In this document: in pieces, positions 1-64,000 of the stretch
Numbering within the stretch: the first letter of the stretch is position 1
Layout: each line of letters begins with the position of its first letter
Origin: Squalus acanthias
Lineage: Eukaryota
DNA length: 64,000 nucleotides
Direction of reading: 5' to 3'
Assembly (NCBI GenBank): GCA_030390025.1
Contig: CM059427.1
Span: 200,942,001 to 201,006,000 of the forward strand
Translations under genes and position numbers: made by a program
The notes under the pieces: generated by a model
Told to the model about the DNA's origin: nothing
The model's database searches: none
The model's input: the letters and a program-made list of their open reading frames with translations, nothing else

Positions 1-1034
1 CTAGTTGCCCTTGAGAAGATGGTGGTGAGCCGCCACCTTGAACCGCTGCAGTCTGTGTGGTGAAGGTACTCCCACAGCGCTGTTAGGTAGTTTTCCGCTC
101 CCCCCTCCAAGCCATTCTCTGGATGAAAGGGCAGCATTTATTGCCCATCCCTAGTTGCCCTGAGAAGGTGACGATGGGCCACCTCTGTTTAATGTGACTT
201 TTGAGGTCCCTTCACTGAGGGCAGTTAAGAGTCGATCCCTGTTGGTGTGGAACTGGGGTCACAAATAGGGCCAGATTATATGTGACTTACAGCAAAGAAG
301 GAGCCCATTTGGCCCATCGTGCCTGTGCCGGCTCTTTGAAAGAGCTCTCCAATTAGTCCCACTCCCCCCTGCTCTTTCCCCATAGCCCTGCAAATTAATC
401 CTCTTCAAGTACATGTCCGAATGCCCTTTTGGAATCTGATTCCACCGCACTTTCAGGTAGTGATGTGCTTGATCTCGCCTCTTGGTGCTGTCCAGGCCCT
501 TCACCTGGCTCTTTCAGTCAGTTTAGGTTTAGTAAGTGTGATCTGATCGAGGTCTTTAAAATGATTAAGGGATTTGTTGGGGTATATGTGGAGGAACTAT
601 TTCCTATGGTGGGAGAGTTCAGAACAGGCTTTTAAATTAGAGCCAGGCCGTTCAGGAGCAAAAACAGGAAACACTTCATCACACAAAGGGTAGTGGAAGT
701 CTGGAACTCTCCCCCTCTGCTCCCTGAAAAGGCTGTGGATGCTGAAGGTTAATTGGAGCTTTCAAGACAGAATTTTGTTGGGTAAGGGTATTGAGGGATT
801 ATGGTGCAAAGGCAGGTAAACTGAGTTGAGGTGCAGATTATAAGAATTCGTAGCAGGAGTAGGCCATACGGCCCCTCGAGCCGTTCAATAAGATCATGGC
901 TGATCTTCCACCTCAACTCCACTTCCCAGCTCGATCCCCATATCCCATACTCCTCTGGAGTCCAACAATCTATCGATCTCAGCCTTGAATATACTCAACG
1001 ACAGCCCTCTGGGGCAGATAATTCCAAAGATCAG

Positions 1035-1610
1035 CCATGATATGCTTGAACTGTATAAAACACTAGTTAGGCCACAGCTAGAATACTGCATACAGTTCTG
1101 GTCACCACATTACAGGAAAGACGTGATTTCACTAGAGGGGGTGCAGAGGAGATTTACGAGGATGTTGCCAGGACTGGAGAATTTTAGCAATGAGGAAAGA
1201 TTGGATAGGCTGGGGTTGTTTGGAACAGAGGAGGCTGAGGGGAGATTTAATTGAGGTGTATAAAATTATGATGGGCCTAGATATAGTGGATAGGAAGGAC
1301 CTATTTCCCTTAGAGAGGTCAATATCCAGGGGGCATAGATTTAAAGTAATTGGTAGAAGGATTGGAGGGGAGTTGAGAACTTTTTTCACCCAGAGGGTGG
1401 TGGGGGTCTGGAACTCACTGCCTGAAAGGGTGGTAGAGGCAGAAACCCTCATCACATTCAAAAAGTACTTGGATACGCAATTGAGGTGTCGTAACCTCCA
1501 GGGCTACGGACCAAGAGCTGGAAAGTGGGATTAGGCTGGAGAGCTCTTTTTTGGCCGGCACAGACACAATGGGCCGAATGGCCTCCTTCTGTGCCGTAAA
1601 TTTCTATGAT
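1035..1610 (+). mobile_element. CR1 LINE 3' fragment
   Basis: [46 protein letters not shown]. Confidence 0.9.
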
Positions 1611-1914
1611 CTAACTGAATGGTGGAGCAGGTTTGAGGGGCTGAATGGCCTCCACTTGTCCTTCCCACGTTAGAATAAATGGTATAATGGTGAAGCTAGG
1701 CTATCGTTAAAGTCTTAGTAACCCTACTAATGGTTTAAATTGTGTTCTTCAAAACAATCCAGGCCTTGGAGGCCTGTCCCAGTGGCTCAGGCGGATGTTA
1801 AGATCCCATGGCACTACCTGAAGACGGGCTCTCCCTGGTGTCCTAACCAACACCGCCAAAAACAGCTTAACTGGTCATTTATCTCATTGATGTTTGTGGG
1901 AGAGTGCCACTGTA

Positions 1915-2445
1915 GAATAGCCTCTTACAGCACAGGAGGCCATTCGGCCCATCGTGCCTGTGCCGGCTATTTGAAAAAATACCCAATGAATCCCATTCCG
2001 CTGCTATTTTTTCCTTTTTCAAGTATTTATCCAATTCCCTTTTGAAAATTATTATTGAATCTGCTTCCACTGCCCTTTCAGGCAGCGCGTTCCAGATCAC
2101 AACTCGCTGCGCTCTCTAGTTCCTTTGCCAATGATCTTAAATCTGTGTCCTCTGGTTACTGACCCTTCTGCCATTGGAAAGAGTTAACTCCTTATCGACT
2201 CTTATCAAAACCCTTCATAATTTTCAACACCTCCATTAAATCTCCTCTTAACCTTCTTTGCTCTTAAGAGAATAATCCCAGCCTCTCGTCTCTCAACTGA
2301 AGTCCCTCATCCCTGGTACCATTCTAGTAAATCTCTGCACCTGCTCCAAGGCCTTGACATCTTTCCTGAAGTGTGGTGCCCAGAATTGAACACAATACTC
2401 CAGCTGGGGCCTAACCAGTGATTTATAAAGGTTTGGCATAACTTG
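1915..2445 (-). mobile_element. CR1 LINE 3' fragment
   Basis: IWNALPERAVEA motif and CR1 tail. Confidence 0.8.
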
Positions 2446-2589
2446 CTGCACCACCAATATACCAAGGTTCCCTATGCATCTTCAGCAGCCTTATCTACAT
2501 AACACTCATTACACTTCAAAAGGTAATGTGAGTGACACATCTTTTAAGAAATTTTAACCTGATGCGCTATATAAATACAAGGATTATAC

Positions 2590-3030
2590 CATCAACAATA
2601 ACTTGCATTTATATACAATCAACAATAACTTGCATTTATATAGCGCCTCTTTAATGTAGTAAAATGTCCCAGGGTGCTTCGCAAGAGCGATTATCAAACA
2701 AAATTTGACTCCGAGCCACATGAGGAAATATTAGGACAGGTGACCAAAAGCTTGGTCAAAGAGGTAGGTTTTAAAGAGCGTCTTAAAGGAGGAGAAAGAG
2801 GCGGAGAGGTTTAGGGAGGGAATTCCAGAGCTTAGGGTCCAGGCAGCTGAAGGCACGGCCGCCAATGGCGGAGCGATGGAAATCGGGGATGTGCAAGACG
2901 TCAGAATTGGAGGAGCGCAGAGATCAGGAAGGGTTGTAGGGCTGGAGGAGATTACAGAGATGGGGAGGGGCGAGGCCATGGAGGGATTTGAAAACAAGCA
3001 TGAGAATTTTAAAATTGAGATGTCACCGGA
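2590..3030 (-). mobile_element. L2-clade LINE 3' fragment
   Basis: FKTLFKTYLF-type ORF2 end and ggcgctatataaatgcaagtt tail. Confidence 0.8.
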
Positions 3031-3097
3031 CCAATCGAAATGGCAGTGCATGTATGCAGTTGTTATGGACACTTTCTATAAAACCTGGCCCTCTTAG

Positions 3098-3545
3098 GTG
3101 TCAGCTGTGGCTCAGTTGGTAGCACACTTGCCTCTGAGTCAGAAGGTTGTGGGTTCACAGTCCCACTCCAGAGACTTGAGCACAAAATCTAGGCTGACAC
3201 TCCAGTACAGTACTGAGGGAGCGTTGCACTGTCGGAGGTGCTGTCTTTTGGATGAGACGTTAAACCGAGGCCCCATCTGCTCTCTCAGGTGGACGTAAAA
3301 GATCCCATGGCACTATTTCGAAGAAGAGCAGGGGAGTTGTCCCCGGTGTCCTGGGCCAATATTTAACCTCAACCAACATAACAAAAACATTATCACATTG
3401 CGGTTTGTGGGGGCTTGCTGTGCACAAATTGGCTGCTGCGTTTCCCACATTACAACAGTGACTACACTTCAAAAGTACTTCATTGGCTGTAAAGCGCTTT
3501 GAGAAGTCCGGTGGTCGTGAAAGATGCTGTATAAATGCAAGTCTT
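3098..3545 (+). mobile_element. SacSINE1-like DeuSINE, full length
   Basis: tRNA-like head (TGGCTCAGTTGG..GGTTC), Deu-like core (gatgagacgttaaaccgagg..gatcccatggcact), L2-like tail. Confidence 0.8.
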
Positions 3546-4114
3546 ATGGTTTAGAAGTGCCTGTGCCCATCACTGTAACAGTGAGTGCACTTTGCTGAGA
3601 CACGAACAATCACAACCCAGAGTTTTGAATCAGCTGTGTTGGGTGAATAGATGGGAAGGAAAAGATTGGCAGCTTGGAAGTAACTGCTGTTTGTATTAAC
3701 TGAAATCCATCGTGGTTTTGTACTGCATCTAAAGAGACGTTTTATTTCCTCTACCACATGTATACCCTTCCTGGTCTTTTAAAAGCTCTAGCACTGACCC
3801 TACATGTTCTGTTCTGTGTAAATTTGGATCCTAGTTTGCTTAAAAAAAATTACATTTCAAGAAATAGTTCATGGTGAAAAGGATTCATTTGGCTCGGTGG
3901 GGAGCACTCTCTCGCCGTGGAGTCAGAAGGTTGTGGGTTCAAGTCCCACAGCAGAGACTTGAGCACAAAAATCCAGGCTGACACTCAGTGCATTGCTGAG
4001 GGAACGCTGCACTGTCCCCAATCAACATCCGGTTCACTGCCACCTCTCTTCTTGGAATGCCTACCTTGAAGAAGTTACCCTGGCCTTAAATCTATTTGAT
4101 TTCCGGCTCTTCCC

Positions 4115-4151
4115 AGTTCTGATGAAAGGTCATCGACCTGAAACGTTAACT
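4115..4151 (+). ncRNA. Minimal type I hammerhead ribozyme in a Penelope-like LTR fragment
   Basis: AGTT-CTGATGA-A-AGGTC-ATC-GACCT-GAAA-CGTT-AACT: stem I, catalytic core, stem II, palindromic ACGT stem III. Confidence 0.75.
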
Positions 4152-5026
4152 CTCTTTCTCTCTTCACGGATGCTGCCTGGCCTGCTGAGTTTTTCCAGCG
4201 TTTTCTGTTGTTATTTCGGATTTCCAGCATCCGCAGTATTTTGCTCGCACTAAAAAACAGATGGTCTGGTCATTATCACATTGCTGTTTGTGGGAGCTTG
4301 CTGTGCGCAAAATGGCTGCCGCGTTTCCCACATTACAATAGTGACTATACACTTCAAAAGTATTTCATTGGCTGTAGAACGCTTTGGGACATCCTGAGGT
4401 TGTGAAAGGCGCTATATAAATGCAAGTCTTTTTACACCCTCTACTTATCCCGGGAAGCTGCCTATAATCAGGCAAATGTCTCTAACTGTTTGTCATCACC
4501 ATAGTGTCAATTACAAAGGTGCTGCTTAAAACTTACTAAACACACCGGCAATTTTGTGCAGTTCAGGAGCTACTGACTTCTTAAATGACATTTTTTTTAT
4601 GGCATCCAATTAACAACTCACTCAGAGACTTCGTAGCAGGAGTTGACCTAATCTCACATTAAACGTATCAGCAGATTGGAGCTGTCCCAAGTCTCCACTG
4701 CCTTCCATAGTTAACAGAAAGAACTTGCATTTCTACAGCGCCTTTCACGACCTCAGGATGTTCCAAAGCGCTTTACAGCCAAGGAAATATTTTTGAAGTG
4801 TGGTCACTGTTGTAGGAAACGTGGCAGCAAATGTACACCCAGCAAGGTCCCACAAACAGCAATGAGATAATCTGTTTTTAGTGATGTTGAGTGAGGGATA
4901 AATATTGGCCCAGGACACCGGAGAGAACTCCCCTGCTCTTCTTCAAAATAGTGGCCATGAGATCTTTTACTTCAACCTGAGAGGGCAGATGGGGCCTCGG
5001 TTTAACGTCTTATCCAAAAGACGACA

Positions 5027-6530
5027 TCATAGAAACATAGAAGATAGGAGCAGGAGTAGGCCATTCGGCCTCTCGAGCCTGCTCCGCCATTTAATGCGAT
5101 CATGGCTGATTATCCAAATTCAGTACCCTGTCCCTGCTTTCTCCCCATATCCCTTGATCCCTTTAGCCTTAAGAAATATATCTAACTCCTTCAATATATT
5201 TAATGAATTGGCCTCAACTGCCTTCTGTGGTAGAGAATTCCACAGGTTCACCACTCTCTGGGTGAAGAAATTCCTCCTCATCGCAGTCCTAAATGGCTTA
5301 CCCCTTATCCTTAGACTGTGACCCCTGGTCCTGGACTCCCCCGCCATCGGGAACATCCTTCCTGCATTTAGTCTGTCTAGTCCTGTTAGAATTTTATAAG
5401 TTTCAATGAGATCCCCTCTCATTCTTCTAAACTCTAGCGAATACAAGACCAATCGTCCCAATCTCTCTTCATACGTCATTCCTGCCATCCCAGGTATCAG
5501 TCTGGTGAATCTTCACTGCATTCCCTCCATGGCACGAACATCCTCAGATAAGGCGACCAAAACTGCACACAATACTCAAGGTGTGGTCTCACCAAGGCCC
5601 TGTACAACTGCAGCAAGACATCCTTGCTCCTGTACTCGAATCCTCTCGCTATGAAGGCCAACATACCATTTGCCTTCTTAACCGCCTGCTGCACCTGCAT
5701 GCTTACCTTCAGCGACTGGTGCACAAGGACTCCCAGGTCTCGTTGCACTTCCCCTTTTCCCAATCTATTGCCGTTCAGATAATAATCTGCCTTCTTGTTT
5801 TTGCCACCAAAATGGATAACCTCGCATTTATCCACATTATACTGCATCTGCCATGCATGTGCCCAATCACCCAACTTGTCAAAATCATACTGGAGTTTCT
5901 CTGCATCCTCCTCACAACACACACACCCACCCAGCTTTGTGTCGTCTGCAAACTTGGAGATATTACATCTAGTTCCCTCGTCTAGATCATTAATATGTAT
6001 TGTGAATAGCTGGGGTCCTAGCACCGATCCCTGCGGTACCCCACTAGTCACTGCCTGCCACTCGGAAAAAGACCCGTTTATTCCAACTCTTTGCTTCCTG
6101 TCTGCCAACCAGTTCTCTATCCAAGTCAGTACCTTACCCCCAATCCCATGTGCTTTAACTTTGCATGCTGATCTCTTATGCGGGACCTTATCGAAAGCCT
6201 TCTGGAAGTCCAAATACACCACATCCACTGGTTCTCCCTTATCTATTCTACCAGTTACATCCTCAAAAAATTCCAGTAGATTAGTCAAGCACGATTTACC
6301 TTTTGTAAATCCATGTTGACTTTGTCCGATCCTGTCACTGTTTTCCAAGTGCTCTGCTATTACATCTTTTATAATGGACTCTAGCATTTTGCCCACTACC
6401 GATGTCAGGTTTACCGGTCTATAATTCCCCGTTTTCTCTCTCCCACCTTTTTTAAATAGTGGGGTTACATTAGCTACCCTCCAATCCATGGGAACTGTTC
6501 CAGAGTCTATAGAATTTTGGAAGATGACAA
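5027..6530 (-). mobile_element. CR1 LINE, 5'-truncated, reverse transcriptase region
   Basis: ORF 5497-6672 with YRPVNLTS, DFQKAFDKVPH, GVPQGSVLGP, FADD. Confidence 0.95.
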
Positions 6531-7454
6531 TGTAGCGCTCCTTCAGCACTGCACTGGAGTGTAAGCCTGGATTTTTGTGCTCAATTCTCTGGAGCGGGAC
6601 TTGAGCCCACAGCCTTCTGACTTGGTTAACAGTGCAAACAGTTGATTGAAACTGCCTGAAGTCTCCCATCAATTGTTTGCACCGTTAACCCCTACAGAAG
6701 TCGGAAAGTGCAGCCGTCAGTCGCATCCCGCGGCCTCTAGAACTTCTGCGAGCCCTTCTTGTCGGCTTGAGCTCCATGTTTGTTAAGTATTTTTTTAAAG
6801 AAGTTTTAATTACACCAGTCCCCAGGTATAACAGGTGAATCGTGTTGACACTAACACGCCTGCTATAAGCAGTGAGGACTGTACCATATGTTTGAATTTT
6901 TGGAACAAGTCCCTTGGAAAAGACACTTTACCAAATGGCCTCTGCAAAGCCACCTGCCCGGCATCTACCACATTCCTTTCTTCCAACCAGATCGCTCTTG
7001 TCCTGCCACATTCAAAGACTTGTGTCCGTACACCGCCAGGTTCCCTCTGTTCCTGCACACGCTTTGAAATTGTACCATTTAGTTTATGTTGCCTCTGCTC
7101 ACTCTTCCTACCAATTCACACTTCTGAGTTCTAAGGAGAAATGTCTTCACTCAGAGGGTGGGTGAATCTTTGGAATTCTCTATCTCAGAGGGCTGTGGAG
7201 GCTCAGTCGTTGAGTATATTCAACACAGAGATCGATAGATTTTTTGGACTCTAGGGGAAATCGAGGGATATGGGGATATGGCGGGAAAGTTGAGGTAGAT
7301 CAGCCATGATCTTATTGAATGGCGGAGCAGGCTCGAGGGGCCGAATGGCCTCCTCCTGCTCCTATTTGTTACGGTCTTCCAGAATAAAATCTTCAAATTC
7401 TGTCAACTTGTTTTTAACAGCCTCTTCTGCCTGTCCTTGATTAACAACAACAAC

Positions 7455-10350
7455 TTACCTTTATATAGCACCAAGAGAGCATTGGAATAGTCCAGTCTGG
7501 AGGTAACAAAGGCATGCTTGATGGTTTCAGCAGCAGAGGAGCTGAGGTAGGGGCGGAGTCGGGCGATGTTACGAGGTGGTGTTGGATATGGGGTCGGAAG
7601 CTCAGCTCAGGGACAAATAGGACGCCAAAGTTGAGAACAGTGTGATTCAGCCTCAGAGAGTTGCCAGGGAGAGGGATGGAGTCGATGGCTAGGGAACGGA
7701 GTTTGTGGCGGGGACCGATGACAATGACTTCGGCCTTCCCAATATTTAATTGGAGGAAATTTCTGCTCATCCAGAACTGGATGTCAGACAAGCAGCGTGA
7801 CAAATCAGAGGCAGTGGAGGGGTCAAGAGAGGCGGTGGTGAGGTAGAGCTAGGTGTCGTCAGCATACATTGTGCGTACTGATGTGTTTATCGGACGATGT
7901 CGCCGACATGTTGATGTAGATGAGAAATAGGAGGGGGCCAAGGATAGATCCTTAGGGGGCAACAGAGGGAGCGGGAAGAGAAATCGTTGCAGGAGATTCT
8001 CTGGCTATGACGGATAGGTTGGAATGGAACTAGGCGAGGGCAGTCCCACCCAGCTGGACAATGGAGGAGAGGCGTTGGAGGAGGATGGTGTGGTCAACCG
8101 TGTCAAAGGCTGCGTGTGTGGATTTTTGAAGGGATGAGTTTTTTGAGGAGCGGGGTGATGACCAATGTTCCTGTGTGGCTGCGCAGCGGTTTGGAGGTCC
8201 CGCGGAGACCAGTCACTGGCTTTTGAATGGAAAACTGCGCACGCGCGGAGATTTGAATGGGCCACGCAGCGCGTTGAAGGGGTGAAAAAAATTAGAGGGA
8301 ACATTGGTGATGACGGCAGATTTGAAGGGGATGGGGACAGTACCTGAGGAGAGGGAACTGTTAACAATATCAGCTAACATGGGAGCCAGAAAGGAAAGTT
8401 GCGTAGTCAGCAGTTTAGTAGGAATAGGGTCGAGGGAGCAGGAGGAGGGTCTCATGGATAAGATGAGCTCAGAGAGGGCATGAGGGGAGATCGGAGAGAA
8501 ACTAGAGAAAGATGGAAGTTCAGGACTAGGGCAGGGGGAACCTTAGAGGAAATTTGGCTCGGGGAAGGGTGGGAAGTGGCAGAGGTTTCAATCTCGGTGA
8601 CAAAGAAGTCGATGAGCTTCTTGCACTTGTGGTTGCAGGTGAGGGTGGAGGGGGCAGGGGAGAGGGGTTTAAGAAGACGGTTTGTAGTGGAGAAGAGAAA
8701 CCGGGGGTTATCTTTGCATTCCAGGATGATTCTGGAATAGCTTTGGCAGACGAGAGCAGGACCCGATGGTGCTTATGTGGTCCAGCCCGATCTGGCGATG
8801 GAATGGTTAAACCAGTTGTCTGCCATAAGATTTCAAGTCTGCGTCCCTTGGACTTAAAGGAGTGGAGATGAGGGCCGTACTAGAGGGAACGACCATGGGG
8901 AGCGAGAGTAATGGTTTTAATGGGGACAGGGCATTAAAGATGGAGGTGAGGGTATGATTGAGCAGAGGCAGAAATATTGCGGTGAATGGAGGGCTAAAAA
9001 ATAGACAGCTGAGAATTTGAAAATGACTTGGGGGAGAGTTTTTTCCAGGGGTGGACACAGAAGGAAGTGAGGCTGGGAGTGGGAGATGGGATGCGGATGG
9101 AGAGCGATACAAGAAGCGATCAGAGATGACCTTATCTGCGATTGACTCGATGAGAGTAGCGAGGCCACGTGAGAGGGCAAGGTCGAGGGGGTGGCCGTGA
9201 ATATGGCCTAAGGGAGTTTATATGGAGGGAGAGATTAAGGGAGTGCAGGAGGGCAGTGAACTCAGTGGAGAGAGAGCATGATGAGTTGAGATGGAGGTTG
9301 AAATCACCGAGGATGAGAAGTCGCTCGGTGCAGAGGCTGAGGGAGGAAAGCAGTGAAGATATCTCAAGTGAGAAACTTGGCGTGGTACTTGGGTAGGTGG
9401 TGGAGAACGAGGATTTTAAAGGAGAGGCGAAATGGTGCAACAAGGTGAGGTGATCAAAGAAGGAGAAGGTGTCAGAGGAGTAGGGGGACAGACCCAAGGT
9501 ATGATTTGGTAATAGAAGCCACACTGGCACCGCGGCAGTCTGGGTGGGGGAAGGTGTAGCCAGGCGGGGAAGCTTCATGTAGGGGGAAGGTGCCATCATC
9601 CCTCAGCCAGGTTTCCGTCAAGGCTACGATATTAGTGCAATCATCCAGAATAAGCTCATGGATGGCAAGGGCCTTGTTCACAGGTGGACGGACATTCTGG
9701 AGGGAGATGCGGATCCACTGGCAGAGCCCACAGGGTCAGCGCTGGGAGGGGTGAGTGGGACGGGAAGGAGATTGGAAAGATTAGCCCCCAGCGGGCAGGA
9801 AGGTCAGCAAGAGAGAGGGATGGGGTCAGTTGGGGTTGCTGCTCGTAAGGAGGCAGCGACGAGTGCCTCGATGGGCCCGTCGGAGGATGCCATGAGAGGC
9901 ACAGAGGGAAGCTGTGGGCTTATCGAAGAGGGAGTCAAGCCTGGGACGGTGGCAGGAGAGTAGGAAGGTCGAGGAGTGCTGAAGGGTTGGGGTAGGGATT
10001 TGGAAGGGCAGAGCACCCCAGAGGGGAGAAATGAAAGGAGGCGTGACTGACAGGAGAGAGGGGTCTAGGAGGGGTGAAGAGAAAAGGGGAAATTGAAGTG
10101 GTGGGCTCGGGTCTGGAGCAGCAGCCGGAACACGCACGTGAATGGGCACAGGGAAATTCAAGTTGCATGGACGTGGTCGCATAGCAAGATTAGGATAGAT
10201 AAGTCCTGGTAATAAATGGAGAATAGAGAGGAGACAATAGGAGGGAGTCCAGAGTTAAACTCAGAGGTCCCGTGGTGGGATAAAGTTGACGTAGGTAGGG
10301 TGGAGTCAGCTTGGAGCATCGATGAGCTGATGTCCAGGTTCGGAGAGAGG
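7455..10350 (-). mobile_element. Degenerate L2-clade LINE with APE endonuclease and RT remnants
   Basis: ALTETWL, LILGDFNLH, SSCSLDPIPTKLL, WMSRNFLQLNIGK fragments across frameshifts. Confidence 0.85.
8163..8306. mobile_element. hAT-type MITE inserted in L2
   Basis: TIR CAATGTTCC..GGAACATTG; 8-bp TSD GTGATGAC (8155-8162, 8307-8314). Confidence 0.85.
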
Positions 10351-10624
10351 TGTGGAGGACAAGCGAGTTCAGAAGCTATTTGAAGGGTGCATTCCGAAGT
10401 ATTTACTAATTTTATCTCAAATTATGGATTCTAAAGGGGTAACTTCACCCTAACTAGTGGACCGGGTCCAGCGGCCATTTTAGGCCCCGCCCCGATTTTA
10501 CAGCCCATTGACTGACATCGGTACGATGAGCCTAAAGGTCATCTTCTGACTCATCGCCCTACATCCCCCTCCCCGAACTCTGCGTTCCTCCACCTCTGGC
10601 CTTTTGTGCACTCCCCTAGTCTAC

Positions 10625-12300
10625 CTTGCAAAGGGGCTTCAAGGCGATTTAGACAAGTTGAGTGAGTGGGCAAATACATGGCAGATGCAGTATAACGTGG
10701 ATAAATGTGAAGTTATCCACTTCGGTAGGAAAAACAGAAAGGCAGAGTATTTCCTAAATGATGAAAGATTGGGGAATGCTGATGTACAGAGGGACCTGGG
10801 CGTCCTTGTACACCAGTCACTGAAAGCAAACATGCAGGTGCAGCAAGCAATTAGGAAGGCAAATGGTATGTTGGCCTAAATTGCAAGAGGATTTGAGTAC
10901 AGGAGCAAGGATGTCTTACTACAGTTATACAGGGCCTTGGTGAGACCACACCTGGAGTACTGTGTGCAGTTTTGGTCTCCTTACCTAAGAAAGGATATAC
11001 TTGCCATGGAGGGAGTGCAGCGAAGGTTCACCAGACTGATTCCTGGGATGGCAGGACTGTCGTATGAGGAGAGATTGGGTCGACTAGGCCTGTATTCACT
11101 CGAGTTTAGAAGAGTAAGGGGATCTCATTGAAATGTATAAAATTCTGACAGGGCTAGACAGACTGATGCAGGGAGGATGTTTCCCCTGGCTGGGGGGTCT
11201 AGAACGAGGGGTCACAGTCTCAGGATACGGGGTAGGACATTTAGGACTGAGATGAGGAGAAATTTCTTCACTCAGAGGGTGGTGAACCTATGGAATTCTC
11301 TACCACAGAAGGCTGTGGAGGCCAAGTCACTGAATATATTTAAGAAGGAGATAGATAGATTTCTAGACACAAAAGGTATCATAGAAACATAGAAGATAGG
11401 AGCAGGAGTCGGCCATTCGGCCCCTCGAGCCTGCTCCTCCATTTAATGAGATCATGGCTGATCATCCAAATTCACTACCCTGTCCCTGCTTTCTCCCCAT
11501 ATCCCTTGATCCCTTTAGCCTTAAGAAATATATCTATCTCCTTCTTGAATATATTTAATGAATTGGCCTCAACTGCCTTCTGTGGTAGAGAATTCCACAG
11601 GTTCACCACTCTCTGGGTGAAGAAATTCCTCCTCATCTCAGTCCTAAATGGCTTACCCCTTATCCTTAGACTGTGACCTCTGGTTCTGGACTCCCCCGCC
11701 ATCAGGAACATCCTTCCTGCATCTAGTCTGTCTAGTCCTGTTAGAATTTTATAAGTTTCAATGAGATCCCCTCTCATTCTTCTAAACTCTAGCGAATATA
11801 AGCCTAATCGACCCAATATCTCTTCATACGTCATTCCTGCCATCCCAGGTATCAGTCTGGTAAATCTTCGCTGCACTCCCTCCATGGCAAGAACATCCTT
11901 CCTCAGATAAGGCGACCAAAACTGCACACAATACTCAAGGTGTGGTCTCACCAAGGCCTTGTACAACTGCAGCAAGACATCCTTGCTCCTGTACTCAAAC
12001 CCTCTCGCTACGAAGGCCAACATACCATTTGCCTTCTTAACCGCCTGCTGCACCTGCATGCTTACCTTCAGCGACTGGTGCACAAGGACTCCCAGATCTC
12101 GTTGCACTTCCCCTTTCTCCGAATCTATTGCCGTTCAGATAATAATCTGTCTTCCTGTTTTTGCCACCAAAGTGGTATCAAGGGTATGGGGAGAGAGCGG
12201 GAATATGGTATTGAGATAGAGGAGCAGCCATGATCATATTGAATGGCGGAGCAGGCTCGAAGGGTCGAATGGCCGTCTCGTGCTCCTATTTTTCTATGTT
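10625..12300 (+). mobile_element. CR1 3' fragment interrupted by an antisense CR1 (11382-12173)
   Basis: + strand CR1 ORF2 motifs; minus ORF 11475-12107; duplicated GGTATCA at both junctions. Confidence 0.88.
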
Positions 12301-12539
12301 TCACCCCTCCATTGGCGTCTGCGCCTTCTGCATCCTCGGCCCTAAACTGCGGTGTTCATTCCCTGAAGCTCACCACCTCTCCTTCCCCCTTAAAATCCAT
12401 CGCATCGACCAAGCTTTTGGGTAACCCTCCTAATATCTCCTCCTTTGGCTTGGCATTAGTTTTTGTCTCGATTACATTACACTCCTGTGAAGCGCTTGGG
12501 GGCATTGTTACTCCGTTAAAGACGCTATATAAATACAAA

Positions 12540-13483
12540 AGTGAGAAGTCGCACAACACCAGGTTATAGTCCAACAGTTTTATTTGAAATCACAAGCTTT
12601 CGGAGCTGCTGCTCCTTCGTCAGGTGAAGTGAAGGAATACAAATCGACAAAGCATATATAGATAGAGAACAATGCCTGTGTAGCGTACAATGTCAGACGA
12701 CTACAGTTAATCTTTCTGACTGCCTTTTATCACACCTCGGCAGAGAAACAATCAGGTCAGTCAGGGAGACATTATATCAAAGATACAACTAAGACAATGA
12801 GGTGGGGTCACAGGGGGTCTAATGTGTCAAATGCAGTCTGTATGGAAAACCATAAACTTTAAACTTTTTACTTTTTTTTACTGGAAATCACATCTGTGAA
12901 CAAGCCAACAACGACTCGAGTCTGGATGACTCTACGTCAGGTGGGGTTACATGTAGCGTGACATGAATCCAAGATCCCGATTGAGGCCGTCCTCATGGGT
13001 GCGGAACTTGGCTATCAGTTTCTGCTCGATGATTTTGCGTTGTGTGTCTCGAAGGCCGCCTTGGAGAATGCTTACCCGCAAATCCGAGGCTGAATGTCCT
13101 TGACTGCTGAAGTGTTCCCCGACTGGGAGGTAACAATCCTGCCTGGCGATTGTTGCGCGGTGTCCGTTCATACGTTGTCTCAGTGTCTGCATGGTCTCGC
13201 CGATGTACCATGCTCCGGGGCATCCTTTCCTGCAACGTATGAGGTAGACAACGTTGGCCGAGTCACATGAATATGTACCATGTACCTGGTGGGTAGTGTC
13301 CTCATGTGTGATGATGGTATCTGTGTTGATGATCTGGCATGTCTTGCAGAGGATGCCGTGGCAGGGTTGTGTGGTGTCGTGGTCGCTGTTCTCCTGAAAG
13401 CTGGGTAATTTGCTGCGAACGATGGTACTTTTGAGGTTAGGCGGCTGTTTGAAGGCGAGTAGTGGAGGCGTGGGGATGGCCTT
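12540..13483 (-). mobile_element. Penelope-like retroelement 3' fragment (GIY-YIG endonuclease C-terminus plus pLTR)
   Basis: ORF 12947-13192 QTLRQRMNGHR..PVGEHF..EQKLIAKFRTHEDGLNRD is a typical PLE GIY-YIG C-terminus; hammerhead downstream. Confidence 0.85.
12590..12627 (-). ncRNA. Minimal type I hammerhead ribozyme in a Penelope pseudo-LTR
   Basis: Minus strand TCAC-CTGACGA-A-GGAGC-AGCA-GCTCC-GAAA-GCTT-GTGA, downstream of a GIY-YIG ORF. Confidence 0.78.
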
Positions 13484-13519
13484 AGCCGCCTAACCTCAAA
13501 AGTACCATCGTTCGCAGCA

Positions 13520-14128
13520 AATCTGTCTATCTCCACCTTAAATGTATTTAATGACCCAGCCTCCACGGCTCTCTGGGGCAGAGAATTCCACAGATTTACG
13601 ACCCTCTGAGAGAAGAAATTCCTCCTCATCTCAGTTCTAAAAGGGCGACCCCTTATTCTGAAACTATGCCCCCGAGTTCTAGATTTTCCCACGAGGGGAA
13701 ACATCCTCTCTGCATCTACCTTGTCGAGCCCCCTCAGTATCTTATATGTTTCAATAAGATCACCTCTCATTCTTCTAAATTCCAATGAGTATAGGTCCAA
13801 CCTGCTCAAATTTTATTCATAAGTCAACCCCCTCATCTCAGGAATCATCCGAGTGAATCGTCTCTGAACTGCCTCCAATGCAAGTATATCCTTCCTTAAA
13901 TAAGGAGACCAAAACTGTACGCAGTACTCCAGGTGTGGTCTCACCAATACCCTGTACAGTTGTAGCAGGACTTCCCTGCTTTTATACTCCAACCCCCTTG
14001 AAATAAAGGCCAACATTCCATTTGCCTTTTTGATTACTTGCTGTACCTGCATGCTAACTTTTTGTGTTTCATGCACAAGGACCCCCAGGTCCCTCTGAAC
14101 TGTAGCATTTTGTAATCTCTCTCCATTT
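13520..14128 (-). mobile_element. CR1 LINE fragment
   Basis: ORFs 13180-13809 and 13813-14166 with CR1 ORF2 C-terminal motifs. Confidence 0.9.
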
Positions 14129-14555
14129 GAGTGAGTGGCTGACTTATATATGAAGGTGCACGCCATAGTCTAGATTTTACGGTAACAGTTTCTGCTCTGC
14201 AATTGGTGATAGGGGTCACTGGCCAGCAGAGGACGCTGCTGCACTTTATATACACAGTGCCGGGATATAGATCAGACAGACAGATGATGGAGCAGAAAGT
14301 GCGATTACGGTTAATTGGAGAAGCGCCCTGTTTTAGACACAAAATAAACATTTGCCCATGGCTAGATTTAGGAAGCATTTACACAGAGAGAGAGAGAGGG
14401 GGGGGAATGAAATCAGGTTCTGTGAGTTGAGGCTCCACCTGCAGTGCTGCCAGTGGCAGACAGATGGCACCATCACCAAATCCCAGGAACACAAACCCCA
14501 AACAACAACAACAACTTGCATTTATATCGGCGTCATTGTATAACGGTGAATACCG

Positions 14556-14631
14556 ATTGGCTGTTGTGCGACTCACCAGTTGCCGGGGAGAGGTCTCTGG
14601 GTGAGATTGTGTTTTGAAGAAATCAGGTGAC
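14556..14631 (-). promoter_or_regulatory. S-X1-X2-Y-like module 1
   Basis: Minus strand CAATCT-N16-CCCGGCAAC-TGG-TGAGTCG-N8-CCAAT, with E-box CAGGTG at 14624-14629. Confidence 0.65.
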
Positions 14632-14712
14632 GGAAGGTAAATAAATATCCTGCCGCTAATTCAAACCCCCACTCCAGAGACTCGAGCACGTAATCTAGGC
14701 CGACACTCCCAG

Positions 14713-17297
14713 TGCAGTACTGAGGGAGCGCTGCACTGTCGGAGGGGCAGTACTGAGGGAGCACTGCACTGTAGAGGAGCAGTACTGAGGGAGTGCTGCA
14801 CTGTCGGAGGGGCAGTACTGAGGGAGCACTGCACTGTCGGAGGGGCAGTACTGAGGGAGCGCTGCACTGTCAGAGGGGCAGTACTGAGGGAGCACTGCAC
14901 TGTAGAGGAGCAGTACTGAGGGAGCGCTGCACTGTCGGAGGGGCAGTACTGAGGGAGCACTGCACTGTAGAGGAGCAGTACTGAGGGAGTGCTGCACTGT
15001 CGGAGGGGCAGTACTGAGGGAGTGCTGCACTGTCGGAGGGGCAGTACTGAGGGAGCGCTGCACTGTCAGAGGGGCAGTACTGAGGGAGCGCTGCACTGTA
15101 GAGGGGCAGTACTGAGGGAGAGCAGCACTGTCGGAGGGGCAGTACTGAGGGAGCGCTGCACTGTCGGAGGGGCAGTACTGAGGGAGCGCTGCACTGTAGA
15201 GGGGCAGTACTGAGGGAGAGCAGCACTGTCGGAGGGGCAGTACTGAGGGAGTGCTGCACTGTCGGAGGGACAGTACTGAGGGAGTGCCGCACTGTCGGAG
15301 GGGCAGTACTGAGGGAGCGCTGCACTGTCGGAGGGGCAGTACTGAGGGAGCGCTGCACTGTAGAGGGGCAGTGCTGAGGGAGCGCTGCACTGTCAGAGGG
15401 GCAGTACTGAGGGAGAGCAGCACTGTCGGAGGGGCAGTACTGAGGGAGCGCTGCACTGTAGAGGGGCAGTACTGAGGGAGAGCAGCACTGTCGGAGGGGC
15501 AGTACTGAGGGAGCGCTGCACTGTAGAGGGGCAGTACTGAGGGAGAGCAGCACTGTCGGAGGGGCAGTACTGAGGGAGTGCTGCACTGTCGGAGGGGCAG
15601 TACTGAGGGAGAGCAGCACTGTCGGAGGGGCAGTACTGAGGGAGCGCCGCACTGTCGGAGGGGCAGTACTGAGGGAGTGCTGCACTGTCGGAGGGGCAGT
15701 ACTGAGGGAGAGCAGCACTGTCGGAGGGGCAGTACTGAGGGAGCGCCGCACTGTCGGAGGGGCAGTACTGAGGGAGCGCTGCAATGTAGAGGGGCAGTAC
15801 TGAGGGAGCACTGCACTGTAGAGGAGCAGTACTGAGGGAGCGCTGCACTGTAGAGGGGCAGTACTGAGGGAGTGCTGCACTGTCGGAGGGGCAGTACTGA
15901 GGGAGCGCTGCACTGTCGGAGAGGCAGTACTGAGGGAGCGCTGCACTGTCGGAGGGTCAGTACTGAGGGAGTGCTGCACTGTCGGAGGGGCAGTACTGAG
16001 GGAGCGCCGCACTATCGGAGGGGCAGTACTGAGGGAGCGCTGCACTGTAGAGGGGCAGTACTGAGGGAGCGCTGCACTGTAGAGGGGCAGTACTGAGGGA
16101 GCGCTGCACTGTAGAGGGGCAGTACTGAGGGAGTGCTGCACTGTCGGAGGGGCAGTACTGAGGGAGCGCTGCACTGTCGGAGAGGCAGTACTGAGGGAGC
16201 ACTGCACTGTCGGAGGGGCAGTACTGAGGGAGCGCTGCACTGTAGAGGGGCAGTACTGAGGGAGTGCTGCACTGTAGAGGGGCAGTACTGAGGGAGTGCT
16301 GCACTGTCGGAGGGGCAGTACTGAGGGAGCGCTGCACTGTCGGAGAGGCAGTACTGAGGGAGCGCTGCACTGTCGGAGGGTCAGTACTGAGGGAGCGCCG
16401 CACTATCGGAGGGGCAGTACTGAGGGAGCGCTGCACTGTAGAGGGGCAGTACTGAGGGAGCGCTGCACTGTAGAGGGGCAGTACTGAGGGAGCGCTGCAC
16501 TGTAGAGGGGCAGTACTGAGGGAGTGCTGCACTGTCGGAGGGGCAGTACTGAGGGAGCGCTGCACTGTCGGAGAGGCAGTACTGAGGGAGCGCTGCACTG
16601 TCGGAGGGGCAGTACTGAGGGAGCGCTGCACTGTAGAGGGGCAGTACTGAGGGAGCACCGCACTGTCGGAGGGGCAGTACTGAGGGAGCGCTGCACTGTC
16701 GGAGGGACAGTACTGAGCGAGCGCTGCACTGTAGAGGGGCAGTACTGAGGGAGCGCTGCACTGTCGGAGGGGCAGTACTGAGGGAGCGCTGCACTGTCGG
16801 AGGGACAGTACTGAGCTAGCGCTGCACTGTAGAGGGGCAGTACTGAGCGAGCGCTGCACTGTCGGAGGGGCAGTACTGAGGGAGCGCTGCACTGTCGGAG
16901 GGACAGTACTGTGGGAGCGCCGCACTGTCGGAGGGGCGGTACTGAGGGAGCTCCGCACTGTCGGAGGGGCAGTACTGAGGGAGCGCTGCACTGTCGGAGG
17001 GGCAGTACTGAGGGAGCGCTGCACTGTAGAGGGGCAGTACTGAGGGAGTGCTGCACTGTCGGAGGGGCAGTACTGAGGGAGCGCTGCACTGTCGGAGAGG
17101 CAGTACTGAGGGAGCGCTGCACTGTCGGAGGGGCAGTACTGAGGGAGCGCTGCACTGTAGAGGGGCAGTACTGAGGGAGCGCTGCACTGTCGGAGGGGCA
17201 GTACTGAGGGAGCACCGCACTGTCGGAGGGGCAGTACTGAGGGAGCGCTGCACTGTCGGAGGGGCAGTACTGAGGGAGCGCTGCACTGTCGGAGGTG
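14713..17297 (+). repeat. 33/31-bp minisatellite (CAGTACTGAGGGAGCGCTGCACTGTCGGAGGGG) expanded inside a DeuSINE
   Basis: About 80 tandem units flanked by the 5' and 3' parts of the SINE. Confidence 0.95.
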
Positions 17298-18134
17298 CCG
17301 TCTTTCGGATGAGACGTTAAACTGAAGCCCCGTCTGCTCTCTCAGGTGGACGTAAAAGATCCTGTCGCACTATTTCGAAGAAGAGCAGGGGAGTTCTCCC
17401 CGCTGTCCTGGCCAATATTTATCCCTCAATCAACATCACTAAAATAGCGGATGATCTGGTCATTATCACATTGCTGAAGGGTTGGGGTAGGGATTTGGAA
17501 GGGCAGAGTACCCCAGAGGGGAGAAATGGAAGGTGGCATGACGACAGGAGAGAGGGGTCTAGGAGGGGTGAAGAGAAAAGGGGAAATTGAAGTGGTGGGC
17601 TCGGGTCTGGAGCAGCAGCCAGAACCCGCACGTGAATGGGCACAGGGAAATTCAAGTTGCATGGACGTGGTTACATAGCAAGATTAGGATAGATAAGTCC
17701 TGGTAATAAATGGAGAATGGAGAGGAGACAATAGGAGGGAGTCCAGAGTTAAACTCAGAGGTCCCGTGGTGGGATAAAGTTGACGTACGTAGGGTGGAGT
17801 CAGCTTGGAGCATCGACGAGCTGATGTCCTGAGCGCAAATTGGCTGCCGTGTTTCCTACATTACAACAGCGACTACACTTCAAAAAGTACTTCATTGGCT
17901 GTAAAGCGCTTTGGGACGTCCTGAAGTCGTGAAAGGCGCTATAGAAATGCAGGCCTTTCTTTCATATACCATCACTGAAAAGTAATTGAGATGTGCAGTG
18001 CTGTGAAATATCTTGACACATCCAGGTAGCATATAAATACAAGTGTTGTTTGTTAGCTGTAGTGGAGGGTTAGTTCACCAGATTGGCAATAAGCTTCAAT
18101 AAACACCTTATTTTAATCACATTTTCTCCCTGTT

Positions 18135-18690
18135 CAACGCTCTCCTGTCCGGCCTCCTACATTCCACCCTCTGTAAACTTGAGGTCATCTAAAACTCGGC
18201 TGCCCCGTGTCCTAACTCGCACCGAGTCCCGTTCACCCATCACCCCCTGTGCTCGCTGACCTACACTGGCTCCCGGTCCGGCAATGCCTCAATTTTAAAA
18301 TTCTCATCCTCCTGTTCAAATCCCTCCACGGCCTCACCCCCTCCCTATCTCTGTAACCTCCTCCAGCCCTACAACCCTCCGAGATCTCTGCGCTCATCTA
18401 ATTCTGGCCTCTTGCGCATCCCCGATTTCCTTCGCTCCACCATTGGCGGCCATGCCTTCAGTTGCCGGGGCCCTAAGCTCTGGAACTCCCTCCCTAAACC
18501 TCTCCGCCTCTCTCTCCTCCTTTAAGATGCTCCTTAAAACCTACCTCTTTGACCAAGCGTTGTGGTCACCTGTCCCGATATCTCCTTATGTGGCTCAGTG
18601 TCAAATTCTGTTTGATAATCGCTCCTGTGAAGCGCCTTGGGACGTTTCACTATGTTAAAGGCGCTGTATAAATGTAAGTTGTTGTTATTT
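18135..18690 (+). mobile_element. L2 LINE 3' fragment
   Basis: Same family tail as other L2 copies, ending in gttgtt. Confidence 0.8.
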
Positions 18691-18992
18691 CTATCAGCCT
18701 GTTGTGTCTGAAATTTAGGGAATTCCAGAGCTTAGGGCCCAGGCAGCTGAAGGCACGGCCACCAATGGTGGAGCGAAGGAAATCAGGGATGTGCAAGAGG
18801 CCAGAACTGGAGCAGCGCAGAGATCTCGGAGGGTTGTAGGGCTGGAGGAGGTTAGAGAGATAAGGAGGGGCGGGGGGGGGTGTGCGAGGCAAGTTGTTGT
18901 TGTCTTGTTGAGGTTCCACCTGCAGTGCTGCCAGCGGCAGACAGGTGGCACCATCACCAAATCCGAGAAACGCAAACTGGAAACGGCAAACC

Positions 18993-19070
18993 CTGATTGG
19001 CTGTTGTGCGACTCACCAGTTGCCGGGGAGAGGTCTCTGGGTGAGATTGTGTTTTGTAGAATCAGGTGAC
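18993..19070 (-). promoter_or_regulatory. S-X1-X2-Y-like module 2
   Basis: Same layout as module 1, with perfect Y box CTGATTGG at 18993-19000, X1 19019-19027, S 19044-19049. Confidence 0.68.
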
Positions 19071-19104
19071 ATGAAGCTAAGTCAACATTCCACACGTCCG
19101 CTGA

Positions 19105-20000
19105 CAACACCAAAGCTCTACCTCACCACCGGCTGTCTCGACCCCTCTACTGCCTCTGATTTGTCACGCTGCTTGTCCGACATCCAGTACTGGACGAGCA
19201 GGAGTTTACTCCAACTAAATATTGGGAAAACCGAAGCCATTGTCTTCGGCCCCCGCCACAAACTCCGTTCCCCGGCCACCGACTCCATCCCTCTCCCCTG
19301 GCATCTGTCTGAGGCTGAACCAGACCGTTTGCCAACCTTCACCCCCTATTTGACACCGAGATGGGCTTCCGACCACATCACCAAGACTGCTTACTTCCAC
19401 CTCCCTAATGCCGCCCGTCTCCGCCCTTGCCTCAGCTCATCTGCTGCTAAAACCCTCATCCATGCCTTTCTTACCTTTAGACTTGACTATTCCAACACTC
19501 TCCTGGCTGGCCTCCCACATTCTGCCCTCCGTAAACTTGAGCTCATCCAAAACTCGGCTGTCCCGTGTCCTAACTCGCACCAAGTCCCGTTCACCCATCA
19601 CCCCCCCCTCCCCCACCGTGCTCGCTGACCTACATTGGCTCCTCAATTTTAAAATTCTCATCCTTGTTTTCAAATCCCTCCCTGGCCTCGCCCCTCCCTA
19701 TCCCTGTAACCTCCTCCAGCCCCACAACCCCCCGAGATCTCTGCGCTCCTCTAATTCTGGCCTCTTGCGCATCCCCAGATTTCAATCGCTCCACCATTGG
19801 CGGCCGTGCCTTCAGCTGCCTGGGCCCTAAGCTCTGGCATTCCCTTCCTAAACCTCTCTACCTCTCTTTCTTCCTTCAAGACGCTCCTTAAAACCTACCC
19901 CTTTGACCAAGCTGTTGGTCACCCGCCCTAATATCTCCTCATGTGGCTCGGTGTCAAATTTCTGTCTGATAATCGCTCCTGTGAAGCGCCCTGGGACGTT
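19105..20000 (+). mobile_element. L2 LINE 3' fragment
   Basis: LQLNIGKTE, LIHAFLTFRLDYSN motifs. Confidence 0.85.
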
Positions 20001-20002
20001 TT

Positions 20003-20490
20003 AAGAACATAAGAAATAGGAGCAGGAATAGGCCACTTGGCCCCTCGAGCCTGCTCCGCCATTCAATAAGATCATGGCTGATCTTGGGCTCAAAGCCACT
20101 TCCCTGCCCGCTCCCCATAACCCTTCACTCCCCTTATCTTGCAAAAATCTGTCTATCTCCACCTTAAATGTATTTAATGACCCAGCCTGCACGGCTCTCT
20201 GGGGCAGAGAATTCCACAGATTTACGACCCTCTGAGAGAAGATATTCCTCCTCATCTCAGTTCTAAAAGGGCGACCCTTTATTCTGAAACTATGCCCCCG
20301 AGTTCTAGATTTCCCCACGAGGGGGAAACATCCTCTCTGCATCTACCTTGTCGAGTCCCCACAGTATCTTATATGTTTCGATAAGATCGCCTCTCATTCT
20401 TCTAAACTCCAATGAGTTTAGGCCCAGCCTGCTCAACCTTTCCTCATAAGTCAACCCCCTCATCTCTGGAATTAACCGAGTGAATCGTCT
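20003..20490 (-). mobile_element. CR1 3' fragment
   Basis: [13 protein letters not shown] and tail. Confidence 0.85.
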
Positions 20491-21195
20491 CACGTTAAAG
20501 GCGCTGTACAAATACAAGTTGTTGTTGTAGTAGTGTTCTTACAAAGAGCAGTGACCAGCACTTAGAAAAAAGTAAAACCATTCATTGCAAACCATTTTGG
20601 GACATCCTGTGGATGTGAAACTTGGATATAAACACAAGTTCTTCTTTCGATGTCTGAAGGCGCTGACTCTGTGCCGGGGTGCCATTCCACGGATGATGAA
20701 CGCACGCCTCTACCTCAAATGGAGCGGCCATTTTTCAAGTGCGTGACCCGGAGGCAGTGAGTTTTCGCGAGCTGTTCCCACCCGCGCTCAATCCGCTGCT
20801 GGCAGGTGCCACTCGGTAACGACGGGGAACATCCCGGGATCTTGGCTGATTATTCTGCTCCTCCGCGGCCCCCGCCCCCCCCCCCCCACCAAAAACCAGG
20901 CCAATTCTGATGCCATGCTGATTTGTGATGCCACGCGATTCGACCCTGGCGATTGGTAGCTGAGACAAATGCTGCCCGTTCTCCCCCAAATGGCGATCAA
21001 AAGTAGGAGCCCTGGCTGAATTTCTCTGGCCGAGTATCAGCCCAACTCTCGCCTGGTTGATATCAGTTAACTCAACATAGACCAGGGACCAAAAAGAAAG
21101 GACTTGCATTTCTCCAGCGCCTTTCACAACCTCGGGACGTCCCAAAGTGCTTTACAACCAATGAAGCACATTTTGAAGTGTAGTCACTGTTGTAA

Positions 21196-21630
21196 AGGGC
21201 AACACGGTGGCATAGTGGTTAGCACTGGTGCCTCACAGCGCCAGAGACCCGGGTTCGAATCTGACCTCGGGTGACTGTCTGTGTGGAGTTTGCACATTCT
21301 CCCCGTGTCTGCGTGGGTTTCCTCCGGGTGCTCCGGTTTCCTCCCACAGTCCAAAAATGTGCGGGTTAGGTTGATTTGGCTATGATAAATTGACCCTTAG
21401 TGTTAGGGGGGATTAAATATGTGGGGTTATGGGGACAGGATGGGATATGTTAGGGGGAATTAAATACATGGGGTTACGGGGGTAGGGTGGGATATGAGTA
21501 CTGTGGGGATTAAAGCAGGGACAGGGTACTGGATTTGGATGATCAGCCATGATCGTATTGAATGGCGGAGCAGGCTCGACGGGCCGAATGGCCTACTCCT
21601 GCTCCTAGATTCTATGTTTCTATGTTTCTA
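21196..21630 (+). mobile_element. HE1-like V-SINE nested in an antisense DeuSINE
   Basis: tRNA head, V-domain (gtgtggagtttgcacattctccccgtgtctgcgtgggtttcctccggg), CR1-derived tail (tttctatg)n, TGTAA duplicated at both ends. Confidence 0.88.
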
Positions 21631-21857
21631 TGTAATGTAGGAAAAGCGGCAGCCAATTTTTGCGCACAGCAAGCTCCCACAAACAGCAATGTGATAATGA
21701 CCAGATAATCTGTTTTAGTGATGTTGGCTGAGGGATAAATATTGGCCCAGGACATCGGGGAGAACTCCCCTACTCTTCATCGAAATAGAAATCTTTTACA
21801 TCCAGTTGTTGGGCAGAGGTGGCCTTGGTTTAATGTCTCATCCCAATGAGACACATG

Positions 21858-22610
21858 ACAGTGCAGTGCTCCCTCAGTACTGCCCCTCCGACAGTGCAGC
21901 ACTCCCTCAGTACTGCTCCTCTGACAGTGCAGCGCTCCCTCAGTACTGCCCCTCCGACAGTGCAGCACTCCCTCAGTACTGCCCCTCCGACAGTGCAGCT
22001 CTCCCTCAGTACTGCCCCTCCGACAGTGCAGCGCTCCCTCAGTACTGCCCCTCCGACAGTGCAGCGCTCCCTCAGTACTGCTCCTCTGACAGTGCAGCGC
22101 TCCCTCAGTACTGCCCCTCCGACAGTGCAGCACTCCCTCAGTACTGCCCCTCCGACAGTGCAGCGCTCCCTCAGTACTGCCCCTCTGACAGTGCAGCGCT
22201 CCCTCAGTACTGCCCCTCCGACAGTGCAGCGCTCCCTCAGTACTGCCCCTCCTACAGTGCAGTGCTCCCTCAGTACTGCCCCTCCAACAGTGCAGCGCTC
22301 CCTCAGTACTGCCCCTTCGACAGTGCAGCGCTCCCTCAGTACTGCCCCTCCTACAGTGCAGTGCTCCCTCAGTACTGCCCCTCCTACAGTGCAGTGCTCC
22401 CTCAGTACTGCCCCTCCGACAGTGCAGCGCTCCCTCAGTACTGCCCCTCCTACAGTGCAGTGCTCCCTCAGTACTGCCCCTCCAACAGTGCAGCGCTCCC
22501 TCAGTACTGCCCCTTCGACAGTGCAGCGCTCCCTCAGTACTGCCCCTCCTACAGTGCAGTGCTCCCTCAGTACTGACCTTCTGACAGTGCGGCGCTCCCT
22601 CAGTAATGCA
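21858..22610 (-). repeat. 33-bp SINE-derived minisatellite
   Basis: About 22 units within a minus-strand DeuSINE. Confidence 0.93.
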
Positions 22611-23398
22611 CTGGAGTGTCAGCTTAGATTATGGGCTCAAGTCTCTGGAGTGGGACTTGGACCCACAACCTTCTGACTCAGAGGCCAGAGTGCTACCCAC
22701 TGAACCACAGTTGACAACAAATATGGACGGTTCAGTATAGTTCACTCCCACGCTGGATTGTGTTGTCATCCACTAAGACTTGTGTTCCCTTGAATATAGG
22801 AGATTAATGTGTGATCTAATTGAGCTGTTTAAGATGATTAAAAGATTTGATGGGGTAGAGAGAGAGAAACTATTTCCTCTGGTGGGGGAGTCCGGAACAA
22901 GGGGGCAGAACCTTAAAATTAGAGCCAGGCCGTTCAGGGGATGATGTCAGGAAGCACTTCTTCACACAAAGGGTCGAGGAAATCTGGAACTCTCTCCCCC
23001 AAAAAGCTGTTGAGTCTGGGGGGGTGAATTGAAAATTTCAAAACTGAGATTGAAAGATTTTTGTTGGGCAAGGGTATTAAGGGTTACAGAACCAAGGCGG
23101 GTAGATGGAGTTAAGGTACAGATCAGCCACGATCTAATTGAATGGCAGAGCAGGCTCGAGGGGCTGAATGGCCTCCTCCTGTTCCTGACGTTCCAATTCC
23201 TATAAAACACTGGCTTTGATTGCGCTCTGTTTTACTGATCTACAGGTAATAGAATTTATGGACGAACCCAGAGCCAAGTGTTGGCACAGAGCCAAAACAC
23301 AGAGGAGGTCTTGTTTCTGTGTGTCGTCGAACAGTTTCACATCTGCTGTGGGTGAAACCCACAGCGAGGACATGAAACCTCCAAGCAGGGCAACGCCA

Positions 23399-23473
23399 AT
23401 TGGCTGCTCAGTGACTCACCAGTTGTCAGGGAAAGAACTTCAACTGAGATTGTTTTTCACAGAGTCACGTGAC
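23399..23473 (-). promoter_or_regulatory. S-X1-X2-Y-like module 3
   Basis: CAATCT-N16-CCTGACAAC-TGG-TGAGTCA-N8-CCAAT plus GTCACGTGAC; spacers differ in sequence from modules 1/2 but have the same length. Confidence 0.7.
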
Positions 23474-23719
23474 AATCAGTAAGTCAGGACTGATTGCCCC
23501 CCTGTTATTGGACAGGAGCGGCAGATTACACATTAACACAGCAGGTCGTGGGTTCAAGTCCCACTCCAGAGACTTGAACTTCAGGAAAACAGAGAGAGGG
23601 AGGGGGGGAATTAAATCAGCCTCTTGTGTGTTGAGGCTCCAGCTGCAGTGTTGCCAGCGGCGGAGACATGGCACCATCACCAAAATCCGGGAAACACAAA
23701 CCCCGCACGGTAAACCTTG

Positions 23720-23792
23720 ATCGGCTCTTGGGCAACTCACCAGTTGCCGGGGAGAGATCTCTGGGTGAGATTGTGTTCGGTAGGATCAGGTC
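23720..23792 (-). promoter_or_regulatory. S-X1-X2-Y-like module 4 (degenerate X2 and Y)
   Basis: CAATCT-N16-CCCGGCAAC-TGGTGAGTTG..CCGAT. Confidence 0.5.
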
Positions 23793-24421
23793 AGGGAGGG
23801 TAAACAAACATCCTGCCGCTATTCCAAGTCCCGCTCCAGAGCCTTGAGCACAAAATCCAGGCTGACGCTGTTGGAGCGCTGCACTATCGGACGTGCTGTC
23901 TTTCGGATGAGACGTTAAACCGAGGCCCCGTCTGCTGTCTCAGGTGGATGTGAAAGATCCCGCGGGCACTATTTCGAAGAAGAGCAGGGGAGTCCGGTGT
24001 CCTGGGGCCAATATTTATCCTTCAATCAACATCACTAAAAACAGATTATCTGGTCATTGCTGTTTGTGGGAGCTTGCTGTGCGCAAACTGGCTGCCGCGT
24101 TTCCTACATTACAACAGTGACTATACTTCAGAAGTACTTTATTGGCTGTAAAGCGCTTTGGGATGTCTTGAGGTGGTGAAAGGCGCTGGAGAAATGCAAG
24201 TCTCTCTTCTTCATTGGGCAACTTTCAACAGCCCATAGATTATCGGATAGATAGATCCGCGCGGTGACCCACGGTAAAGCGACACTGCGCTGGTTCTCCG
24301 AGGCCTACTGCAGTCACTCTCCGACCCCTATTCCCCACCATCTCCTGGGCAGAGTCCAGGAAGCCTGCCAGAAGAATGCGAATGACCCCTCGGTGTAAAA
24401 CTGGCTGGGGTCAGGGGTGTT

Positions 24422-25302
24422 ATAAGAACATAAGAAATAGGAGCAGGAGTCGGCCATACGGCCCCTCGAGTCTGCTCCGTCATTCAATAAGATCATGGCT
24501 GATCATCGACCTCAACTCCACCTTCCCGCCCAATCCCCATATTCCTCGATTCCCTTCGTACCCAAAAATCTATCGATCTCTGAATATACTCAACGACTGA
24601 GCATCCACAGCCCTCTGGGGCAGAGAATTCCAAAGATTCACCACCCTCTGAGTGAAGAAATTCCTCCTCATCTCAGTCTTAAATGGCTGACCCCTTATCC
24701 TGAGACTATGCCCCCTGGTTCTAGACACTCCAGCCAGGGGGGAAACAACCTCTCAGCATCTACCCTGTCAACCCCCCCTCAGAATCTTGTATGTTTCAAT
24801 GAGATCACCTCTCATTCTTCTAAACTCCAGAGGGTATAGGCCCATTCTACACAATCTCTCATCATAGGACAGCCCTCTCATCCCAGGAATCAATCTAGTG
24901 AACCTTCATTGCACCGCCTCCAAGGCAAGTATATCCTTCCTTAGATAAGGAGACCAAAACTGTGCACAGTACTCCAGGTGTGGTCTCACCAAGGCCCTGT
25001 ACAATTGTAGCAAGACTTCCTTACTCTTATACTCCAACCCCCTTGCAATAAAGGCCAACATGCCATTTGCCTTCCTTATTGCTTGCTGTACCTGCATGCT
25101 AGCTTTCTGTGTTTGTTGCTCGAGGTCACCCAACTCTCTCTGAACACCAACATTTGAAAGTTTCTCACCATTTAAAAAATATTCTGTTTTTCTATTCTTC
25201 CTACCACAGTGAATAACCTCACATTTCCCTACATTATACTCCATCTGCCACCTTACTGCCCACTCACTCAGTCTATCTGTATCCCTTTGCAGACTCTTTG
25301 TG
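24422..25302 (-). mobile_element. CR1 3' fragment
   Basis: ORF 24906-25244 with CR1 ORF2 motifs. Confidence 0.88.
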
Positions 25303-25604
25303 TTCTCAGGTGACAGGTGGAGGTTCCTCCATGTTCAAGACAAGTCTCCCAAATCCCACTGCATCAGATAGTCTAGACTCATTGGTTTCTGAATTTTGCA
25401 CTGAAAAAAAAAATTCTGGACCCTCTGCTCCACATCGTTCCCTAGAAGGGATCCCCACGGACAAAATCAGTCCTGGAGTGCCTCACCCACACGCCCATTC
25501 CTTGTGTGTGATGGTCGGCAGTGAGCGGTGCCAGACTGTTTGAGTTGCGGAGGGGTTAGGGGCAGTGGCTGGTTTTGGTGGGGGCTGGCAGGGAGTGGAG
25601 GGGG

Positions 25605-27280
25605 AAGGGGGAAGGGAGGGTGTTGAAAGGGGGTGTGTGAAGGGGGAGTGAAAGGAGGGTGTTGAAAGGGGGTGTGTGAAGGGGGGTGTGAAGGGGGGGT
25701 GTTGAAAGGGGGTGTGTGAAGGGGGGGTGTGAAGGGGGGTGTTGAAAGGGGGTGTGTGAAGGGAGGGTGTTGAAAGGGGGTGTGTGAAGGGAGGGTGTTG
25801 AAAGGGGGTCTGTGAAGGGGGAGTGAAGGGAGGGTGTTGAAAGGGGGAGTGAAAGGAGGGTGTTGAAAGGGGGTGTGTGAAGGGAGGGTGTTGAAAGGGG
25901 GGTGTGTGAAGGGGGAGTGAATGGACGGTGTTGAAAGGGGGTGTGTGAAGGGGGAGTGAATGGACGGTGTTGAAAGGGGGTGTGTGAAGGGAGGGTGTTG
26001 AAAGGGGGTGTGTGAAGGGGGAGTGAAGGGAGGGTGTTGAAAGGGGGTGTGTGAAGGGGGAGTGAATGGACGGTGTTGAAAGGGGGTCTGTGAAGGGGGA
26101 GTGAAGGGAGGGTGTTGAAAGGGGGTGTGTGAAGGGGGAGTGAAGGGAGGGTGTTGAAAGGGGGTGTGTGAAGGGGGAGTGAAGGGGGTGTGTGAAGGGG
26201 GAGTGAAGGGAGGGTGTTGAAAGGGGGTGTGTGAAGGGGGAGTGAAGGGGGTGTGTGAAGGGGGAGTGAAGGGAGGGTGTTGAAAGGGGGTGTGTGAAGG
26301 GGGTGTGTGAAGGGGGAGTGAAGGGAGGGTGTTGAAAGGGGGTCTGTGAAGGGCGGGTGTTGAAAGGGGGGGTGTGAAGGGGGAGTGAAGGGAGGGTGTT
26401 GAAAGGGGGTGTGTGAAGGGGGAGTGAAGGGGGTGTGTGAAGGGGGAGTGAAGGGAGGGTGTTGAAAGGGGGTGTGTGAAAGGAGGAGTGAAGGGAGGGT
26501 GTTGAAAGGGGGGGTGTGAAGGGGGAGTGAAGGGGATGTGTGAAGGGGGAGTGAAGGGAGGGTGTTGAAAGGGGGTGTGTGAAGGGGAGTGAAGGGAGGG
26601 TGTTGAAAGGGGGTGTGTGAAGGGGAGTGAAGGGAGGGTGTTGAAAGGGGGGGTGTGAAGGGGGAGTGAAGGGGGTGTGTGAAGGGGGAGTGAAGGGAGG
26701 GTGTTGAAAGGGGGTGTGTGAAGGGGAGTGAAGGGAGGGTGTTGAAAGGGGGTGTGTGAAGGGGAGTGAAGGGAGGGTGTTGAAAGGGGGGGTGTGAAGG
26801 GAGGGTGTTGAAAGGGGGGGTGTGAAGGGGGTGTGAAGGGGGGGTGTTGAAAGGGGGAGTGAAGGGAAGGTGTTGAAAGGGGGTGTGTGAAGGGGGAGTG
26901 AAGGGAGGGTGTTGAAAGGGGGTGTGTGAAGGGGGAGTGAAGGGAGGGTGTTGAAAGGGGGTGTGTGAAGGGGGAGTGAAGGGAGGGTGTTGAAAGGGGG
27001 TGTGTGAAGGGAGGGTGAAGGGAGGGTGTTGAAAGGGGGTGTGTGAAGGGGGAGTGAAGGGAGGGTGTTGAAAGGGGGTGTGTGAAGGGAGGGTGAAGGG
27101 GGGGGTGTTGAAAGGGGGTGTGTGAAGGGGGAGTGAAGGGAGGGTGTTGAAAGGGGGTGTGTGAAGGGGGGTGTTGAAAGGGGGTGTGTGAAGGGGGAGT
27201 GAAGGGAGGGTGTTGAAAGGGTGTGTGTGAAGGGGGAGTGAATGGACGGTGTTGAAAGGGGGTGTGTGAAGGGAGGGTGG
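25605..27280 (+). repeat. G-rich compound minisatellite (GTGTTGAAAGGGGGTGTGTGAAGGGGGAGTGAAGGGAGG-like)
   Basis: About 1.7 kb of modular G-run repeats, almost no C on the + strand. Confidence 0.93.
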
Positions 27281-27815
27281 GTTGGGGCATAACTTTGAGG
27301 TTGACCCAAGGCAGCTTTGCAGCAGTGCCTCCATTTCACTCCCAGGAACCTCTGTGACCCGTCTCCAGCCACAAGGCTTCACCCCTCGAACCTGTGCGGA
27401 TCCCCGCTCCCACTTTCGGACCAGGGACATCGGCGCATGAGGAGGCCATTCAGCCCCTGGAGCCTGTACCGCCACTCAATCAGATCATGGCTGATCAAGG
27501 TACACCCCCCCCCCCCCCCAGTTCCCAGCTCCGACCCTCCTTCCTTGCAAGTTGGCCATATCTTGCGTTGGCCGCCCCCTCTCCTCCCCCCGCCCAGCTG
27601 GCCAATTGGGAGCTCTGCTACTGGTGAGGGGCGTCAGACACTGGGAACGACAGGAAAAACTCTTCATTGTTTCCCTGTTCTCAATTCTTGAAGGCGTCTC
27701 TAACGCCTTAAATTTCCTTCAAAAGCAAACAAAAGGCTGACTTGATAACATTGCATAATCATGGTGGGGGAGAGAGAGAAACCAACAACAGCAAAAACCA
27801 CCAAACAAAGCACTG

Positions 27816-27893
27816 GTTGGCCGTCAGAGTGTGAGTCACCAGTCGTTAAGGAAAGGTTGCTTCGTGAGGCTGAGTTTTGGAGAGTCACGTGAT
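27816..27893 (-). promoter_or_regulatory. S-X1-X2-Y-like module 5 (divergent)
   Basis: CAGCCT-N16-CTTAACGAC-TGG-TGACTCA..CCAAC plus GTCACGTGA. Confidence 0.5.
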
Positions 27894-28264
27894 ACTTCAG
27901 AAATCAACACTGGTCCCTCTACCAGGGCTAGTTTTCGACCTTTTTGTTCTGGATTGGCTGCAGTTCCATAGAATGTACAGCACAGAAACAGGCCATTCGG
28001 CCCCGCTGGTCCGTGCCGGTGTTTGATGCTCCACACCAGCCTCCCCCCCCACCCCTCTTCATCTCACCCCCATCAACATATCCTTCTATTCCTTTCTCCC
28101 TCATGTGCTTATCTAACTTCCCCTTAAATACATCTGTGCTATTCGCCTCAACCACTCCCTGTGGTAGCGAGTTCCACATTCTCACCACTTTTAAATCTAG
28201 TTTGCCAAGCCTTGGTTTATTCAGGAAGTAGCTCAAGGCAATGGAGAGGGTGCAGAAGGAATTC

Positions 28265-28800
28265 AGCAACAACAGCCTGCATTTATATAGCCCCTTTAAT
28301 GTAGTAAAACATCCCAAGGGGCAATTATCAAACAAAATTTGAGCAGATATAAGGAAGATATTAGGGCCGGTGACCAAAAGCTTGGCCAAAGAGGTGGGTT
28401 TTAAGGAGCGTCTTAAAGGAGGAAAGAGAGGTAGAGAGACGGAGAGGTTTAGGCAGGGAATTCCAGAGCTTAGGGTCTAGACAGCTGAAGGCACGGCCAC
28501 CAATGGTGGAGCGATGGAAAATCGGGGATGCGCAAGAGGCCAGAATTGGAGGAGCGCAGAGATCTCGGAGGGTTGTGGGGCTGGAGGAGGTTACAGAGAT
28601 AGGGAGGGACGAGGCCAGGGAGGGATTTGAAAACAAGGATGAGAATTTTAAAATCGAAAGCGTTGCTTAACTGGGAGCCAATGTCGGTCAGCGAGCACAG
28701 GGGGCGATGGGTGAACGGGACTCGGTGCGAGTTAGGATACGGGGCAGCAGAGTTTTGGATGAGCTGAAGTTTACGCAGGGTGGAATGTGGGAGGCCGGCC
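28265..28800 (-). mobile_element. L2 3' fragment
   Basis: [25 protein letters not shown] motif. Confidence 0.85.
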
Positions 28801-29939
28801 AAGAGATACAGAAATGAGTTTCTTCAGCTTTGAGGAGAAACCAGATAAATTGGGGCTCTTTGCGTTAGAACGGAGGATGTTAAGTGGAGACCTGATAGAG
28901 GGGTTCAAAATAACAAAGCGTTTGATTAGGTAAACAGGGAAGAACTATTCCCACTGGGAAACCAATCGGTAACTGGGGCGTTAAGATCATTACCAAAGGA
29001 ACAGAGAGGTTTGTGTTTTACACTGAGGGTAGTTGGGGCATGGAATGCTCGACCAGAAACATGTCAAGGAAACAGAATCCATAATCGCTTTTAAAAGGGA
29101 GGTGGATAAACATCTGAAAAAGAACAATAGGAACAGGAGGAGGCCATTCAGCCCCTCGAGCCTGTTCCGCCATTCAATGAGATCATGGCTAATCCGTACC
29201 TCAAATCCATTTACCCGGCTTTGCTCCATATCCCTTGATCCCCTTACCCAACAAAAATCTATTGATCTCATTCTTGTAAGCTCCAATTGACCTCCCCATC
29301 CCCACCCTGGCATCCACAGCTTTTTTGGGGGAGAGAGTTCCAGATTTCCACCACCCTTTGTGTGAAGAAGTGCTTCCTGACATCACCCCTGAACGGCCTG
29401 GCTCTAATTTTAAGGTTCTGCCCCCTTGTTCTGGACTCCCCCCACCAGAGGAAATAGTTTCTCTCTCTCTACCCTATCAAATCCATAATGTAAAAAGGTA
29501 TGGGGAAACGGCAGGGACTAATCGGACAGCTCCTTCAGAGAGCCAGCACAGGCAGGATGGGCCAAATGGCCTCCTTCTGTGCTGTACGATTCCATGTGAA
29601 TGTTGCTTGTTCATTCACGGCACAAATTTGGTGAATCTTCTTGGTCTCGCATCTCCGTCTCCTCTCATGAACACCGCGATGCCCCGACAACAATATCCCG
29701 ATATTCGGGGATGGTAATATAAACACAGGTTGTTGTTGTTGTTGATGGACCACTTCCGTTTATTGAACTTCTCCCCCTATGTGTGTCCCATTCTTATAAT
29801 CACTCTCTTGCACTTTATCTTAACTTCCTTTCAACCCCTTCCTGACCCTGTTGGTTTATCCAACTTTATCCTCTTTGCTTTGCTAAACATTTATTCCAAT
29901 TCTGACTTATTCTTTACCAGGACTTCAAAATGGTGGAAC

Positions 29940-31540
29940 TCCTCCCCTCCTCCCTCTCCCCCACCCTCCGTCTCCCCGCCCTCCGTCTCCCCCACCCTCC
30001 GTCTCCCCCACCCTCCCTCTCCCCCACCCTCCGTCTCCCCCGCCCTCCCTCTCCCCCACCCTCCGTCTCCCTGCCATCCGTCTCCCCACCCTCCCTCTCC
30101 CCCGCCCTCCCTCTCCCCGCCCTCAGTCTCCCCGCCCCTCCATCTCCCCCACCCTCCGTCTCCCCCGCCCTCACTCTCCCCCACCCTCCCTCTCCCCCAC
30201 ACTCCGTCTCCCCCACCCTCCCTCTCCCCCACCCTCCGTCTCCCCACCCTCCCTCTCCTCCACCCTCCCTCTCCCCGCCCTCAGTCTCCCCGCCCTCCAT
30301 CTCCCCCACCCTCCGTCTCCCCCGCCCTCACTCTCCCCCACCCTCCCTCTCCCCCACACTCCGTCTCCCCCACCCTCCCTCTCCCCCACCCTCCGTCTCC
30401 CCACCCTCCCTCTCCTCCACCCTCCCTCTCCCCCATCCTCCCACTCCCCCACCCTCCCTCTCCCAGCCCTCCCTCTCCCCACCTACTGTCTCCCCGTCCT
30501 CCCTCTCCCCCACCCTCCCTCTCACCCGTCCTCCCTCTCCCCCACCCTCCCTCTCCCCGTCCTCCGTCTCCCCACCCTCCCTGTCCCCGCCCTCCGTCTC
30601 CCCGCCCTCCGTCTCCCCGCCCTCCCTCTCCCCCGCCCTCCGTCTCCCCGCCCTCCGTCTCCCCGCCCTCCCTCTCCCCCGCCCTCCCACTCCCCCGCCC
30701 TCCGTCTCCCCGCCCTCCGTCTCCCCGCCCTCCGTCTCCCCACCCTCCGTCTCCCCGTCCTCCGTCTCCCTGTCCTCCGTCTCCCCGCCCTCCGTCTCCC
30801 CACCCTCCGTCTCCCCGTCCTCCGTCTCCCCGTCCTCCGTCTCCCCACCCTCCGTCTCCCCGTCCTCCGTCACCCCGTCCTCCGTCTCCCCCACCCTCCG
30901 TCTCCCCGTCCTCCGTCTCCCCGTCCTCCATCTCTCCGTCTCCCCGTCCTCCGTCTCCCCGCCCTCCGTCTCCCCACCCTCCGTCTCCCCGTCCTCCGTC
31001 TCCCTGTCCTCCGTCTCCCCCACCCTCCGTCTCCCCGTCCTCCGTCTCCCCGTCCTCCGTCTCCCCGTCCTCCGTCTCCCTGTCCTCCGTCTCCCCCACC
31101 CTCCGTCTCCCCGTTCTCCGTCTCCCCGTCCTCCGTCTCCCCGTCCTCCATCTCCCCGTCCTCCGTCTCCGCCGCCCTCTGTTTCACCCTCGCTCAGTCT
31201 CCCCTCCCTCACTCTCCCCTCCCTCAGTCTCCCCTCCCTCCGTCTCCCCTTCCACAGTCTCCCCTCCCTCAGTCTCCCCTCCCTCCGTCTCCCCTCCCAC
31301 AGTCTCCCCTCCCTCTGTCTCCCCTCCCACAGTCTCCCCTCCCACAGTCTCCCCTCCCTCTGTCTCCCCTCCCACAGTCTCCCCTCCCTCTGTCTCCCCT
31401 CCCACAGTCTCCCCTCCCACAGTCTCCCCTCCCTCTGTCTCCCCTCCCTCAGTCTCCGCTCCCACAGTCTCCCCTCCCTCTGTCTCCCCTCCCTCATTCT
31501 CCCCTCCCTCAGTCTCCCCTCCCTCAGTCTCCCCCTCCTT
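29940..31540 (+). repeat. C-rich minisatellite (CCCTCCGTCTCCCC[G/A], about 15 bp)
   Basis: About 1.6 kb array with unit drift along its length. Confidence 0.93.
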
Positions 31541-31565
31541 CAATCTTTAAAACACAAAAGTTTCG

Positions 31566-32040
31566 TGTCAGCTGTGGCTCAGTGGGTAGCACTCTCTCTC
31601 TCTCTCTCTCTCTCTTCTCGCCTCTGAGTCAGAAGGTTGTGGGTTCAAGACCCACTCCAGGGACTTGAGCACAAAAATCTAGGCTGACACTCCAGTGCAG
31701 TACTGAGGGAGTGCTGCACTGTTGGAGGTGCCGTCTTTCGGATGAGGCATTAAACCGAGGCCCCGTCTGCTCTCTCGGGTGGACGTAAAAGATCCCATGG
31801 CCACTATTTTGAAGCTGGGGAGTTACCCCTGGTGTCCTGGCCAATAGCATAACAAAAAAAACATGATCTGGTCATTATCATGTTGCTGTTTGTGGGAGCT
31901 TGCTTTACGTAAATTGGCTGCCGCGTTTCCCACATTACAACAGTGGCTACACTCCAAAAGTACTTCATTGGCTGTAAAGCGCTTTGAGACGTCCGGTAGT
32001 TGTGAAAGGCGCTATATAAATGCAAGTCTTTCTTTCTTTT
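31566..32040 (+). mobile_element. SacSINE1-like DeuSINE, full length
   Basis: Head, core and tail as at 3098-3545. Confidence 0.82.
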
Positions 32041-32139
32041 CACCTAACCATTACCAGAGTATCTATTGACGTCACTGCATCAGCCAATGCATTGGAGGTG
32101 GGGCGGGACTTATGGCAGGACTCACAACAAACAGTCTAT

Positions 32140-32490
32140 CTTACAGTAAACAGAGTCTATTTTACAGCAAACAGAGTCTATTTTACAGCAAACAGAGTCT
32201 ATTTTACAGCAAACAGAGTCTATTTCACAGCAAACAGAGTCTATTTCACAGCAAACAGAGTCTATTTTACAGCAAACAGAGTCTATTTCACAGCAAACAG
32301 AGTCTATTTTACAGCAAACAGAGTCTATTTTACAGCAAACAGAGTATTTCACAGCAAACAGAGTCTATTTTACAGCAAACAGAGTCTATTTTACAGCAAA
32401 CAGAGTCTATTTCACAGCAAACAGAGTCTATTTCACAGCAAACAGAGTCTATTTTACAGCAAACAGAGTCTATTTTGCAGCAGTCTATTT
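32140..32490 (+). repeat. 21-bp minisatellite (ACAGCAAACAGAGTCTATTT[T/C])
   Basis: About 16 near-identical units. Confidence 0.93.
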
Positions 32491-33119
32491 AAAAAGAATC
32501 TCTATGACTGAAACTACAGCAAAGTCACCCGATAAAAGCAGGGTGATTTCTCCAGCAGACTGCAGTGAGTGGAGGATAGTTACACAATACAAATGATGTG
32601 TGTAAAATCGATCCCCGTCACTGACAGCAGAGTGTGATTGGTGGGGGAATAGCGGTGTCACGATATGCAGTCATCTCCTTTCCTATATCTGGTGGTTGTC
32701 CTGCCATCTGGGCCTTCACTTCAATGAATCAAAGATAGAAAAATTAAATATTTATTTCAGCAGTTCATATCGACATACAGCTAGTTGTCTTTTTCCCTCT
32801 GCTCAAAGTGGTAACTCACGCTGGGATTTGTTTCCATGGATGCCGGCGGTTCTCTGATACCTCACCTAAGTAGTCATGCCCCATTGGTGAATCTAGAGAG
32901 TGAGTGTTGGTAGGCTATCCGACTATGGGAGGCGTCATGACCCAGCCAGATATCAACCCCCATCACCCCCCACCCCCGTCCTCACCTCAATTTTAAAATT
33001 CTCATCCTTGTTTTCAAATCCCTCCATGGCCTTGCCTCTCCCTCCCTATCTCTGTAATCTCCTCCAGCCCCACAATCCTCTGAGATCTCTGCGTTCCTCC
33101 AATTCTGGCATTTTAAAAA

Positions 33120-33765
33120 ATATATTCATTCCTGGGATGTGGGTGTCGCTGGCAAGGCCAGAATTTATTGCCCATCCCTAATTGCCCTTGAGAAGGTGGT
33201 GGTGAGCTGCTTCCTTGAACCGCTGCAGTCCGTGTGGTGAAGGTGCTCCCACAGTACTGTTTGGGAGGGAGTTCCAGGATTTTGACCCAGCGACGATGAA
33301 GGAACAGCCGATATATTTCCAAGTCAGGATGGTGTGTGACTTGGAGGGGAACTTGGAGGTGGTGGTGTTCCCATGCGCCTGCTGCCCTTGTCCTTCTAGG
33401 TGGAAGAGGTCGTGGGTTTGGGAGGTGCTGCCGAAGAAGCCTTGGCGAGTTGCTGCAGTGCATCTTGTAGATGGTACACACTGCAGCCACGGTGCGCTGG
33501 TGGTGGAGGGAGTGATGTTTAAGGTGGTGGATGGGGGGGCCGATCAAGCGGGCTGCTTTGTCCTGGATGGTGTCGAGCTTCTTGAGTGTTGTTGGAGCTG
33601 CACTCATCCAGGCAAGTGGAGAGTATTCCATCACACTCCTTACTTGTGCCTTGTAGATGGTGGAAAGGCTTTGGAGAGTCAGGAGGTGAGACACTCGCCA
33701 CAGAATACCCAGCCTCTAACCTGCTCTTGTAGCCACAGTATTTATGTGGCTGGTCCAGTTGAGCT
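33120..33765 (-). mobile_element. Non-LTR LINE 3' fragment (CR1-superfamily, third family)
   Basis: YKAQVRSVMEYSPLAW..LDTIQDKAARLI ORF2 C-terminal motif; related tails at 1-90, 36570-36740 and 44501. Confidence 0.8.
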
Positions 33766-33922
33766 GATGAAACCCCCAGAAATACATCCAATCAGAGCTG
33801 TTGACTCAAGGCTGATGCTCCAGTGCAGTACTGAGGCAGTGCTGCACTGTCAGAGATGTCAAATTCAGATGAGACATTAAACTGAGGTCTTTCCTGCCTG
33901 TTCAGGTGGATGTTAAAGTCTT

Positions 33923-34760
33923 AGGAGGAAAAATTGGGTATCGCCCCTTTTGGAGCGATAAAACCGGCTGGGCGCAAAGTTTAGCGCCTGGCGCTAATTA
34001 TCGCCTCCGACTGCAAAATTCGCCTCTATTGCCCCTGGAGGTGATTTGAGCACTAAATCAGGCGCTACACACCTCTCTTAAGGCGCAAACGTCAGGGAGC
34101 GAGGCGCTACCTCAGAACGCTACCGAAGCTCAGGCGACGTCAGTAACCATGGAAGCCAGACAGACTGGCTCTGTCCAGTTCTTAAAGGGGAGGGGCCATC
34201 TTGCTGGCCAGCCACACCCTGCTCATTGCAGTCTTGAATCTCGGCCTGGAGAGACCTTGAAAGCAATTGTGTTGGAAGCACTAATGGATAGGCCCAGGGA
34301 AAGAGCTCGGTGCTTAGGAACCTCAAAAGTGGTGCTGAGGGCCAAAACTCCTTAGGACAGCGTTAAATCTCTCCAGGCATCTCTCTCCCTCTCAACCTGC
34401 GTGTACCAAAAATGTTTCTGACAAAAAAAGGCAGGAAGCGGCCGCCTTTAAATAGCGCTCCCCCAGCCCCTTCCCGACTTGAAAATTTTCCCCTCTACCT
34501 GTCGTTCCTAGCGGCAGGCGCTAAGGCAGGGGGCGCGACTCAATATTCGGTCCGGGGCACTGCACGCTCGACTGACGTCGTGATCTGGGGGCGCAGGAGA
34601 TCATGGCGGTAGTGTTTAGCGCCGCCGCAAAACGACTGGGCAATTTCACGAGCGCTGCTAAAATCGCCGCGCTCGGGTGCTAAGTTCCTAGCGCCCCGTT
34701 AGCCCCCCCCCCCCCCCGAGGCGCTAACGGGAGGCGCTAACCAACCGAATTTTTCCCCCT
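33923..34760. mobile_element. GC/CpG-rich MITE-like DNA element
   Basis: Imperfect TIR AGG(A/G)GGAAAAATT(G/C)GG at both ends; subterminal AGCGCC/GGCGCT repeats. Confidence 0.6.
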
Positions 34761-35194
34761 CTAGGGTTGTTATTCTGGAAGGATGAGATCAAAGGGGCTA
34801 ATGGGTCTTCGTCATCCAGTCCGATCTAACCTCGCCTCGGAGTCAGAAGGTCGTGGGTTCAAGCCCCACCCCAGAGACTTGAGCACATAATCCAGGCTGA
34901 CACTCCCAGCGCAGTACTGAGGGAGCGCCGCACTGTCGGAGGTGCCGTCCTTCGGGTGAGACGTTAAAGCCGAGGTCCCGTCCGCGCTCTCAGGTGGACG
35001 TAAAAGATTCGAAGAAGAGTAGGGGAGTTCTCCCTGGTGTCCTGACCAATATTTATCCTTCAACCAACATTGCTAAAAAAAATAGGTAATCTAGTCATTT
35101 ATTTCATCGCTGTTTGTGGGATCTTGCTGTGTGCAAGATTGGCTGCCGTGTTTCCTACATTACAACGTTGACTATACTTCAAAAAGTACTGTTG

Positions 35195-35875
35195 AGCGCT
35201 CCCTCAGTACTTCCCCTCCGACAGTGCGGCGCTCCCTCAGTACTGCCCCTCCGACAGTGCGGCGCTCCCTCAGTACTGCCTCTCCGACAGTGCAGCACTC
35301 CCTCAGTACTGCCCCTCCGACAGTGCAGCGCTCCCTCAGTACTGCCCCTCCGACAGTGCAGCGCTCCCTCAGTACTCCCCCTCCGACAGTGCAGCACTCC
35401 CTCAGTACTGCCCCTCTGACAGTGCAGCACTCCCTCAGTACTGCCACTCCGACAGTGTGGCGCTCCCTCAGTACTGCCCCTCCGACAGTGCAGCGCTCCC
35501 TCAGTACTCCCCCTCCGACAGTGCAGCACTCCCTCAGTACTGCCCCTCTGACAGTGCAGCACTCCCTCAGTACTGCCACTCCGACAGTGTGGCGCTCCCT
35601 CAGTACTGCCCCTCCGACAGTGCAGCGCTCCCTCAGTACTGCCCCTCTGACAGTGCGGCGCTCCCTCAGTACTTCCCCTCCGACAGTGCGGCGCTCCCTC
35701 AGTACTGCCCCTCCGACAGTGCGGCGCTCCCTCAGTACTGCCTCTCCGACAGTGCAGCGCTCCCTCAGTACTCCCCCTCCGACAGTGCAGCGCTCCCTCA
35801 GTACTGCCCCTCCGACAGTGCGGCGCTCCCTCAGTACTTCCCCTCCGACAGTGCGGCGCTCCCTCAGTACTGCAT
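35195..35875 (-). repeat. 33-bp SINE-derived minisatellite next to the CD74 promoter
   Basis: About 20 units, then a minus-strand SINE head ending near 36000. Confidence 0.93.
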
Positions 35876-36055
35876 TGGGAGTGCTGCACTGTCTTATGTG
35901 CTCAAGTCTCTGGAGTGGGGACTATGAACCCACGACCTTCTGACTCAGAGGCGAGACAGAGAGAGAGAGAGAGAGCGCCGCCCACCAAGCCAGGGCTGAC
36001 AGATGACTCCGGGTGCTTATATTCGAGATCGGCTCATGTTGTGTTAAGTACGGTA

Positions 36056-36100
36056 GGGACTTTCCAGGCAGTTCAGTGCCAACTTCCTCTTCAAGATTGG
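36056..36100 (+). promoter_or_regulatory. CD74 proximal promoter: NF-kB site, PU.1/ETS site, inverted CCAAT
   Basis: GGGACTTTCC 36056-36065; ACTTCCTCTT (reverse AAGAGGAAGT) 36082-36091; ATTGG 36096-36100; about 150-200 bp upstream of the ATG. Confidence 0.75.
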
Positions 36101-36252
36101 TTGAGAAGTGATGAAAAAAAAAAGCCTTTATCAAGCTGCGCACACACACATCTCTCTCAGTACAGGAGTGAAGTCTTCAGTCTCGAGCAGTCACTGCACC
36201 AGATATCTCGGTAAAGGCAAGTTAGCGGAGTTTGTGACGACGAGGAGCCAGA

Positions 36253-36347
36253 ATGTCGACTGAGCAGAATGCTTTGCTGAATAACTCTCAGCAAGATATC
36301 ACCAGCAATTCCAATGTGGAAACCAGGAGCATTGCTACAGGGCAGAG
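36253..36347 (+). CDS. CD74: CD74 exon 1 coding part: [31 protein letters not shown](S)
   Basis: ATG with A at -3, in-frame upstream TGA at 36235-36237, [DE]xxxLL sorting motif EQNALL, phase-2 donor AG|gtaaaa matching the phase-2 acceptor of exon 2. Confidence 0.9.
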
Positions 36348-39300
36348 GTAAAACATTTATTTTTTAATTCGTTGGGGGAATTGTTGAAATTCTGGTGAGG
36401 GAACGGAGACACATACCTTTCGAGCCTAATGTTTGAATAATCGAACTTTGGCTGGTGTAGTTGGTTATAACATAGGACTCTGCGAGACCCCTGAAGATGT
36501 TACAGGGTGGCTTCTTACCTGCAGCGTCTTGCCATGAATTAGCTTCTTTTTTTAAAAAAAACTCGTTTTCAGGATCTGGGCCTCGCTGGTAAAGTCTGCA
36601 TTTATTACCAATCCCCAGTCGCCCCTTGAGAAGGGGGTGGTGAGCCGCCTTCTTGACCCGCTGCAGTCCGTGTGGTGAAGGTGCTCCCACAGTGCTGTTA
36701 GGGAGGGAGGTTAAGGACTTTGACCCAGCGACAGTGAAGGAACAACAGCCTGTATTTATATAGCGCCTTTAACATAGTAAAACGTCCCAAGGCGCTGCAC
36801 AGGAGTATTTTAAGACAAAAAATTTGACACCGAGCCACATAAGGAGAAATTAGGGCAGGTGACCAAAAGCTTGGTCAAAGAGGTAGGTTTTAAGGAGCAT
36901 CTTAAAGGAGGAAAGAGAGGTAGCGAGGCGGAGAGGTTTAGGCAGGGAATTCCAGAGCTTAGGGCCCAGGCAACAGAAGGCACGGCCGCCAATGGTTGAG
37001 CGATATATGTCTTGTCGGGATCGTGCGCTTGACTCGGAGGGTTAATGCACTAAAAACGTCTGCCCTCTCAGGTGGACGGAAAGATCCCATGGCTCTATTT
37101 CGAAGAAGAGCAGGGGGAGTTAGTTCTCCCCAGAGTCCAGGTCAATATTTATCCCTCAACCAACATCACCAAAAAAAACACAAGTTTATCTGATCATTAT
37201 CACATTGCTGTGGGCAAATTGCCACCGTTCTTACATTACAACAGCGACCACACTTGAAAAGTACTTCATTGGCTGTGAAGCGCTTTGGGACGTCCTGAGG
37301 TGGTGAAAGGCGCTGTAGAAATGCGAGTTCTTTCTTTTCTCTGTCACCTTTAATTCTTGGCTCTTCGCGCCATGGGGTATGAGGAATCATTGAAGTTATC
37401 ACATTGCGCCGGGCTCGGGGAACAAAAGGCAGTTCGCTAACTTTCCAGCGATGGTTCAGCGGCCCCGCACAATCCGTAACTCAATCCGCTCGCTGCGTTT
37501 AAAGTCAAAAGACGGAATGTGGCAGCAGGTCGGTCAGAATCTCAAAAGTGAAAGGTTGACGTTTTGGGCGGGATCGGAGCTCAGATTCATGTTCATTTTA
37601 AAAAAAAACCGAGGCAGTTGCTGCGCAACTTTTTTGTTTTAAGTATTGAAGTTCTTTAAGAGTCCGCCTCTCTATCTTCAGATCTTTCTCTGTTCCCTCA
37701 GGCTGCAGCTCGATCCTCTCCCTTTGTACAACATCAGACCGGGGCTGTAGAAAATACAGATCCTAAACCTGGTGCTGCTCTGCCCGTCAATTGAAGTCAA
37801 TGAGGGGCTGCTGATTTAATTCTAATTGGTTTAGCCAGGCTGGGGGGAGCTCATTTGTACATGACAGCTTTTAAAAATTAATAAATACAAATGGTCTCAG
37901 GGAGCTGAGGCGGATCCTCATTTCCTCACAATCACTCCCTTCCTCTTGACTCCCAGGTGGGCATTTTTCGTTTGCGACCTCGGTCAGCGAGTGTCGATGT
38001 GCAAGGGGCGTTGCAAGCAAATTCAGTGCTGCACTCACCTCACACAGACACAGATGCAGACACAGGCGCAGACACAGACACAGATGCAGACACAGGCGCA
38101 GACACAGACACAGATGCAGACACACGCACACGCAGACACGCTCACATGCGTGCACACAGACACAAAACACACGGACTGTGCAGTGCGGGCGTTCACTGGA
38201 CATTGGCCAGGAGCTTTAGTTTAATTCAATTCTACTCCCCCACCCCAGGGACTTGCTGGGCTTTCTTTGTATCCTTCGGGTCTGAGAAGCTTTCAGTCGA
38301 GCCTAAGAAAAAGCATTTTGAATCTGAATCCAGGCACGAGCCGTGTTGTTCTAGATTCGTCCAGTTTGGACGAGTGCAGATGTTTTTAACAATTTTTTTT
38401 TTTGCAGGACTTACAAATATTTGAATTTCTGGTTGGATCTCGGTACATTTAGTTTCCATTGTCCTATAGACGCGATTTACATTGAAGTATTATATCATTG
38501 CGGGTTTTGAGTTTGGTTGGATTGCCTTGTATATTGGGAGAGGGTCAAGACTTACGATCCTGGGTTAGTGGGTAAGGTTTGGGAGGGTGGGAGTTTGATC
38601 TGTAGGCACGAGTGCATCGGGTCTACCTTATATCAGCTTTGGTTGGTATTGAAGGTGGAGTGGGGTGCGATTGGCACCTCACCTCTTCCCAGAAGAATGA
38701 GAGGTGATCTCATTGAAATGTATAAAATTCTGAAGGGGCTTGCCAGGGTAGATGCTGGGAGGCTGTTTCCCCTGGTTGCGGAGTCTAGAACTAGGAGGCA
38801 CAGTCTCAGGATAAGGGGTTGGCCATTTAGGACTGAGATGAGGAGGAATTTCTTCACTCAGAGGGTGGTGAATCTTTGTAATTCTCTACCCCAGTGGGCT
38901 GTGGAGGCTCAGTCATTGAGTAGATTCAAGACTGAGATCGATAGATTTTTGGATACTAAGGGAACCAAGGGATATGGGATAGTGCGGAAAGGTGGAGTTG
39001 CGGTCGAAGATCAGCCATGATCTCATTGAATGGCGGAGCAGGCTCGAAGGGCCAAATGGCCGACTCCTGCTCCTATTTCTTATGCTCTTAGAAACTCTCT
39101 CCCCAGGACTCTGGTTAATACCAGGTTAAAATAAAACCAGAGACTCGGCTATTAACTAGGATGAAGTCATCAAAACTGGGAAGGGCTAATGGGCGCACAG
39201 TCTTACTAACCTGTAGTGAGATTGCTCTCAAACAAAATGGCCACCCTTCTATTGGCACAACGTTCTTCGAGATACCTTATGAAAATCACTACACGGTCTT

Positions 39301-42300
39301 GTTCTTTACCCCTATTCTTTCGCCCTTTCACCTTTCATTGTACAATAAGTAGAGATCGTTATGTTCTCAGATTTTAATTATGGTGTTAAGCCCCTTCGTA
39401 AATTCCCTTGCAAGTACACAGCATCCAGAACCAGCAACAAGAGCACTAACTACGGGGAAAGAGCAGGGAGGTGTGGGACTAAATTGGACAGCCCTTTCAA
39501 AGAGCCGGCACAGGCACGAGGGGCCGAATGATGCTCCTGTAACCAGTTTGAGTATTTCATTCAATCTTTTCTTATTAACTCACAGCGGGGTAAATTCTGG
39601 ATTCCCTCCCCCAACGGGCGGTAATCTGGATCAACGAATCGCACCCCTCCACGTTAAAGAACCCGCCCGGTTTTAATTCCCGTTGATTTTAATGGAAGGA
39701 ACTTGGACAGGTTCTATAATGGGTGAGCGATCGACTTTGCAGATTACTGCCCATTGCGGGGGAAATCCAAAATCTAACCCATTGAATCACAAAGCCCGTC
39801 CTGTCTGATCTGTTACCCAGGACAACTCATCGCTTTTAACATAATTTTCTTACCCTCACTTCATTTCACGGACTGCTCCTGATGGTCTTCCTCAACTAAA
39901 TACGGCAGGACTAGAAGACCAACAAATTAACTGGCCATTGGCGTCTTTTGAAGGTTACTGGCACAAAATGGCTGCCGCCTACATAACAACAGTCACTGCA
40001 CTCCGCAATTCAGGCTGTGAAACACTTGTGAGCCATTTTGGCATGATAAAACACGATGTGAATGCAATTGTTAAAACTCGTTCTTGGGATGTGGGTAATG
40101 CCAGCAAGACCAGCATTTACGAAAGAAAGAAAGAAAAAAAAGACAGACAGAAAGACAGACAGACATTTCTACAGCGCCTTTCACAATCTCAGGACGTCTC
40201 AAAGCGCTTTACAGCCAATTAAGTACTTTCTGAAGTGTGGTCAATGTTGTAATGTGGGAAACGCGGCAGCATATTTGCGCACAGCAAGCTCCCACAAACA
40301 GCAATGATATAAATGACCAGAAAATCTGCTTTAGTGATGTTGGTTGAGGGATAAATATTGGCCCCAGGACATCAGAACTCCCCCTGCTCTTCTTCGAAAT
40401 AGTGGCCGTGGGATCTTTTACGTCCACCCGAGAGAGCAGACGGGGCCTCGGTTTAACGTCTCATCCCTCACTGGGAGTGGTCAGCCTGGATTTTTGTGCT
40501 CAAGTCACTGGAGTGGGACTTGAACCCACAACCTTCTGACTCAGTGGGAGAGTGCTGCCCACAGAGCAAAGGAACGGGAAGGGGTTTCTTACAAGGACTA
40601 GATGTCCCTTGAATTACTTTAGTTATTATTTGGTATACAGACCAGTGGCAGTTTCTAGAAGTCCTAACTGCCAGTTGTGATAGTTTTGCTTTCAGAAAGC
40701 CGGGGATTTCCATGTTATGGTCCAATTTTTAATAACATCCTTAATTAAATAAAAATGAGTCATTAGCACAATCCTCAATCGAGAAAGTCCCCCGTACGAA
40801 TCAAGGTAGCTCCCTGAACATACCACAGTCCCTTGGCCCCTTGTTGGCGGATTGACCATTAGCCCCTTGTTGGCGGATTGACCATTAGCCCCTTGTTGGC
40901 GGATTGACCATTAGCCCCTTGTTGGCGGATTGACCATTGGCCCCTTGTTGGCAGATTGACCATTGCCCCCTTGTTGGCGGATTGACCATTGGCCCCTTGT
41001 TGGCAGATTGACCATTGCCCCCTTGTTGGCGGATTGACCATTGCCCCCTTGTTGGCAGATTGACCATTGGCCCCTTGTTGGCGGATTGACCATTAGCCCC
41101 TTGTTGGCGGATTGACCATTAGCCCCTTGTTGGCGGATTGACCATTGGCCCCTTGTTGGCAGATTGACCATTGCCCCCTTGTTGGCGGATTGACCATTGG
41201 CCCCTTGTTGGCAGATTGACCATTGCCCCCTTGTTGGCGGATTGACCATTGCCCCCTTGTTGGCAGATTGACCATTGGCCCCTTGTTGGCAGATTGAACA
41301 TTGGCCCCTTGTTGGCGGATTGACCATTGGCCCCTTGTTGGCGGATTGACCATTGGCCCCTTGTTGGCAGATTGACCATTGGCCCCTTGTTGGCAGATTG
41401 ACCATTGGCCCCTTGTTGGCAGATTGACCATTGGCCCCTTGTTGGCGGATTGACCATTGCCCCCTTGTTGGCGGATTGACCATTGGCCCCTTGTTGGCAG
41501 ATTGACCATTGGCCCCTTGTTGGCGGATTGACCATTGGGCCCTTGTTGGCGGATTGACCATTGCCCCCTTGTTGGCGGATTGACCATTGGCCCCTTGTTG
41601 GTGGATTGACCATTGGCCCCTTGTTGGCGGATTGACCATTGGCCCCTTGTTGGCGGATTGACCATTGGCCCCTTGTTGGTGGATTGACCATTGGCCCCTT
41701 GTTGGCGGATTGACCATTGCCCCCTTGTTGGTGGATTGACCATTGGCCCCTTCTTGGTGGATTGACCATTGACCCCTGATAGCACTAGCTGAGTGGGGAA
41801 ATCCCTGGGGCATTCCTGGTCCTGTACAACTCAGTTCCACAATTGGCCGCGTTGAACCAGATTTAAATTTTTTGTAATATATCACCAAGTCCGATCATTA
41901 ATCTGCAAAGACCTGGATTCTGGAAACACGATGTAAATCGGTCAAATTCGTGGATGATTCACAGGACTGGGCCGGGCCTGTTGCAGTCCGATGAAACGGG
42001 TGCGGAATTATCGAACTGGACAACATCGGCCTTATTTGACAGAATGAATTCAATAAAGGTGCAAGGTCTTTTACATTGGGAGAAAGAAAGGGGAAGCTGC
42101 CGTCACTGATTGAATGGTGACCGACTAGCCTGGGGAGAGGCTGAAAGAGAGCTGGCGATGCAGGGTAGAGCAGCATTCAGCAAAAGCAGAGAGCTGAGCT
42201 ACATTGCAGGATCAGTAGAGCATGAATCTGAGTCTGTCACGCTGAAACAGTTTCGTGCTGTGAGTCAGGCACACGGACAAACAGTCCTGGAAACGCTGCG

Positions 42301-45300
42301 GAGAACGGCCAATTGGCCGGTCCCTAGTGTTAGCTGATTGAGTTATAAAGAAAGGTTAGAGTAGAGGGAAAACAAGAGGGGCCCTTGGTAGGGTTGCCAA
42401 AGCTCCAGGATTGTCCTGGAGTCTCCGGGAGTTAAGGATTAATTGTCAGCCGTGGCTCAGTGGGCAGCACTCTCGCCTCTGAGTCAGAAGGTTGTGGGTT
42501 CAAGTCCCACTCCAGGGACTTGGGCACAAAAATATAGGCGGGTACTCCAGTGCAGTGCTGAGGGAGCGCTGCACTGTCGGAGGTGCCGTCTTTCGGATGA
42601 GATGTTAAACCCACGGCCCCATCTGCTCTCTCAGGTGGACGTAAAAGATCCCATGGCCACTATTTCGAAGAAGAGCAGGGGAGATATCCATGGTGTCCTG
42701 GGGCCAATATTTATCCCTCCATCAACATCACTAAAACAGATGATCTGGTCATTTATCACATTGCTGTTTGTGGGAGCTTGCTGTGCGCAAATTGGCTGCC
42801 GCGTTTCCTACATTACAACAGTGACCACACTTCAAAAAGTACTTCATTGGCTGTTAAGAGCTTTGGGACGTCCTGAAGTTGTGAAAGGCGCTATAGAAAT
42901 GCAAGTTCTTTTTTCCCCCCAGAACACTGCTGGGAGCGACTCAAAAAAAATAATAATTTTGTTTCAGCACTTTTGTTTATCAGTTATAAAAATGTTGGAG
43001 ATGGGGGTGGCGGGTGGGGGGTAGGGGGCGGCGGTGGGTGGGGGGAGGGAGGGGTAAGGGTGGGGGGGAGACGGGGGCGGGGGGAGATGGGGGCAGGGGG
43101 AGGGCGGCAGGTGGGGGAAGTGGGAGTGGGGCGGCAGGTGGAGGAGGGGGAGTGGGGGGAAGGGGCGGCAGGTGGGGGGGGGAAGTGGAGTGTGGGGAGG
43201 GGGGGTCGGCTTGTGGGGGGAGGGGAGGTGGGGTGGTGGGGGGGGAGGGGTGAAGGTTGTTTGACCGACAGTCAAGGATCATCCATTCGGGTAATGAAGA
43301 GTCCGTTGACTTTCCAATTGGCCGTGGGGAGGCGGGCGCCATGAGGACGGATATGTTGGGCGACCAATGGACGGATATGTTGGGCGACCAATGGCGGTAG
43401 AGCGTGGGGAGGCGAGAGCAGTTGGAGTGGAGAAGGTCATTTGATGAAACCTCCTGGAAGAGAGCCAGCTAGAGCTTGGCAACCCCTTGGACCTTAAAAT
43501 TTTAAAGGGAGTTGAATGGGTTCTTGAGGATGAGGAACTGACAGGGTTACGGACAAAAAGCGGGGATGTGGGACTGAGCACGACTGCTCTTTCAAAGAGC
43601 CAGCACAGGCGCGACGGGCCGAATGGCCTCCTCCTGTGCTGTAAGTATCTGTGAGTCTATCTATGATTGAGCGTTACGGAATTCCTCCAACTTACTTGTC
43701 TGGTCTATATTTCAGCAGCAACAAGTGCTCTCGGACCCTTATTTGGACTGGCGTGTCCGTGCTGGCCGCCATATTGATTGCCGGGCAAGTTGCCAGTGTC
43801 ATGTTCTTGCTGAAACAGCAGGACAAGATAACGGCGCTGCAGAAGACCACAAATAGGATCGAAGACAGATATCGCAGCCCAGCCAGTACGTATCTCCGCT
43901 TTCCTTCTGATTTTCTTTTTAATTGAACCGTTTTGGTAAAGTCCCAAATAAATCTGAGGCCACTCGAAGCGGAGCGATAGTAAATAGATCGCAGAGCAAA
44001 CAGTCCTCGCGACAGTAACCTGAGTCAAAGCCAAGCTCAAACCAGTCTCTGAAACAACAAAGATTCCCGAGTCTGATAAAAATATCTCTCCAGGCAATTC
44101 CATTGGCAGCTTCCAGTTATGGCGCGTACAGTGACGTGGAGAGACTGGAGAAGCTGGGGTTGTTCTCCTTAGAGCAGAGAAGGCTAAGAGGAGATTTGAT
44201 CGAGGTGTTTTAAAATCATGAAGGGTTTAGACAAGAGTAAATAAAGAGAAACTGTTTCCATTGGCTGAAGGGTCAAGAACCAGAGGGCACAGATTCAAGG
44301 TGATTGGCAAAAGAACCAGAGGCGACACGAGGAAAAATCTTTTTATGTAACGAGTGGTTAGGATTTAGAATGCATTTCCTGATAGGGTGGTGGATACAGA
44401 TTCAATAGTAGCCTTCAAAAGGGAATTGGATAAATACTTGAAGGAGAAAAAAATTGCAGGGATATGAGGAAAGAGCAGGGGAGTGGGACTTTTTTAAAAA
44501 TTCGTTCCTGGGATGTGGGCGTCGCTGGCAAGGCCAGCATTTATTGCCCATCCCTAGTTGCCCTTGAGATGGGCAATAAATGCCGGCCTTGCCAGCGACG
44601 CCCACATCCCATGAACGAATAATAAAAAAAATAAATTCCCACTCCCTGGACTAACTGGATTGCTCTTCGAAAGAGCCAGCGCAGACTCGATGGGCCGAAT
44701 GGCCTCCTTCTGTGCTGCACTAGTCCATGATTCTGTGAGATGGACTAAAAAATATTTCATTGCATTTTATTTCTTCAGGACCTAAACCTATGATGCACCT
44801 GAGGCCTATGATGATGGACATGCCCATTGCCTACATTGATCCAAAGATGCATCAACCAAAGGTAATCTTCAGCTGAGAAAGTAGAGAAAGAACCTGCACT
44901 TGCATAAATGAATGAATGAATGAAAAAAAACTCAACCAGCACTACCCAAAGACAGATTAAGCCGCTGGTCATCTCGTTCACTGATTGCTGGATTTTGCTG
45001 TGCGTAAAATTGGCTGTTGAATTTGGCCTACTTAACAAGAGTGACTGATCTTCAAAAGTAACTCATTGCGTATGCAGATGTCCTGAGGGTGAGATAAAGC
45101 ATTACTTAAATACAAGAGTCCCAAAATTGGGCTGCTGTTCCAACGAACTCTTGCTCTAAGTCCTGGTGGGAACTTGGTGGAGTCAAAGCAACTGGGCACC
45201 AGCGTAGCCGGGGTGGGGGTGGGGGTTGGGGGGGGGGGCTAGGGGGCCAGTGGCGGAGCCAGTGGAGGGAGAGGTCCTCACTTTGAGGTCGGCCAATGCG

Positions 45301-48300
45301 GCTTTGGAGGACTTCCTCCTCTGTCTTCGAGCTCCGAGTCCAGCCTGCGGGTCTGTGCAGTTTCCCGGCTCCGCTTTCGGACTAGGGTCAGTCGGCATTC
45401 TCCGCCCACCGCCCCCCCCCCCCCCCCCCCCCAATTCCCAACTTGGTCCCCCCTCCCTGCCAAGTCGTCCAAATGTCACGTAAGACTCCCCTCCCTCCCC
45501 CGCACTTGTTCAAGTCAGGCTCCGCCACTGGTAAGGGGGCGTACCCTCAGTCAAGAGTTCAAACCCTCGGCTGGGACTCTGCATGATTGGTGCAGTAACG
45601 CCTGGTATTGGCAGACATGCATGTGGGATCCCAGCAGGAGTGGGACCTGGACCCCCATCGACCGGGGTGGAGGGGAAGTTTGCGGGATATTCGAAATGGC
45701 CCCATTATTTGCTGGGATCATAGTGCCACAAATCTTCCAGACAACAGCCTTTCTCACTGTACAAAGTTCTCCAAATATGGCCTGCAACAAAATCTCCCCG
45801 TTAAAATACTGACTGAGGAGTGGGAGGAACCGACTGACTGGTTTTTCGGTTTAGGTCAGAGCATCTCATTTCACCAATTTGGGACTTTCCCACCCATTTT
45901 CGGTTAATCTTGTTTAGTGTGTATTTTGGGATGGCTGTACTAGGGTTTCAGCTCATGACCACCCGCACACTTAATCAATAGATGGAACGAACTTACATTT
46001 ACACATCACGTTAGCTAAGGCTTAAACGGAGAACTCCCCGCCCTCCACCCCCGCTCTTCTTCGAAATAGTGGCCGTGGGATCTTTTACGTCCACCTGAGA
46101 GAGCAGACGGGGGCCTTGGTTTAATGTCTGATCTGAAAGACGGCACCTCCGACAGTGCGGCGCTCCCTCAGCGCTGCACTGGGAGTGCCAGCCTAGATTT
46201 TACGTTTGAGTTTCTGGAGTGGGACTCGCACCCACAACCTTCGGACTCCTGAGGTGAGAGAGGTACCCACTGAGAAAATGTTTCCTTCCTGAGGTGTGGT
46301 GCCCAGAACTGAAGGCGATATTCCAGACGGGATCTGACCAAGACGGTGCGATGAATCTTTGATTTGAGAACGCTTTAAGAAAGAAAGACTTGCATTTCTA
46401 TAGCGCCTTTCACGACCACCGGACGTCTCAAAGCGCTTTACAGCCAATGAAGTACCTTTTGAAGTGGAGTCACTGTTGTAATGTGGGAAACTATATTTAT
46501 TACTATAACCCGTAAAGAAATGTCATTTGTTTTTTGATTGTTATCTCACAGGCCCCGGAACCAAAACCCATGACTCTGCTGGAACAAGTGCAGGAACTGC
46601 TGAAGGTAATGTTGGAGGGAAATTTTCAAAGCTAATGTCGAATTATAGAATGATACAGCGCAGTTGGAGGCCATTCGGCCCATCGAGCCTGTGCCAGCTC
46701 TTTGAAAGAGCTCTCCAATTAGTCCCACTCCCTCCGCTCTTTCCCCATAGCTCTGCGAATTTTTCCTTTTCAAGTATTTATCCAATTCCTTTTTGAAAGT
46801 TACGATTGAATCTGCTTCCACCGCCTTTTCAGGCAGCGCGTTCCAGATCACAACAACTCGCTGTGCAAGAAAATGTCTCCTCATCTCCCCCTCTGATTCT
46901 TTTGCCAATTATCTTAAATCTGTGTCCTCTGGTTACCAACCCTCCTGCCACTGGAAACAGTTTCTCCCTCTCTACTCTATCAAATCCCATATAATTTTGA
47001 ACAACTCTATTAAATCTCCCCTTAACCTTGTCTGCTCCAAGGAGAACAATCCCAGCTTCTCCAGTCTCTCCACATAACTGAAGTCCCTCATCCCTGGTAC
47101 CATTCTAGTAAATCTCCTCTGCACCCTCTCCAAGGCCTTGACATCCTTCCTAAAGTGCGGTGCCCGTAATTGAACACAATACTCCAGCTGAGGCCTAACC
47201 AGTGATTTATAAAGCTTTATAAAAGTGATTTAATAAGGGAAAATTTGCAGGGCTGAATGGTTCTATAGCAATAACCTACTTTCATATCACGACATAAACG
47301 TAGAAAAATGCCCCAAGGTATTGAAGGCTTTGACCCTTCGCCCAAGTTTCTCAACTATGAGAGAAAAAAAGCACTCGATGGACTCTAAGAAAGTCTGAAT
47401 GTGGCAGGAGGTTTAACATAATTGAGCTATGGTGTGACTACACCTTTGGAAGAATGGTTGGTCGACCATGACATTTTCTTTTCCTTTCAATGGCAGAAAG
47501 AGAACGCAACCAAGGAGATTCCAGAATTCAACAACACCTTCTCCGCCAACCTCAACCTGCTGAAAGAGAGCCTGAAGGAAGCCGATTGGAAGGTTAGTGT
47601 TGTTTGATGCTTCGTTACGGAGAATTACATCGAGTCTACAGCACAGAAACTGGCCATTTGGCCAACTGGTCCGTGCCGGTGTTTCTGCTCCACACGAGCC
47701 TCCTCCCACCCCTCTTCATCTCACCCTAGCAGAATAGCCTTTCTATTCCTTTCTCCCTCATGTGTTTATCCAGCTTCCTCTTAAATGCATCTGTACTATT
47801 TTCACCTCAACCACTCCCTGTGGTAGCGAGTTCCACATTCTCACCACTCTCTGGGTAAAGAAGTTTCTCCTGAATTCCTTACTGGATTTATTAGTGACTA
47901 TCTTATATGGATGGCCCCTAGTTTTGGATCCCCCCCCTCCACAACATAGGAATTGGAGTGGGCCATTCAGCCCCTCGAGCCTGTTCCGCCATTCAATGAG
48001 ATCATGGTTGATCTCCACTAACTTGCACTGATTTCAACTGAACGTCGGAAAAGCCGAATATCTCGCCACAGAAATCGTGAGATCTTTGTGGGAAACTTAC
48101 TTCGGGGTTTGCAGCAAACACCTTTGCTCCACCGCTGACTGCAAATTTCGGGCCATTACTGAGGAACCTCTTACCATTCAGAGGTCTGAGCTTGATATGG
48201 AAGGTGCCTCAATATTAACAAGTAGAATAAATTTAATTCTCCAGCTTAAAGTAAGCCCTTTCCAAATATTTTTTAAATGGTGAGAAACTTTCAAATGTTG

Positions 48301-51300
48301 GTGGTCAGAGAGATTTGGGTGTCCTCGTGCAAGAAACACAGAAAGCTAGCATGCAGGTACAGCAAGCAATAAGGAAGGCAAATGGCATGTTGGCCTTTAT
48401 TGCCAGTGGGTTGGAGTACAAGAGTAAGAAATCTTGCTACAATTGTAAAGGGCCGTGGTGAGACCACACCTGGAGTACTGTGCACAGTTTTGGTCTCCTT
48501 ATCTAAAGAAGGATATACTTGCCTTGGAGGCGGTGCAATGAAGGTTCACTAGGTTGATTCCTGGGATGAGAGGGCTGTCCTATGATGAGCGATTGTGTAG
48601 AATGGGCCGATACTCTCTGGAGTTTAGAAGAATGAGAGGTGATCTCATTGAAACATACAAGATTCTGAGGGGGTTGACAGGGTAGATGCTGAGAGGTTGT
48701 TTACCCCTGGCTGGAGTGTCTAGAACTACAGGGCGTAGTCTCAGGATAAGGGGTCGGCCATTTAGGACTGAGATGAGGAGGAATTTCTTCACTCAGAGGG
48801 TTGTGAATCTTTGGAATTCTCTGCCCCAAAGGGCTGTGGAGGCTCAGTCTTGGAGTACATTCAAGGCTGAGATCGATAGATTTTTGGACTCTCTGGGAAT
48901 CGAGGGATATGGGGATCGGGTGGGAAAGTGGAGTTGAGGTCGATGATCAGCCATGATCTTATTGAATGGCGGAGCAGACTCGAGGGGCCGTATGGCTGAC
49001 TCCTGCTCTTACTTCTTATGTTCTTATGTTCAAATCTTTAGATACTGACCATGTGATATATTTTTATTTTTAACTCCATTGTTTACAGGACTTTGAATCT
49101 TGGCTCCGCAACTGGCTGCTCTTCCAACTCATGCAGCAGGAGGATAAGAAGACACCGCCAACCAGTGCACCCAAACCCGAGCCCCAACCCAGACCCAGTG
49201 GTACGGATCAGTCATATCATTTAATCTTTCTCTTTCGCGACCATTTTCCTCAACGATTTCCCCCCTCTCTCTCCGCTCTCTAGTGTGATGGCACTAGAGA
49301 GGGTGCAGGGGAGATTTACCAGGATGTTGCCAGGACTGGAGAATTTTAGCAATGAGGAAAGATTGGAGAGGCTGGGGTTGTTCTCCTTGGAACAGAGGAG
49401 GCTGAGGGGAGACTTTATTGAGGTGTATAAAATTATGAGGGGCCTAGATAGAGTGGATCGGAAGGACCTATTCCCCTTAGCAGAGAGGTCAATAACCAGG
49501 GGGCACAGATTTAAAGTAATTGGTAGAAGGATTAGAGGGGAGTTGAGGAGAACTTTTTTCACCCAGAGGATGGTGGGGGTCTGGAACTCACTGCCTGAAA
49601 GGGTGGTAGAGGCAGAAACCCTCATCACATTTTAAAAGCTCTCGGAGGGTTGTCGGGCCGGAGGAGGTTACAGAGATGGGGAGGGGCGAGGTCCTGGTGG
49701 GATTTGAAAGCAATGATAAGAATTTTAAACTCGAGGCGTTACCGGACTGGGAGCCAATGTAGGTCAGCGAGCACGGGGTGGGGGGGTGATGGGTATAGCG
49801 GGCATCAACCCGCTCGCTATCAGTGGTGGGGATTGTATCACCATAATATTTTGATACATGTCTTGAAACAGCCGCATCATTTCTGTCTGCAACAGGGAGA
49901 AGGTCATACGCGAGCATAGCGATGAAGCCAATAATGATGGACCTGCCAATCACATCCGACACATCAAAGGAGACCAAAACCCCCGATGTTGTGCCTGAAG
50001 CAGAGGGTAACTATGGCAACTGCTGCTTAATCTACAGGAAACGCAGGATTGGAAAGGGCCAGCGTGGCCCGCTGGTTGGGAGCCAGTGAATCCGTGAGAC
50101 TAGCACAAGGGCAACACAGATTCAAACTGGTGGAAGGCAAATTTAGGAATGGTGTCATGCAGTTCTTCAACTCACACACGGGTCACCGTGTCCAGAGGAC
50201 ACGGTCTGCGCTTGAAGGGGGGGTGAATTCAAAACTAATCTGTGGGAAACAATATCTCAGTGAGCGAGTGGTCAATCTGTGGAACAGGCTCCCTCGGGAG
50301 ACGGGGGAAGCAGTTAGTGTTGATTCATTCACATGCAAATTAGAGAGATTTCTTTCTGAATATAACATTTTGGGAACCAGTGTCTGAGTAATTGGAGACA
50401 TGCCGTGTGGTGAGTGCAGCGAGCTCGGGAGGAACAGGTGACTTTGGACCTGTGGTTCCCAAAGCTCTCCACCACTGGGGATTTTCCTAACATGTCTGGG
50501 TCTGTGGTCGACTCATTGTTAGAGATTGATCGCCGTGATCAGTCAACAGCTCCATTATTGTTGGAGTGGGGCTTCAAGCCAAAGACATGAGCGAGTACAG
50601 GATAGATTCACCAGAATGCTGCTGGGGATGAGTAAAGGTGATGAAGAGAGACTTGAGATGTTTGGGACCATTTGCACTGGAGAAGAGAAGGCCAAGAGGA
50701 GATTTAGTTGAGGTTTGTAAACTTTTGAAGGGTTTTCGATTAGGTAATTGGTTAGGGGAAAGATTGCTTCCTATTCTTGGGGAGTCAATGACGAGGGAGT
50801 TTCAGAGAAACGTCTACATGCAGAGAATAGCTGGAGTGTGGGAATTTTTGCCACTGGGAGTTGGGGCAGAGACAAATGCATCTTTTAAGGAAAAACTGGG
50901 TAAATATTTGATGCTGAAAATACAGTGCTATAGGGAGAAAGCCTGGCTGTTGGATTTAGGTTGGACTGCTCTCGCAAAGAGGGGACAGACAAGATGGGCT
51001 GAATGGCCCCCTTCTGTGTTTAAAGTTCTATAGCGCTACCATGAGGTTCTACAGGCTCAGAGCCAAGCTGACACCAGTCGACACAAAAGGCTTTGAATCA
51101 TCACTGACAACCATTTGATAATTCAGGAAAGCTAACCAGGTTCTACGCACATGCGCTGCACCAACTGCAAAGAAAGTTAACTTCAGTCACAGGGTCAGCA
51201 TTTTTGCGGGGGGGGTGGGGGGGGGATTATGATTCATTCTTGGGAGGGTGGGCGTCGTTGGCAAGGCTGGCATTCATTTGGCGAAGATGGTGGTGGGTCT

Positions 51301-54300
51301 TCATCTTTGAACCGCTGCACGCCGTGTGATATTTGAGTGTCTCGCTGGGCCACTTCAGAGGGCAGTTAAATCAACCACGCCCTTGGTGTGGGACTGGAGT
51401 CACGTGTAGGCCCAGACCGGGTAAGGACGGCAGGTTTCCTTCCCTAAAGGGGCATCAGTGAACCAGATGGGTTTTTAACGATAATCCGACAGCTTCACGG
51501 TCACTTACACTGAGACCAGCATTTCATTTCCAGATTTTAATTTTAAACTTAAAATATTCAGACTGCTGTGGTGGGATTTGAAGTCACGTTACTGAGATTA
51601 ATCGTCCAAATCTCTGGATTAACAAGTCCAGTAACATAACCACCGCACCGTATTTATGTACCGTATTTAACCTGCGATCCTGCAAACATAAGAAAGCATG
51701 GAGGGAGAAAAGCAAATCAACCATGTTCTTCTCACAGCCCATGTACACTCTCCCCTATCATGGACTCTACCCGCCCATTAAATCTCCTCCCACAGCCCAT
51801 GTGCACTCTCCCCTATCATGGACTCTACCCGCCCATTAAATCTCCTCCCACAGCCCATGTACACTCTCCCCTATCATGGACTCTACCCACCCATTTAATC
51901 TCCTCCCACAGCCCATGTGCACTCTCCCCTATCATGAACTCTACCCACCCATTTAATCTCCTCCCACAGCCCATGTACACTCTCCCCTATCATGGACTCT
52001 ACCCACCCATTTAATCTCCTGAGGAAAAAAAATGAGGTTCTGCATAAAAACTCCCTGATGTCCATCAAGGAAAATTCTAAAATATTAATTCATCACGCAT
52101 TTCCACTGTTCAACACTATGCTTCTGTTAATTTGTTAATCATGGGCCTGAAGAATTGCTGGAAGCTCAGTTGACAAGAGGTCTGAGCGAGGGGAGACTTT
52201 GACCCAGTGTTTGGGTTCCATTTTATCCCGGAGGTATGAGACTGCACCCTCGCCCAGTCTCCACGTTGACCAATTCAAGACTGCTCTGCTCACTCCGTGG
52301 AGGGCTACAATCCGAAGGAATGGCTCACTCAAGGAAAACTATCAGGAATGTTCTAGAATGCTGCACCGAGGAGTGATTCAGTCACAGGTTTGCACCTAAC
52401 AAATGCTCCAAAAGCTCTTAAGTCCTTTGGTATCTCCCTGGAGACTTGCTCGATGTTTCTTTCACTTTTGGCTGTGGATGCTGATGATACAACCTCTCTC
52501 CCCCCGCCCCTCAGAGCATTCCATCACCTTCTTTTACTGGGGAGCCAGGAGTCAGAACAGTTACGAATCCCGGCCCCAGCAACATCTCACAATCACGCGC
52601 GCCTTGAATGGAGACTCGGAGGCATCAAGGTTGACGTGGGGGAAACAACAACAACTTGCATTTATGCAGCGCCTTTAATGTAGTGAAACGTCCCAAGGCG
52701 CTGCACAGGAGCGAATATCAAACAAGATTTGACGCCGAGCCATATAAGGAGATATTAGGACAGGTGACCAAAAGCTTGGTCAAAGAGGTAAGTTTTATGG
52801 AGCGTCTTAAAGGAGGAGAGAGAGGCGGAGAGGTTTAGGGAGGGAATTCCAGGGCTTAGGGCCCCAGGCAGCTGAAGGCACGGCCGGCAATGGTGGAGCG
52901 ATGGAAATCGGGGGATGAGGAAGAGGCCAGAATTGGAGGAGCCCAGAGATCTCGGAGGGTTGTAGAGCTGGAGCTGGTTATGAAGATGGGGGGTGGTGGG
53001 GCGGGGGTTGGAGGGGGGGGTGGGGGGGGGGGTGGTGTGTGGTCAGGGGGAGAGGCCATGGAAGGATTTGAACACAAGGCTGAGAATTTTAAGATGCGGA
53101 AGGCAGGATACAAGCAGAGGACCTTGGCATATGAAGAGCACCATTATGACGTCCATCATTATCTTCCCCTCGTTCAGTGCGCAAGGCGGACACCGACTGT
53201 CAGAGGCGGCACAAGGAGATCAAGGTTGTTCCTGGTACCTACCGCCCCACTTGCGATGAGATGGGCAACTACGAGGCGAAGCAGTGCTGGTCGAGCACGG
53301 GATTCTGCTGGTGCACGTACCTGAATGGAACTGTGGTCCCAGGAACTTCGACTCGTCACCCCTTGACTGGCTGTGAAAGTACGTTTTAGTTTTCTTGATG
53401 TACCTGTCAGAACAAATGTGATTTTAAAAAGTCCTCCCCCTGTCATAGGAACATAGGAACTGGAGGAGGGCATCCAGCCCCTCGAGACAGCTCCATCATT
53501 CAATCAGATCCTGGCTGGTCTCCACCTCAACTCTCTTTTCCCGCCTTTGCTCCATATCCCTGGATACCCTAAACCATAAAAAAAAAATCTATCTCAGGCT
53601 TGAAAGCTCCAGTTGATCCACAGCCTTTTGGGGAGTGAGGGTTCCAGATTTCCACTACCCTTTGTGCAACCTTCCCCCCCGCTAAGGTGCCGCGCATCGA
53701 TAGGGAGGTCCCGCATAGGCTGCTCACCAGCATTTGCCGCTGGAAAGGATACCAAGCACGAAAAAAAATTAGAGGGAGCATTGCCTTTGTGTGAAGAAGT
53801 GCTTCCTGATTCCACTCCTCAACGGGTCTTGCTCTAATTTTAAGACAAGGTCCCCTCGTTCCTGATTCTCTCGACTCCTCCCCCCCACCCCCCCCATCAG
53901 AATAAATAGTTTCTCTGTATTTACCCAATCAAATCATGTTAAACACCTTGTTCAGATCACCCTTCGATAGTCTCTACTCAAGGAAATACAAATTCAGTCG
54001 AGCCCAATGATAGGCTCACACGATGCCCATGCATTAGAACCTTCCAGAAGGGGTCACCCGACAGGAATCAGGAGCAAAAACTCTTGGGGTACTGAGGTGA
54101 ATTATAGCGAACCCCCAAACGCTACCGCAGCCATGGTCAACCGACGCGGCACATTTTGGGGGGTTGGCCTTTAGATTGCTTTGGACTCTCTACTAGAATT
54201 GGATTTTCTTCAACTCTTCAATGTACGTCTTCAGATCTCTGAATTAAATAACCACATACTGAGACCGAAGCTCAATAGGACAGTCGTGTCTACCCATACT

Positions 54301-57256
54301 CCTTAGTATAAGTGAATGCATTCTGTGATCTAGCAAAGCAGATTTGTCTGCAGGGATTCAAGGGTATGAGCCACTGCCCTCTTGCTTTACATTCTATGGA
54401 TTGTGCACACAGCAACCACTTGACACAATAACACTCTGCCCACGAGATGAGGGAGGATGGTTTCACAGGTCAATGCACGACCATAAGAACATCATAAAGC
54501 ATGGAATGAGAAAAGCCTATTAAATCCATTACTCCTACTCTTCCCACAGCCCATGTACACTCTCCCCCATCATGGACTCTACCCACCCATTTAATCTCCC
54601 ACAGCCCATGTACACTCTCCCCTATCATGGACTCTACCCACCCATCTAATCTCCTCCCACAGCCCATGTACACTCTCCCCTATCATGGACTCTACCCAAC
54701 CATTTAATCTCCTCCCACAGCCCATGTACACTCTACCCTATCATGGATTCTACCCACCCATTTAATCTCCTCCCACATCCCATGTACACTCTCCCCTATC
54801 ATGGACTCTACCCACCCATTTAATCTCCTCCCACAGCCCATGTACACTCTACCCTATCATGGATTCTACCCACCCATTTAATCTCCCACAGCCCATGTAC
54901 ACTCTACCCTATCATGGATTCTACCCACCCATTTAATCTCCTCCCACAGCCCATGTACACTCTCCCCTATCATGGACTCTACCCACCCATTTAATCTCCT
55001 CCCACAGCCCATGTACACTCTCCCCTATCATGGACTCTACCCACCCATTTAATCTCCTCCCACAGCCCATGTACACTCTCCCCTATCATGGACTCTACCC
55101 ACCCATTTAATCTCCTCCCACAGCCCATGTACACTCTACCCTATCATGGATTCTACCCACCCATTTAATCTCCCACAGCCCATGTACACTCTACCCTATC
55201 ATGGATTCTACCCACCCATTTAATCTCCTCCCACAGCCCATGTACACTCTCCCCACCCATTTAATCTCCTCCCACAGCCCATGTACACTCTACCCTATCA
55301 TGGACTCTACCCACCCATTTAATCTCCTCCCACAGCCCATGTACACTCTCCCCACCCATTTAATCTCCTCCCACAGCCCATGTACACTCTCCCCTATCAT
55401 GGACTCTACCCAACCATTTAATCTCCTCCCACAGCCCATGTACACTCTACCCACCCATTTAATCTTCACCCACAGCCCATGTACACTCTACCCTATCATG
55501 GACTCTACCCCACCCACTTATGCTAATTCTATATAATTATTCCCTGATCCCCAAAGAGAATCAACTTCAACATATCCAGCCCTCCTCCACTATCAAAGAT
55601 TAATGCATAGTGTATCAGGAATTGGATCTTGCCTACATTAAACTGGATTTTATAGAAGTTTTAATAAATTATCATTCTTATTTACAATGTTAGTCTGTCT
55701 CCCACCTTCAATTATTGTTTCTTTCAATCCTCAGGCCACAGACAAGCAAAAGATCTGAACATTTCTGGTATGGGGGCAAGTAAGTAACCAGTGATTTTTT
55801 TATAAGTTCCTTAAATTACATCGAATGTACAGCACAGAAACAGGCCATTCGGCCCAACTGGTCCGTGCTGGTGTTTATGCTCCACACGAGCCTCCTCCCA
55901 CCCCTCTTCATCATCACCCCATCAACATATCCTTCTATTCCCTTCTCCCTCGTGTGTTTATCTAGCTTCCCCTTAAATGAATCTATACTATTCGCCTCAA
56001 CCACTCCCTGTGGTAGCGAGTTCCACATTCTCACCACTCTCTGGATAAAGAAATTTTTCCTGAATTCCTTATTGGATTTATTAGACCGCCTACTTCCATC
56101 TCCGTAACATCGCCCGTCTTCGCCCCTGCCTCAACTCATCTACTACTGAAACCTTCATCCATGCCTTTGTTACCTCTAGATTCGACTATTCCAATGCTCT
56201 TCTGGCCAGCCTTCCACCTTCCACCCTCCATAGTTGAGGGCATCCAAAACTCTGCTGCCCGTGTCCTAACTCGCACCGAGTCCCGTTCACCCATCACCCC
56301 CTGTGCTCGCTGACCTACATTGGCTCCCGGTCCGGCAACGCCTCGATTTTAAAATTCTCATCCTTGTTTTCAAATCCCTCCATGGCCTCGCCCCTCCCTA
56401 TCTCTGTAACCTCCACCAGCCCCACAACCCCCCTGAGACCTCTGCGCTCCTCCAATTCTGGCCTCTTGCACATCCCCGATTTTAATCGCTCCACCATTGG
56501 TGGCCGCGCCTTCCGCTATCTAGGTCCCAAGCTCTGGAATTCCCTCCCTAAACCTCTCCGCCTCTCTATCCTCTTTTGAGATGCTCCTTAGAACCTACCT
56601 TTTTGACCAAGCTTTTGGTCACCTGTCCTAATATCTCCTTATGTACAAGGCTTGTTGTCAAATTTTGTTTGATTACGCTCCTGTGAAGCCCCCAGCCCCA
56701 ACAGCTTTTGGGGGAGAGAGTTCCAGGTTTCCACTACCCTTTGTGACATCACCCCTGAACGGCCTGGCTCTAATTTTAAGGTTCTGCCCCCTTGTTCTGG
56801 ACTCCCCCCGCCCCACCAGAGGAAATAGTTTCTCTCTATCTAACATCAACTCCTTTAATCATCTTAAACACCTCGATTAGATCACCCCTTAAACTTCTAT
56901 AATTGAGGGAATACAAGCCCAGTCTGTGCAACTTGTCCCCAAAATTTAACCCTTTTAGCCCCAGGAGGGTGGGAGTGCGAAGGAGGGAGGCGGGGGAGCG
57001 GACAGGGAAAGGAATTGTTCTGCTCACTGTAACATTGTAAGTGTGTTCTCCAAAGTTTTACGCTTCGTGTTCGATGGAAATTGCAAGTACAGTCCAAACG
57101 AAATGTCGAAGGCAGTAATCTTCACAAACACACCTTTACAAATTGTGCACACACAGAATGCGGAGGAAACCCAATTCTGAGAAGATTGTTGAAAGAGCAA
57201 AACTTTGGAGGCATTTTTTAAACTGACGTAAACTCTTTTTTTTTGCAGTGATCTAA
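36253..57256 (+). CDS. CD74: CD74 / MHC class II invariant chain (Ii), full spliced gene: join(36253-36347,43716-43885,44779-44861,46552-46605,47497-47592,49089-49200,49896-50006,53178-53378,55735-55779,57249-57256), 324 aa with Tg domain
   Basis: Ten GT-AG exons join in frame (975 nt including TAA). Domain order is cytosolic dileucine tail, type II TM with KCSR..GQ, Met/Pro-rich CLIP, trimerisation domain ([12 protein letters not shown]), thyroglobulin type-1 domain, Ser-Gly tail. Intron phases agree with the vertebrate Ii pattern as I recall it. Confidence 0.96.
38690..39090 (+). mobile_element. CR1 3' fragment (CD74 intron 1)
   Basis: [23 protein letters not shown]. Confidence 0.88.
40833..41775 (+). 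repeat. 26-bp minisatellite (GGCCCCTTGTTGGC[G/A]GATTGACCATT)
   Basis: About 36 units in intron 1. Confidence 0.94.
42389..43486. mobile_element. DNA transposon remnant with AGGGTTGCCAA..TTGGCAACCC ends, interrupted by a DeuSINE (42444-42910)
   Basis: Inverted termini; related copy at about 58500-59240. Confidence 0.6.
43716..43885 (+). CDS. CD74: CD74 exon 2: juxtamembrane Cys and transmembrane segment ([56 protein letters not shown])
   Basis: ttcag acceptor, A|gtacgt donor; KCSR and TM GQ motifs typical of Ii. Confidence 0.95.
44779..44861 (+). CDS. CD74: CD74 exon 3: CLIP region ([28 protein letters not shown])
   Basis: ttcttcag acceptor (phase 1), AAG|gtaatc donor; PKP followed by Met-rich segment as in CLIP. 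Confidence 0.93.
46552..46605 (+). CDS. CD74: CD74 exon 4 ([18 protein letters not shown])
   Basis: ctcacag acceptor, AAG|gtaatg donor, phase 0-0; first trimerisation helix. Confidence 0.92.
46645..47215 (-). mobile_element. CR1 3' fragment (intron 4)
   Basis: [17 protein letters not shown]. Confidence 0.85.
47497..47592 (+). CDS. CD74: CD74 exon 5 ([32 protein letters not shown])
   Basis: 96-nt phase 0-0 exon; F..NL..LK...DWK trimerisation motif; sequons NAT and NNT. Confidence 0.95.
48262..49030 (+). mobile_element. CR1 3' fragment (intron 5)
   Basis: CR1 ORF2 motifs and (ttcttatg)n tail. Confidence 0.88.
49089..49200 (+). CDS. CD74: CD74 exon 6 ([37 protein letters not shown])
   Basis: tttacag acceptor, G|gtacgg donor; FESW..WLLF signature. 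Confidence 0.96.
49283..49635 (+). mobile_element. CR1 fragment (intron 6)
   Basis: ORF 49285-49635. Confidence 0.88.
49896..50006 (+). CDS. CD74: CD74 extra linker exon ([37 protein letters not shown]), contains a second CLIP-like motif
   Basis: tctgcaacag acceptor, G|gtaact donor, 111 nt, phase 1-1, open in the required frame, unique sequence between repeats, similar to exon 3. Confidence 0.85.
51732..52020 (+). repeat. 58-bp minisatellite, about 5 units
   Basis: CTCCTCCCACAGCCCATGTACACTCTCCCCTATCATGGACTCTACCCACCCATTTAAT. Confidence 0.92.
53178..53378 (+). CDS. CD74: CD74 thyroglobulin type-1 domain exon (p41-type, exon 6b equivalent)
   Basis: Six Cys in [35 protein letters not shown]; 201 nt, phase 1-1. 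Confidence 0.96.
53667..53783. mobile_element. hAT-type MITE (related to 8163-8306) inserted in a CR1 fragment
   Basis: 8-bp TSD CCTTTGTG (53659-53666, 53784-53791); right end aaaaaaattagagggagcattg. Confidence 0.75.
54540..55512 (+). repeat. 58-bp minisatellite, about 17-18 units, some shortened
   Basis: Same unit as 51732-52020. Confidence 0.93.
55735..55779 (+). CDS. CD74: CD74 penultimate exon ([15 protein letters not shown])
   Basis: Polypyrimidine tract with tcag acceptor, A|gtaagt donor; Ser-Gly at the position of the Ii chondroitin-sulfate site. Confidence 0.87.
56085..56690 (+). mobile_element. L2 3' fragment
   Basis: [27 protein letters not shown]. Confidence 0.87.
57249..57256 (+). 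CDS. CD74: CD74 last coding exon (M-I-stop) followed by 3' UTR
   Basis: Long T tract with gcag acceptor, phase 1: A|TG ATC TAA; a very short terminal coding segment, as in mammalian Ii. Confidence 0.8.
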
Positions 57257-58339
57257 GAGTGAGGACGGACTCACGCTGGACAAGCACACCCTGACTCGCT
57301 TCGCTCCTCAAATCTTACATTAATTGCAACTACTGATTTTTTTTCATTAACATCGGGTTTGATCGATAACTATTGACAGCTGACCCCCATACCCGGCAGA
57401 TATACTTCCCGCTCCTGTTAAAGATTTATCCTCGGGGTTTTTAAAAAATAAACTGATAAACAAATCGCCCTAATCTTTGACGTCGTTCCCTTTGCGCCCA
57501 GAAGGCAGGACATATTCTTGCCTGGAAATTCCGCAGGGCTGCTCCGATCGCACGCCTGGGCCGGGGTGGGGGGGTCTGGACACGGCCCCGTGCACACCAT
57601 TCCCCCGAGGTTTCTGGTCCGAGACAAAAATCTGAGATTAATAATAGAAAGTGCTGGCAACGCACAGCATCTGAAAGGGGACCAAAATGGTGCAATGGTT
57701 TTGGGGGTTGGGACCCTTGATTGGGGCCTGTTCTGATGATAGGTCCCACCCGTTACGTTAACCTGCTGTTCCCTTTTTAGATTCTGACCCATCCATTAGT
57801 CACGCACGCACACACACACACCGCCCCGACTTGAACCTAAAACCCCCGCTCCTTCATTGACCCTGGGTCAGGACCCTGGAACTCCCTCCCTAACACCACT
57901 GTGGGGGCACCATCACCACACGGACTGCAGCGGCTGCAGAAGAAGGCGGCTCACCACCACCGCCTTAGGGACGGGCAATAAACGCCGCCCTCGCCAGCGA
58001 CGCCCACACTCAGATTCACAAGTAGATATTTTGATTTCAAAGTTGTTCCTTTTCAATTTCATTTCGTATGAAGTAATTTCCCCCCCCCGCCCCCCTCCTC
58101 CATCCCCACACTTTGGGGTTCAGGATATGAGCCCGTTACAGGAGAATCAGTTTATATTCCCCGGGATATACTTCACCCCACATTACAGAAATGTTATACC
58201 GATATGACTGGTTATTGATCACTTTGTTTTAAGCTCGTATTGCCTATAATTAACTCGTTAAACAATAATATCGCTTCTTGATCTCCTTAATCGTTACTCA
58301 ATGGTGATTGCTAACTGTAGCTGGGGAAAATGATTTTGC

Positions 58340-58345
58340 AATAAA
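58340..58345 (+). terminator. Probable CD74 polyadenylation signal (an alternative AATAAA at 57447-57452)
   Basis: AATAAA followed by a GT/T-rich downstream element (gtggttttgttttg). Confidence 0.5.
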
Positions 58346-58609
58346 GGGAGGGGATGTTATTCTCGTGGTTTTGTTTTGCACGATAGGAGCACCTGTATCT
58401 GGCTGACAGAAAAATAAAAGGTCAAGTGACTGCCCAGTTCATGGGGCCTAGCAACTGGGGCTTGGTTTTAGCGGTGAATGGGGCAGTTCTGGTGTACAGG
58501 CGCCACAACCCTCCAGGACTGCCCTGGAGTTTCCAGGAATTGAAGATTAATAAACCCAGGAGAAAAATCATAGGCTCATTTAAAAAAAAGTTCTGTGTGA
58601 CCTTTTTGG

Positions 58610-59040
58610 GAGCAGTAGTAGGCCATTTGGCCCCTCGAGCCTGCTCCACCATTCAATAAGATCATGGCTGATCTTCGACCTCAACTCCACTTTCCTGCTC
58701 TATCCCCATATCCCTTGCTTCCCCGAGAGTCCAAAAATCTATCGATCTCAGCCTTGAATATACTCAACGACTGAGCCTCCACAGCCCTCTCGGGTAGAGA
58801 ATTCCAAAGATTCACCACCCTCTGAGTGAAGAAATTCCTCCTCATCTCAGTCCTAAATGGCCGACCCCTTATCCTGAGACTGTGACCCCCCCCCCCCACC
58901 CCTAGTTCTAGACTCTCCAGCCAGAGGGAAACATCCTCCGTGCATCTACCCTGTCAATGCCCCTCGGAATCTTATATTCTTCAATGAGATCACCTCTCAT
59001 TCATTCTAAACTCCAGAGAGTATAGGCCCAATCCACTCAA
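58610..59040 (-). mobile_element. CR1 3' fragment
   Basis: ORF 58681-58899. Confidence 0.85.
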
Positions 59041-62000
59041 TCTGGAACCGTTACTAGTTATAGTGGAGACGGGATAACAAGGCCGTTTGACTGACTGCCA
59101 AGCCTCATCCAATTGGGTAATTAAGAGCCTTCCAGAGGGCGCGGGGATGGACGTGTCGGGCGTCCAATGGCGGGAGCGTGTGGGGGGGGGCGGGGTGCGG
59201 AGGCTGGAGGTCGTGTGATGAAACCTTCCCGAATACGTCCATCCAGAGTTGGCGACCTGAGAGTAGTGGCTGTTGGCGCGTTTGACCGTTTCACTGTACT
59301 TTCCCGTGCACAGGATCGAGGCAACTTTAGAGGAAAAGGAACCACCCCCTTAAAGGCCATGAAAATAAAGACTTGACAAAATCCCCTCGGGTTTTTCTAT
59401 TCTCCAATGGACCGCGTGTGTGATATAAAAAAGAACAGAGGCGATTTTAACCCTACTCGCTCAGCAGAAACCTGGCGGGCGGGGCGGGCAGTTAAAATCG
59501 CCCTGGCTCTTAGCTGTCTGAAAGCCGCCATGATCGCAACAGATTTAAGGCGATTGGCAAAAGAACCAGAGGCGACATGAGGGGAAAAACGATTTTTACG
59601 CAGCGAGTGGTTAGGATTTGGAATGCGCTGCCTGATAGGGAGGTAGAGGCAGATTCAATAGTAGCCTTCAAAAGGGAATTGGATCAATAGTTGAAGGAGA
59701 AACAATTGCAGGGCTATGGGGAAAGAGCGGGGGGAGTGGGACTGACTGGATTGCTCTTCGAAAGAGCTGGTGCAGACTCGATGGGCCGAATGGCCTCCTT
59801 CTGTGCTGTACTATTCCATGATTCTATAACATCTGCATAATTTTAACCTGCTCTCCTGTGCCCGGAGCCAACAGGGTCCTTCATTACATAGGCATGTTGC
59901 GGCCCGATGACATCAATTGAGAACCGACTGTAATTTTAACTCAGGCCTGAGCGGGGAATCCGCCTGGAGTTAAAATCGGGCCCCACGGCGAAAAATGGAC
60001 ACCAAGGAGAGTAACGTTATAAAGAGCTCCTTCCACCTTGTGTCCACCACCTGCTCCCCCTTAACCGCCCATAAGAACACCCATGAAGCAGGTATGTCAT
60101 TCTTTGCCAGCTCTCCATGACAGATCAACAGAGGGAGAAAAATAAGTCCAACATGTGTAAGTTCGACCCTCGTATTCATCGGATCTTACAGCACGGGAGG
60201 AGAAAGGTGAACCTCTGCACCAGCCAATCAAGTTGAGGAATGACAGTGAGGCCCACGACCTCACTTATAGAATCTAATAGCACAGGAGGAGGCCATTCGG
60301 CCCATCGTGCCTGTGCCGGCTCTTTGAAAGAGCTATCCAATTAGTCCCACTTCCCCCCCCCCCCTGCTCTTGCCCCGTAGCCCTGCAAATTTTTCCTTTT
60401 CTAGTTTATATATCCAATTCCCTTTTGAAAGTTATTCTAAGAAGGGGCATTGGTTAATAAAAAACAGCAGCAGATTTTTTTTTTCTTGGGAAACCCAAGC
60501 GAAGAGGCAAGACTTGAAATATGGGACAGGAGTCAGGCTGGAAACAAAGTACTGCGAGGACAGAGGAAGGTGGGGTTCGACAGGGCCTGCTCCTGTCTCG
60601 CTGATGCACCTTGGCTGGGGGGGCGATGCAGGGCTCTGGCATCTTTCAATAACAGTCTGAAAAAAATATAAAGGGTGCAGTTCAGCTGTTCATGAAAGAA
60701 CTCGCCAAAACAAAAGTAGGTTGAAAATAGAAAAAAGGAACTTGACTTTGCAACTCGTTCCACGGGGGATTCAGAACTATTCATGCAGAAACTCTTGAGA
60801 CTTCCCCTGGCGGCTTTCAGTGGTTTACTCACTCAGTGTGGGTGTTTCATCTGTGATTGGTGCAGGAGAATAAACTTGAGAGAACTTTGAGGGGGTAATT
60901 TGTGACTGTTTATGTAGAATGTGCAGCACAGAGACAGGCCATTTGGTCCAACTGCTCCGTGCCGGTGTTGGTGCTCCACCCGAGCCTCCTCCCGCCCCTA
61001 CTACATCTCAACCCCGTCAGCATATAACCTTCCCTTCCTTTCTCCCTCATGTGTTGAACTGGAAGCTGATTGGGAAATTCAGACCGGGAGCCGTCACGTA
61101 TGACAGGTTTGCCAGGCGAGGGTGTGGGCGGGAGAGGGTTTGGGGGAATTTAAGATGCCCGCCTGCAGAACAAGAACACAAGGAACAGGAGATGAGAAAA
61201 TGCTCACTGGGCTCAAGCATCTGGCCCTTGCTAGGTAGGGCGGCGAGTTCACCCAACGTTCAGGTTCAGGGATCCTGCTTTGCGATTCTCGGGATGGGAT
61301 GAAATTCCTTAATCCTCTGCTCAAAACAAAATTTGTGCCACCTCATCAAAACCGTGGACAGACAACATTCCCTGTGGACAGGTGAAATCCGACCTGGTCG
61401 GTCTTTCAGTCGAAACGGCAGCGCGTTAAACCCTGAGGTGAATAGTTGGCTGCACATTTGATAACCTGACCCAACGCCATTTCACCGCCTCTTACCAGTC
61501 CCATTAACTTCTCGGCCTCCCCAAAAAAAACCCAACCAATGTCAGGATGTCCCCGGTCAACTGGGCAGTTTTGGCAAAAGGCGTCCGCCCCCCGCCCCCC
61601 TCCACAGCGCCGTTTTCTGTCAGTGCGAAATTGGTCTCTGGAGCTTTAAACAATATATATCGTTGCATTTTTATTTTTGGTTTGTAAGCTTGAGTTTGAA
61701 CAAGATCGCAATGCGGTGGAAGACGCTTCCACCGTCTTAGTGTTAGGGCGCCGAGATGATTTTTTGCTGATTTGCCATTTATATATATCGAAAGAAAATG
61801 AAATTGCTGTTTTAATTATTTTTTCTGCAGTGACGGATTTATAACCTGAACTCTTCTCAAAGGCAGTAAATGTTTTTCCTGGATTATTAACCCATTTTAA
61901 TTTGGATTGGCAAGAACTGCTTCAGCGTTAACCAATCGCCACTGTACTTGATGACGTTTGTGTGGTTTTGCATTTATTGTTTTAAGTTTTGCACAATAAA

Positions 62001-62087
62001 ATGAGGATGGCTTAACTATAGGTTTTCCTGCGGGTATTGGCCTGTGGTTGGGTCGACGCTGGTGGTAAAGGTTACGGGAGAGGGACA

Positions 62088-62305
62088 TTAGCCTAGAATG
62101 AGCTGCACTCTTATGTAGGGATTGAAGATCTTTGGCCCTCCCGAAGCCCCAACAACCTGAAGGAACTCATTGTGAACCACTGGTGTCTCGCAAGGGTCTC
62201 CGGGTGATGGCTTGTCTACTTGAGGCCACACTTGCGCCATTGCTGCTGGTGGTGTCACAGAGGTGACTTCATCCTCAGGAGTTTGGTGGGCTTTGAAGAA
62301 AGGTT
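62088..62305 (-). CDS. Probable terminal coding exon of an unidentified convergent gene (..PFFKAHQTPEDEV...KIFNPYIRVQLILG*)
   Basis: Minus-strand pyrimidine-rich acceptor ttgatttcag, 71 open codons to TAA, non-repetitive, downstream minus-strand AATAAA at 61973-61978 and 61670-61675. Confidence 0.45.
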
Positions 62306-62429
62306 CTGAAATCAATATCAGATAAGAGAATGGCTTCTGATTTCTATGATTTGTAAAAATTTGGATTTGTTGTAAAGGAGAAGCAGAGGAATAAAGGTCA
62401 GAGGAAAATGATGTGACTGTGTCCTTCTT

Positions 62430-63170
62430 GTGTTACATTGCCCGGCTCCGCCCCTGCCTCAGCTCATCTGCTGCTGAAACCCTCATCCATGATTTTGTTA
62501 CCTCCGGACTCGACTATTCCAACGCAATCCTGTCCGGCCGCCCACCTTCCATCCTCTGCAAACTTGAGCTCATCCAAAACTCGGCTGCCCCTGTCCTAAC
62601 TCGCACCGAGTCCCGTTCACCCATCACCCCCTGTGCTCGCTGACCTACATTGGCTCCCGGTCCGGCAACACCTCGATTTTAAAATTCGCATCCTCTGTTT
62701 TTAAATCACCGTGGCCTCGACAACCCCCTCCCTATCTCCGTAACCTCCTCCAGCCCCCACAACCCTCCCTCCCTATCTCCATAACCTCCTCCAGCCCCCA
62801 CAACCCCCCCTCCCTATCTCTGTAACCTTCTCCAGCCCCCACAACCCCCCGAGATCTCTGCACTCCTCTAATTTTTCCCTCTTGAGCATCCCTGATTATA
62901 ATCGCTCCACCATTGGCGGCCGTGCCTTCTGTTGACTGGGCCCTAAGCTCTGGAATTCCCTCCCTAAACCTCTCCGCCTCGCTCCCTCTCTTCCCTCCAT
63001 TAAGACGCTCCTTAAAACCTACCTCTTTGACCAAGCTTTTGGTCACCTGCCCTAATATCTCCTTATGTGGCTCGGTGTCAAATTTTGTTTGATAATCGCT
63101 CCTGTGAAGCTTAGGTACGTTTTACTATGTTAAAGGCGCTATATAAATGCAAGTTGCTATTGTTGCTGTG
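62430..63170 (+). mobile_element. L2 3' fragment
   Basis: [29 protein letters not shown]. Confidence 0.87.
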
Positions 63171-63567
63171 CCGACAATAAGTGATGCATGCGCTGGTAGG
63201 CAGGAGCTGGGTAAGAGTTTGGATCAAGCAGCTCCCGCCTTGCTAGCATGGGTTTCAGTTCACAAGCCTGCGCCTACTAGCCATACGTGAAAATAAAATT
63301 GGCCAACTCAGTGCTCGGGTCCTCAATGGCACAGCTACCTGCTCAAGAGAGGTCCAGAACCGGTAGCACGGAGTCATACTGCCACCTCCGCATCGTGCTC
63401 TTGCCAGGCACAGCAGAACTCTGCGATTCAGCACTTCAACTCGGGGTTCAACTCTCGGAATCTGAATTCAGTCTGTGCGACTTCACTCTTGCGTTACACG
63501 GCACAGTTGGTGGGGAACCAAAAAAAAAGCTTGTGGTACAAATTGGCCTGAGTTATCTGGCAAATTG

Positions 63568-64000
63568 AAGGAGTGCCGCACTGTCGGAGGGGCAGTACTG
63601 AGGGAGCGCCGCACTGTCAGAGGGGCAGTACTGAGGGAGCGCCGCACTGTCAGAGGGGCAGTACTGAGGGAGCGCTGCACTGTCAGAGGGGCAGTACTGA
63701 GGGATTCCGCCACACTGTCGGAGGGGCAGTACTGAGGGAGCGCCGCACTGTCAGAGGGGCAGTACTGAGGGAGCGCCGCACTGTCAGAGGGGCAGTACTG
63801 AGGGATTCCGCCACACTGTCGGAGGGGCAGTACTGAGGGAGCGCCGCACTGTCAGAGGGGCAGTACTGAGGGATTCTGCCACACTGTCGGAGGGGCAGTA
63901 CTGAGGGAGCGCTGCACTGTCGGAGGGGCAGTACTGAGGGAGCGCCGCACTGTCGGAGGGGCAGTACTGAGGGAGTGCCGCACTGTCGGAGGGGCAGTAC
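63568..64000 (+). repeat. 33-bp SINE-derived minisatellite running off the window end
   Basis: Same unit as 14713-17297, with 35-bp variants. Confidence 0.92.

What the first reader, a model, noticed from the sequence alone, without database searches (positions are those of the whole stretch)
14556..27893. Array of five inverted S-X1-X2-Y modules upstream of shark CD74: candidate RFX/CIITA locus-control region
Seen: five co-oriented minus-strand islands in unique DNA among the repeats (14556, 18993, 23399, 23720, 27816) read CA(A/G)(T/C)CT-N16-C(C/T)(C/T)RRCRAC-TGG-TGA(G/C)T..-CCAAT-like. The S-X spacer is 16 nt in all five. X1-to-CCAAT is 18 nt in four and 21 nt in the fifth. Modules 3 and 5 keep the boxes and the S-X spacing while their spacer sequences have diverged from modules 1/2/4, which suggests selection rather than recent copying alone. 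Known: mammalian MHC-I/II and CD74 promoters use S, X1 (RFX5/RFXAP/RFXANK), X2 (CREB/ATF/AP-1) and Y (NF-Y) with a fixed S-X spacing of about 16 bp to recruit CIITA/NLRC5. Inverted distal S'-Y' enhancers occur in the mammalian class II locus, and as I recall CD74's own Y box is reversed relative to class II genes, as here. Inference: a multimerised distal enhanceosome array 8-22 kb upstream drives CD74; I know of no such description in cartilaginous fish.
Basis: partly seen in the sequence, partly recalled or inferred. Interest (0 to 1): 0.9.

Follow-up and report, generated by a model that had tools for sequence, protein, structure and literature searches.

The report
SXY-like enhancer cluster upstream of shark CD74
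Five related 75-base DNA elements that look like the S-X-Y switches controlling antigen-presentation genes in mammals lie 8 to 22 kb upstream of a shark CD74 gene, so they may be its remote enhancers, but nothing here shows that they work.

Summary
Five co-oriented minus-strand modules lie at 14556-14630, 18996-19069, 23399-23472, 23720-23793 and 27816-27892. The S-to-X1 gap is 16 nt in 5 of 5, and the X1-to-pentamer gap is 18 nt in 4 of 5.

Three qualifications:
- Modules 1, 2 and 4 are recent segmental copies, so there are about three independent lineages.
- The Y pentamer is CCAAT in only 3 of 5.
- Module 5's boxes are no better kept than its spacers.

I found a fifth fixed element, an E-box 12-13 nt upstream of S.

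CD74 is confirmed on the + strand, with its ATG at 36253. The modules are therefore 8.4-21.7 kb upstream and inverted. The proximal promoter has an NF-kB-like site and an inverted CCAAT, but no complete S-X-Y.

Compared with mammalian class II modules, the Y box is flipped and about one helical turn closer to X.

Contigs of four CD74-holding runs (RNA by the tool's guess) give no depth over module 3 or over the X1-to-Y part of module 4.

My best reading, at about 0.5, is RFX/NF-Y/CIITA-type distal enhancers of CD74. "Locus control region" is not shown. A genome-wide scan and a cross-species comparison could not be run. The scan's other notes (titles only) report SXY promoters at MHC genes elsewhere in this genome, but not this array.

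The parts
14556..14630 (-). Module M1. E-box-like TCACCTGA 14623-14630, S-like CAATCT 14604-14609, X1 CCCGGCAAC 14579-14587, X2 TGAGTCG 14569-14575, Y CCAAT 14556-14560.
   Evidence: The E-S gap is 13 nt here and 12 nt in the other four.
18996..19069 (-). Module M2, with the same boxes as M1. E 19062-19069, S 19044-19049, X1 19019-19027, X2 19009-19015, Y CCAAT 18996-19000.
23399..23472 (-). Module M3, an old lineage with the best-kept boxes. E TCACGTGA 23465-23472 (GTCACGTGAC with its flanks), S 23447-23452, X1 CCTGACAAC 23422-23430, X2 TGAGTCA 23412-23418, Y CCAAT 23399-23403.
   Evidence: It lies in the unique island 23198-23538. Against M1, boxes are 27/30 and spacers 13/24.
23720..23793 (-). 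Module M4, a copy of the M1/M2 lineage with decayed boxes. E TGACCTGA, X2 TGAGTTG, Y CCGAT.
   Evidence: It is 82-85% identical to M1 and M2 over 119-164 bp.
27816..27892 (-). Module M5, an old lineage and the nearest to CD74. E TCACGTGA 27885-27892, S CAGCCT, X1 CTTAACGAC (weak half-site), X2 TGACTCA, Y CCAAC with a 3-nt longer gap.
   Evidence: It lies in the unique island 27498-27963. Its boxes are no better kept than its spacers (20/30 against 17/24 compared with M1).
14383..14704 (-). Extended duplicated unit around M1: the core, about 130 bp downstream and the head of the adjoining SINE. A 41-bp insertion at about 14500-14542 is specific to this copy.
   Evidence: It is collinear with 23589-24212 through the SINE, which points to segmental duplication at the DNA level.
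18906..19088 (-). Extended duplicated unit around M2.
23589..23866 (-). Extended duplicated unit around M4, lying 321 bp from M3.
35995..36100 (+). CD74 proximal promoter elements: X1/X2-like GCTGAC-AGA-TGACTCC at 35995-36010, NF-kB-like GGGACTTTCC at 36056-36065 and inverted CCAAT (ATTGG) at 36096-36100. There is no complete S-X-Y. A SINE and a 33-bp satellite abut at 35195-35950.
   Evidence: The motif names are by consensus only. The relaxed X1-X2 grammar has 19 hits in the window, so that hit is not significant alone.
36253..36347 (+). CD74 exon 1 coding part: ATG at 36253 and a GT donor at 36348. It carries 31 codons plus 2 nt, and the phase fits exon 2.
   Evidence: tblastn of P0001 residues 6-27 onto 36262-36327 gives 68% identity, E 3e-4. 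Sequence read.
43716..43886 (+). CD74 exon 2 (transmembrane region).
   Evidence: Pfam PF09307 MHC2-interact, E 1.6e-14. Splice sites read.
44781..53380 (+). Further CD74 exons by tblastn: CLIP 44781-44861, 46546-46605, trimerisation 47503-47592 and 49086-49187, second CLIP-like 49883-49984, thyroglobulin-1 53153-53380.

Best explanation
The five elements are paralogous copies of one composite cis-regulatory module of about 75 bp. Its parts are an E-box, an S-like block, a pyrimidine tract with an RFX-type X1 half-site, a TRE/CRE-like X2 and a CCAAT-type Y.

By analogy with the mammalian S-Y module, RFX (RFX5/RFXAP/RFXANK), a bZIP factor and NF-Y would bind cooperatively and recruit CIITA. The intact copies (M1, M2, M3, perhaps M5) would act as orientation-independent distal enhancers of CD74, whose own proximal promoter keeps only NF-kB-like and inverted-CCAAT elements. 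M4 looks like a decaying copy.

The cluster grew by local segmental duplication. Old duplications gave M3, M5 and the ancestor of M1/M2/M4, and recent ones gave M1, M2 and M4. SINE, LINE and satellite insertions then pushed the copies apart and away from the promoter.

Shown here: the sequence anatomy, the paralogy, the position relative to CD74 and the lack of a complete proximal module. Inferred: factor binding, CIITA dependence, enhancer activity and CD74 as the target.
For: - The box order and gaps are identical in all five: S-X1 16 nt, X1-X2 3 nt, E-S 12-13 nt.
- The 16-bp S-X distance and the pyrimidine tract at the 5' side of X match published descriptions of mammalian modules (PMC4374748 and PMC2278383, passages).
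- Homology between the old lineages is confined to about 80-85 bp from the E-box to Y, and the flanks are unalignable.
- M3 keeps boxes better than spacers against M1/M2 (27/30 against 13/24, Fisher p 0.004) and against M5 (23/30 against 10/24, p 0.012).
- A profile of the cores finds no further copy in 64 kb that is 56% repeats. All five lie on one strand within 13.3 kb.
- CD74 lies next to them. In mammals it is a CIITA target with a promoter-proximal S-Y module, and mouse Cd74 has an upstream enhancer plus two intronic enhancers (PMC2677874, PMC2883540, PMC1802633, passages).
- S-Y modules work in both orientations in reporters (PMC1802633).
- The shark proximal promoter has no complete module.
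- Whale shark has CIITA and NLRC5 orthologues (PMC8455134, passage).
- No protein domain (0 of 10 unique stop-free pieces at Pfam threshold) and no Rfam family lies beside the modules.
Against: - The Y pentamer is on the opposite strand to the 'inverted CCAAT' of class II genes (PMC2191494, abstract in the listing).
- It lies only 8 nt from X2. The X-to-Y span is therefore about 10 bp shorter than the human 47-49 bp (PMC4381081). The same paper reports that off-length sites often bind CIITA without regulating.
- CCAAT is lost in M4 and M5, and M5's X1 half-site is weak.
- M5's boxes are no better kept than its spacers.
- The box definitions were made after seeing the alignment, so the Fisher tests are biased.
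- Three of the five are young copies and add no independent support.
- No binding, chromatin or reporter data exist.
- The target could be a gene to the left of the window, toward which the modules point.
- Copy number in the rest of the genome and conservation in other species could not be tested.
Confidence: 0.5

Rival explanations
1. The modules are neutral relics. On this view they are duplicated fragments of an ancestral S-X-Y promoter, of CD74 itself or of a lost neighbouring class II-type gene, that no longer act and are slowly decaying.
For: - M4 has lost E, X2 and Y matches, including a CpG-to-TpG change in X2.
- M5 has CCAAC, a weak X1, and boxes no better kept than spacers.
- M1, M2 and M4 are plain segmental copies that carry a SINE along with them.
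- The region is mostly transposons and satellites.
Against: - Between old lineages only the core of about 80 bp is still alignable, at 73-76% identity, while the flanks are not. That is hard to get without constraint or conversion.
- M3 keeps 27 of 30 box positions against 13 of 24 spacer positions.
- No decayed exon of an MHC-like gene was found. None of the 10 longest unique stop-free pieces reached a Pfam threshold.
Confidence: 0.25
2. The modules are promoters of minus-strand transcripts, such as alternative first exons of a gene left of the window, or non-coding RNAs. In that case S-X-Y sits in its usual place just upstream of a start site that points away from CD74.
For: - The S-to-Y direction points to lower coordinates, as in promoters.
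- M1, M2 and M4 share about 130 bp downstream of Y, with an ATG, an 11-codon frame and a CAG|GT that could be a donor.
- Known targets carry S-Y typically less than 200 bp upstream of the start site (PMC2278383).
Against: - In 4 of 4 runs that hold CD74 exon 2, contig depth is zero over 23282-23475 (M3 and about 120 bp downstream of it) and over 23670-23766 (the X1-to-Y part of M4). Neighbouring repeats are covered.
- No gene-like open frame or domain lies in 1-14.5 kb or between the modules.
- No Rfam family was found.
- Four of the five downstream segments do not fold better than shuffles. The exception, downstream of M3 (z -4.15), is listed under things noticed in passing.
Confidence: 0.15
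3. The core is part of a dispersed repeat, a transposon regulatory region, and has nothing to do with CD74.
For: - The modules lie among SINEs, LINE fragments and satellites.
- M1 and M4 abut the same SINE family.
- The units end in a C-rich, CT-rich tract.
Against: - The SINE family's other copies in the window (3159-3544, 31651-32038, 34858-35190, 42506-42915 and others) stop 20-50 bp short of the core and carry no module.
- There are only five copies in 64 kb, all on one strand within 13.3 kb.
- In four runs with 1.07 to 2.13 million records each, the bins covering the M3 core and most of the M4 core have zero depth at 90% likeness or more, while true repeats beside them are covered.
Confidence: 0.05

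Closest known systems
Mammalian MHC class II S-X-X2-Y (S-Y, W-X-Y) enhanceosome module bound by RFX, CREB and NF-Y, which recruits CIITA
   Same: It is a composite of an upstream S-like block, a pyrimidine tract with an RFX-type X1, an abutting bZIP-type X2 and a CCAAT-family Y. The S-X distance is 16 nt. Gaps are fixed in every copy. The module sits beside a canonical target gene, CD74.
   Different: - The Y pentamer is on the other strand and about 10 bp (one helical turn) closer to X2.
- S to Y spans about 54-57 bp, against 65-70 bp in mammals (PMC2278383 passage).
- X2 is TRE-like (TGAGTCA, TGACTCA) rather than CRE-like.
- An E-box lies at a fixed 12-13 nt upstream of S.
- No binding data exist.
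Distal and intronic S-Y enhancers of the human MHC-II locus and of the CD74 (Ii) gene (Krawczyk et al. 2004 and Moore et al. 1998, as cited in PMC1802633 and PMC2883540; I did not see those two papers themselves)
   Same: There are several S-Y type modules per locus, away from the core promoter, and they act on CD74. Orientation independence has been shown for S-Y modules in reporters (PMC1802633). The mouse Cd74 core promoter has CCAAT and NF-kB elements, like the shark proximal region.
   Different: The mammalian CD74 modules are promoter-proximal and in intron 1. Here all five are 8-22 kb upstream, none was found in intron 1, and the proximal region has no complete module. Three of the five are recent duplicates.
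[quoted passage not shown]
   Same: The S-X distance is 16 bp. The order is X then Y, and the S box is the determinant of specificity.
   Different: The X-Y distance there is 20-22 bp by that paper's motif boundaries. Whether the shark S-like block resembles the NLRC5-type or the CIITA-type S could not be judged, because the logos are in figures and supplements that I could not see.

Membership tests
S-X-X2-Y (S-Y) enhanceosome module | An X1 box (RFX site) with a pyrimidine-rich tract at its 5' side | tested here: met
   All 9 bases before the half-site are pyrimidines in all five modules. The half-site is GGCAAC in M1, M2 and M4, GACAAC in M3 and AACGAC in M5, which is weak. The pyrimidine tract is described in the PMC2278383 passage. 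This is a motif match only, and binding was not tested.
S-X-X2-Y (S-Y) enhanceosome module | An X2 box (CRE/TRE-like bZIP site) directly next to X1 | tested here: met
   TGA(G/C)T(C/T)(G/A) lies 3 nt after X1 in 5 of 5. It is a perfect TRE heptamer in M3 and M5, 6 of 7 in M1 and M2, and 5 of 7 in M4. The matching 3-nt gap in HLA-DRA is recalled, not from a call.
S-X-X2-Y (S-Y) enhanceosome module | An S (W) box at a fixed distance of about 16 bp upstream of X | tested here: inconclusive
   A conserved CA(A/G)(T/C)CT block lies 16 nt upstream of X1 in 5 of 5. The distance agrees with the 16 bp in PMC4374748.
S-X-X2-Y (S-Y) enhanceosome module | A Y box that is an inverted CCAAT, in fixed orientation and spacing (human MHC-II XY motif 47-49 bp; order, orientation and spacing strictly conserved) | tested here: not met
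   The pentamer reads CCAAT on the X strand, the opposite orientation. It lies 8 nt after X2 (11 nt in M5), which is about 10 bp closer by my recalled count for HLA-DRA. It is intact in only 3 of 5. The standard is taken from PMC4381081, PMC1802633 and the PMC2191494 abstract.
S-X-X2-Y (S-Y) enhanceosome module | Occupancy by RFX5/RFXAP/RFXANK, NF-Y and CIITA, and activity that depends on them | not testable with these tools
   This needs ChIP or CUT&RUN and reporter assays. The only related fact seen is that CIITA and NLRC5 orthologues exist in whale shark (PMC8455134 passage).
Promoter-proximal S-Y module | Located typically less than 200 bp upstream of the target's start site | tested here: not met
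   The modules are 8.4-21.7 kb from the CD74 ATG at 36253 and point away from it. In 4 of 4 runs the contig depth is zero directly downstream of M3 (23282-23398) and over M4's X1-to-Y part.
Locus control region | Confers position-independent, copy-number-dependent expression on the linked gene | not testable with these tools
   This is a functional definition that needs transgenes.
Dispersed repeat or transposon fragment | Many copies, both strands, scattered, with the element's own ends | tested here: not met
   Within this window there are five copies, on one strand, within 13.3 kb. The SINE homology stops short of the core. The bins over the M3 core and most of the M4 core have zero contig depth. 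The genome-wide count was not testable.

The most novel reading that the evidence does not exclude
Sharks may use a distinct five-element grammar, E-box, S, X1, X2 and a flipped Y. In it NF-Y sits one helical turn closer to RFX and on the other face. A USF/TFE-type E-box (GTCACGTGAC in M3) is locked 12 nt from S and may couple CIITA/RFX control to a lysosomal or USF-type input. This module has been multiplied into an upstream array with a 4.42-kb period that replaces the promoter-proximal S-Y module of mammalian CD74. If so, it would be the first distal enhanceosome cluster described outside mammals, and a variant of the architecture previously held to be strictly fixed.
Probability: 0.15. Interest if true: 0.7.

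Novelty: new variant of a known kind. Interest (0 to 1): 0.45.

Why it matters
CD74 and MHC class II genes are the textbook case of an enhanceosome with rigid geometry. That geometry has been defined almost wholly in placental mammals.

If the shark modules are bound by RFX, NF-Y and CIITA, three things follow:
- The logic would date to the base of jawed vertebrates.
- The X-Y geometry would be less fixed than thought, since a one-turn shift and a flipped NF-Y site would be tolerated.
- The promoter-proximal module could be replaced by remote copies in a transposon-rich genome.

The five natural variants (intact, Y-less and weak-X1 copies) would give ready-made mutants for reporter tests.

If they are relics, the case is an ordinary example of duplicated regulatory debris.

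Tried and rejected
1. Tandem 4.4-kb unit. The spacing of M1, M2, M3 and M5 is 4440, 4403 and 4420 bp. For two inner points placed uniformly in the span, P is about 1.4e-5 (post hoc, with M4 left out). The intervals nevertheless share no collinear homology beyond transposon family members. One LINE pair lies at offset 4421, but its second member is 93% identical to a copy at 48265-49027, so these are independent insertions. I reject a homogenised tandem repeat. The regular spacing stays unexplained.

2. Decayed coding genes between the modules. I checked 10 of 83 unique stop-free pieces, chosen as the longest near modules. None reached a Pfam threshold, and the one sub-threshold hit (DUF7680, E 0.11) is noise.

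3. Small RNA genes. Rfam at gathering threshold found 0 matches in 12000-37000. Folding of five downstream segments gave z between -1.14 and +1.14 for four of them. Only the segment downstream of M3 stands out, with z -4.15, owing to a palindrome.

4. More copies elsewhere in the window, or in CD74 intron 1. None was found by regex or by profile.

No collection here holds shark genomes.

6. Genome-wide scan. This is not possible with the window alone. The search of earlier findings gave titles only.

7. Literature.
- Searches listed no paper describing S-X-Y modules at a cartilaginous-fish CD74. This covers only the held library.
- The Immunogenetics 2019 paper by Dijkstra and Yamaguchi, which may treat CD74 promoters, is not held. 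Zhu and Jones 1990 is not held either.
- For PMC6523485, PMC7573153, PMC4374748, PMC1802633, PMC7281430, PMC2278383, PMC2883540, PMC2677874, PMC8455134 and PMC4381081 I saw only the passages returned by 'find'.
- For PMC2191494 I saw only the abstract start in a search listing.
- Supplements were closed and I did not ask for them. The S/X/Y logos and spacing plots in the figures and supplements of PMC4374748 and PMC4381081 may bear on the S-box and X-Y claims.

8. RNA evidence. It covers only 22700-25600 (M3 and M4). No silent control stretch and no CD74 exon was laid alongside.

Full report
WHAT IS THERE

Reading the minus strand at the five stated places shows the same ordered set of short blocks. 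That figure overstates the case, because the pattern was written from these copies and the copies are related by descent.

The modules span 14556-14630 (M1), 18996-19069 (M2), 23399-23472 (M3), 23720-23793 (M4) and 27816-27892 (M5).
- The gap from the S-like hexamer to X1 is 16 nt in 5 of 5.
- X1 to X2 is 3 nt (TGG) in 5 of 5.
- X2 to the Y pentamer is 8 nt in four modules and 11 nt in M5.
It is an E-box 12 nt upstream of S (13 nt in M1). It reads TCACGTGA in M3 and M5, TCACCTGA in M1 and M2, and TGACCTGA in M4.

HOW GOOD ARE THE BOXES

- The nine bases before the X1 half-site are all pyrimidines in every copy.
- The half-site is GGCAAC in M1, M2 and M4, GACAAC in M3 and AACGAC in M5.
- X2 is a perfect TRE heptamer in M3 (TGAGTCA) and M5 (TGACTCA). 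It is one base off in M1 and M2 and two off in M4.
- The pentamer is CCAAT in M1, M2 and M3, CCGAT in M4 and CCAAC in M5.

A relaxed, generic X1-X2 grammar has 19 hits on both strands of the window. Only M1, M2 and M3 combine it with a pyrimidine tract and a CCAAT or ATTGG within 40 nt. On sequence alone, three modules look complete, M5 is marginal and M4 looks decayed.

HOW THE COPIES ARE RELATED

M1, M2 and M4 are copies of a unit of about 280-320 bp. The unit holds the core, about 130 bp downstream of Y and, in M1 and M4, the adjoining SINE. M1 and M2 are 91-94% identical, and M4 is 82-85% identical to both. M1 and M4 remain collinear through the SINE (14383-17961 against 23589-24212), once a satellite expansion and an insertion in M1's SINE are allowed for. 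These are therefore DNA-level segmental duplications.

M3 and M5 are older. Local alignment with 300-bp flanks finds homology of M5 to M2 and M3 only over 79-83 columns, from just upstream of the E-box to just past Y, at 73-76% identity. BLAST finds M3 against M1 and M2 only over 37-89 bp. The five are thus about three lineages of one ancestral element.

A profile of the cores finds no sixth copy in the window. The window is 56% self-repeated DNA. The other members of the neighbouring SINE family stop 20-50 bp short of the core and carry no module.

IS THERE A SIGN OF CONSTRAINT

- M3 against M1 or M2 keeps 27/30 box positions and 13/24 spacer positions (Fisher p 0.004).
- M3 against M5 keeps 23/30 and 10/24 (p 0.012).
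- M5 against M1 or M2 keeps 20/30 and 17/24 (p 0.78).

With the E-box added, three-way identical columns are 27/38 in boxes and 15/40 in spacers (p 0.0035). The boxes were defined after looking at the alignment, so these p values are generous.

The stronger hint is that old copies have unalignable flanks but a core that still aligns. This fits selection on the whole core. Gene conversion limited to the core is not excluded.

CD74 AND THE GEOMETRY

Stop-free pieces on the + strand match three Pfam families:
- MHC2-interact in the piece 43645-43923, E 1.6e-14.
- The invariant-chain trimerisation domain in 47422-47604, E 1.7e-5.
- Thyroglobulin-1 in 53150-53386, E 1.2e-14.

A search of 1.84 billion representative proteins with the 56-residue exon 2 peptide gave 5 hits at E up to 0.001. 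Three of them are full-length CD74-like proteins. tblastn with these placed exon 1 at 36262-36327 (68% identity over 22 residues, E 3e-4). Reading the DNA gives an ATG at 36253 and a GT donor at 36348, with a phase that fits the acceptor before 43716.

The roughly 280 bp of unique DNA (35976-36252) between a SINE-plus-satellite block and the ATG holds an NF-kB-like decamer (36056-36065), an inverted CCAAT (36096-36100) and one X1/X2-like 16-mer (35995-36010). It holds no complete, properly spaced S-X-Y.

Between M5 and the promoter, only about 2.8 kb is not repeated within the window. This is my sum from the segments listed. The present distances are therefore largely transposon and satellite bloat.

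TRANSCRIPTS

Fourteen runs hold CD74 exon 2 or part of it. None is on record as RNA, and eight are RNA by the tool's guess. The part beside it, 22700-25600, was then laid with four of the fourteen runs (X1, X3, X5, X6), all as contigs.

In 4 of 4 runs the depth is zero in bins 23282-23378, 23379-23475 and 23670-23766. These bins cover M3 with the 120 bp downstream of it and the X1-to-Y part of M4. The repeats on either side are covered.

One contig of run X1 lies without a difference on unique DNA at 25404-25536. At least that run is therefore from this species or a very close one.

This argues against abundant stable transcripts starting at M3 or M4, and against the core being a transcribed high-copy repeat. 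It is weak evidence all the same:
- Contigs lose rare RNAs.
- RNA is a guess.
- No control stretch was laid.
- M1, M2 and M5 were not examined.

COMPARISON WITH WHAT IS KNOWN

The following comes from passages returned by 'find'.
- The mammalian S-Y module is a 65-70 bp composite, tightly constrained in sequence and architecture. It has a pyrimidine tract at the 5' side of X and usually lies less than 200 bp from the start site (PMC2278383).
[quoted passage not shown] It works in both orientations in reporters. Further S-Y enhancers exist in the Ii gene and the MHC-II locus (PMC1802633).
- S lies 16 bp and Y 20-22 bp from the X motif in NLRC5-type modules (PMC4374748).
- Human MHC-II XY motifs are 47-49 bp long and CD74's is 48 bp. 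CIITA-regulated sites keep whole-turn phasing, and sites of other lengths often bind without regulating (PMC4381081).
- Human CD74 has a promoter-proximal S-Y module (PMC2677874).
- Mouse Cd74 has a core promoter with TATA, Sp1, CCAAT and NF-kB elements, an upstream class II-like enhancer and two intronic enhancers that bind CIITA (PMC2883540).
- The class II Y box is an inverted CCAAT (PMC2191494, abstract in the listing).
- Whale shark has CIITA and NLRC5 orthologues (PMC8455134).

Against this standard the shark modules agree in these respects:
- the S-X distance;
- the pyrimidine tract;
- the X1-X2 abutment;
- the choice of neighbouring gene.

They differ in the Y box, which is flipped and about one helical turn closer. 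That count rests on my recalled figure of about 18 nt from X2 to the pentamer in HLA-DRA. They also differ in position and in the extra E-box.

I therefore do not file them as members of the mammalian S-Y family in the strict sense. I read them as working like it, at a confidence of about 0.5.

RIVALS

I weigh three rival readings:
- Neutral relics of duplicated promoter fragments (0.25). This is favoured by the decay of M4 and M5 and by the recent copying.
- Minus-strand promoters (0.15). This is favoured by orientation and by the shared downstream segment with a possible short first exon. It is weakened and by the absence of any gene-like feature.
- A dispersed repeat (0.05).

UNEXPLAINED

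The spacing M1-M2-M3-M5 is 4440, 4403 and 4420 bp, with no shared interval content.

VERDICT

The S-X-Y-like reading is reasonable. The claim of a locus control region is not supported by any data here. The kind of element is known from mammals, so this is at most a new variant. Interest is moderate.

Noticed in passing
window 23465-23472, 27885-27892, 14623-14630, 19062-19069, 23786-23793: An E-box lies at a fixed 12 nt (13 nt in M1) upstream of the S-like block in all five modules. It is CACGTG-type in the two old copies M3 and M5 (GTCACGTGAC with flanks in M3). It is CACCTG-type in M1 and M2, and it is broken in M4.
   Followed up: partly
window 14571, 19011, 23414, 27834 (X1 positions): The spacing is near-equal at 4440, 4403 and 4420 bp once M4 is set aside, yet the intervals share no collinear sequence. 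It is unexplained.
   Followed up: partly
window 35995-36100: The CD74 proximal promoter holds an X1/X2-like GCTGAC-AGA-TGACTCC, a GGGACTTTCC decamer and an ATTGG. This resembles the NF-kB plus CCAAT core promoter described for mouse Cd74. The X-like hit is not significant on its own.
   Followed up: partly
window 23250-23387 (minus strand): An imperfect palindrome of about 20 bp lies just downstream of the M3 Y box. As RNA it folds far better than shuffles (z -4.15, 0 of 200 shuffles as good). The other four downstream segments do not.
   Followed up: no
window 49883-49984; proteins P0001, P0002: The second CLIP-like stretch after the trimerisation domain was noted earlier on this window. It is also present in two CD74-like representative proteins from other sources. 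The window piece aligns to P0001 residues 214-247 (E 0.033). It therefore looks like a shared feature rather than a peculiarity of this gene.
   Followed up: partly
window 25404-25536: One 165-nt contig of run X1 matches unique intergenic DNA without a difference, at depth 7. This is either low-level transcription or DNA carry-over in a run guessed to be RNA.
   Followed up: no
window 14714-17295, 21857-22609, 35195-35873, 63566-64000: A 33-bp satellite is expanded inside or beside copies of one SINE family, in both orientations. One array abuts the CD74 promoter.
   Followed up: no
window 44014-44027: An X1/X2-like AGTAAC-C-TGAGTCA lies on the + strand in CD74 intron 2. It has no properly spaced Y and is probably chance.
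   Followed up: no
window 12950-13489 (minus strand): A 180-residue open frame lies in DNA that is unique within the window. By eye it looks like a transposon endonuclease domain, but it has no Pfam match at E up to 1.
   Followed up: partly

What the first reader, a model, noticed from the sequence alone, without database searches (positions are those of the whole stretch)
49896..50006. Extra CD74 exon encodes a second CLIP-like peptide after the trimerisation domain
Seen: a 111-nt phase 1-1 exon between exon 6 and the Tg exon encodes [10 protein letters not shown] (49922-49951), versus [10 protein letters not shown] in the CLIP exon (44799-44828). That is 6/10 identical residues with the other four conservative, and 23/30 identical nucleotides. 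Both exons start in phase 1, and the new motif is preceded by a dibasic RR. Known: mammalian Ii has one CLIP and no exon here. I recall an extended pre-Tg linker being noted in cartilaginous fish Ii, but not described as a CLIP duplicate. Inference: exon 3 was duplicated, giving a two-CLIP invariant chain that could engage a second class II groove or a different isotype, or release an alternative placeholder peptide. This matters because sharks are thought to lack DM. The symmetric phase allows in-frame skipping.
Basis: partly seen in the sequence, partly recalled or inferred. Interest (0 to 1): 0.85.

Follow-up and report, generated by a model that had tools for sequence, protein, structure and literature searches.

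The report
Shark CD74 exon with CLIP-like motif
Sharks, rays and chimaeras splice an extra exon into their MHC class II invariant chain (CD74), and its core looks like a diverged copy of the CLIP peptide; whether it binds class II is untested.

Summary
Window 49896-50006 is a 111-nt phase 1-1 exon. It encodes [10 protein letters not shown], against [10 protein letters not shown] in the CLIP exon (6/10 residues, 23/30 nt).

The exon is real. Spliced contigs join exon 6 to it in 3 of 4 runs and join it to the Tg exon in 4 of 4. One contig joins it directly to the post-Tg exon.

The same segment is present in 19 of 20 chondrichthyan CD74 proteins from databases. These include a nurse-shark entry named in UniRef and Callorhinchus. 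It is absent from the 8 bony-vertebrate proteins examined. It is probably the "extended linker preceding the Tg domain" of Criscitiello et al. 2012. I recall this from that abstract; the paper was not readable here.

The CLIP likeness holds at family level:
- The consensus is MAMKPMMVDLPIA against [13 protein letters not shown].
- 2 of 20000 column shuffles reach the observed score.
- hhalign gives P = 7.6e-5.
- The CLIP core is the linker's best match within the CD74 profile.

The linker is less conserved than CLIP. The likeness is not significant on its own in skates, Narcine and holocephalans.

My estimates: real exon 0.97; CLIP-exon paralogue about 0.6; groove binding about 0.3. Groove binding was not tested. 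No paper found in the searched library describes the CLIP likeness, but the two key papers could not be read.

The parts
36262..36345 (+). CD74 exon 1, coding part (approximate; boundaries not determined)
   Evidence: tblastn of Heptranchias P0012 residues 6-33, 82% identity
43716..43885 (+). CD74 exon 2: transmembrane and membrane-proximal segment; ends in phase 1
   Evidence: Pfam PF09307 at 54.1 bits (cut-off 26.9) on the open segment; splice sites read; tblastn
44779..44861 (+). CD74 exon 3, the CLIP exon (83 nt, phase 1 to 0); CLIP core [10 protein letters not shown] at 44799-44828
   Evidence: tblastn 85% identity to P0019
46552..46605 (+). CD74 exon 4 (phase 0 to 0)
   Evidence: sequence and splice sites; tblastn; its 3' end is the loose end of RNA contigs upstream of exon 5 in runs X2 and X5 (table 7)
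47497..47592 (+). CD74 exon 5, trimerisation domain part 1
   Evidence: PF08831 at 25.3 bits, profile positions 12-45; joint to 49089 in 4 of 4 runs
49089..49200 (+). CD74 exon 6, end of the trimerisation domain plus a Pro-rich spacer; ends in phase 1
   Evidence: PF08831 at 23.0 bits, profile positions 44-67
49896..50006 (+). The finding: 111-nt phase 1-1 linker exon with the CLIP-like core [10 protein letters not shown] at 49922-49951
   Evidence: joints 49200>49896 in 3 of 4 runs and 50006>53178 in 4 of 4 runs; contigs with 0 mismatches across it; homologous segment in 19 of 20 chondrichthyan proteins
53178..53378 (+). Thyroglobulin type-1 (Tg) exon, phase 1-1
   Evidence: PF00086 at 53.9 bits; joint from 50006
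55735..55783 (+). Exon after the Tg exon (C-terminal tail with an N-I-S-G site); a further terminal exon was not mapped
   Evidence: tblastn; the first 29 letters after its leading G are the loose end behind 50007 in run X5, which is the Tg-less form that keeps the linker exon

Best explanation
Shown: window 49896-50006 is a real exon of a shark CD74 (invariant chain) gene and appears to be constitutively spliced. It encodes about 37 residues between the trimerisation domain and the Tg domain. The same segment is present in sharks, rays, skates and chimaeras, and it stays in Tg-less isoforms.

Shown: its core is significantly similar to the CLIP core at family level.

Inferred (about 0.6): the exon arose before the holocephalan-elasmobranch split as a copy of the phase-1 CLIP exon 3. 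It gained a new, evolutionarily labile 3' part and donor site that restored the frame.

Inferred (about 0.3, but the single most likely specific mechanism): the disordered Met/Pro-rich motif hangs on a Pro-rich tether from the membrane-distal trimerisation domain. From there it makes a second, weaker CLIP-like contact with class II. This would happen either on the intact chain or as a peptide released from the C-terminal fragment in endosomes. It would give these DM-less animals an alternative placeholder or competitor for the groove.
For: Gene identity:
- Single exons hit PF09307, PF08831 and PF00086.

Splicing:
- GT..AG joints 47592>49089 in 4 of 4 runs.
- 49200>49896 in 3 of 4 runs.
- 50006>53178 in 4 of 4 runs.
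- In X1 and X2 a single unbranched contig runs from exon 5 through exon 6 into the exon with 0 mismatches.
- An X5 contig joins 50006 to the start of exon 55735.

Conservation:
- The linker is present in 19 of 20 chondrichthyan database proteins, including the Ginglymostoma entry P0045, Tg-less Pristis P0016, Callorhinchus P0042 and a second holocephalan P0002.
- It is absent from 8 of 8 bony-vertebrate proteins examined.

CLIP likeness:
- Profile consensus MAMKPMMVDLPIA against [13 protein letters not shown]. The score is 26.4, reached by 2 of 20000 column shuffles.
- Over the whole CD74 profile the CLIP core is the top match at 26.7. The next match, 13.4, is the other K-P-M-M in the CLIP exon.
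- hhalign aligns 13 columns with P = 7.6e-5.
- In 9 of 20 species at most 10 of 2000 shuffles reach the observed score. In Scyliorhinus, Hemitrygon and Mobula the alignment runs 19-20 residues.

Purifying selection on the core, of 20 sequences:
- R 18, S 18, S 19, M 16, P 19, M/L/I 20.
- The four columns spaced i, i+3, i+5, i+8 are hydrophobic in 19-20 of 20. This is the P1/P4/P6/P9 anchor spacing of class II ligands, from established knowledge.

Disorder and context:
- CLIP and the linker are both predicted disordered in an AF2 monomer model (pLDDT below 50).
- Cartilaginous fish lack DM (PMC8010645, abstract and passages).
Against: - No binding evidence of any kind was obtained, and complexes could not be modelled here.
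- The linker is clearly less conserved than CLIP. The CLIP-matching positions D (6/20), the second M (2/20) and the final I (4/20) are not kept.
- In 8 of 20 species (three skates, Narcine, two holocephalans, nurse shark, P0019) the linker-CLIP score is reached by at least 322 of 2000 shuffles.
- The nurse shark has S in place of the key P.
- hhalign gives a probability of only 62%.
- The copy is not tandem to exon 3, and its end phase and length differ.
- No intron or synonymous-site similarity remains. Convergence of a Met/Pro-rich motif therefore cannot be excluded.
- In mammals, Ii is cut between CLIP and the trimerisation domain. In the one passage read, cathepsin S likely cuts there (PMC11087810); that these cuts come early is recalled. 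That would detach the linker from class II-bound fragments.
Confidence: 0.35

Rival explanations
1. The exon is real and conserved, but the conserved motif does not bind the groove. It is a processing or hinge site, or a docking site for another partner such as a cathepsin, the Tg domain or a surface of class II outside the groove. It would control how the C-terminal luminal part, with or without the Tg domain, is released. The CLIP likeness would then be only a relic of its origin.
For: - The best-conserved residues (G-R-[KR] at the exon start, then S-S) have no CLIP counterpart.
- The exon sits directly before the Tg domain, which is a cathepsin L-binding module (1icf matched; its role is recalled).
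- The CLIP-register positions drift in rays and holocephalans.
- The segment is predicted disordered and so accessible to proteases.
Against: - The linker is kept in Tg-less isoforms (P0016, P0045, P0007, and the X5 contig). Its role is therefore not tied to the Tg domain.
- No protease motif was identified.
- The hydrophobic i, i+3, i+5, i+8 pattern is not explained by this reading.
Confidence: 0.3
2. The exon did not come from exon 3. An intronic sequence was exonised in the chondrichthyan ancestor, and its Met/Pro-rich core resembles CLIP by convergence or by chance.
For: - The significant alignment is only 13 columns long, with an hhalign probability of 62%.
- The similarity was picked out after the fact.
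- The copy is non-tandem, with a different end phase and length.
- There is no flank or synonymous-site similarity.
- Another lineage, a frog isoform (P0046), gained an unrelated 44-residue insert at the same intron. New exons therefore do arise at this position.
Against: - 2 of 20000 profile shuffles reach the score, and the CLIP core is the single best match in the whole protein.
- Different lineages keep different parts of the likeness. Sharks keep M-M-x-D-x-P and rays keep the downstream S-x-D-x-P-K-A. This points to an ancestor closer to CLIP.
- Both exons start in phase 1, and the core sits at a similar offset in each.
Confidence: 0.3
3. It is not a functional exon. It is a chance open frame, or a rare aberrant splice product.
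For: One gene model, Chiloscyllium punctatum P0021, lacks exactly this segment.
Against: - Spliced contigs at high depth in all four runs laid, from two study codes.
- A Ginglymostoma protein entry of 243 aa contains the segment.
- 19 of 20 chondrichthyan proteins carry it.
Confidence: 0.02

Closest known systems
CLIP segment of the invariant chain (CD74 exon 3)
   Same: - A Met/Pro-rich core of about 13 residues with the same order of residues at consensus level.
- Encoded by an exon that starts in phase 1.
- Predicted disordered.
- Luminal.
   Different: - It lies C-terminal to the trimerisation domain, not between the membrane and that domain.
- It is less conserved.
- The exon is 111 nt, not 83, and ends in phase 1, not 0.
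- Groove binding is unproven.
"Extended linker preceding the thyroglobulin-like domain" of cartilaginous-fish Ii (Criscitiello et al. 2012, Dev Comp Immunol; abstract recalled, paper not held)
   Same: - Same position.
- The Ginglymostoma protein P0045 carries the homologous segment.
- Restricted to cartilaginous fish in my sample.
- This is very probably the same feature.
   Different: As far as I recall it was described as a linker, not as a CLIP paralogue. I could not check the text or its figures.
Alternative Tg exon (p41 form) of CD74
   Same: A symmetric phase 1-1 cassette inserted after the trimerisation exon. In-frame inclusion or skipping is possible.
   Different: - The Tg exon is alternatively used here: contigs branch at 50006.
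- The linker exon appears in both forms.
- The linker exon encodes a disordered peptide, not a folded domain.
Alternative CLIP register ("CLIP2") bound by some human class II allotypes (recalled, no call)
   Same: The idea that one Ii chain can offer more than one groove-binding core.
   Different: In that case the two overlapping registers lie within the same exon-3 segment. Here a separate exon lies about 110 residues downstream.

Membership tests
CD74 / MHC class II invariant chain gene | N-terminal transmembrane and class II-interacting region (Pfam PF09307) | tested here: met
   Exon 2 open segment scores 54.1 bits against a cut-off of 26.9.
CD74 / MHC class II invariant chain gene | Trimerisation domain (PF08831) | tested here: met
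   The two exons were searched separately. They score 25.3 bits (profile positions 12-45) and 23.0 bits (positions 44-67) against a cut-off of 25. Together they cover positions 12-67 of 69. The exons were not joined.
CD74 / MHC class II invariant chain gene | Optional thyroglobulin type-1 domain (PF00086) | tested here: met
   53.9 bits against a cut-off of 20.6.
[quoted passage not shown] | Sequence related to the CLIP core | tested here: met
   Window pair: score 41, reached by 9 of 20000 shuffles. Profiles: 2 of 20000 shuffles. hhalign P = 7.6e-5 with probability 62%. The likeness is weak or absent in 8 of 20 species taken alone.
[quoted passage not shown] | Position between the membrane-proximal helix and the trimerisation domain | tested here: not met
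   It lies after the trimerisation domain and a Pro-rich spacer.
[quoted passage not shown] | Occupies the class II peptide groove and is left there after Ii proteolysis | not testable with these tools
   No multimer modelling, binding data or eluted-peptide data were available. The AF2 monomer model shows only disorder.
[quoted passage not shown] | Matches the Pfam CLIP model on its own | tested here: inconclusive
   The 36-residue exon peptide has no Pfam hit at E up to 10. The genuine 27-residue CLIP exon peptide has none either.
Chondrichthyan pre-Tg linker of Ii | Lies between the trimerisation and Tg domains, is present in cartilaginous fishes and absent from bony vertebrates | tested here: met
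   Present in 19 of 20 chondrichthyan proteins and in the window. Absent from 8 of 8 bony-vertebrate proteins examined, one of which has an unrelated insert.

The most novel reading that the evidence does not exclude
Cartilaginous-fish invariant chain carries two functional groove-binding segments. The second is a CLIP paralogue tethered above the grooves. It would serve one of three roles: a built-in competitor or exchange aid that stands in for the missing DM; a placeholder for the second of the two ancient shark class II lineages; or a way for one Ii trimer to chaperone more than three class II dimers.
Probability: 0.2. Interest if true: 0.85.

Novelty: new variant of a known kind. Interest (0 to 1): 0.58.

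Why it matters
Cartilaginous and ray-finned fishes have class II and Ii but no DM. How CLIP is exchanged for antigenic peptide in them is an open question (PMC8010645, passages read).

A conserved, expressed, CLIP-like second motif in shark Ii gives that question a concrete target. The motif can be synthesised, mutated, modelled against both shark class II lineages and looked for in eluted peptides.

If it proves to be only a relic, it still documents an internal exon duplication in a gene said, in the abstract I recall from Criscitiello et al. 2012, to have kept its exon structure for about 450 million years. It also refines the annotation of the "extended linker".

Shark Ii segments are also being used as vaccine adjuvant modules (PMC6177389, passages read).

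Tried and rejected
- **Pfam on the exon peptide alone.** No hit, but the true CLIP exon peptide also gives none, so this is uninformative.
- **Nucleotide identity as independent evidence.** Rejected: 23/30 follows from the residues, and only 1 of 4 free third positions agrees.
- **Intron-flank similarity between the two exons.** None was found beyond the 25-nt core and short chance matches.
- **Extra cryptic copies.** The degenerate pattern occurs only at the two exons across six frames.
- **AF2 monomer of Heptranchias CD74 (P0012) with a 25-row alignment.** Mean pLDDT was 55. CLIP and the linker were both below 50, so the model shows disorder only and was not sent to fold search.
- **Exon structure in other species.** The C. 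punctatum model lacks exactly the segment that C. plagiosum has.
- **The window's own full-length protein and its species.** Neither was found. The closest proteins compared are Heptranchias P0012 and UniRef P0019.
- **Exon skipping.** No 49200>53178 or 49200>55735 joint is among the 15 joints listed. However, 143 more were not shown, and contigs drop rare forms, so skipping is not excluded.
- **Literature searches.**
  - 'CLIP-like' + 'invariant chain': 0 papers.
  - 'invariant chain' + 'cartilaginous fish' + 'linker' + 'thyroglobulin': 0 papers.
  - 'CD74' + 'elephant shark' + 'CLIP' + 'class II': 0 papers.
  - 'invariant chain' + 'shark' + 'exon' + 'thyroglobulin': 2 papers, neither about this feature.
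  - Searches gave only background.
- **Papers not held.** Criscitiello et al. 2012 and Dijkstra & Yamaguchi 2019 could not be read. I therefore cannot say the likeness is not in print.
- **Supplements.** None were requested. The SI figures of PMC11087810 on the orientation of the trimerisation domain might bear on whether the tether can reach a groove. The supplementary alignments of the two unread papers might bear on priority.
- **Correction to my notebook.** Entry 2 says at most 10 of 2000 shuffles in 10 of 20 species. The right count is 9 of 20; Chiloscyllium has 11.
- **Row dropped before counting.** P0021 was left out of the linker alignment because it has no linker. The cluster members P0024-P0037 (near-identical to P0007) were never examined.
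Full report
**What is at the coordinates.**
- Window 49896-50006 is 111 nt. It is bounded by AG and GT and is open in the frame that takes two bases at its start and leaves one at its end. It encodes [36 protein letters not shown].
- [10 protein letters not shown] (49922-49951) and [10 protein letters not shown] (44799-44828) share 6 of 10 residues and 23 of 30 bases.
- The CLIP exon is 44779-44861. It starts in phase 1 like the new exon but ends in phase 0.
- The pair scores 41 with BLOSUM62, and 9 of 20000 shuffles of the exon peptide reach that. The other exon peptides score 11-21.
- A degenerate form of the motif occurs only at these two places in all six frames of the window.
- The base identity is what the residues dictate: 1 of 4 free third positions agrees. 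Nothing in the flanking introns is alike.

**The gene.**
- Searched exon by exon, the pieces hit the CLIP/class II-interacting family (54.1 bits), the Ii trimerisation domain (25.3 and 23.0 bits, together covering profile positions 12-67) and a thyroglobulin type-1 repeat (53.9 bits).
- tblastn of database shark proteins, plus reading of splice sites, gives this exon map:
  - exon 1 near 36262-36345
  - exon 2, 43716-43885
  - exon 3 (CLIP), 44779-44861
  - exon 4, 46552-46605
  - exon 5, 47497-47592
  - exon 6, 49089-49200
  - the linker exon, 49896-50006
  - the Tg exon, 53178-53378
  - an exon at 55735-55783
All full-length comparisons use database proteins of other species.

**Is it expressed?**
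- One run search gave runs that hold about a third of the sampled words. Four of them, from two organism codes and two studies, were laid on 47450-53400.
- The tool only guesses that the runs are RNA. The contigs, however, skip introns at GT..AG, so they are transcripts.
- Joints:
  - 47592>49089 in 4 of 4 runs.
  - 49200>49896 in 3 of 4 runs. X6 has no contig across it, though X6 does cover the exon and its downstream joint.
  - 50006>53178 in 4 of 4 runs.
- In X1 and X2 one unbranched contig (787 and 754 nt) runs from exon 5 through exon 6 into the linker exon with no mismatch. It stops at 50006, where the paths split.
- In X5 a contig continues from 50006 with the first letters of the exon at 55735. 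That is a Tg-less message that keeps the linker exon.
- No joint that skips the linker exon is among the 15 listed. But 143 were not shown and contigs drop rare forms, so I call the exon "apparently constitutive" and nothing stronger.

**Other species.**
- A phmmer search with exon 2 alone and three searches with database proteins gave 20 chondrichthyan CD74 proteins.
- Nineteen of them carry a homologous segment after the trimerisation domain:
  - Ten from sharks, including the Ginglymostoma entry P0045 (243 aa, Tg-less).
  - Seven from skates and rays, including Tg-less Pristis P0016 and a transcript-derived skate protein.
  - Two holocephalans: Callorhinchus P0042 and an unnamed Logan protein 75% identical to it.
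- The exception, the Chiloscyllium punctatum model P0021, lacks exactly the 28 residues that C. plagiosum has. That is what skipping, or missing, a discrete phase 1-1 exon would give.
- Eight bony-vertebrate proteins have no such segment. They come from coelacanth (2), pika, turtle, frogs (3) and one unnamed source. One frog isoform has an unrelated 44-residue insert at the same place.
- This is very probably the [quoted passage not shown] that I recall from the abstract of Criscitiello et al. 2012. The paper is not held, so the existence of the segment should not be counted as new.

**Is the CLIP likeness real?**
- Across the 19 proteins and the window, the CLIP consensus [13 protein letters not shown] faces the linker consensus MAMKPMMVDLPIA. 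The best ungapped profile segment scores 26.4, and 2 of 20000 shuffles of the linker's column order reach that.
- When the linker core is scanned over the whole CD74 profile, the CLIP core is first at 26.7. Second, at 13.4, is the other K-P-M-M inside the CLIP exon.
- hhalign aligns 13 columns with P = 7.6e-5 and probability 62%.
- Species by species:
  - 9 of 20 have at most 10 of 2000 shuffles reaching the observed score.
  - In Scyliorhinus, Hemitrygon and Mobula the alignment runs 19-20 residues, into the S-x-D-x-P-K-A that follows the core.
  - 3 of 20 are intermediate (11, 64 and 98 of 2000).
  - 8 of 20 are not significant alone (322 to 1880 of 2000): three skates, Narcine, both holocephalans, nurse shark and P0019.
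- Sharks and rays keep different parts of the likeness. That fits descent from an ancestor closer to CLIP better than it fits chance.
- The species are related, the stretch is short and the comparison was chosen after the fact. I therefore put paralogy at about 0.6.
- The origin would be a non-tandem copy of exon 3 that kept its phase-1 acceptor and gained a new 3' part. That 3' part is variable in sequence and length; it is ten residues shorter in orectolobiform sharks.

**What is conserved.**
- The linker is less conserved than CLIP. Counts below are of 20 sequences.
- CLIP columns: R/K 20, P 20, M 17, M 16, M 18, D 17, P 20, Y 20.
- The best-kept part of the linker begins upstream: R 18, a basic second residue 17, S 18, S 19, M 16, P 19, M/L/I 20.
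- Four columns spaced i, i+3, i+5, i+8 are hydrophobic in 19-20 of 20. This is the anchor spacing of class II ligands, from established knowledge. It is a lead, not a test.
- The Pro-rich spacer before the linker and the tail of the exon are poorly conserved. The core is therefore a selected linear motif and not mere spacer.
- An AF2 monomer model of Heptranchias CD74 leaves both CLIP and the linker below pLDDT 50.

**How it may work.**
- In the human Ii-class II cryo-EM study, the trimerisation domain is membrane-distal and flexible. The in vitro digestion in that paper suggests cathepsin S targets the region between CLIP and that domain (PMC11087810, passages read).
- A motif on a roughly 20-residue Pro-rich tether from that domain could plausibly reach a groove. 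Alternatively it could be released with the C-terminal fragment and bind as a peptide. Both are inference.
- Cartilaginous fish lack DM, and sharks have two ancient class II lineages (PMC8010645, abstract and passages). This makes a second placeholder attractive, but nothing here tests it.
- I give groove binding about 0.3.
- A processing or docking site with only relic likeness gets a similar weight, because the best-conserved residues are not CLIP-like.
- That the exon is an artefact is contradicted.

**Novelty.**
- Searches of the held library found no paper that calls the linker CLIP-like.
- The two papers most likely to have noticed it could not be read, and supplements were not seen.
- I rate the feature a new variant of a known kind. 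The gene and the linker are known. The new point is the CLIP-paralogue reading, now supported by expression data and family-wide statistics.

Noticed in passing
window 54538-55520 and 51733-52020: Two arrays of the same 58-nt tandem repeat lie in the introns on either side of the Tg exon: about 12.5 or more copies at 94% matches, and 5 copies at 96%. Because 58 is not a multiple of 3, all three frames read through as long repetitive ORFs.
   Followed up: partly
window 38511-39017, 48542-48934, 49225-49632, 50031-50384, 50632-51030, 59514-59687: Repeated retroelement-like ORF fragments lie in the introns and flanks of CD74. They share stretches such as ...[12 protein letters not shown]...[14 protein letters not shown].... 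RNA contigs pile up on them at very high summed depth, so depth in these bins says nothing about CD74.
   Followed up: no
window 44781-44861: The CLIP exon itself holds two basic-Pro-Met-Met units: K-P-M-M-H and then R-P-M-M-M-D. The second-best match of the linker core is to the first of them. The chain therefore has three such units in all.
   Followed up: partly
protein P0046 (Mixophyes fleayi isoform X1) against P0048: A frog CD74 isoform carries an unrelated 44-residue Ser/Thr-rich insert at the same position, between the trimerisation domain and the Tg domain. This suggests the intron is a recurrent site of exon gain.
   Followed up: no
proteins P0021 against P0017; P0017, P0018, P0045: The Chiloscyllium punctatum gene model lacks exactly the linker segment. 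Orectolobiform sharks have a linker about ten residues shorter than other sharks. The nurse shark has S where 19 of 20 sequences have the key P.
   Followed up: partly
window 42877-43341 and 52988-53035; 37865-38421: G-rich low-complexity stretches lie upstream of exon 2 and upstream of the Tg exon. A microsatellite-like stretch reads as T-Q-T-Q-M-Q repeats.
   Followed up: no
It was not examined here.
   Followed up: no
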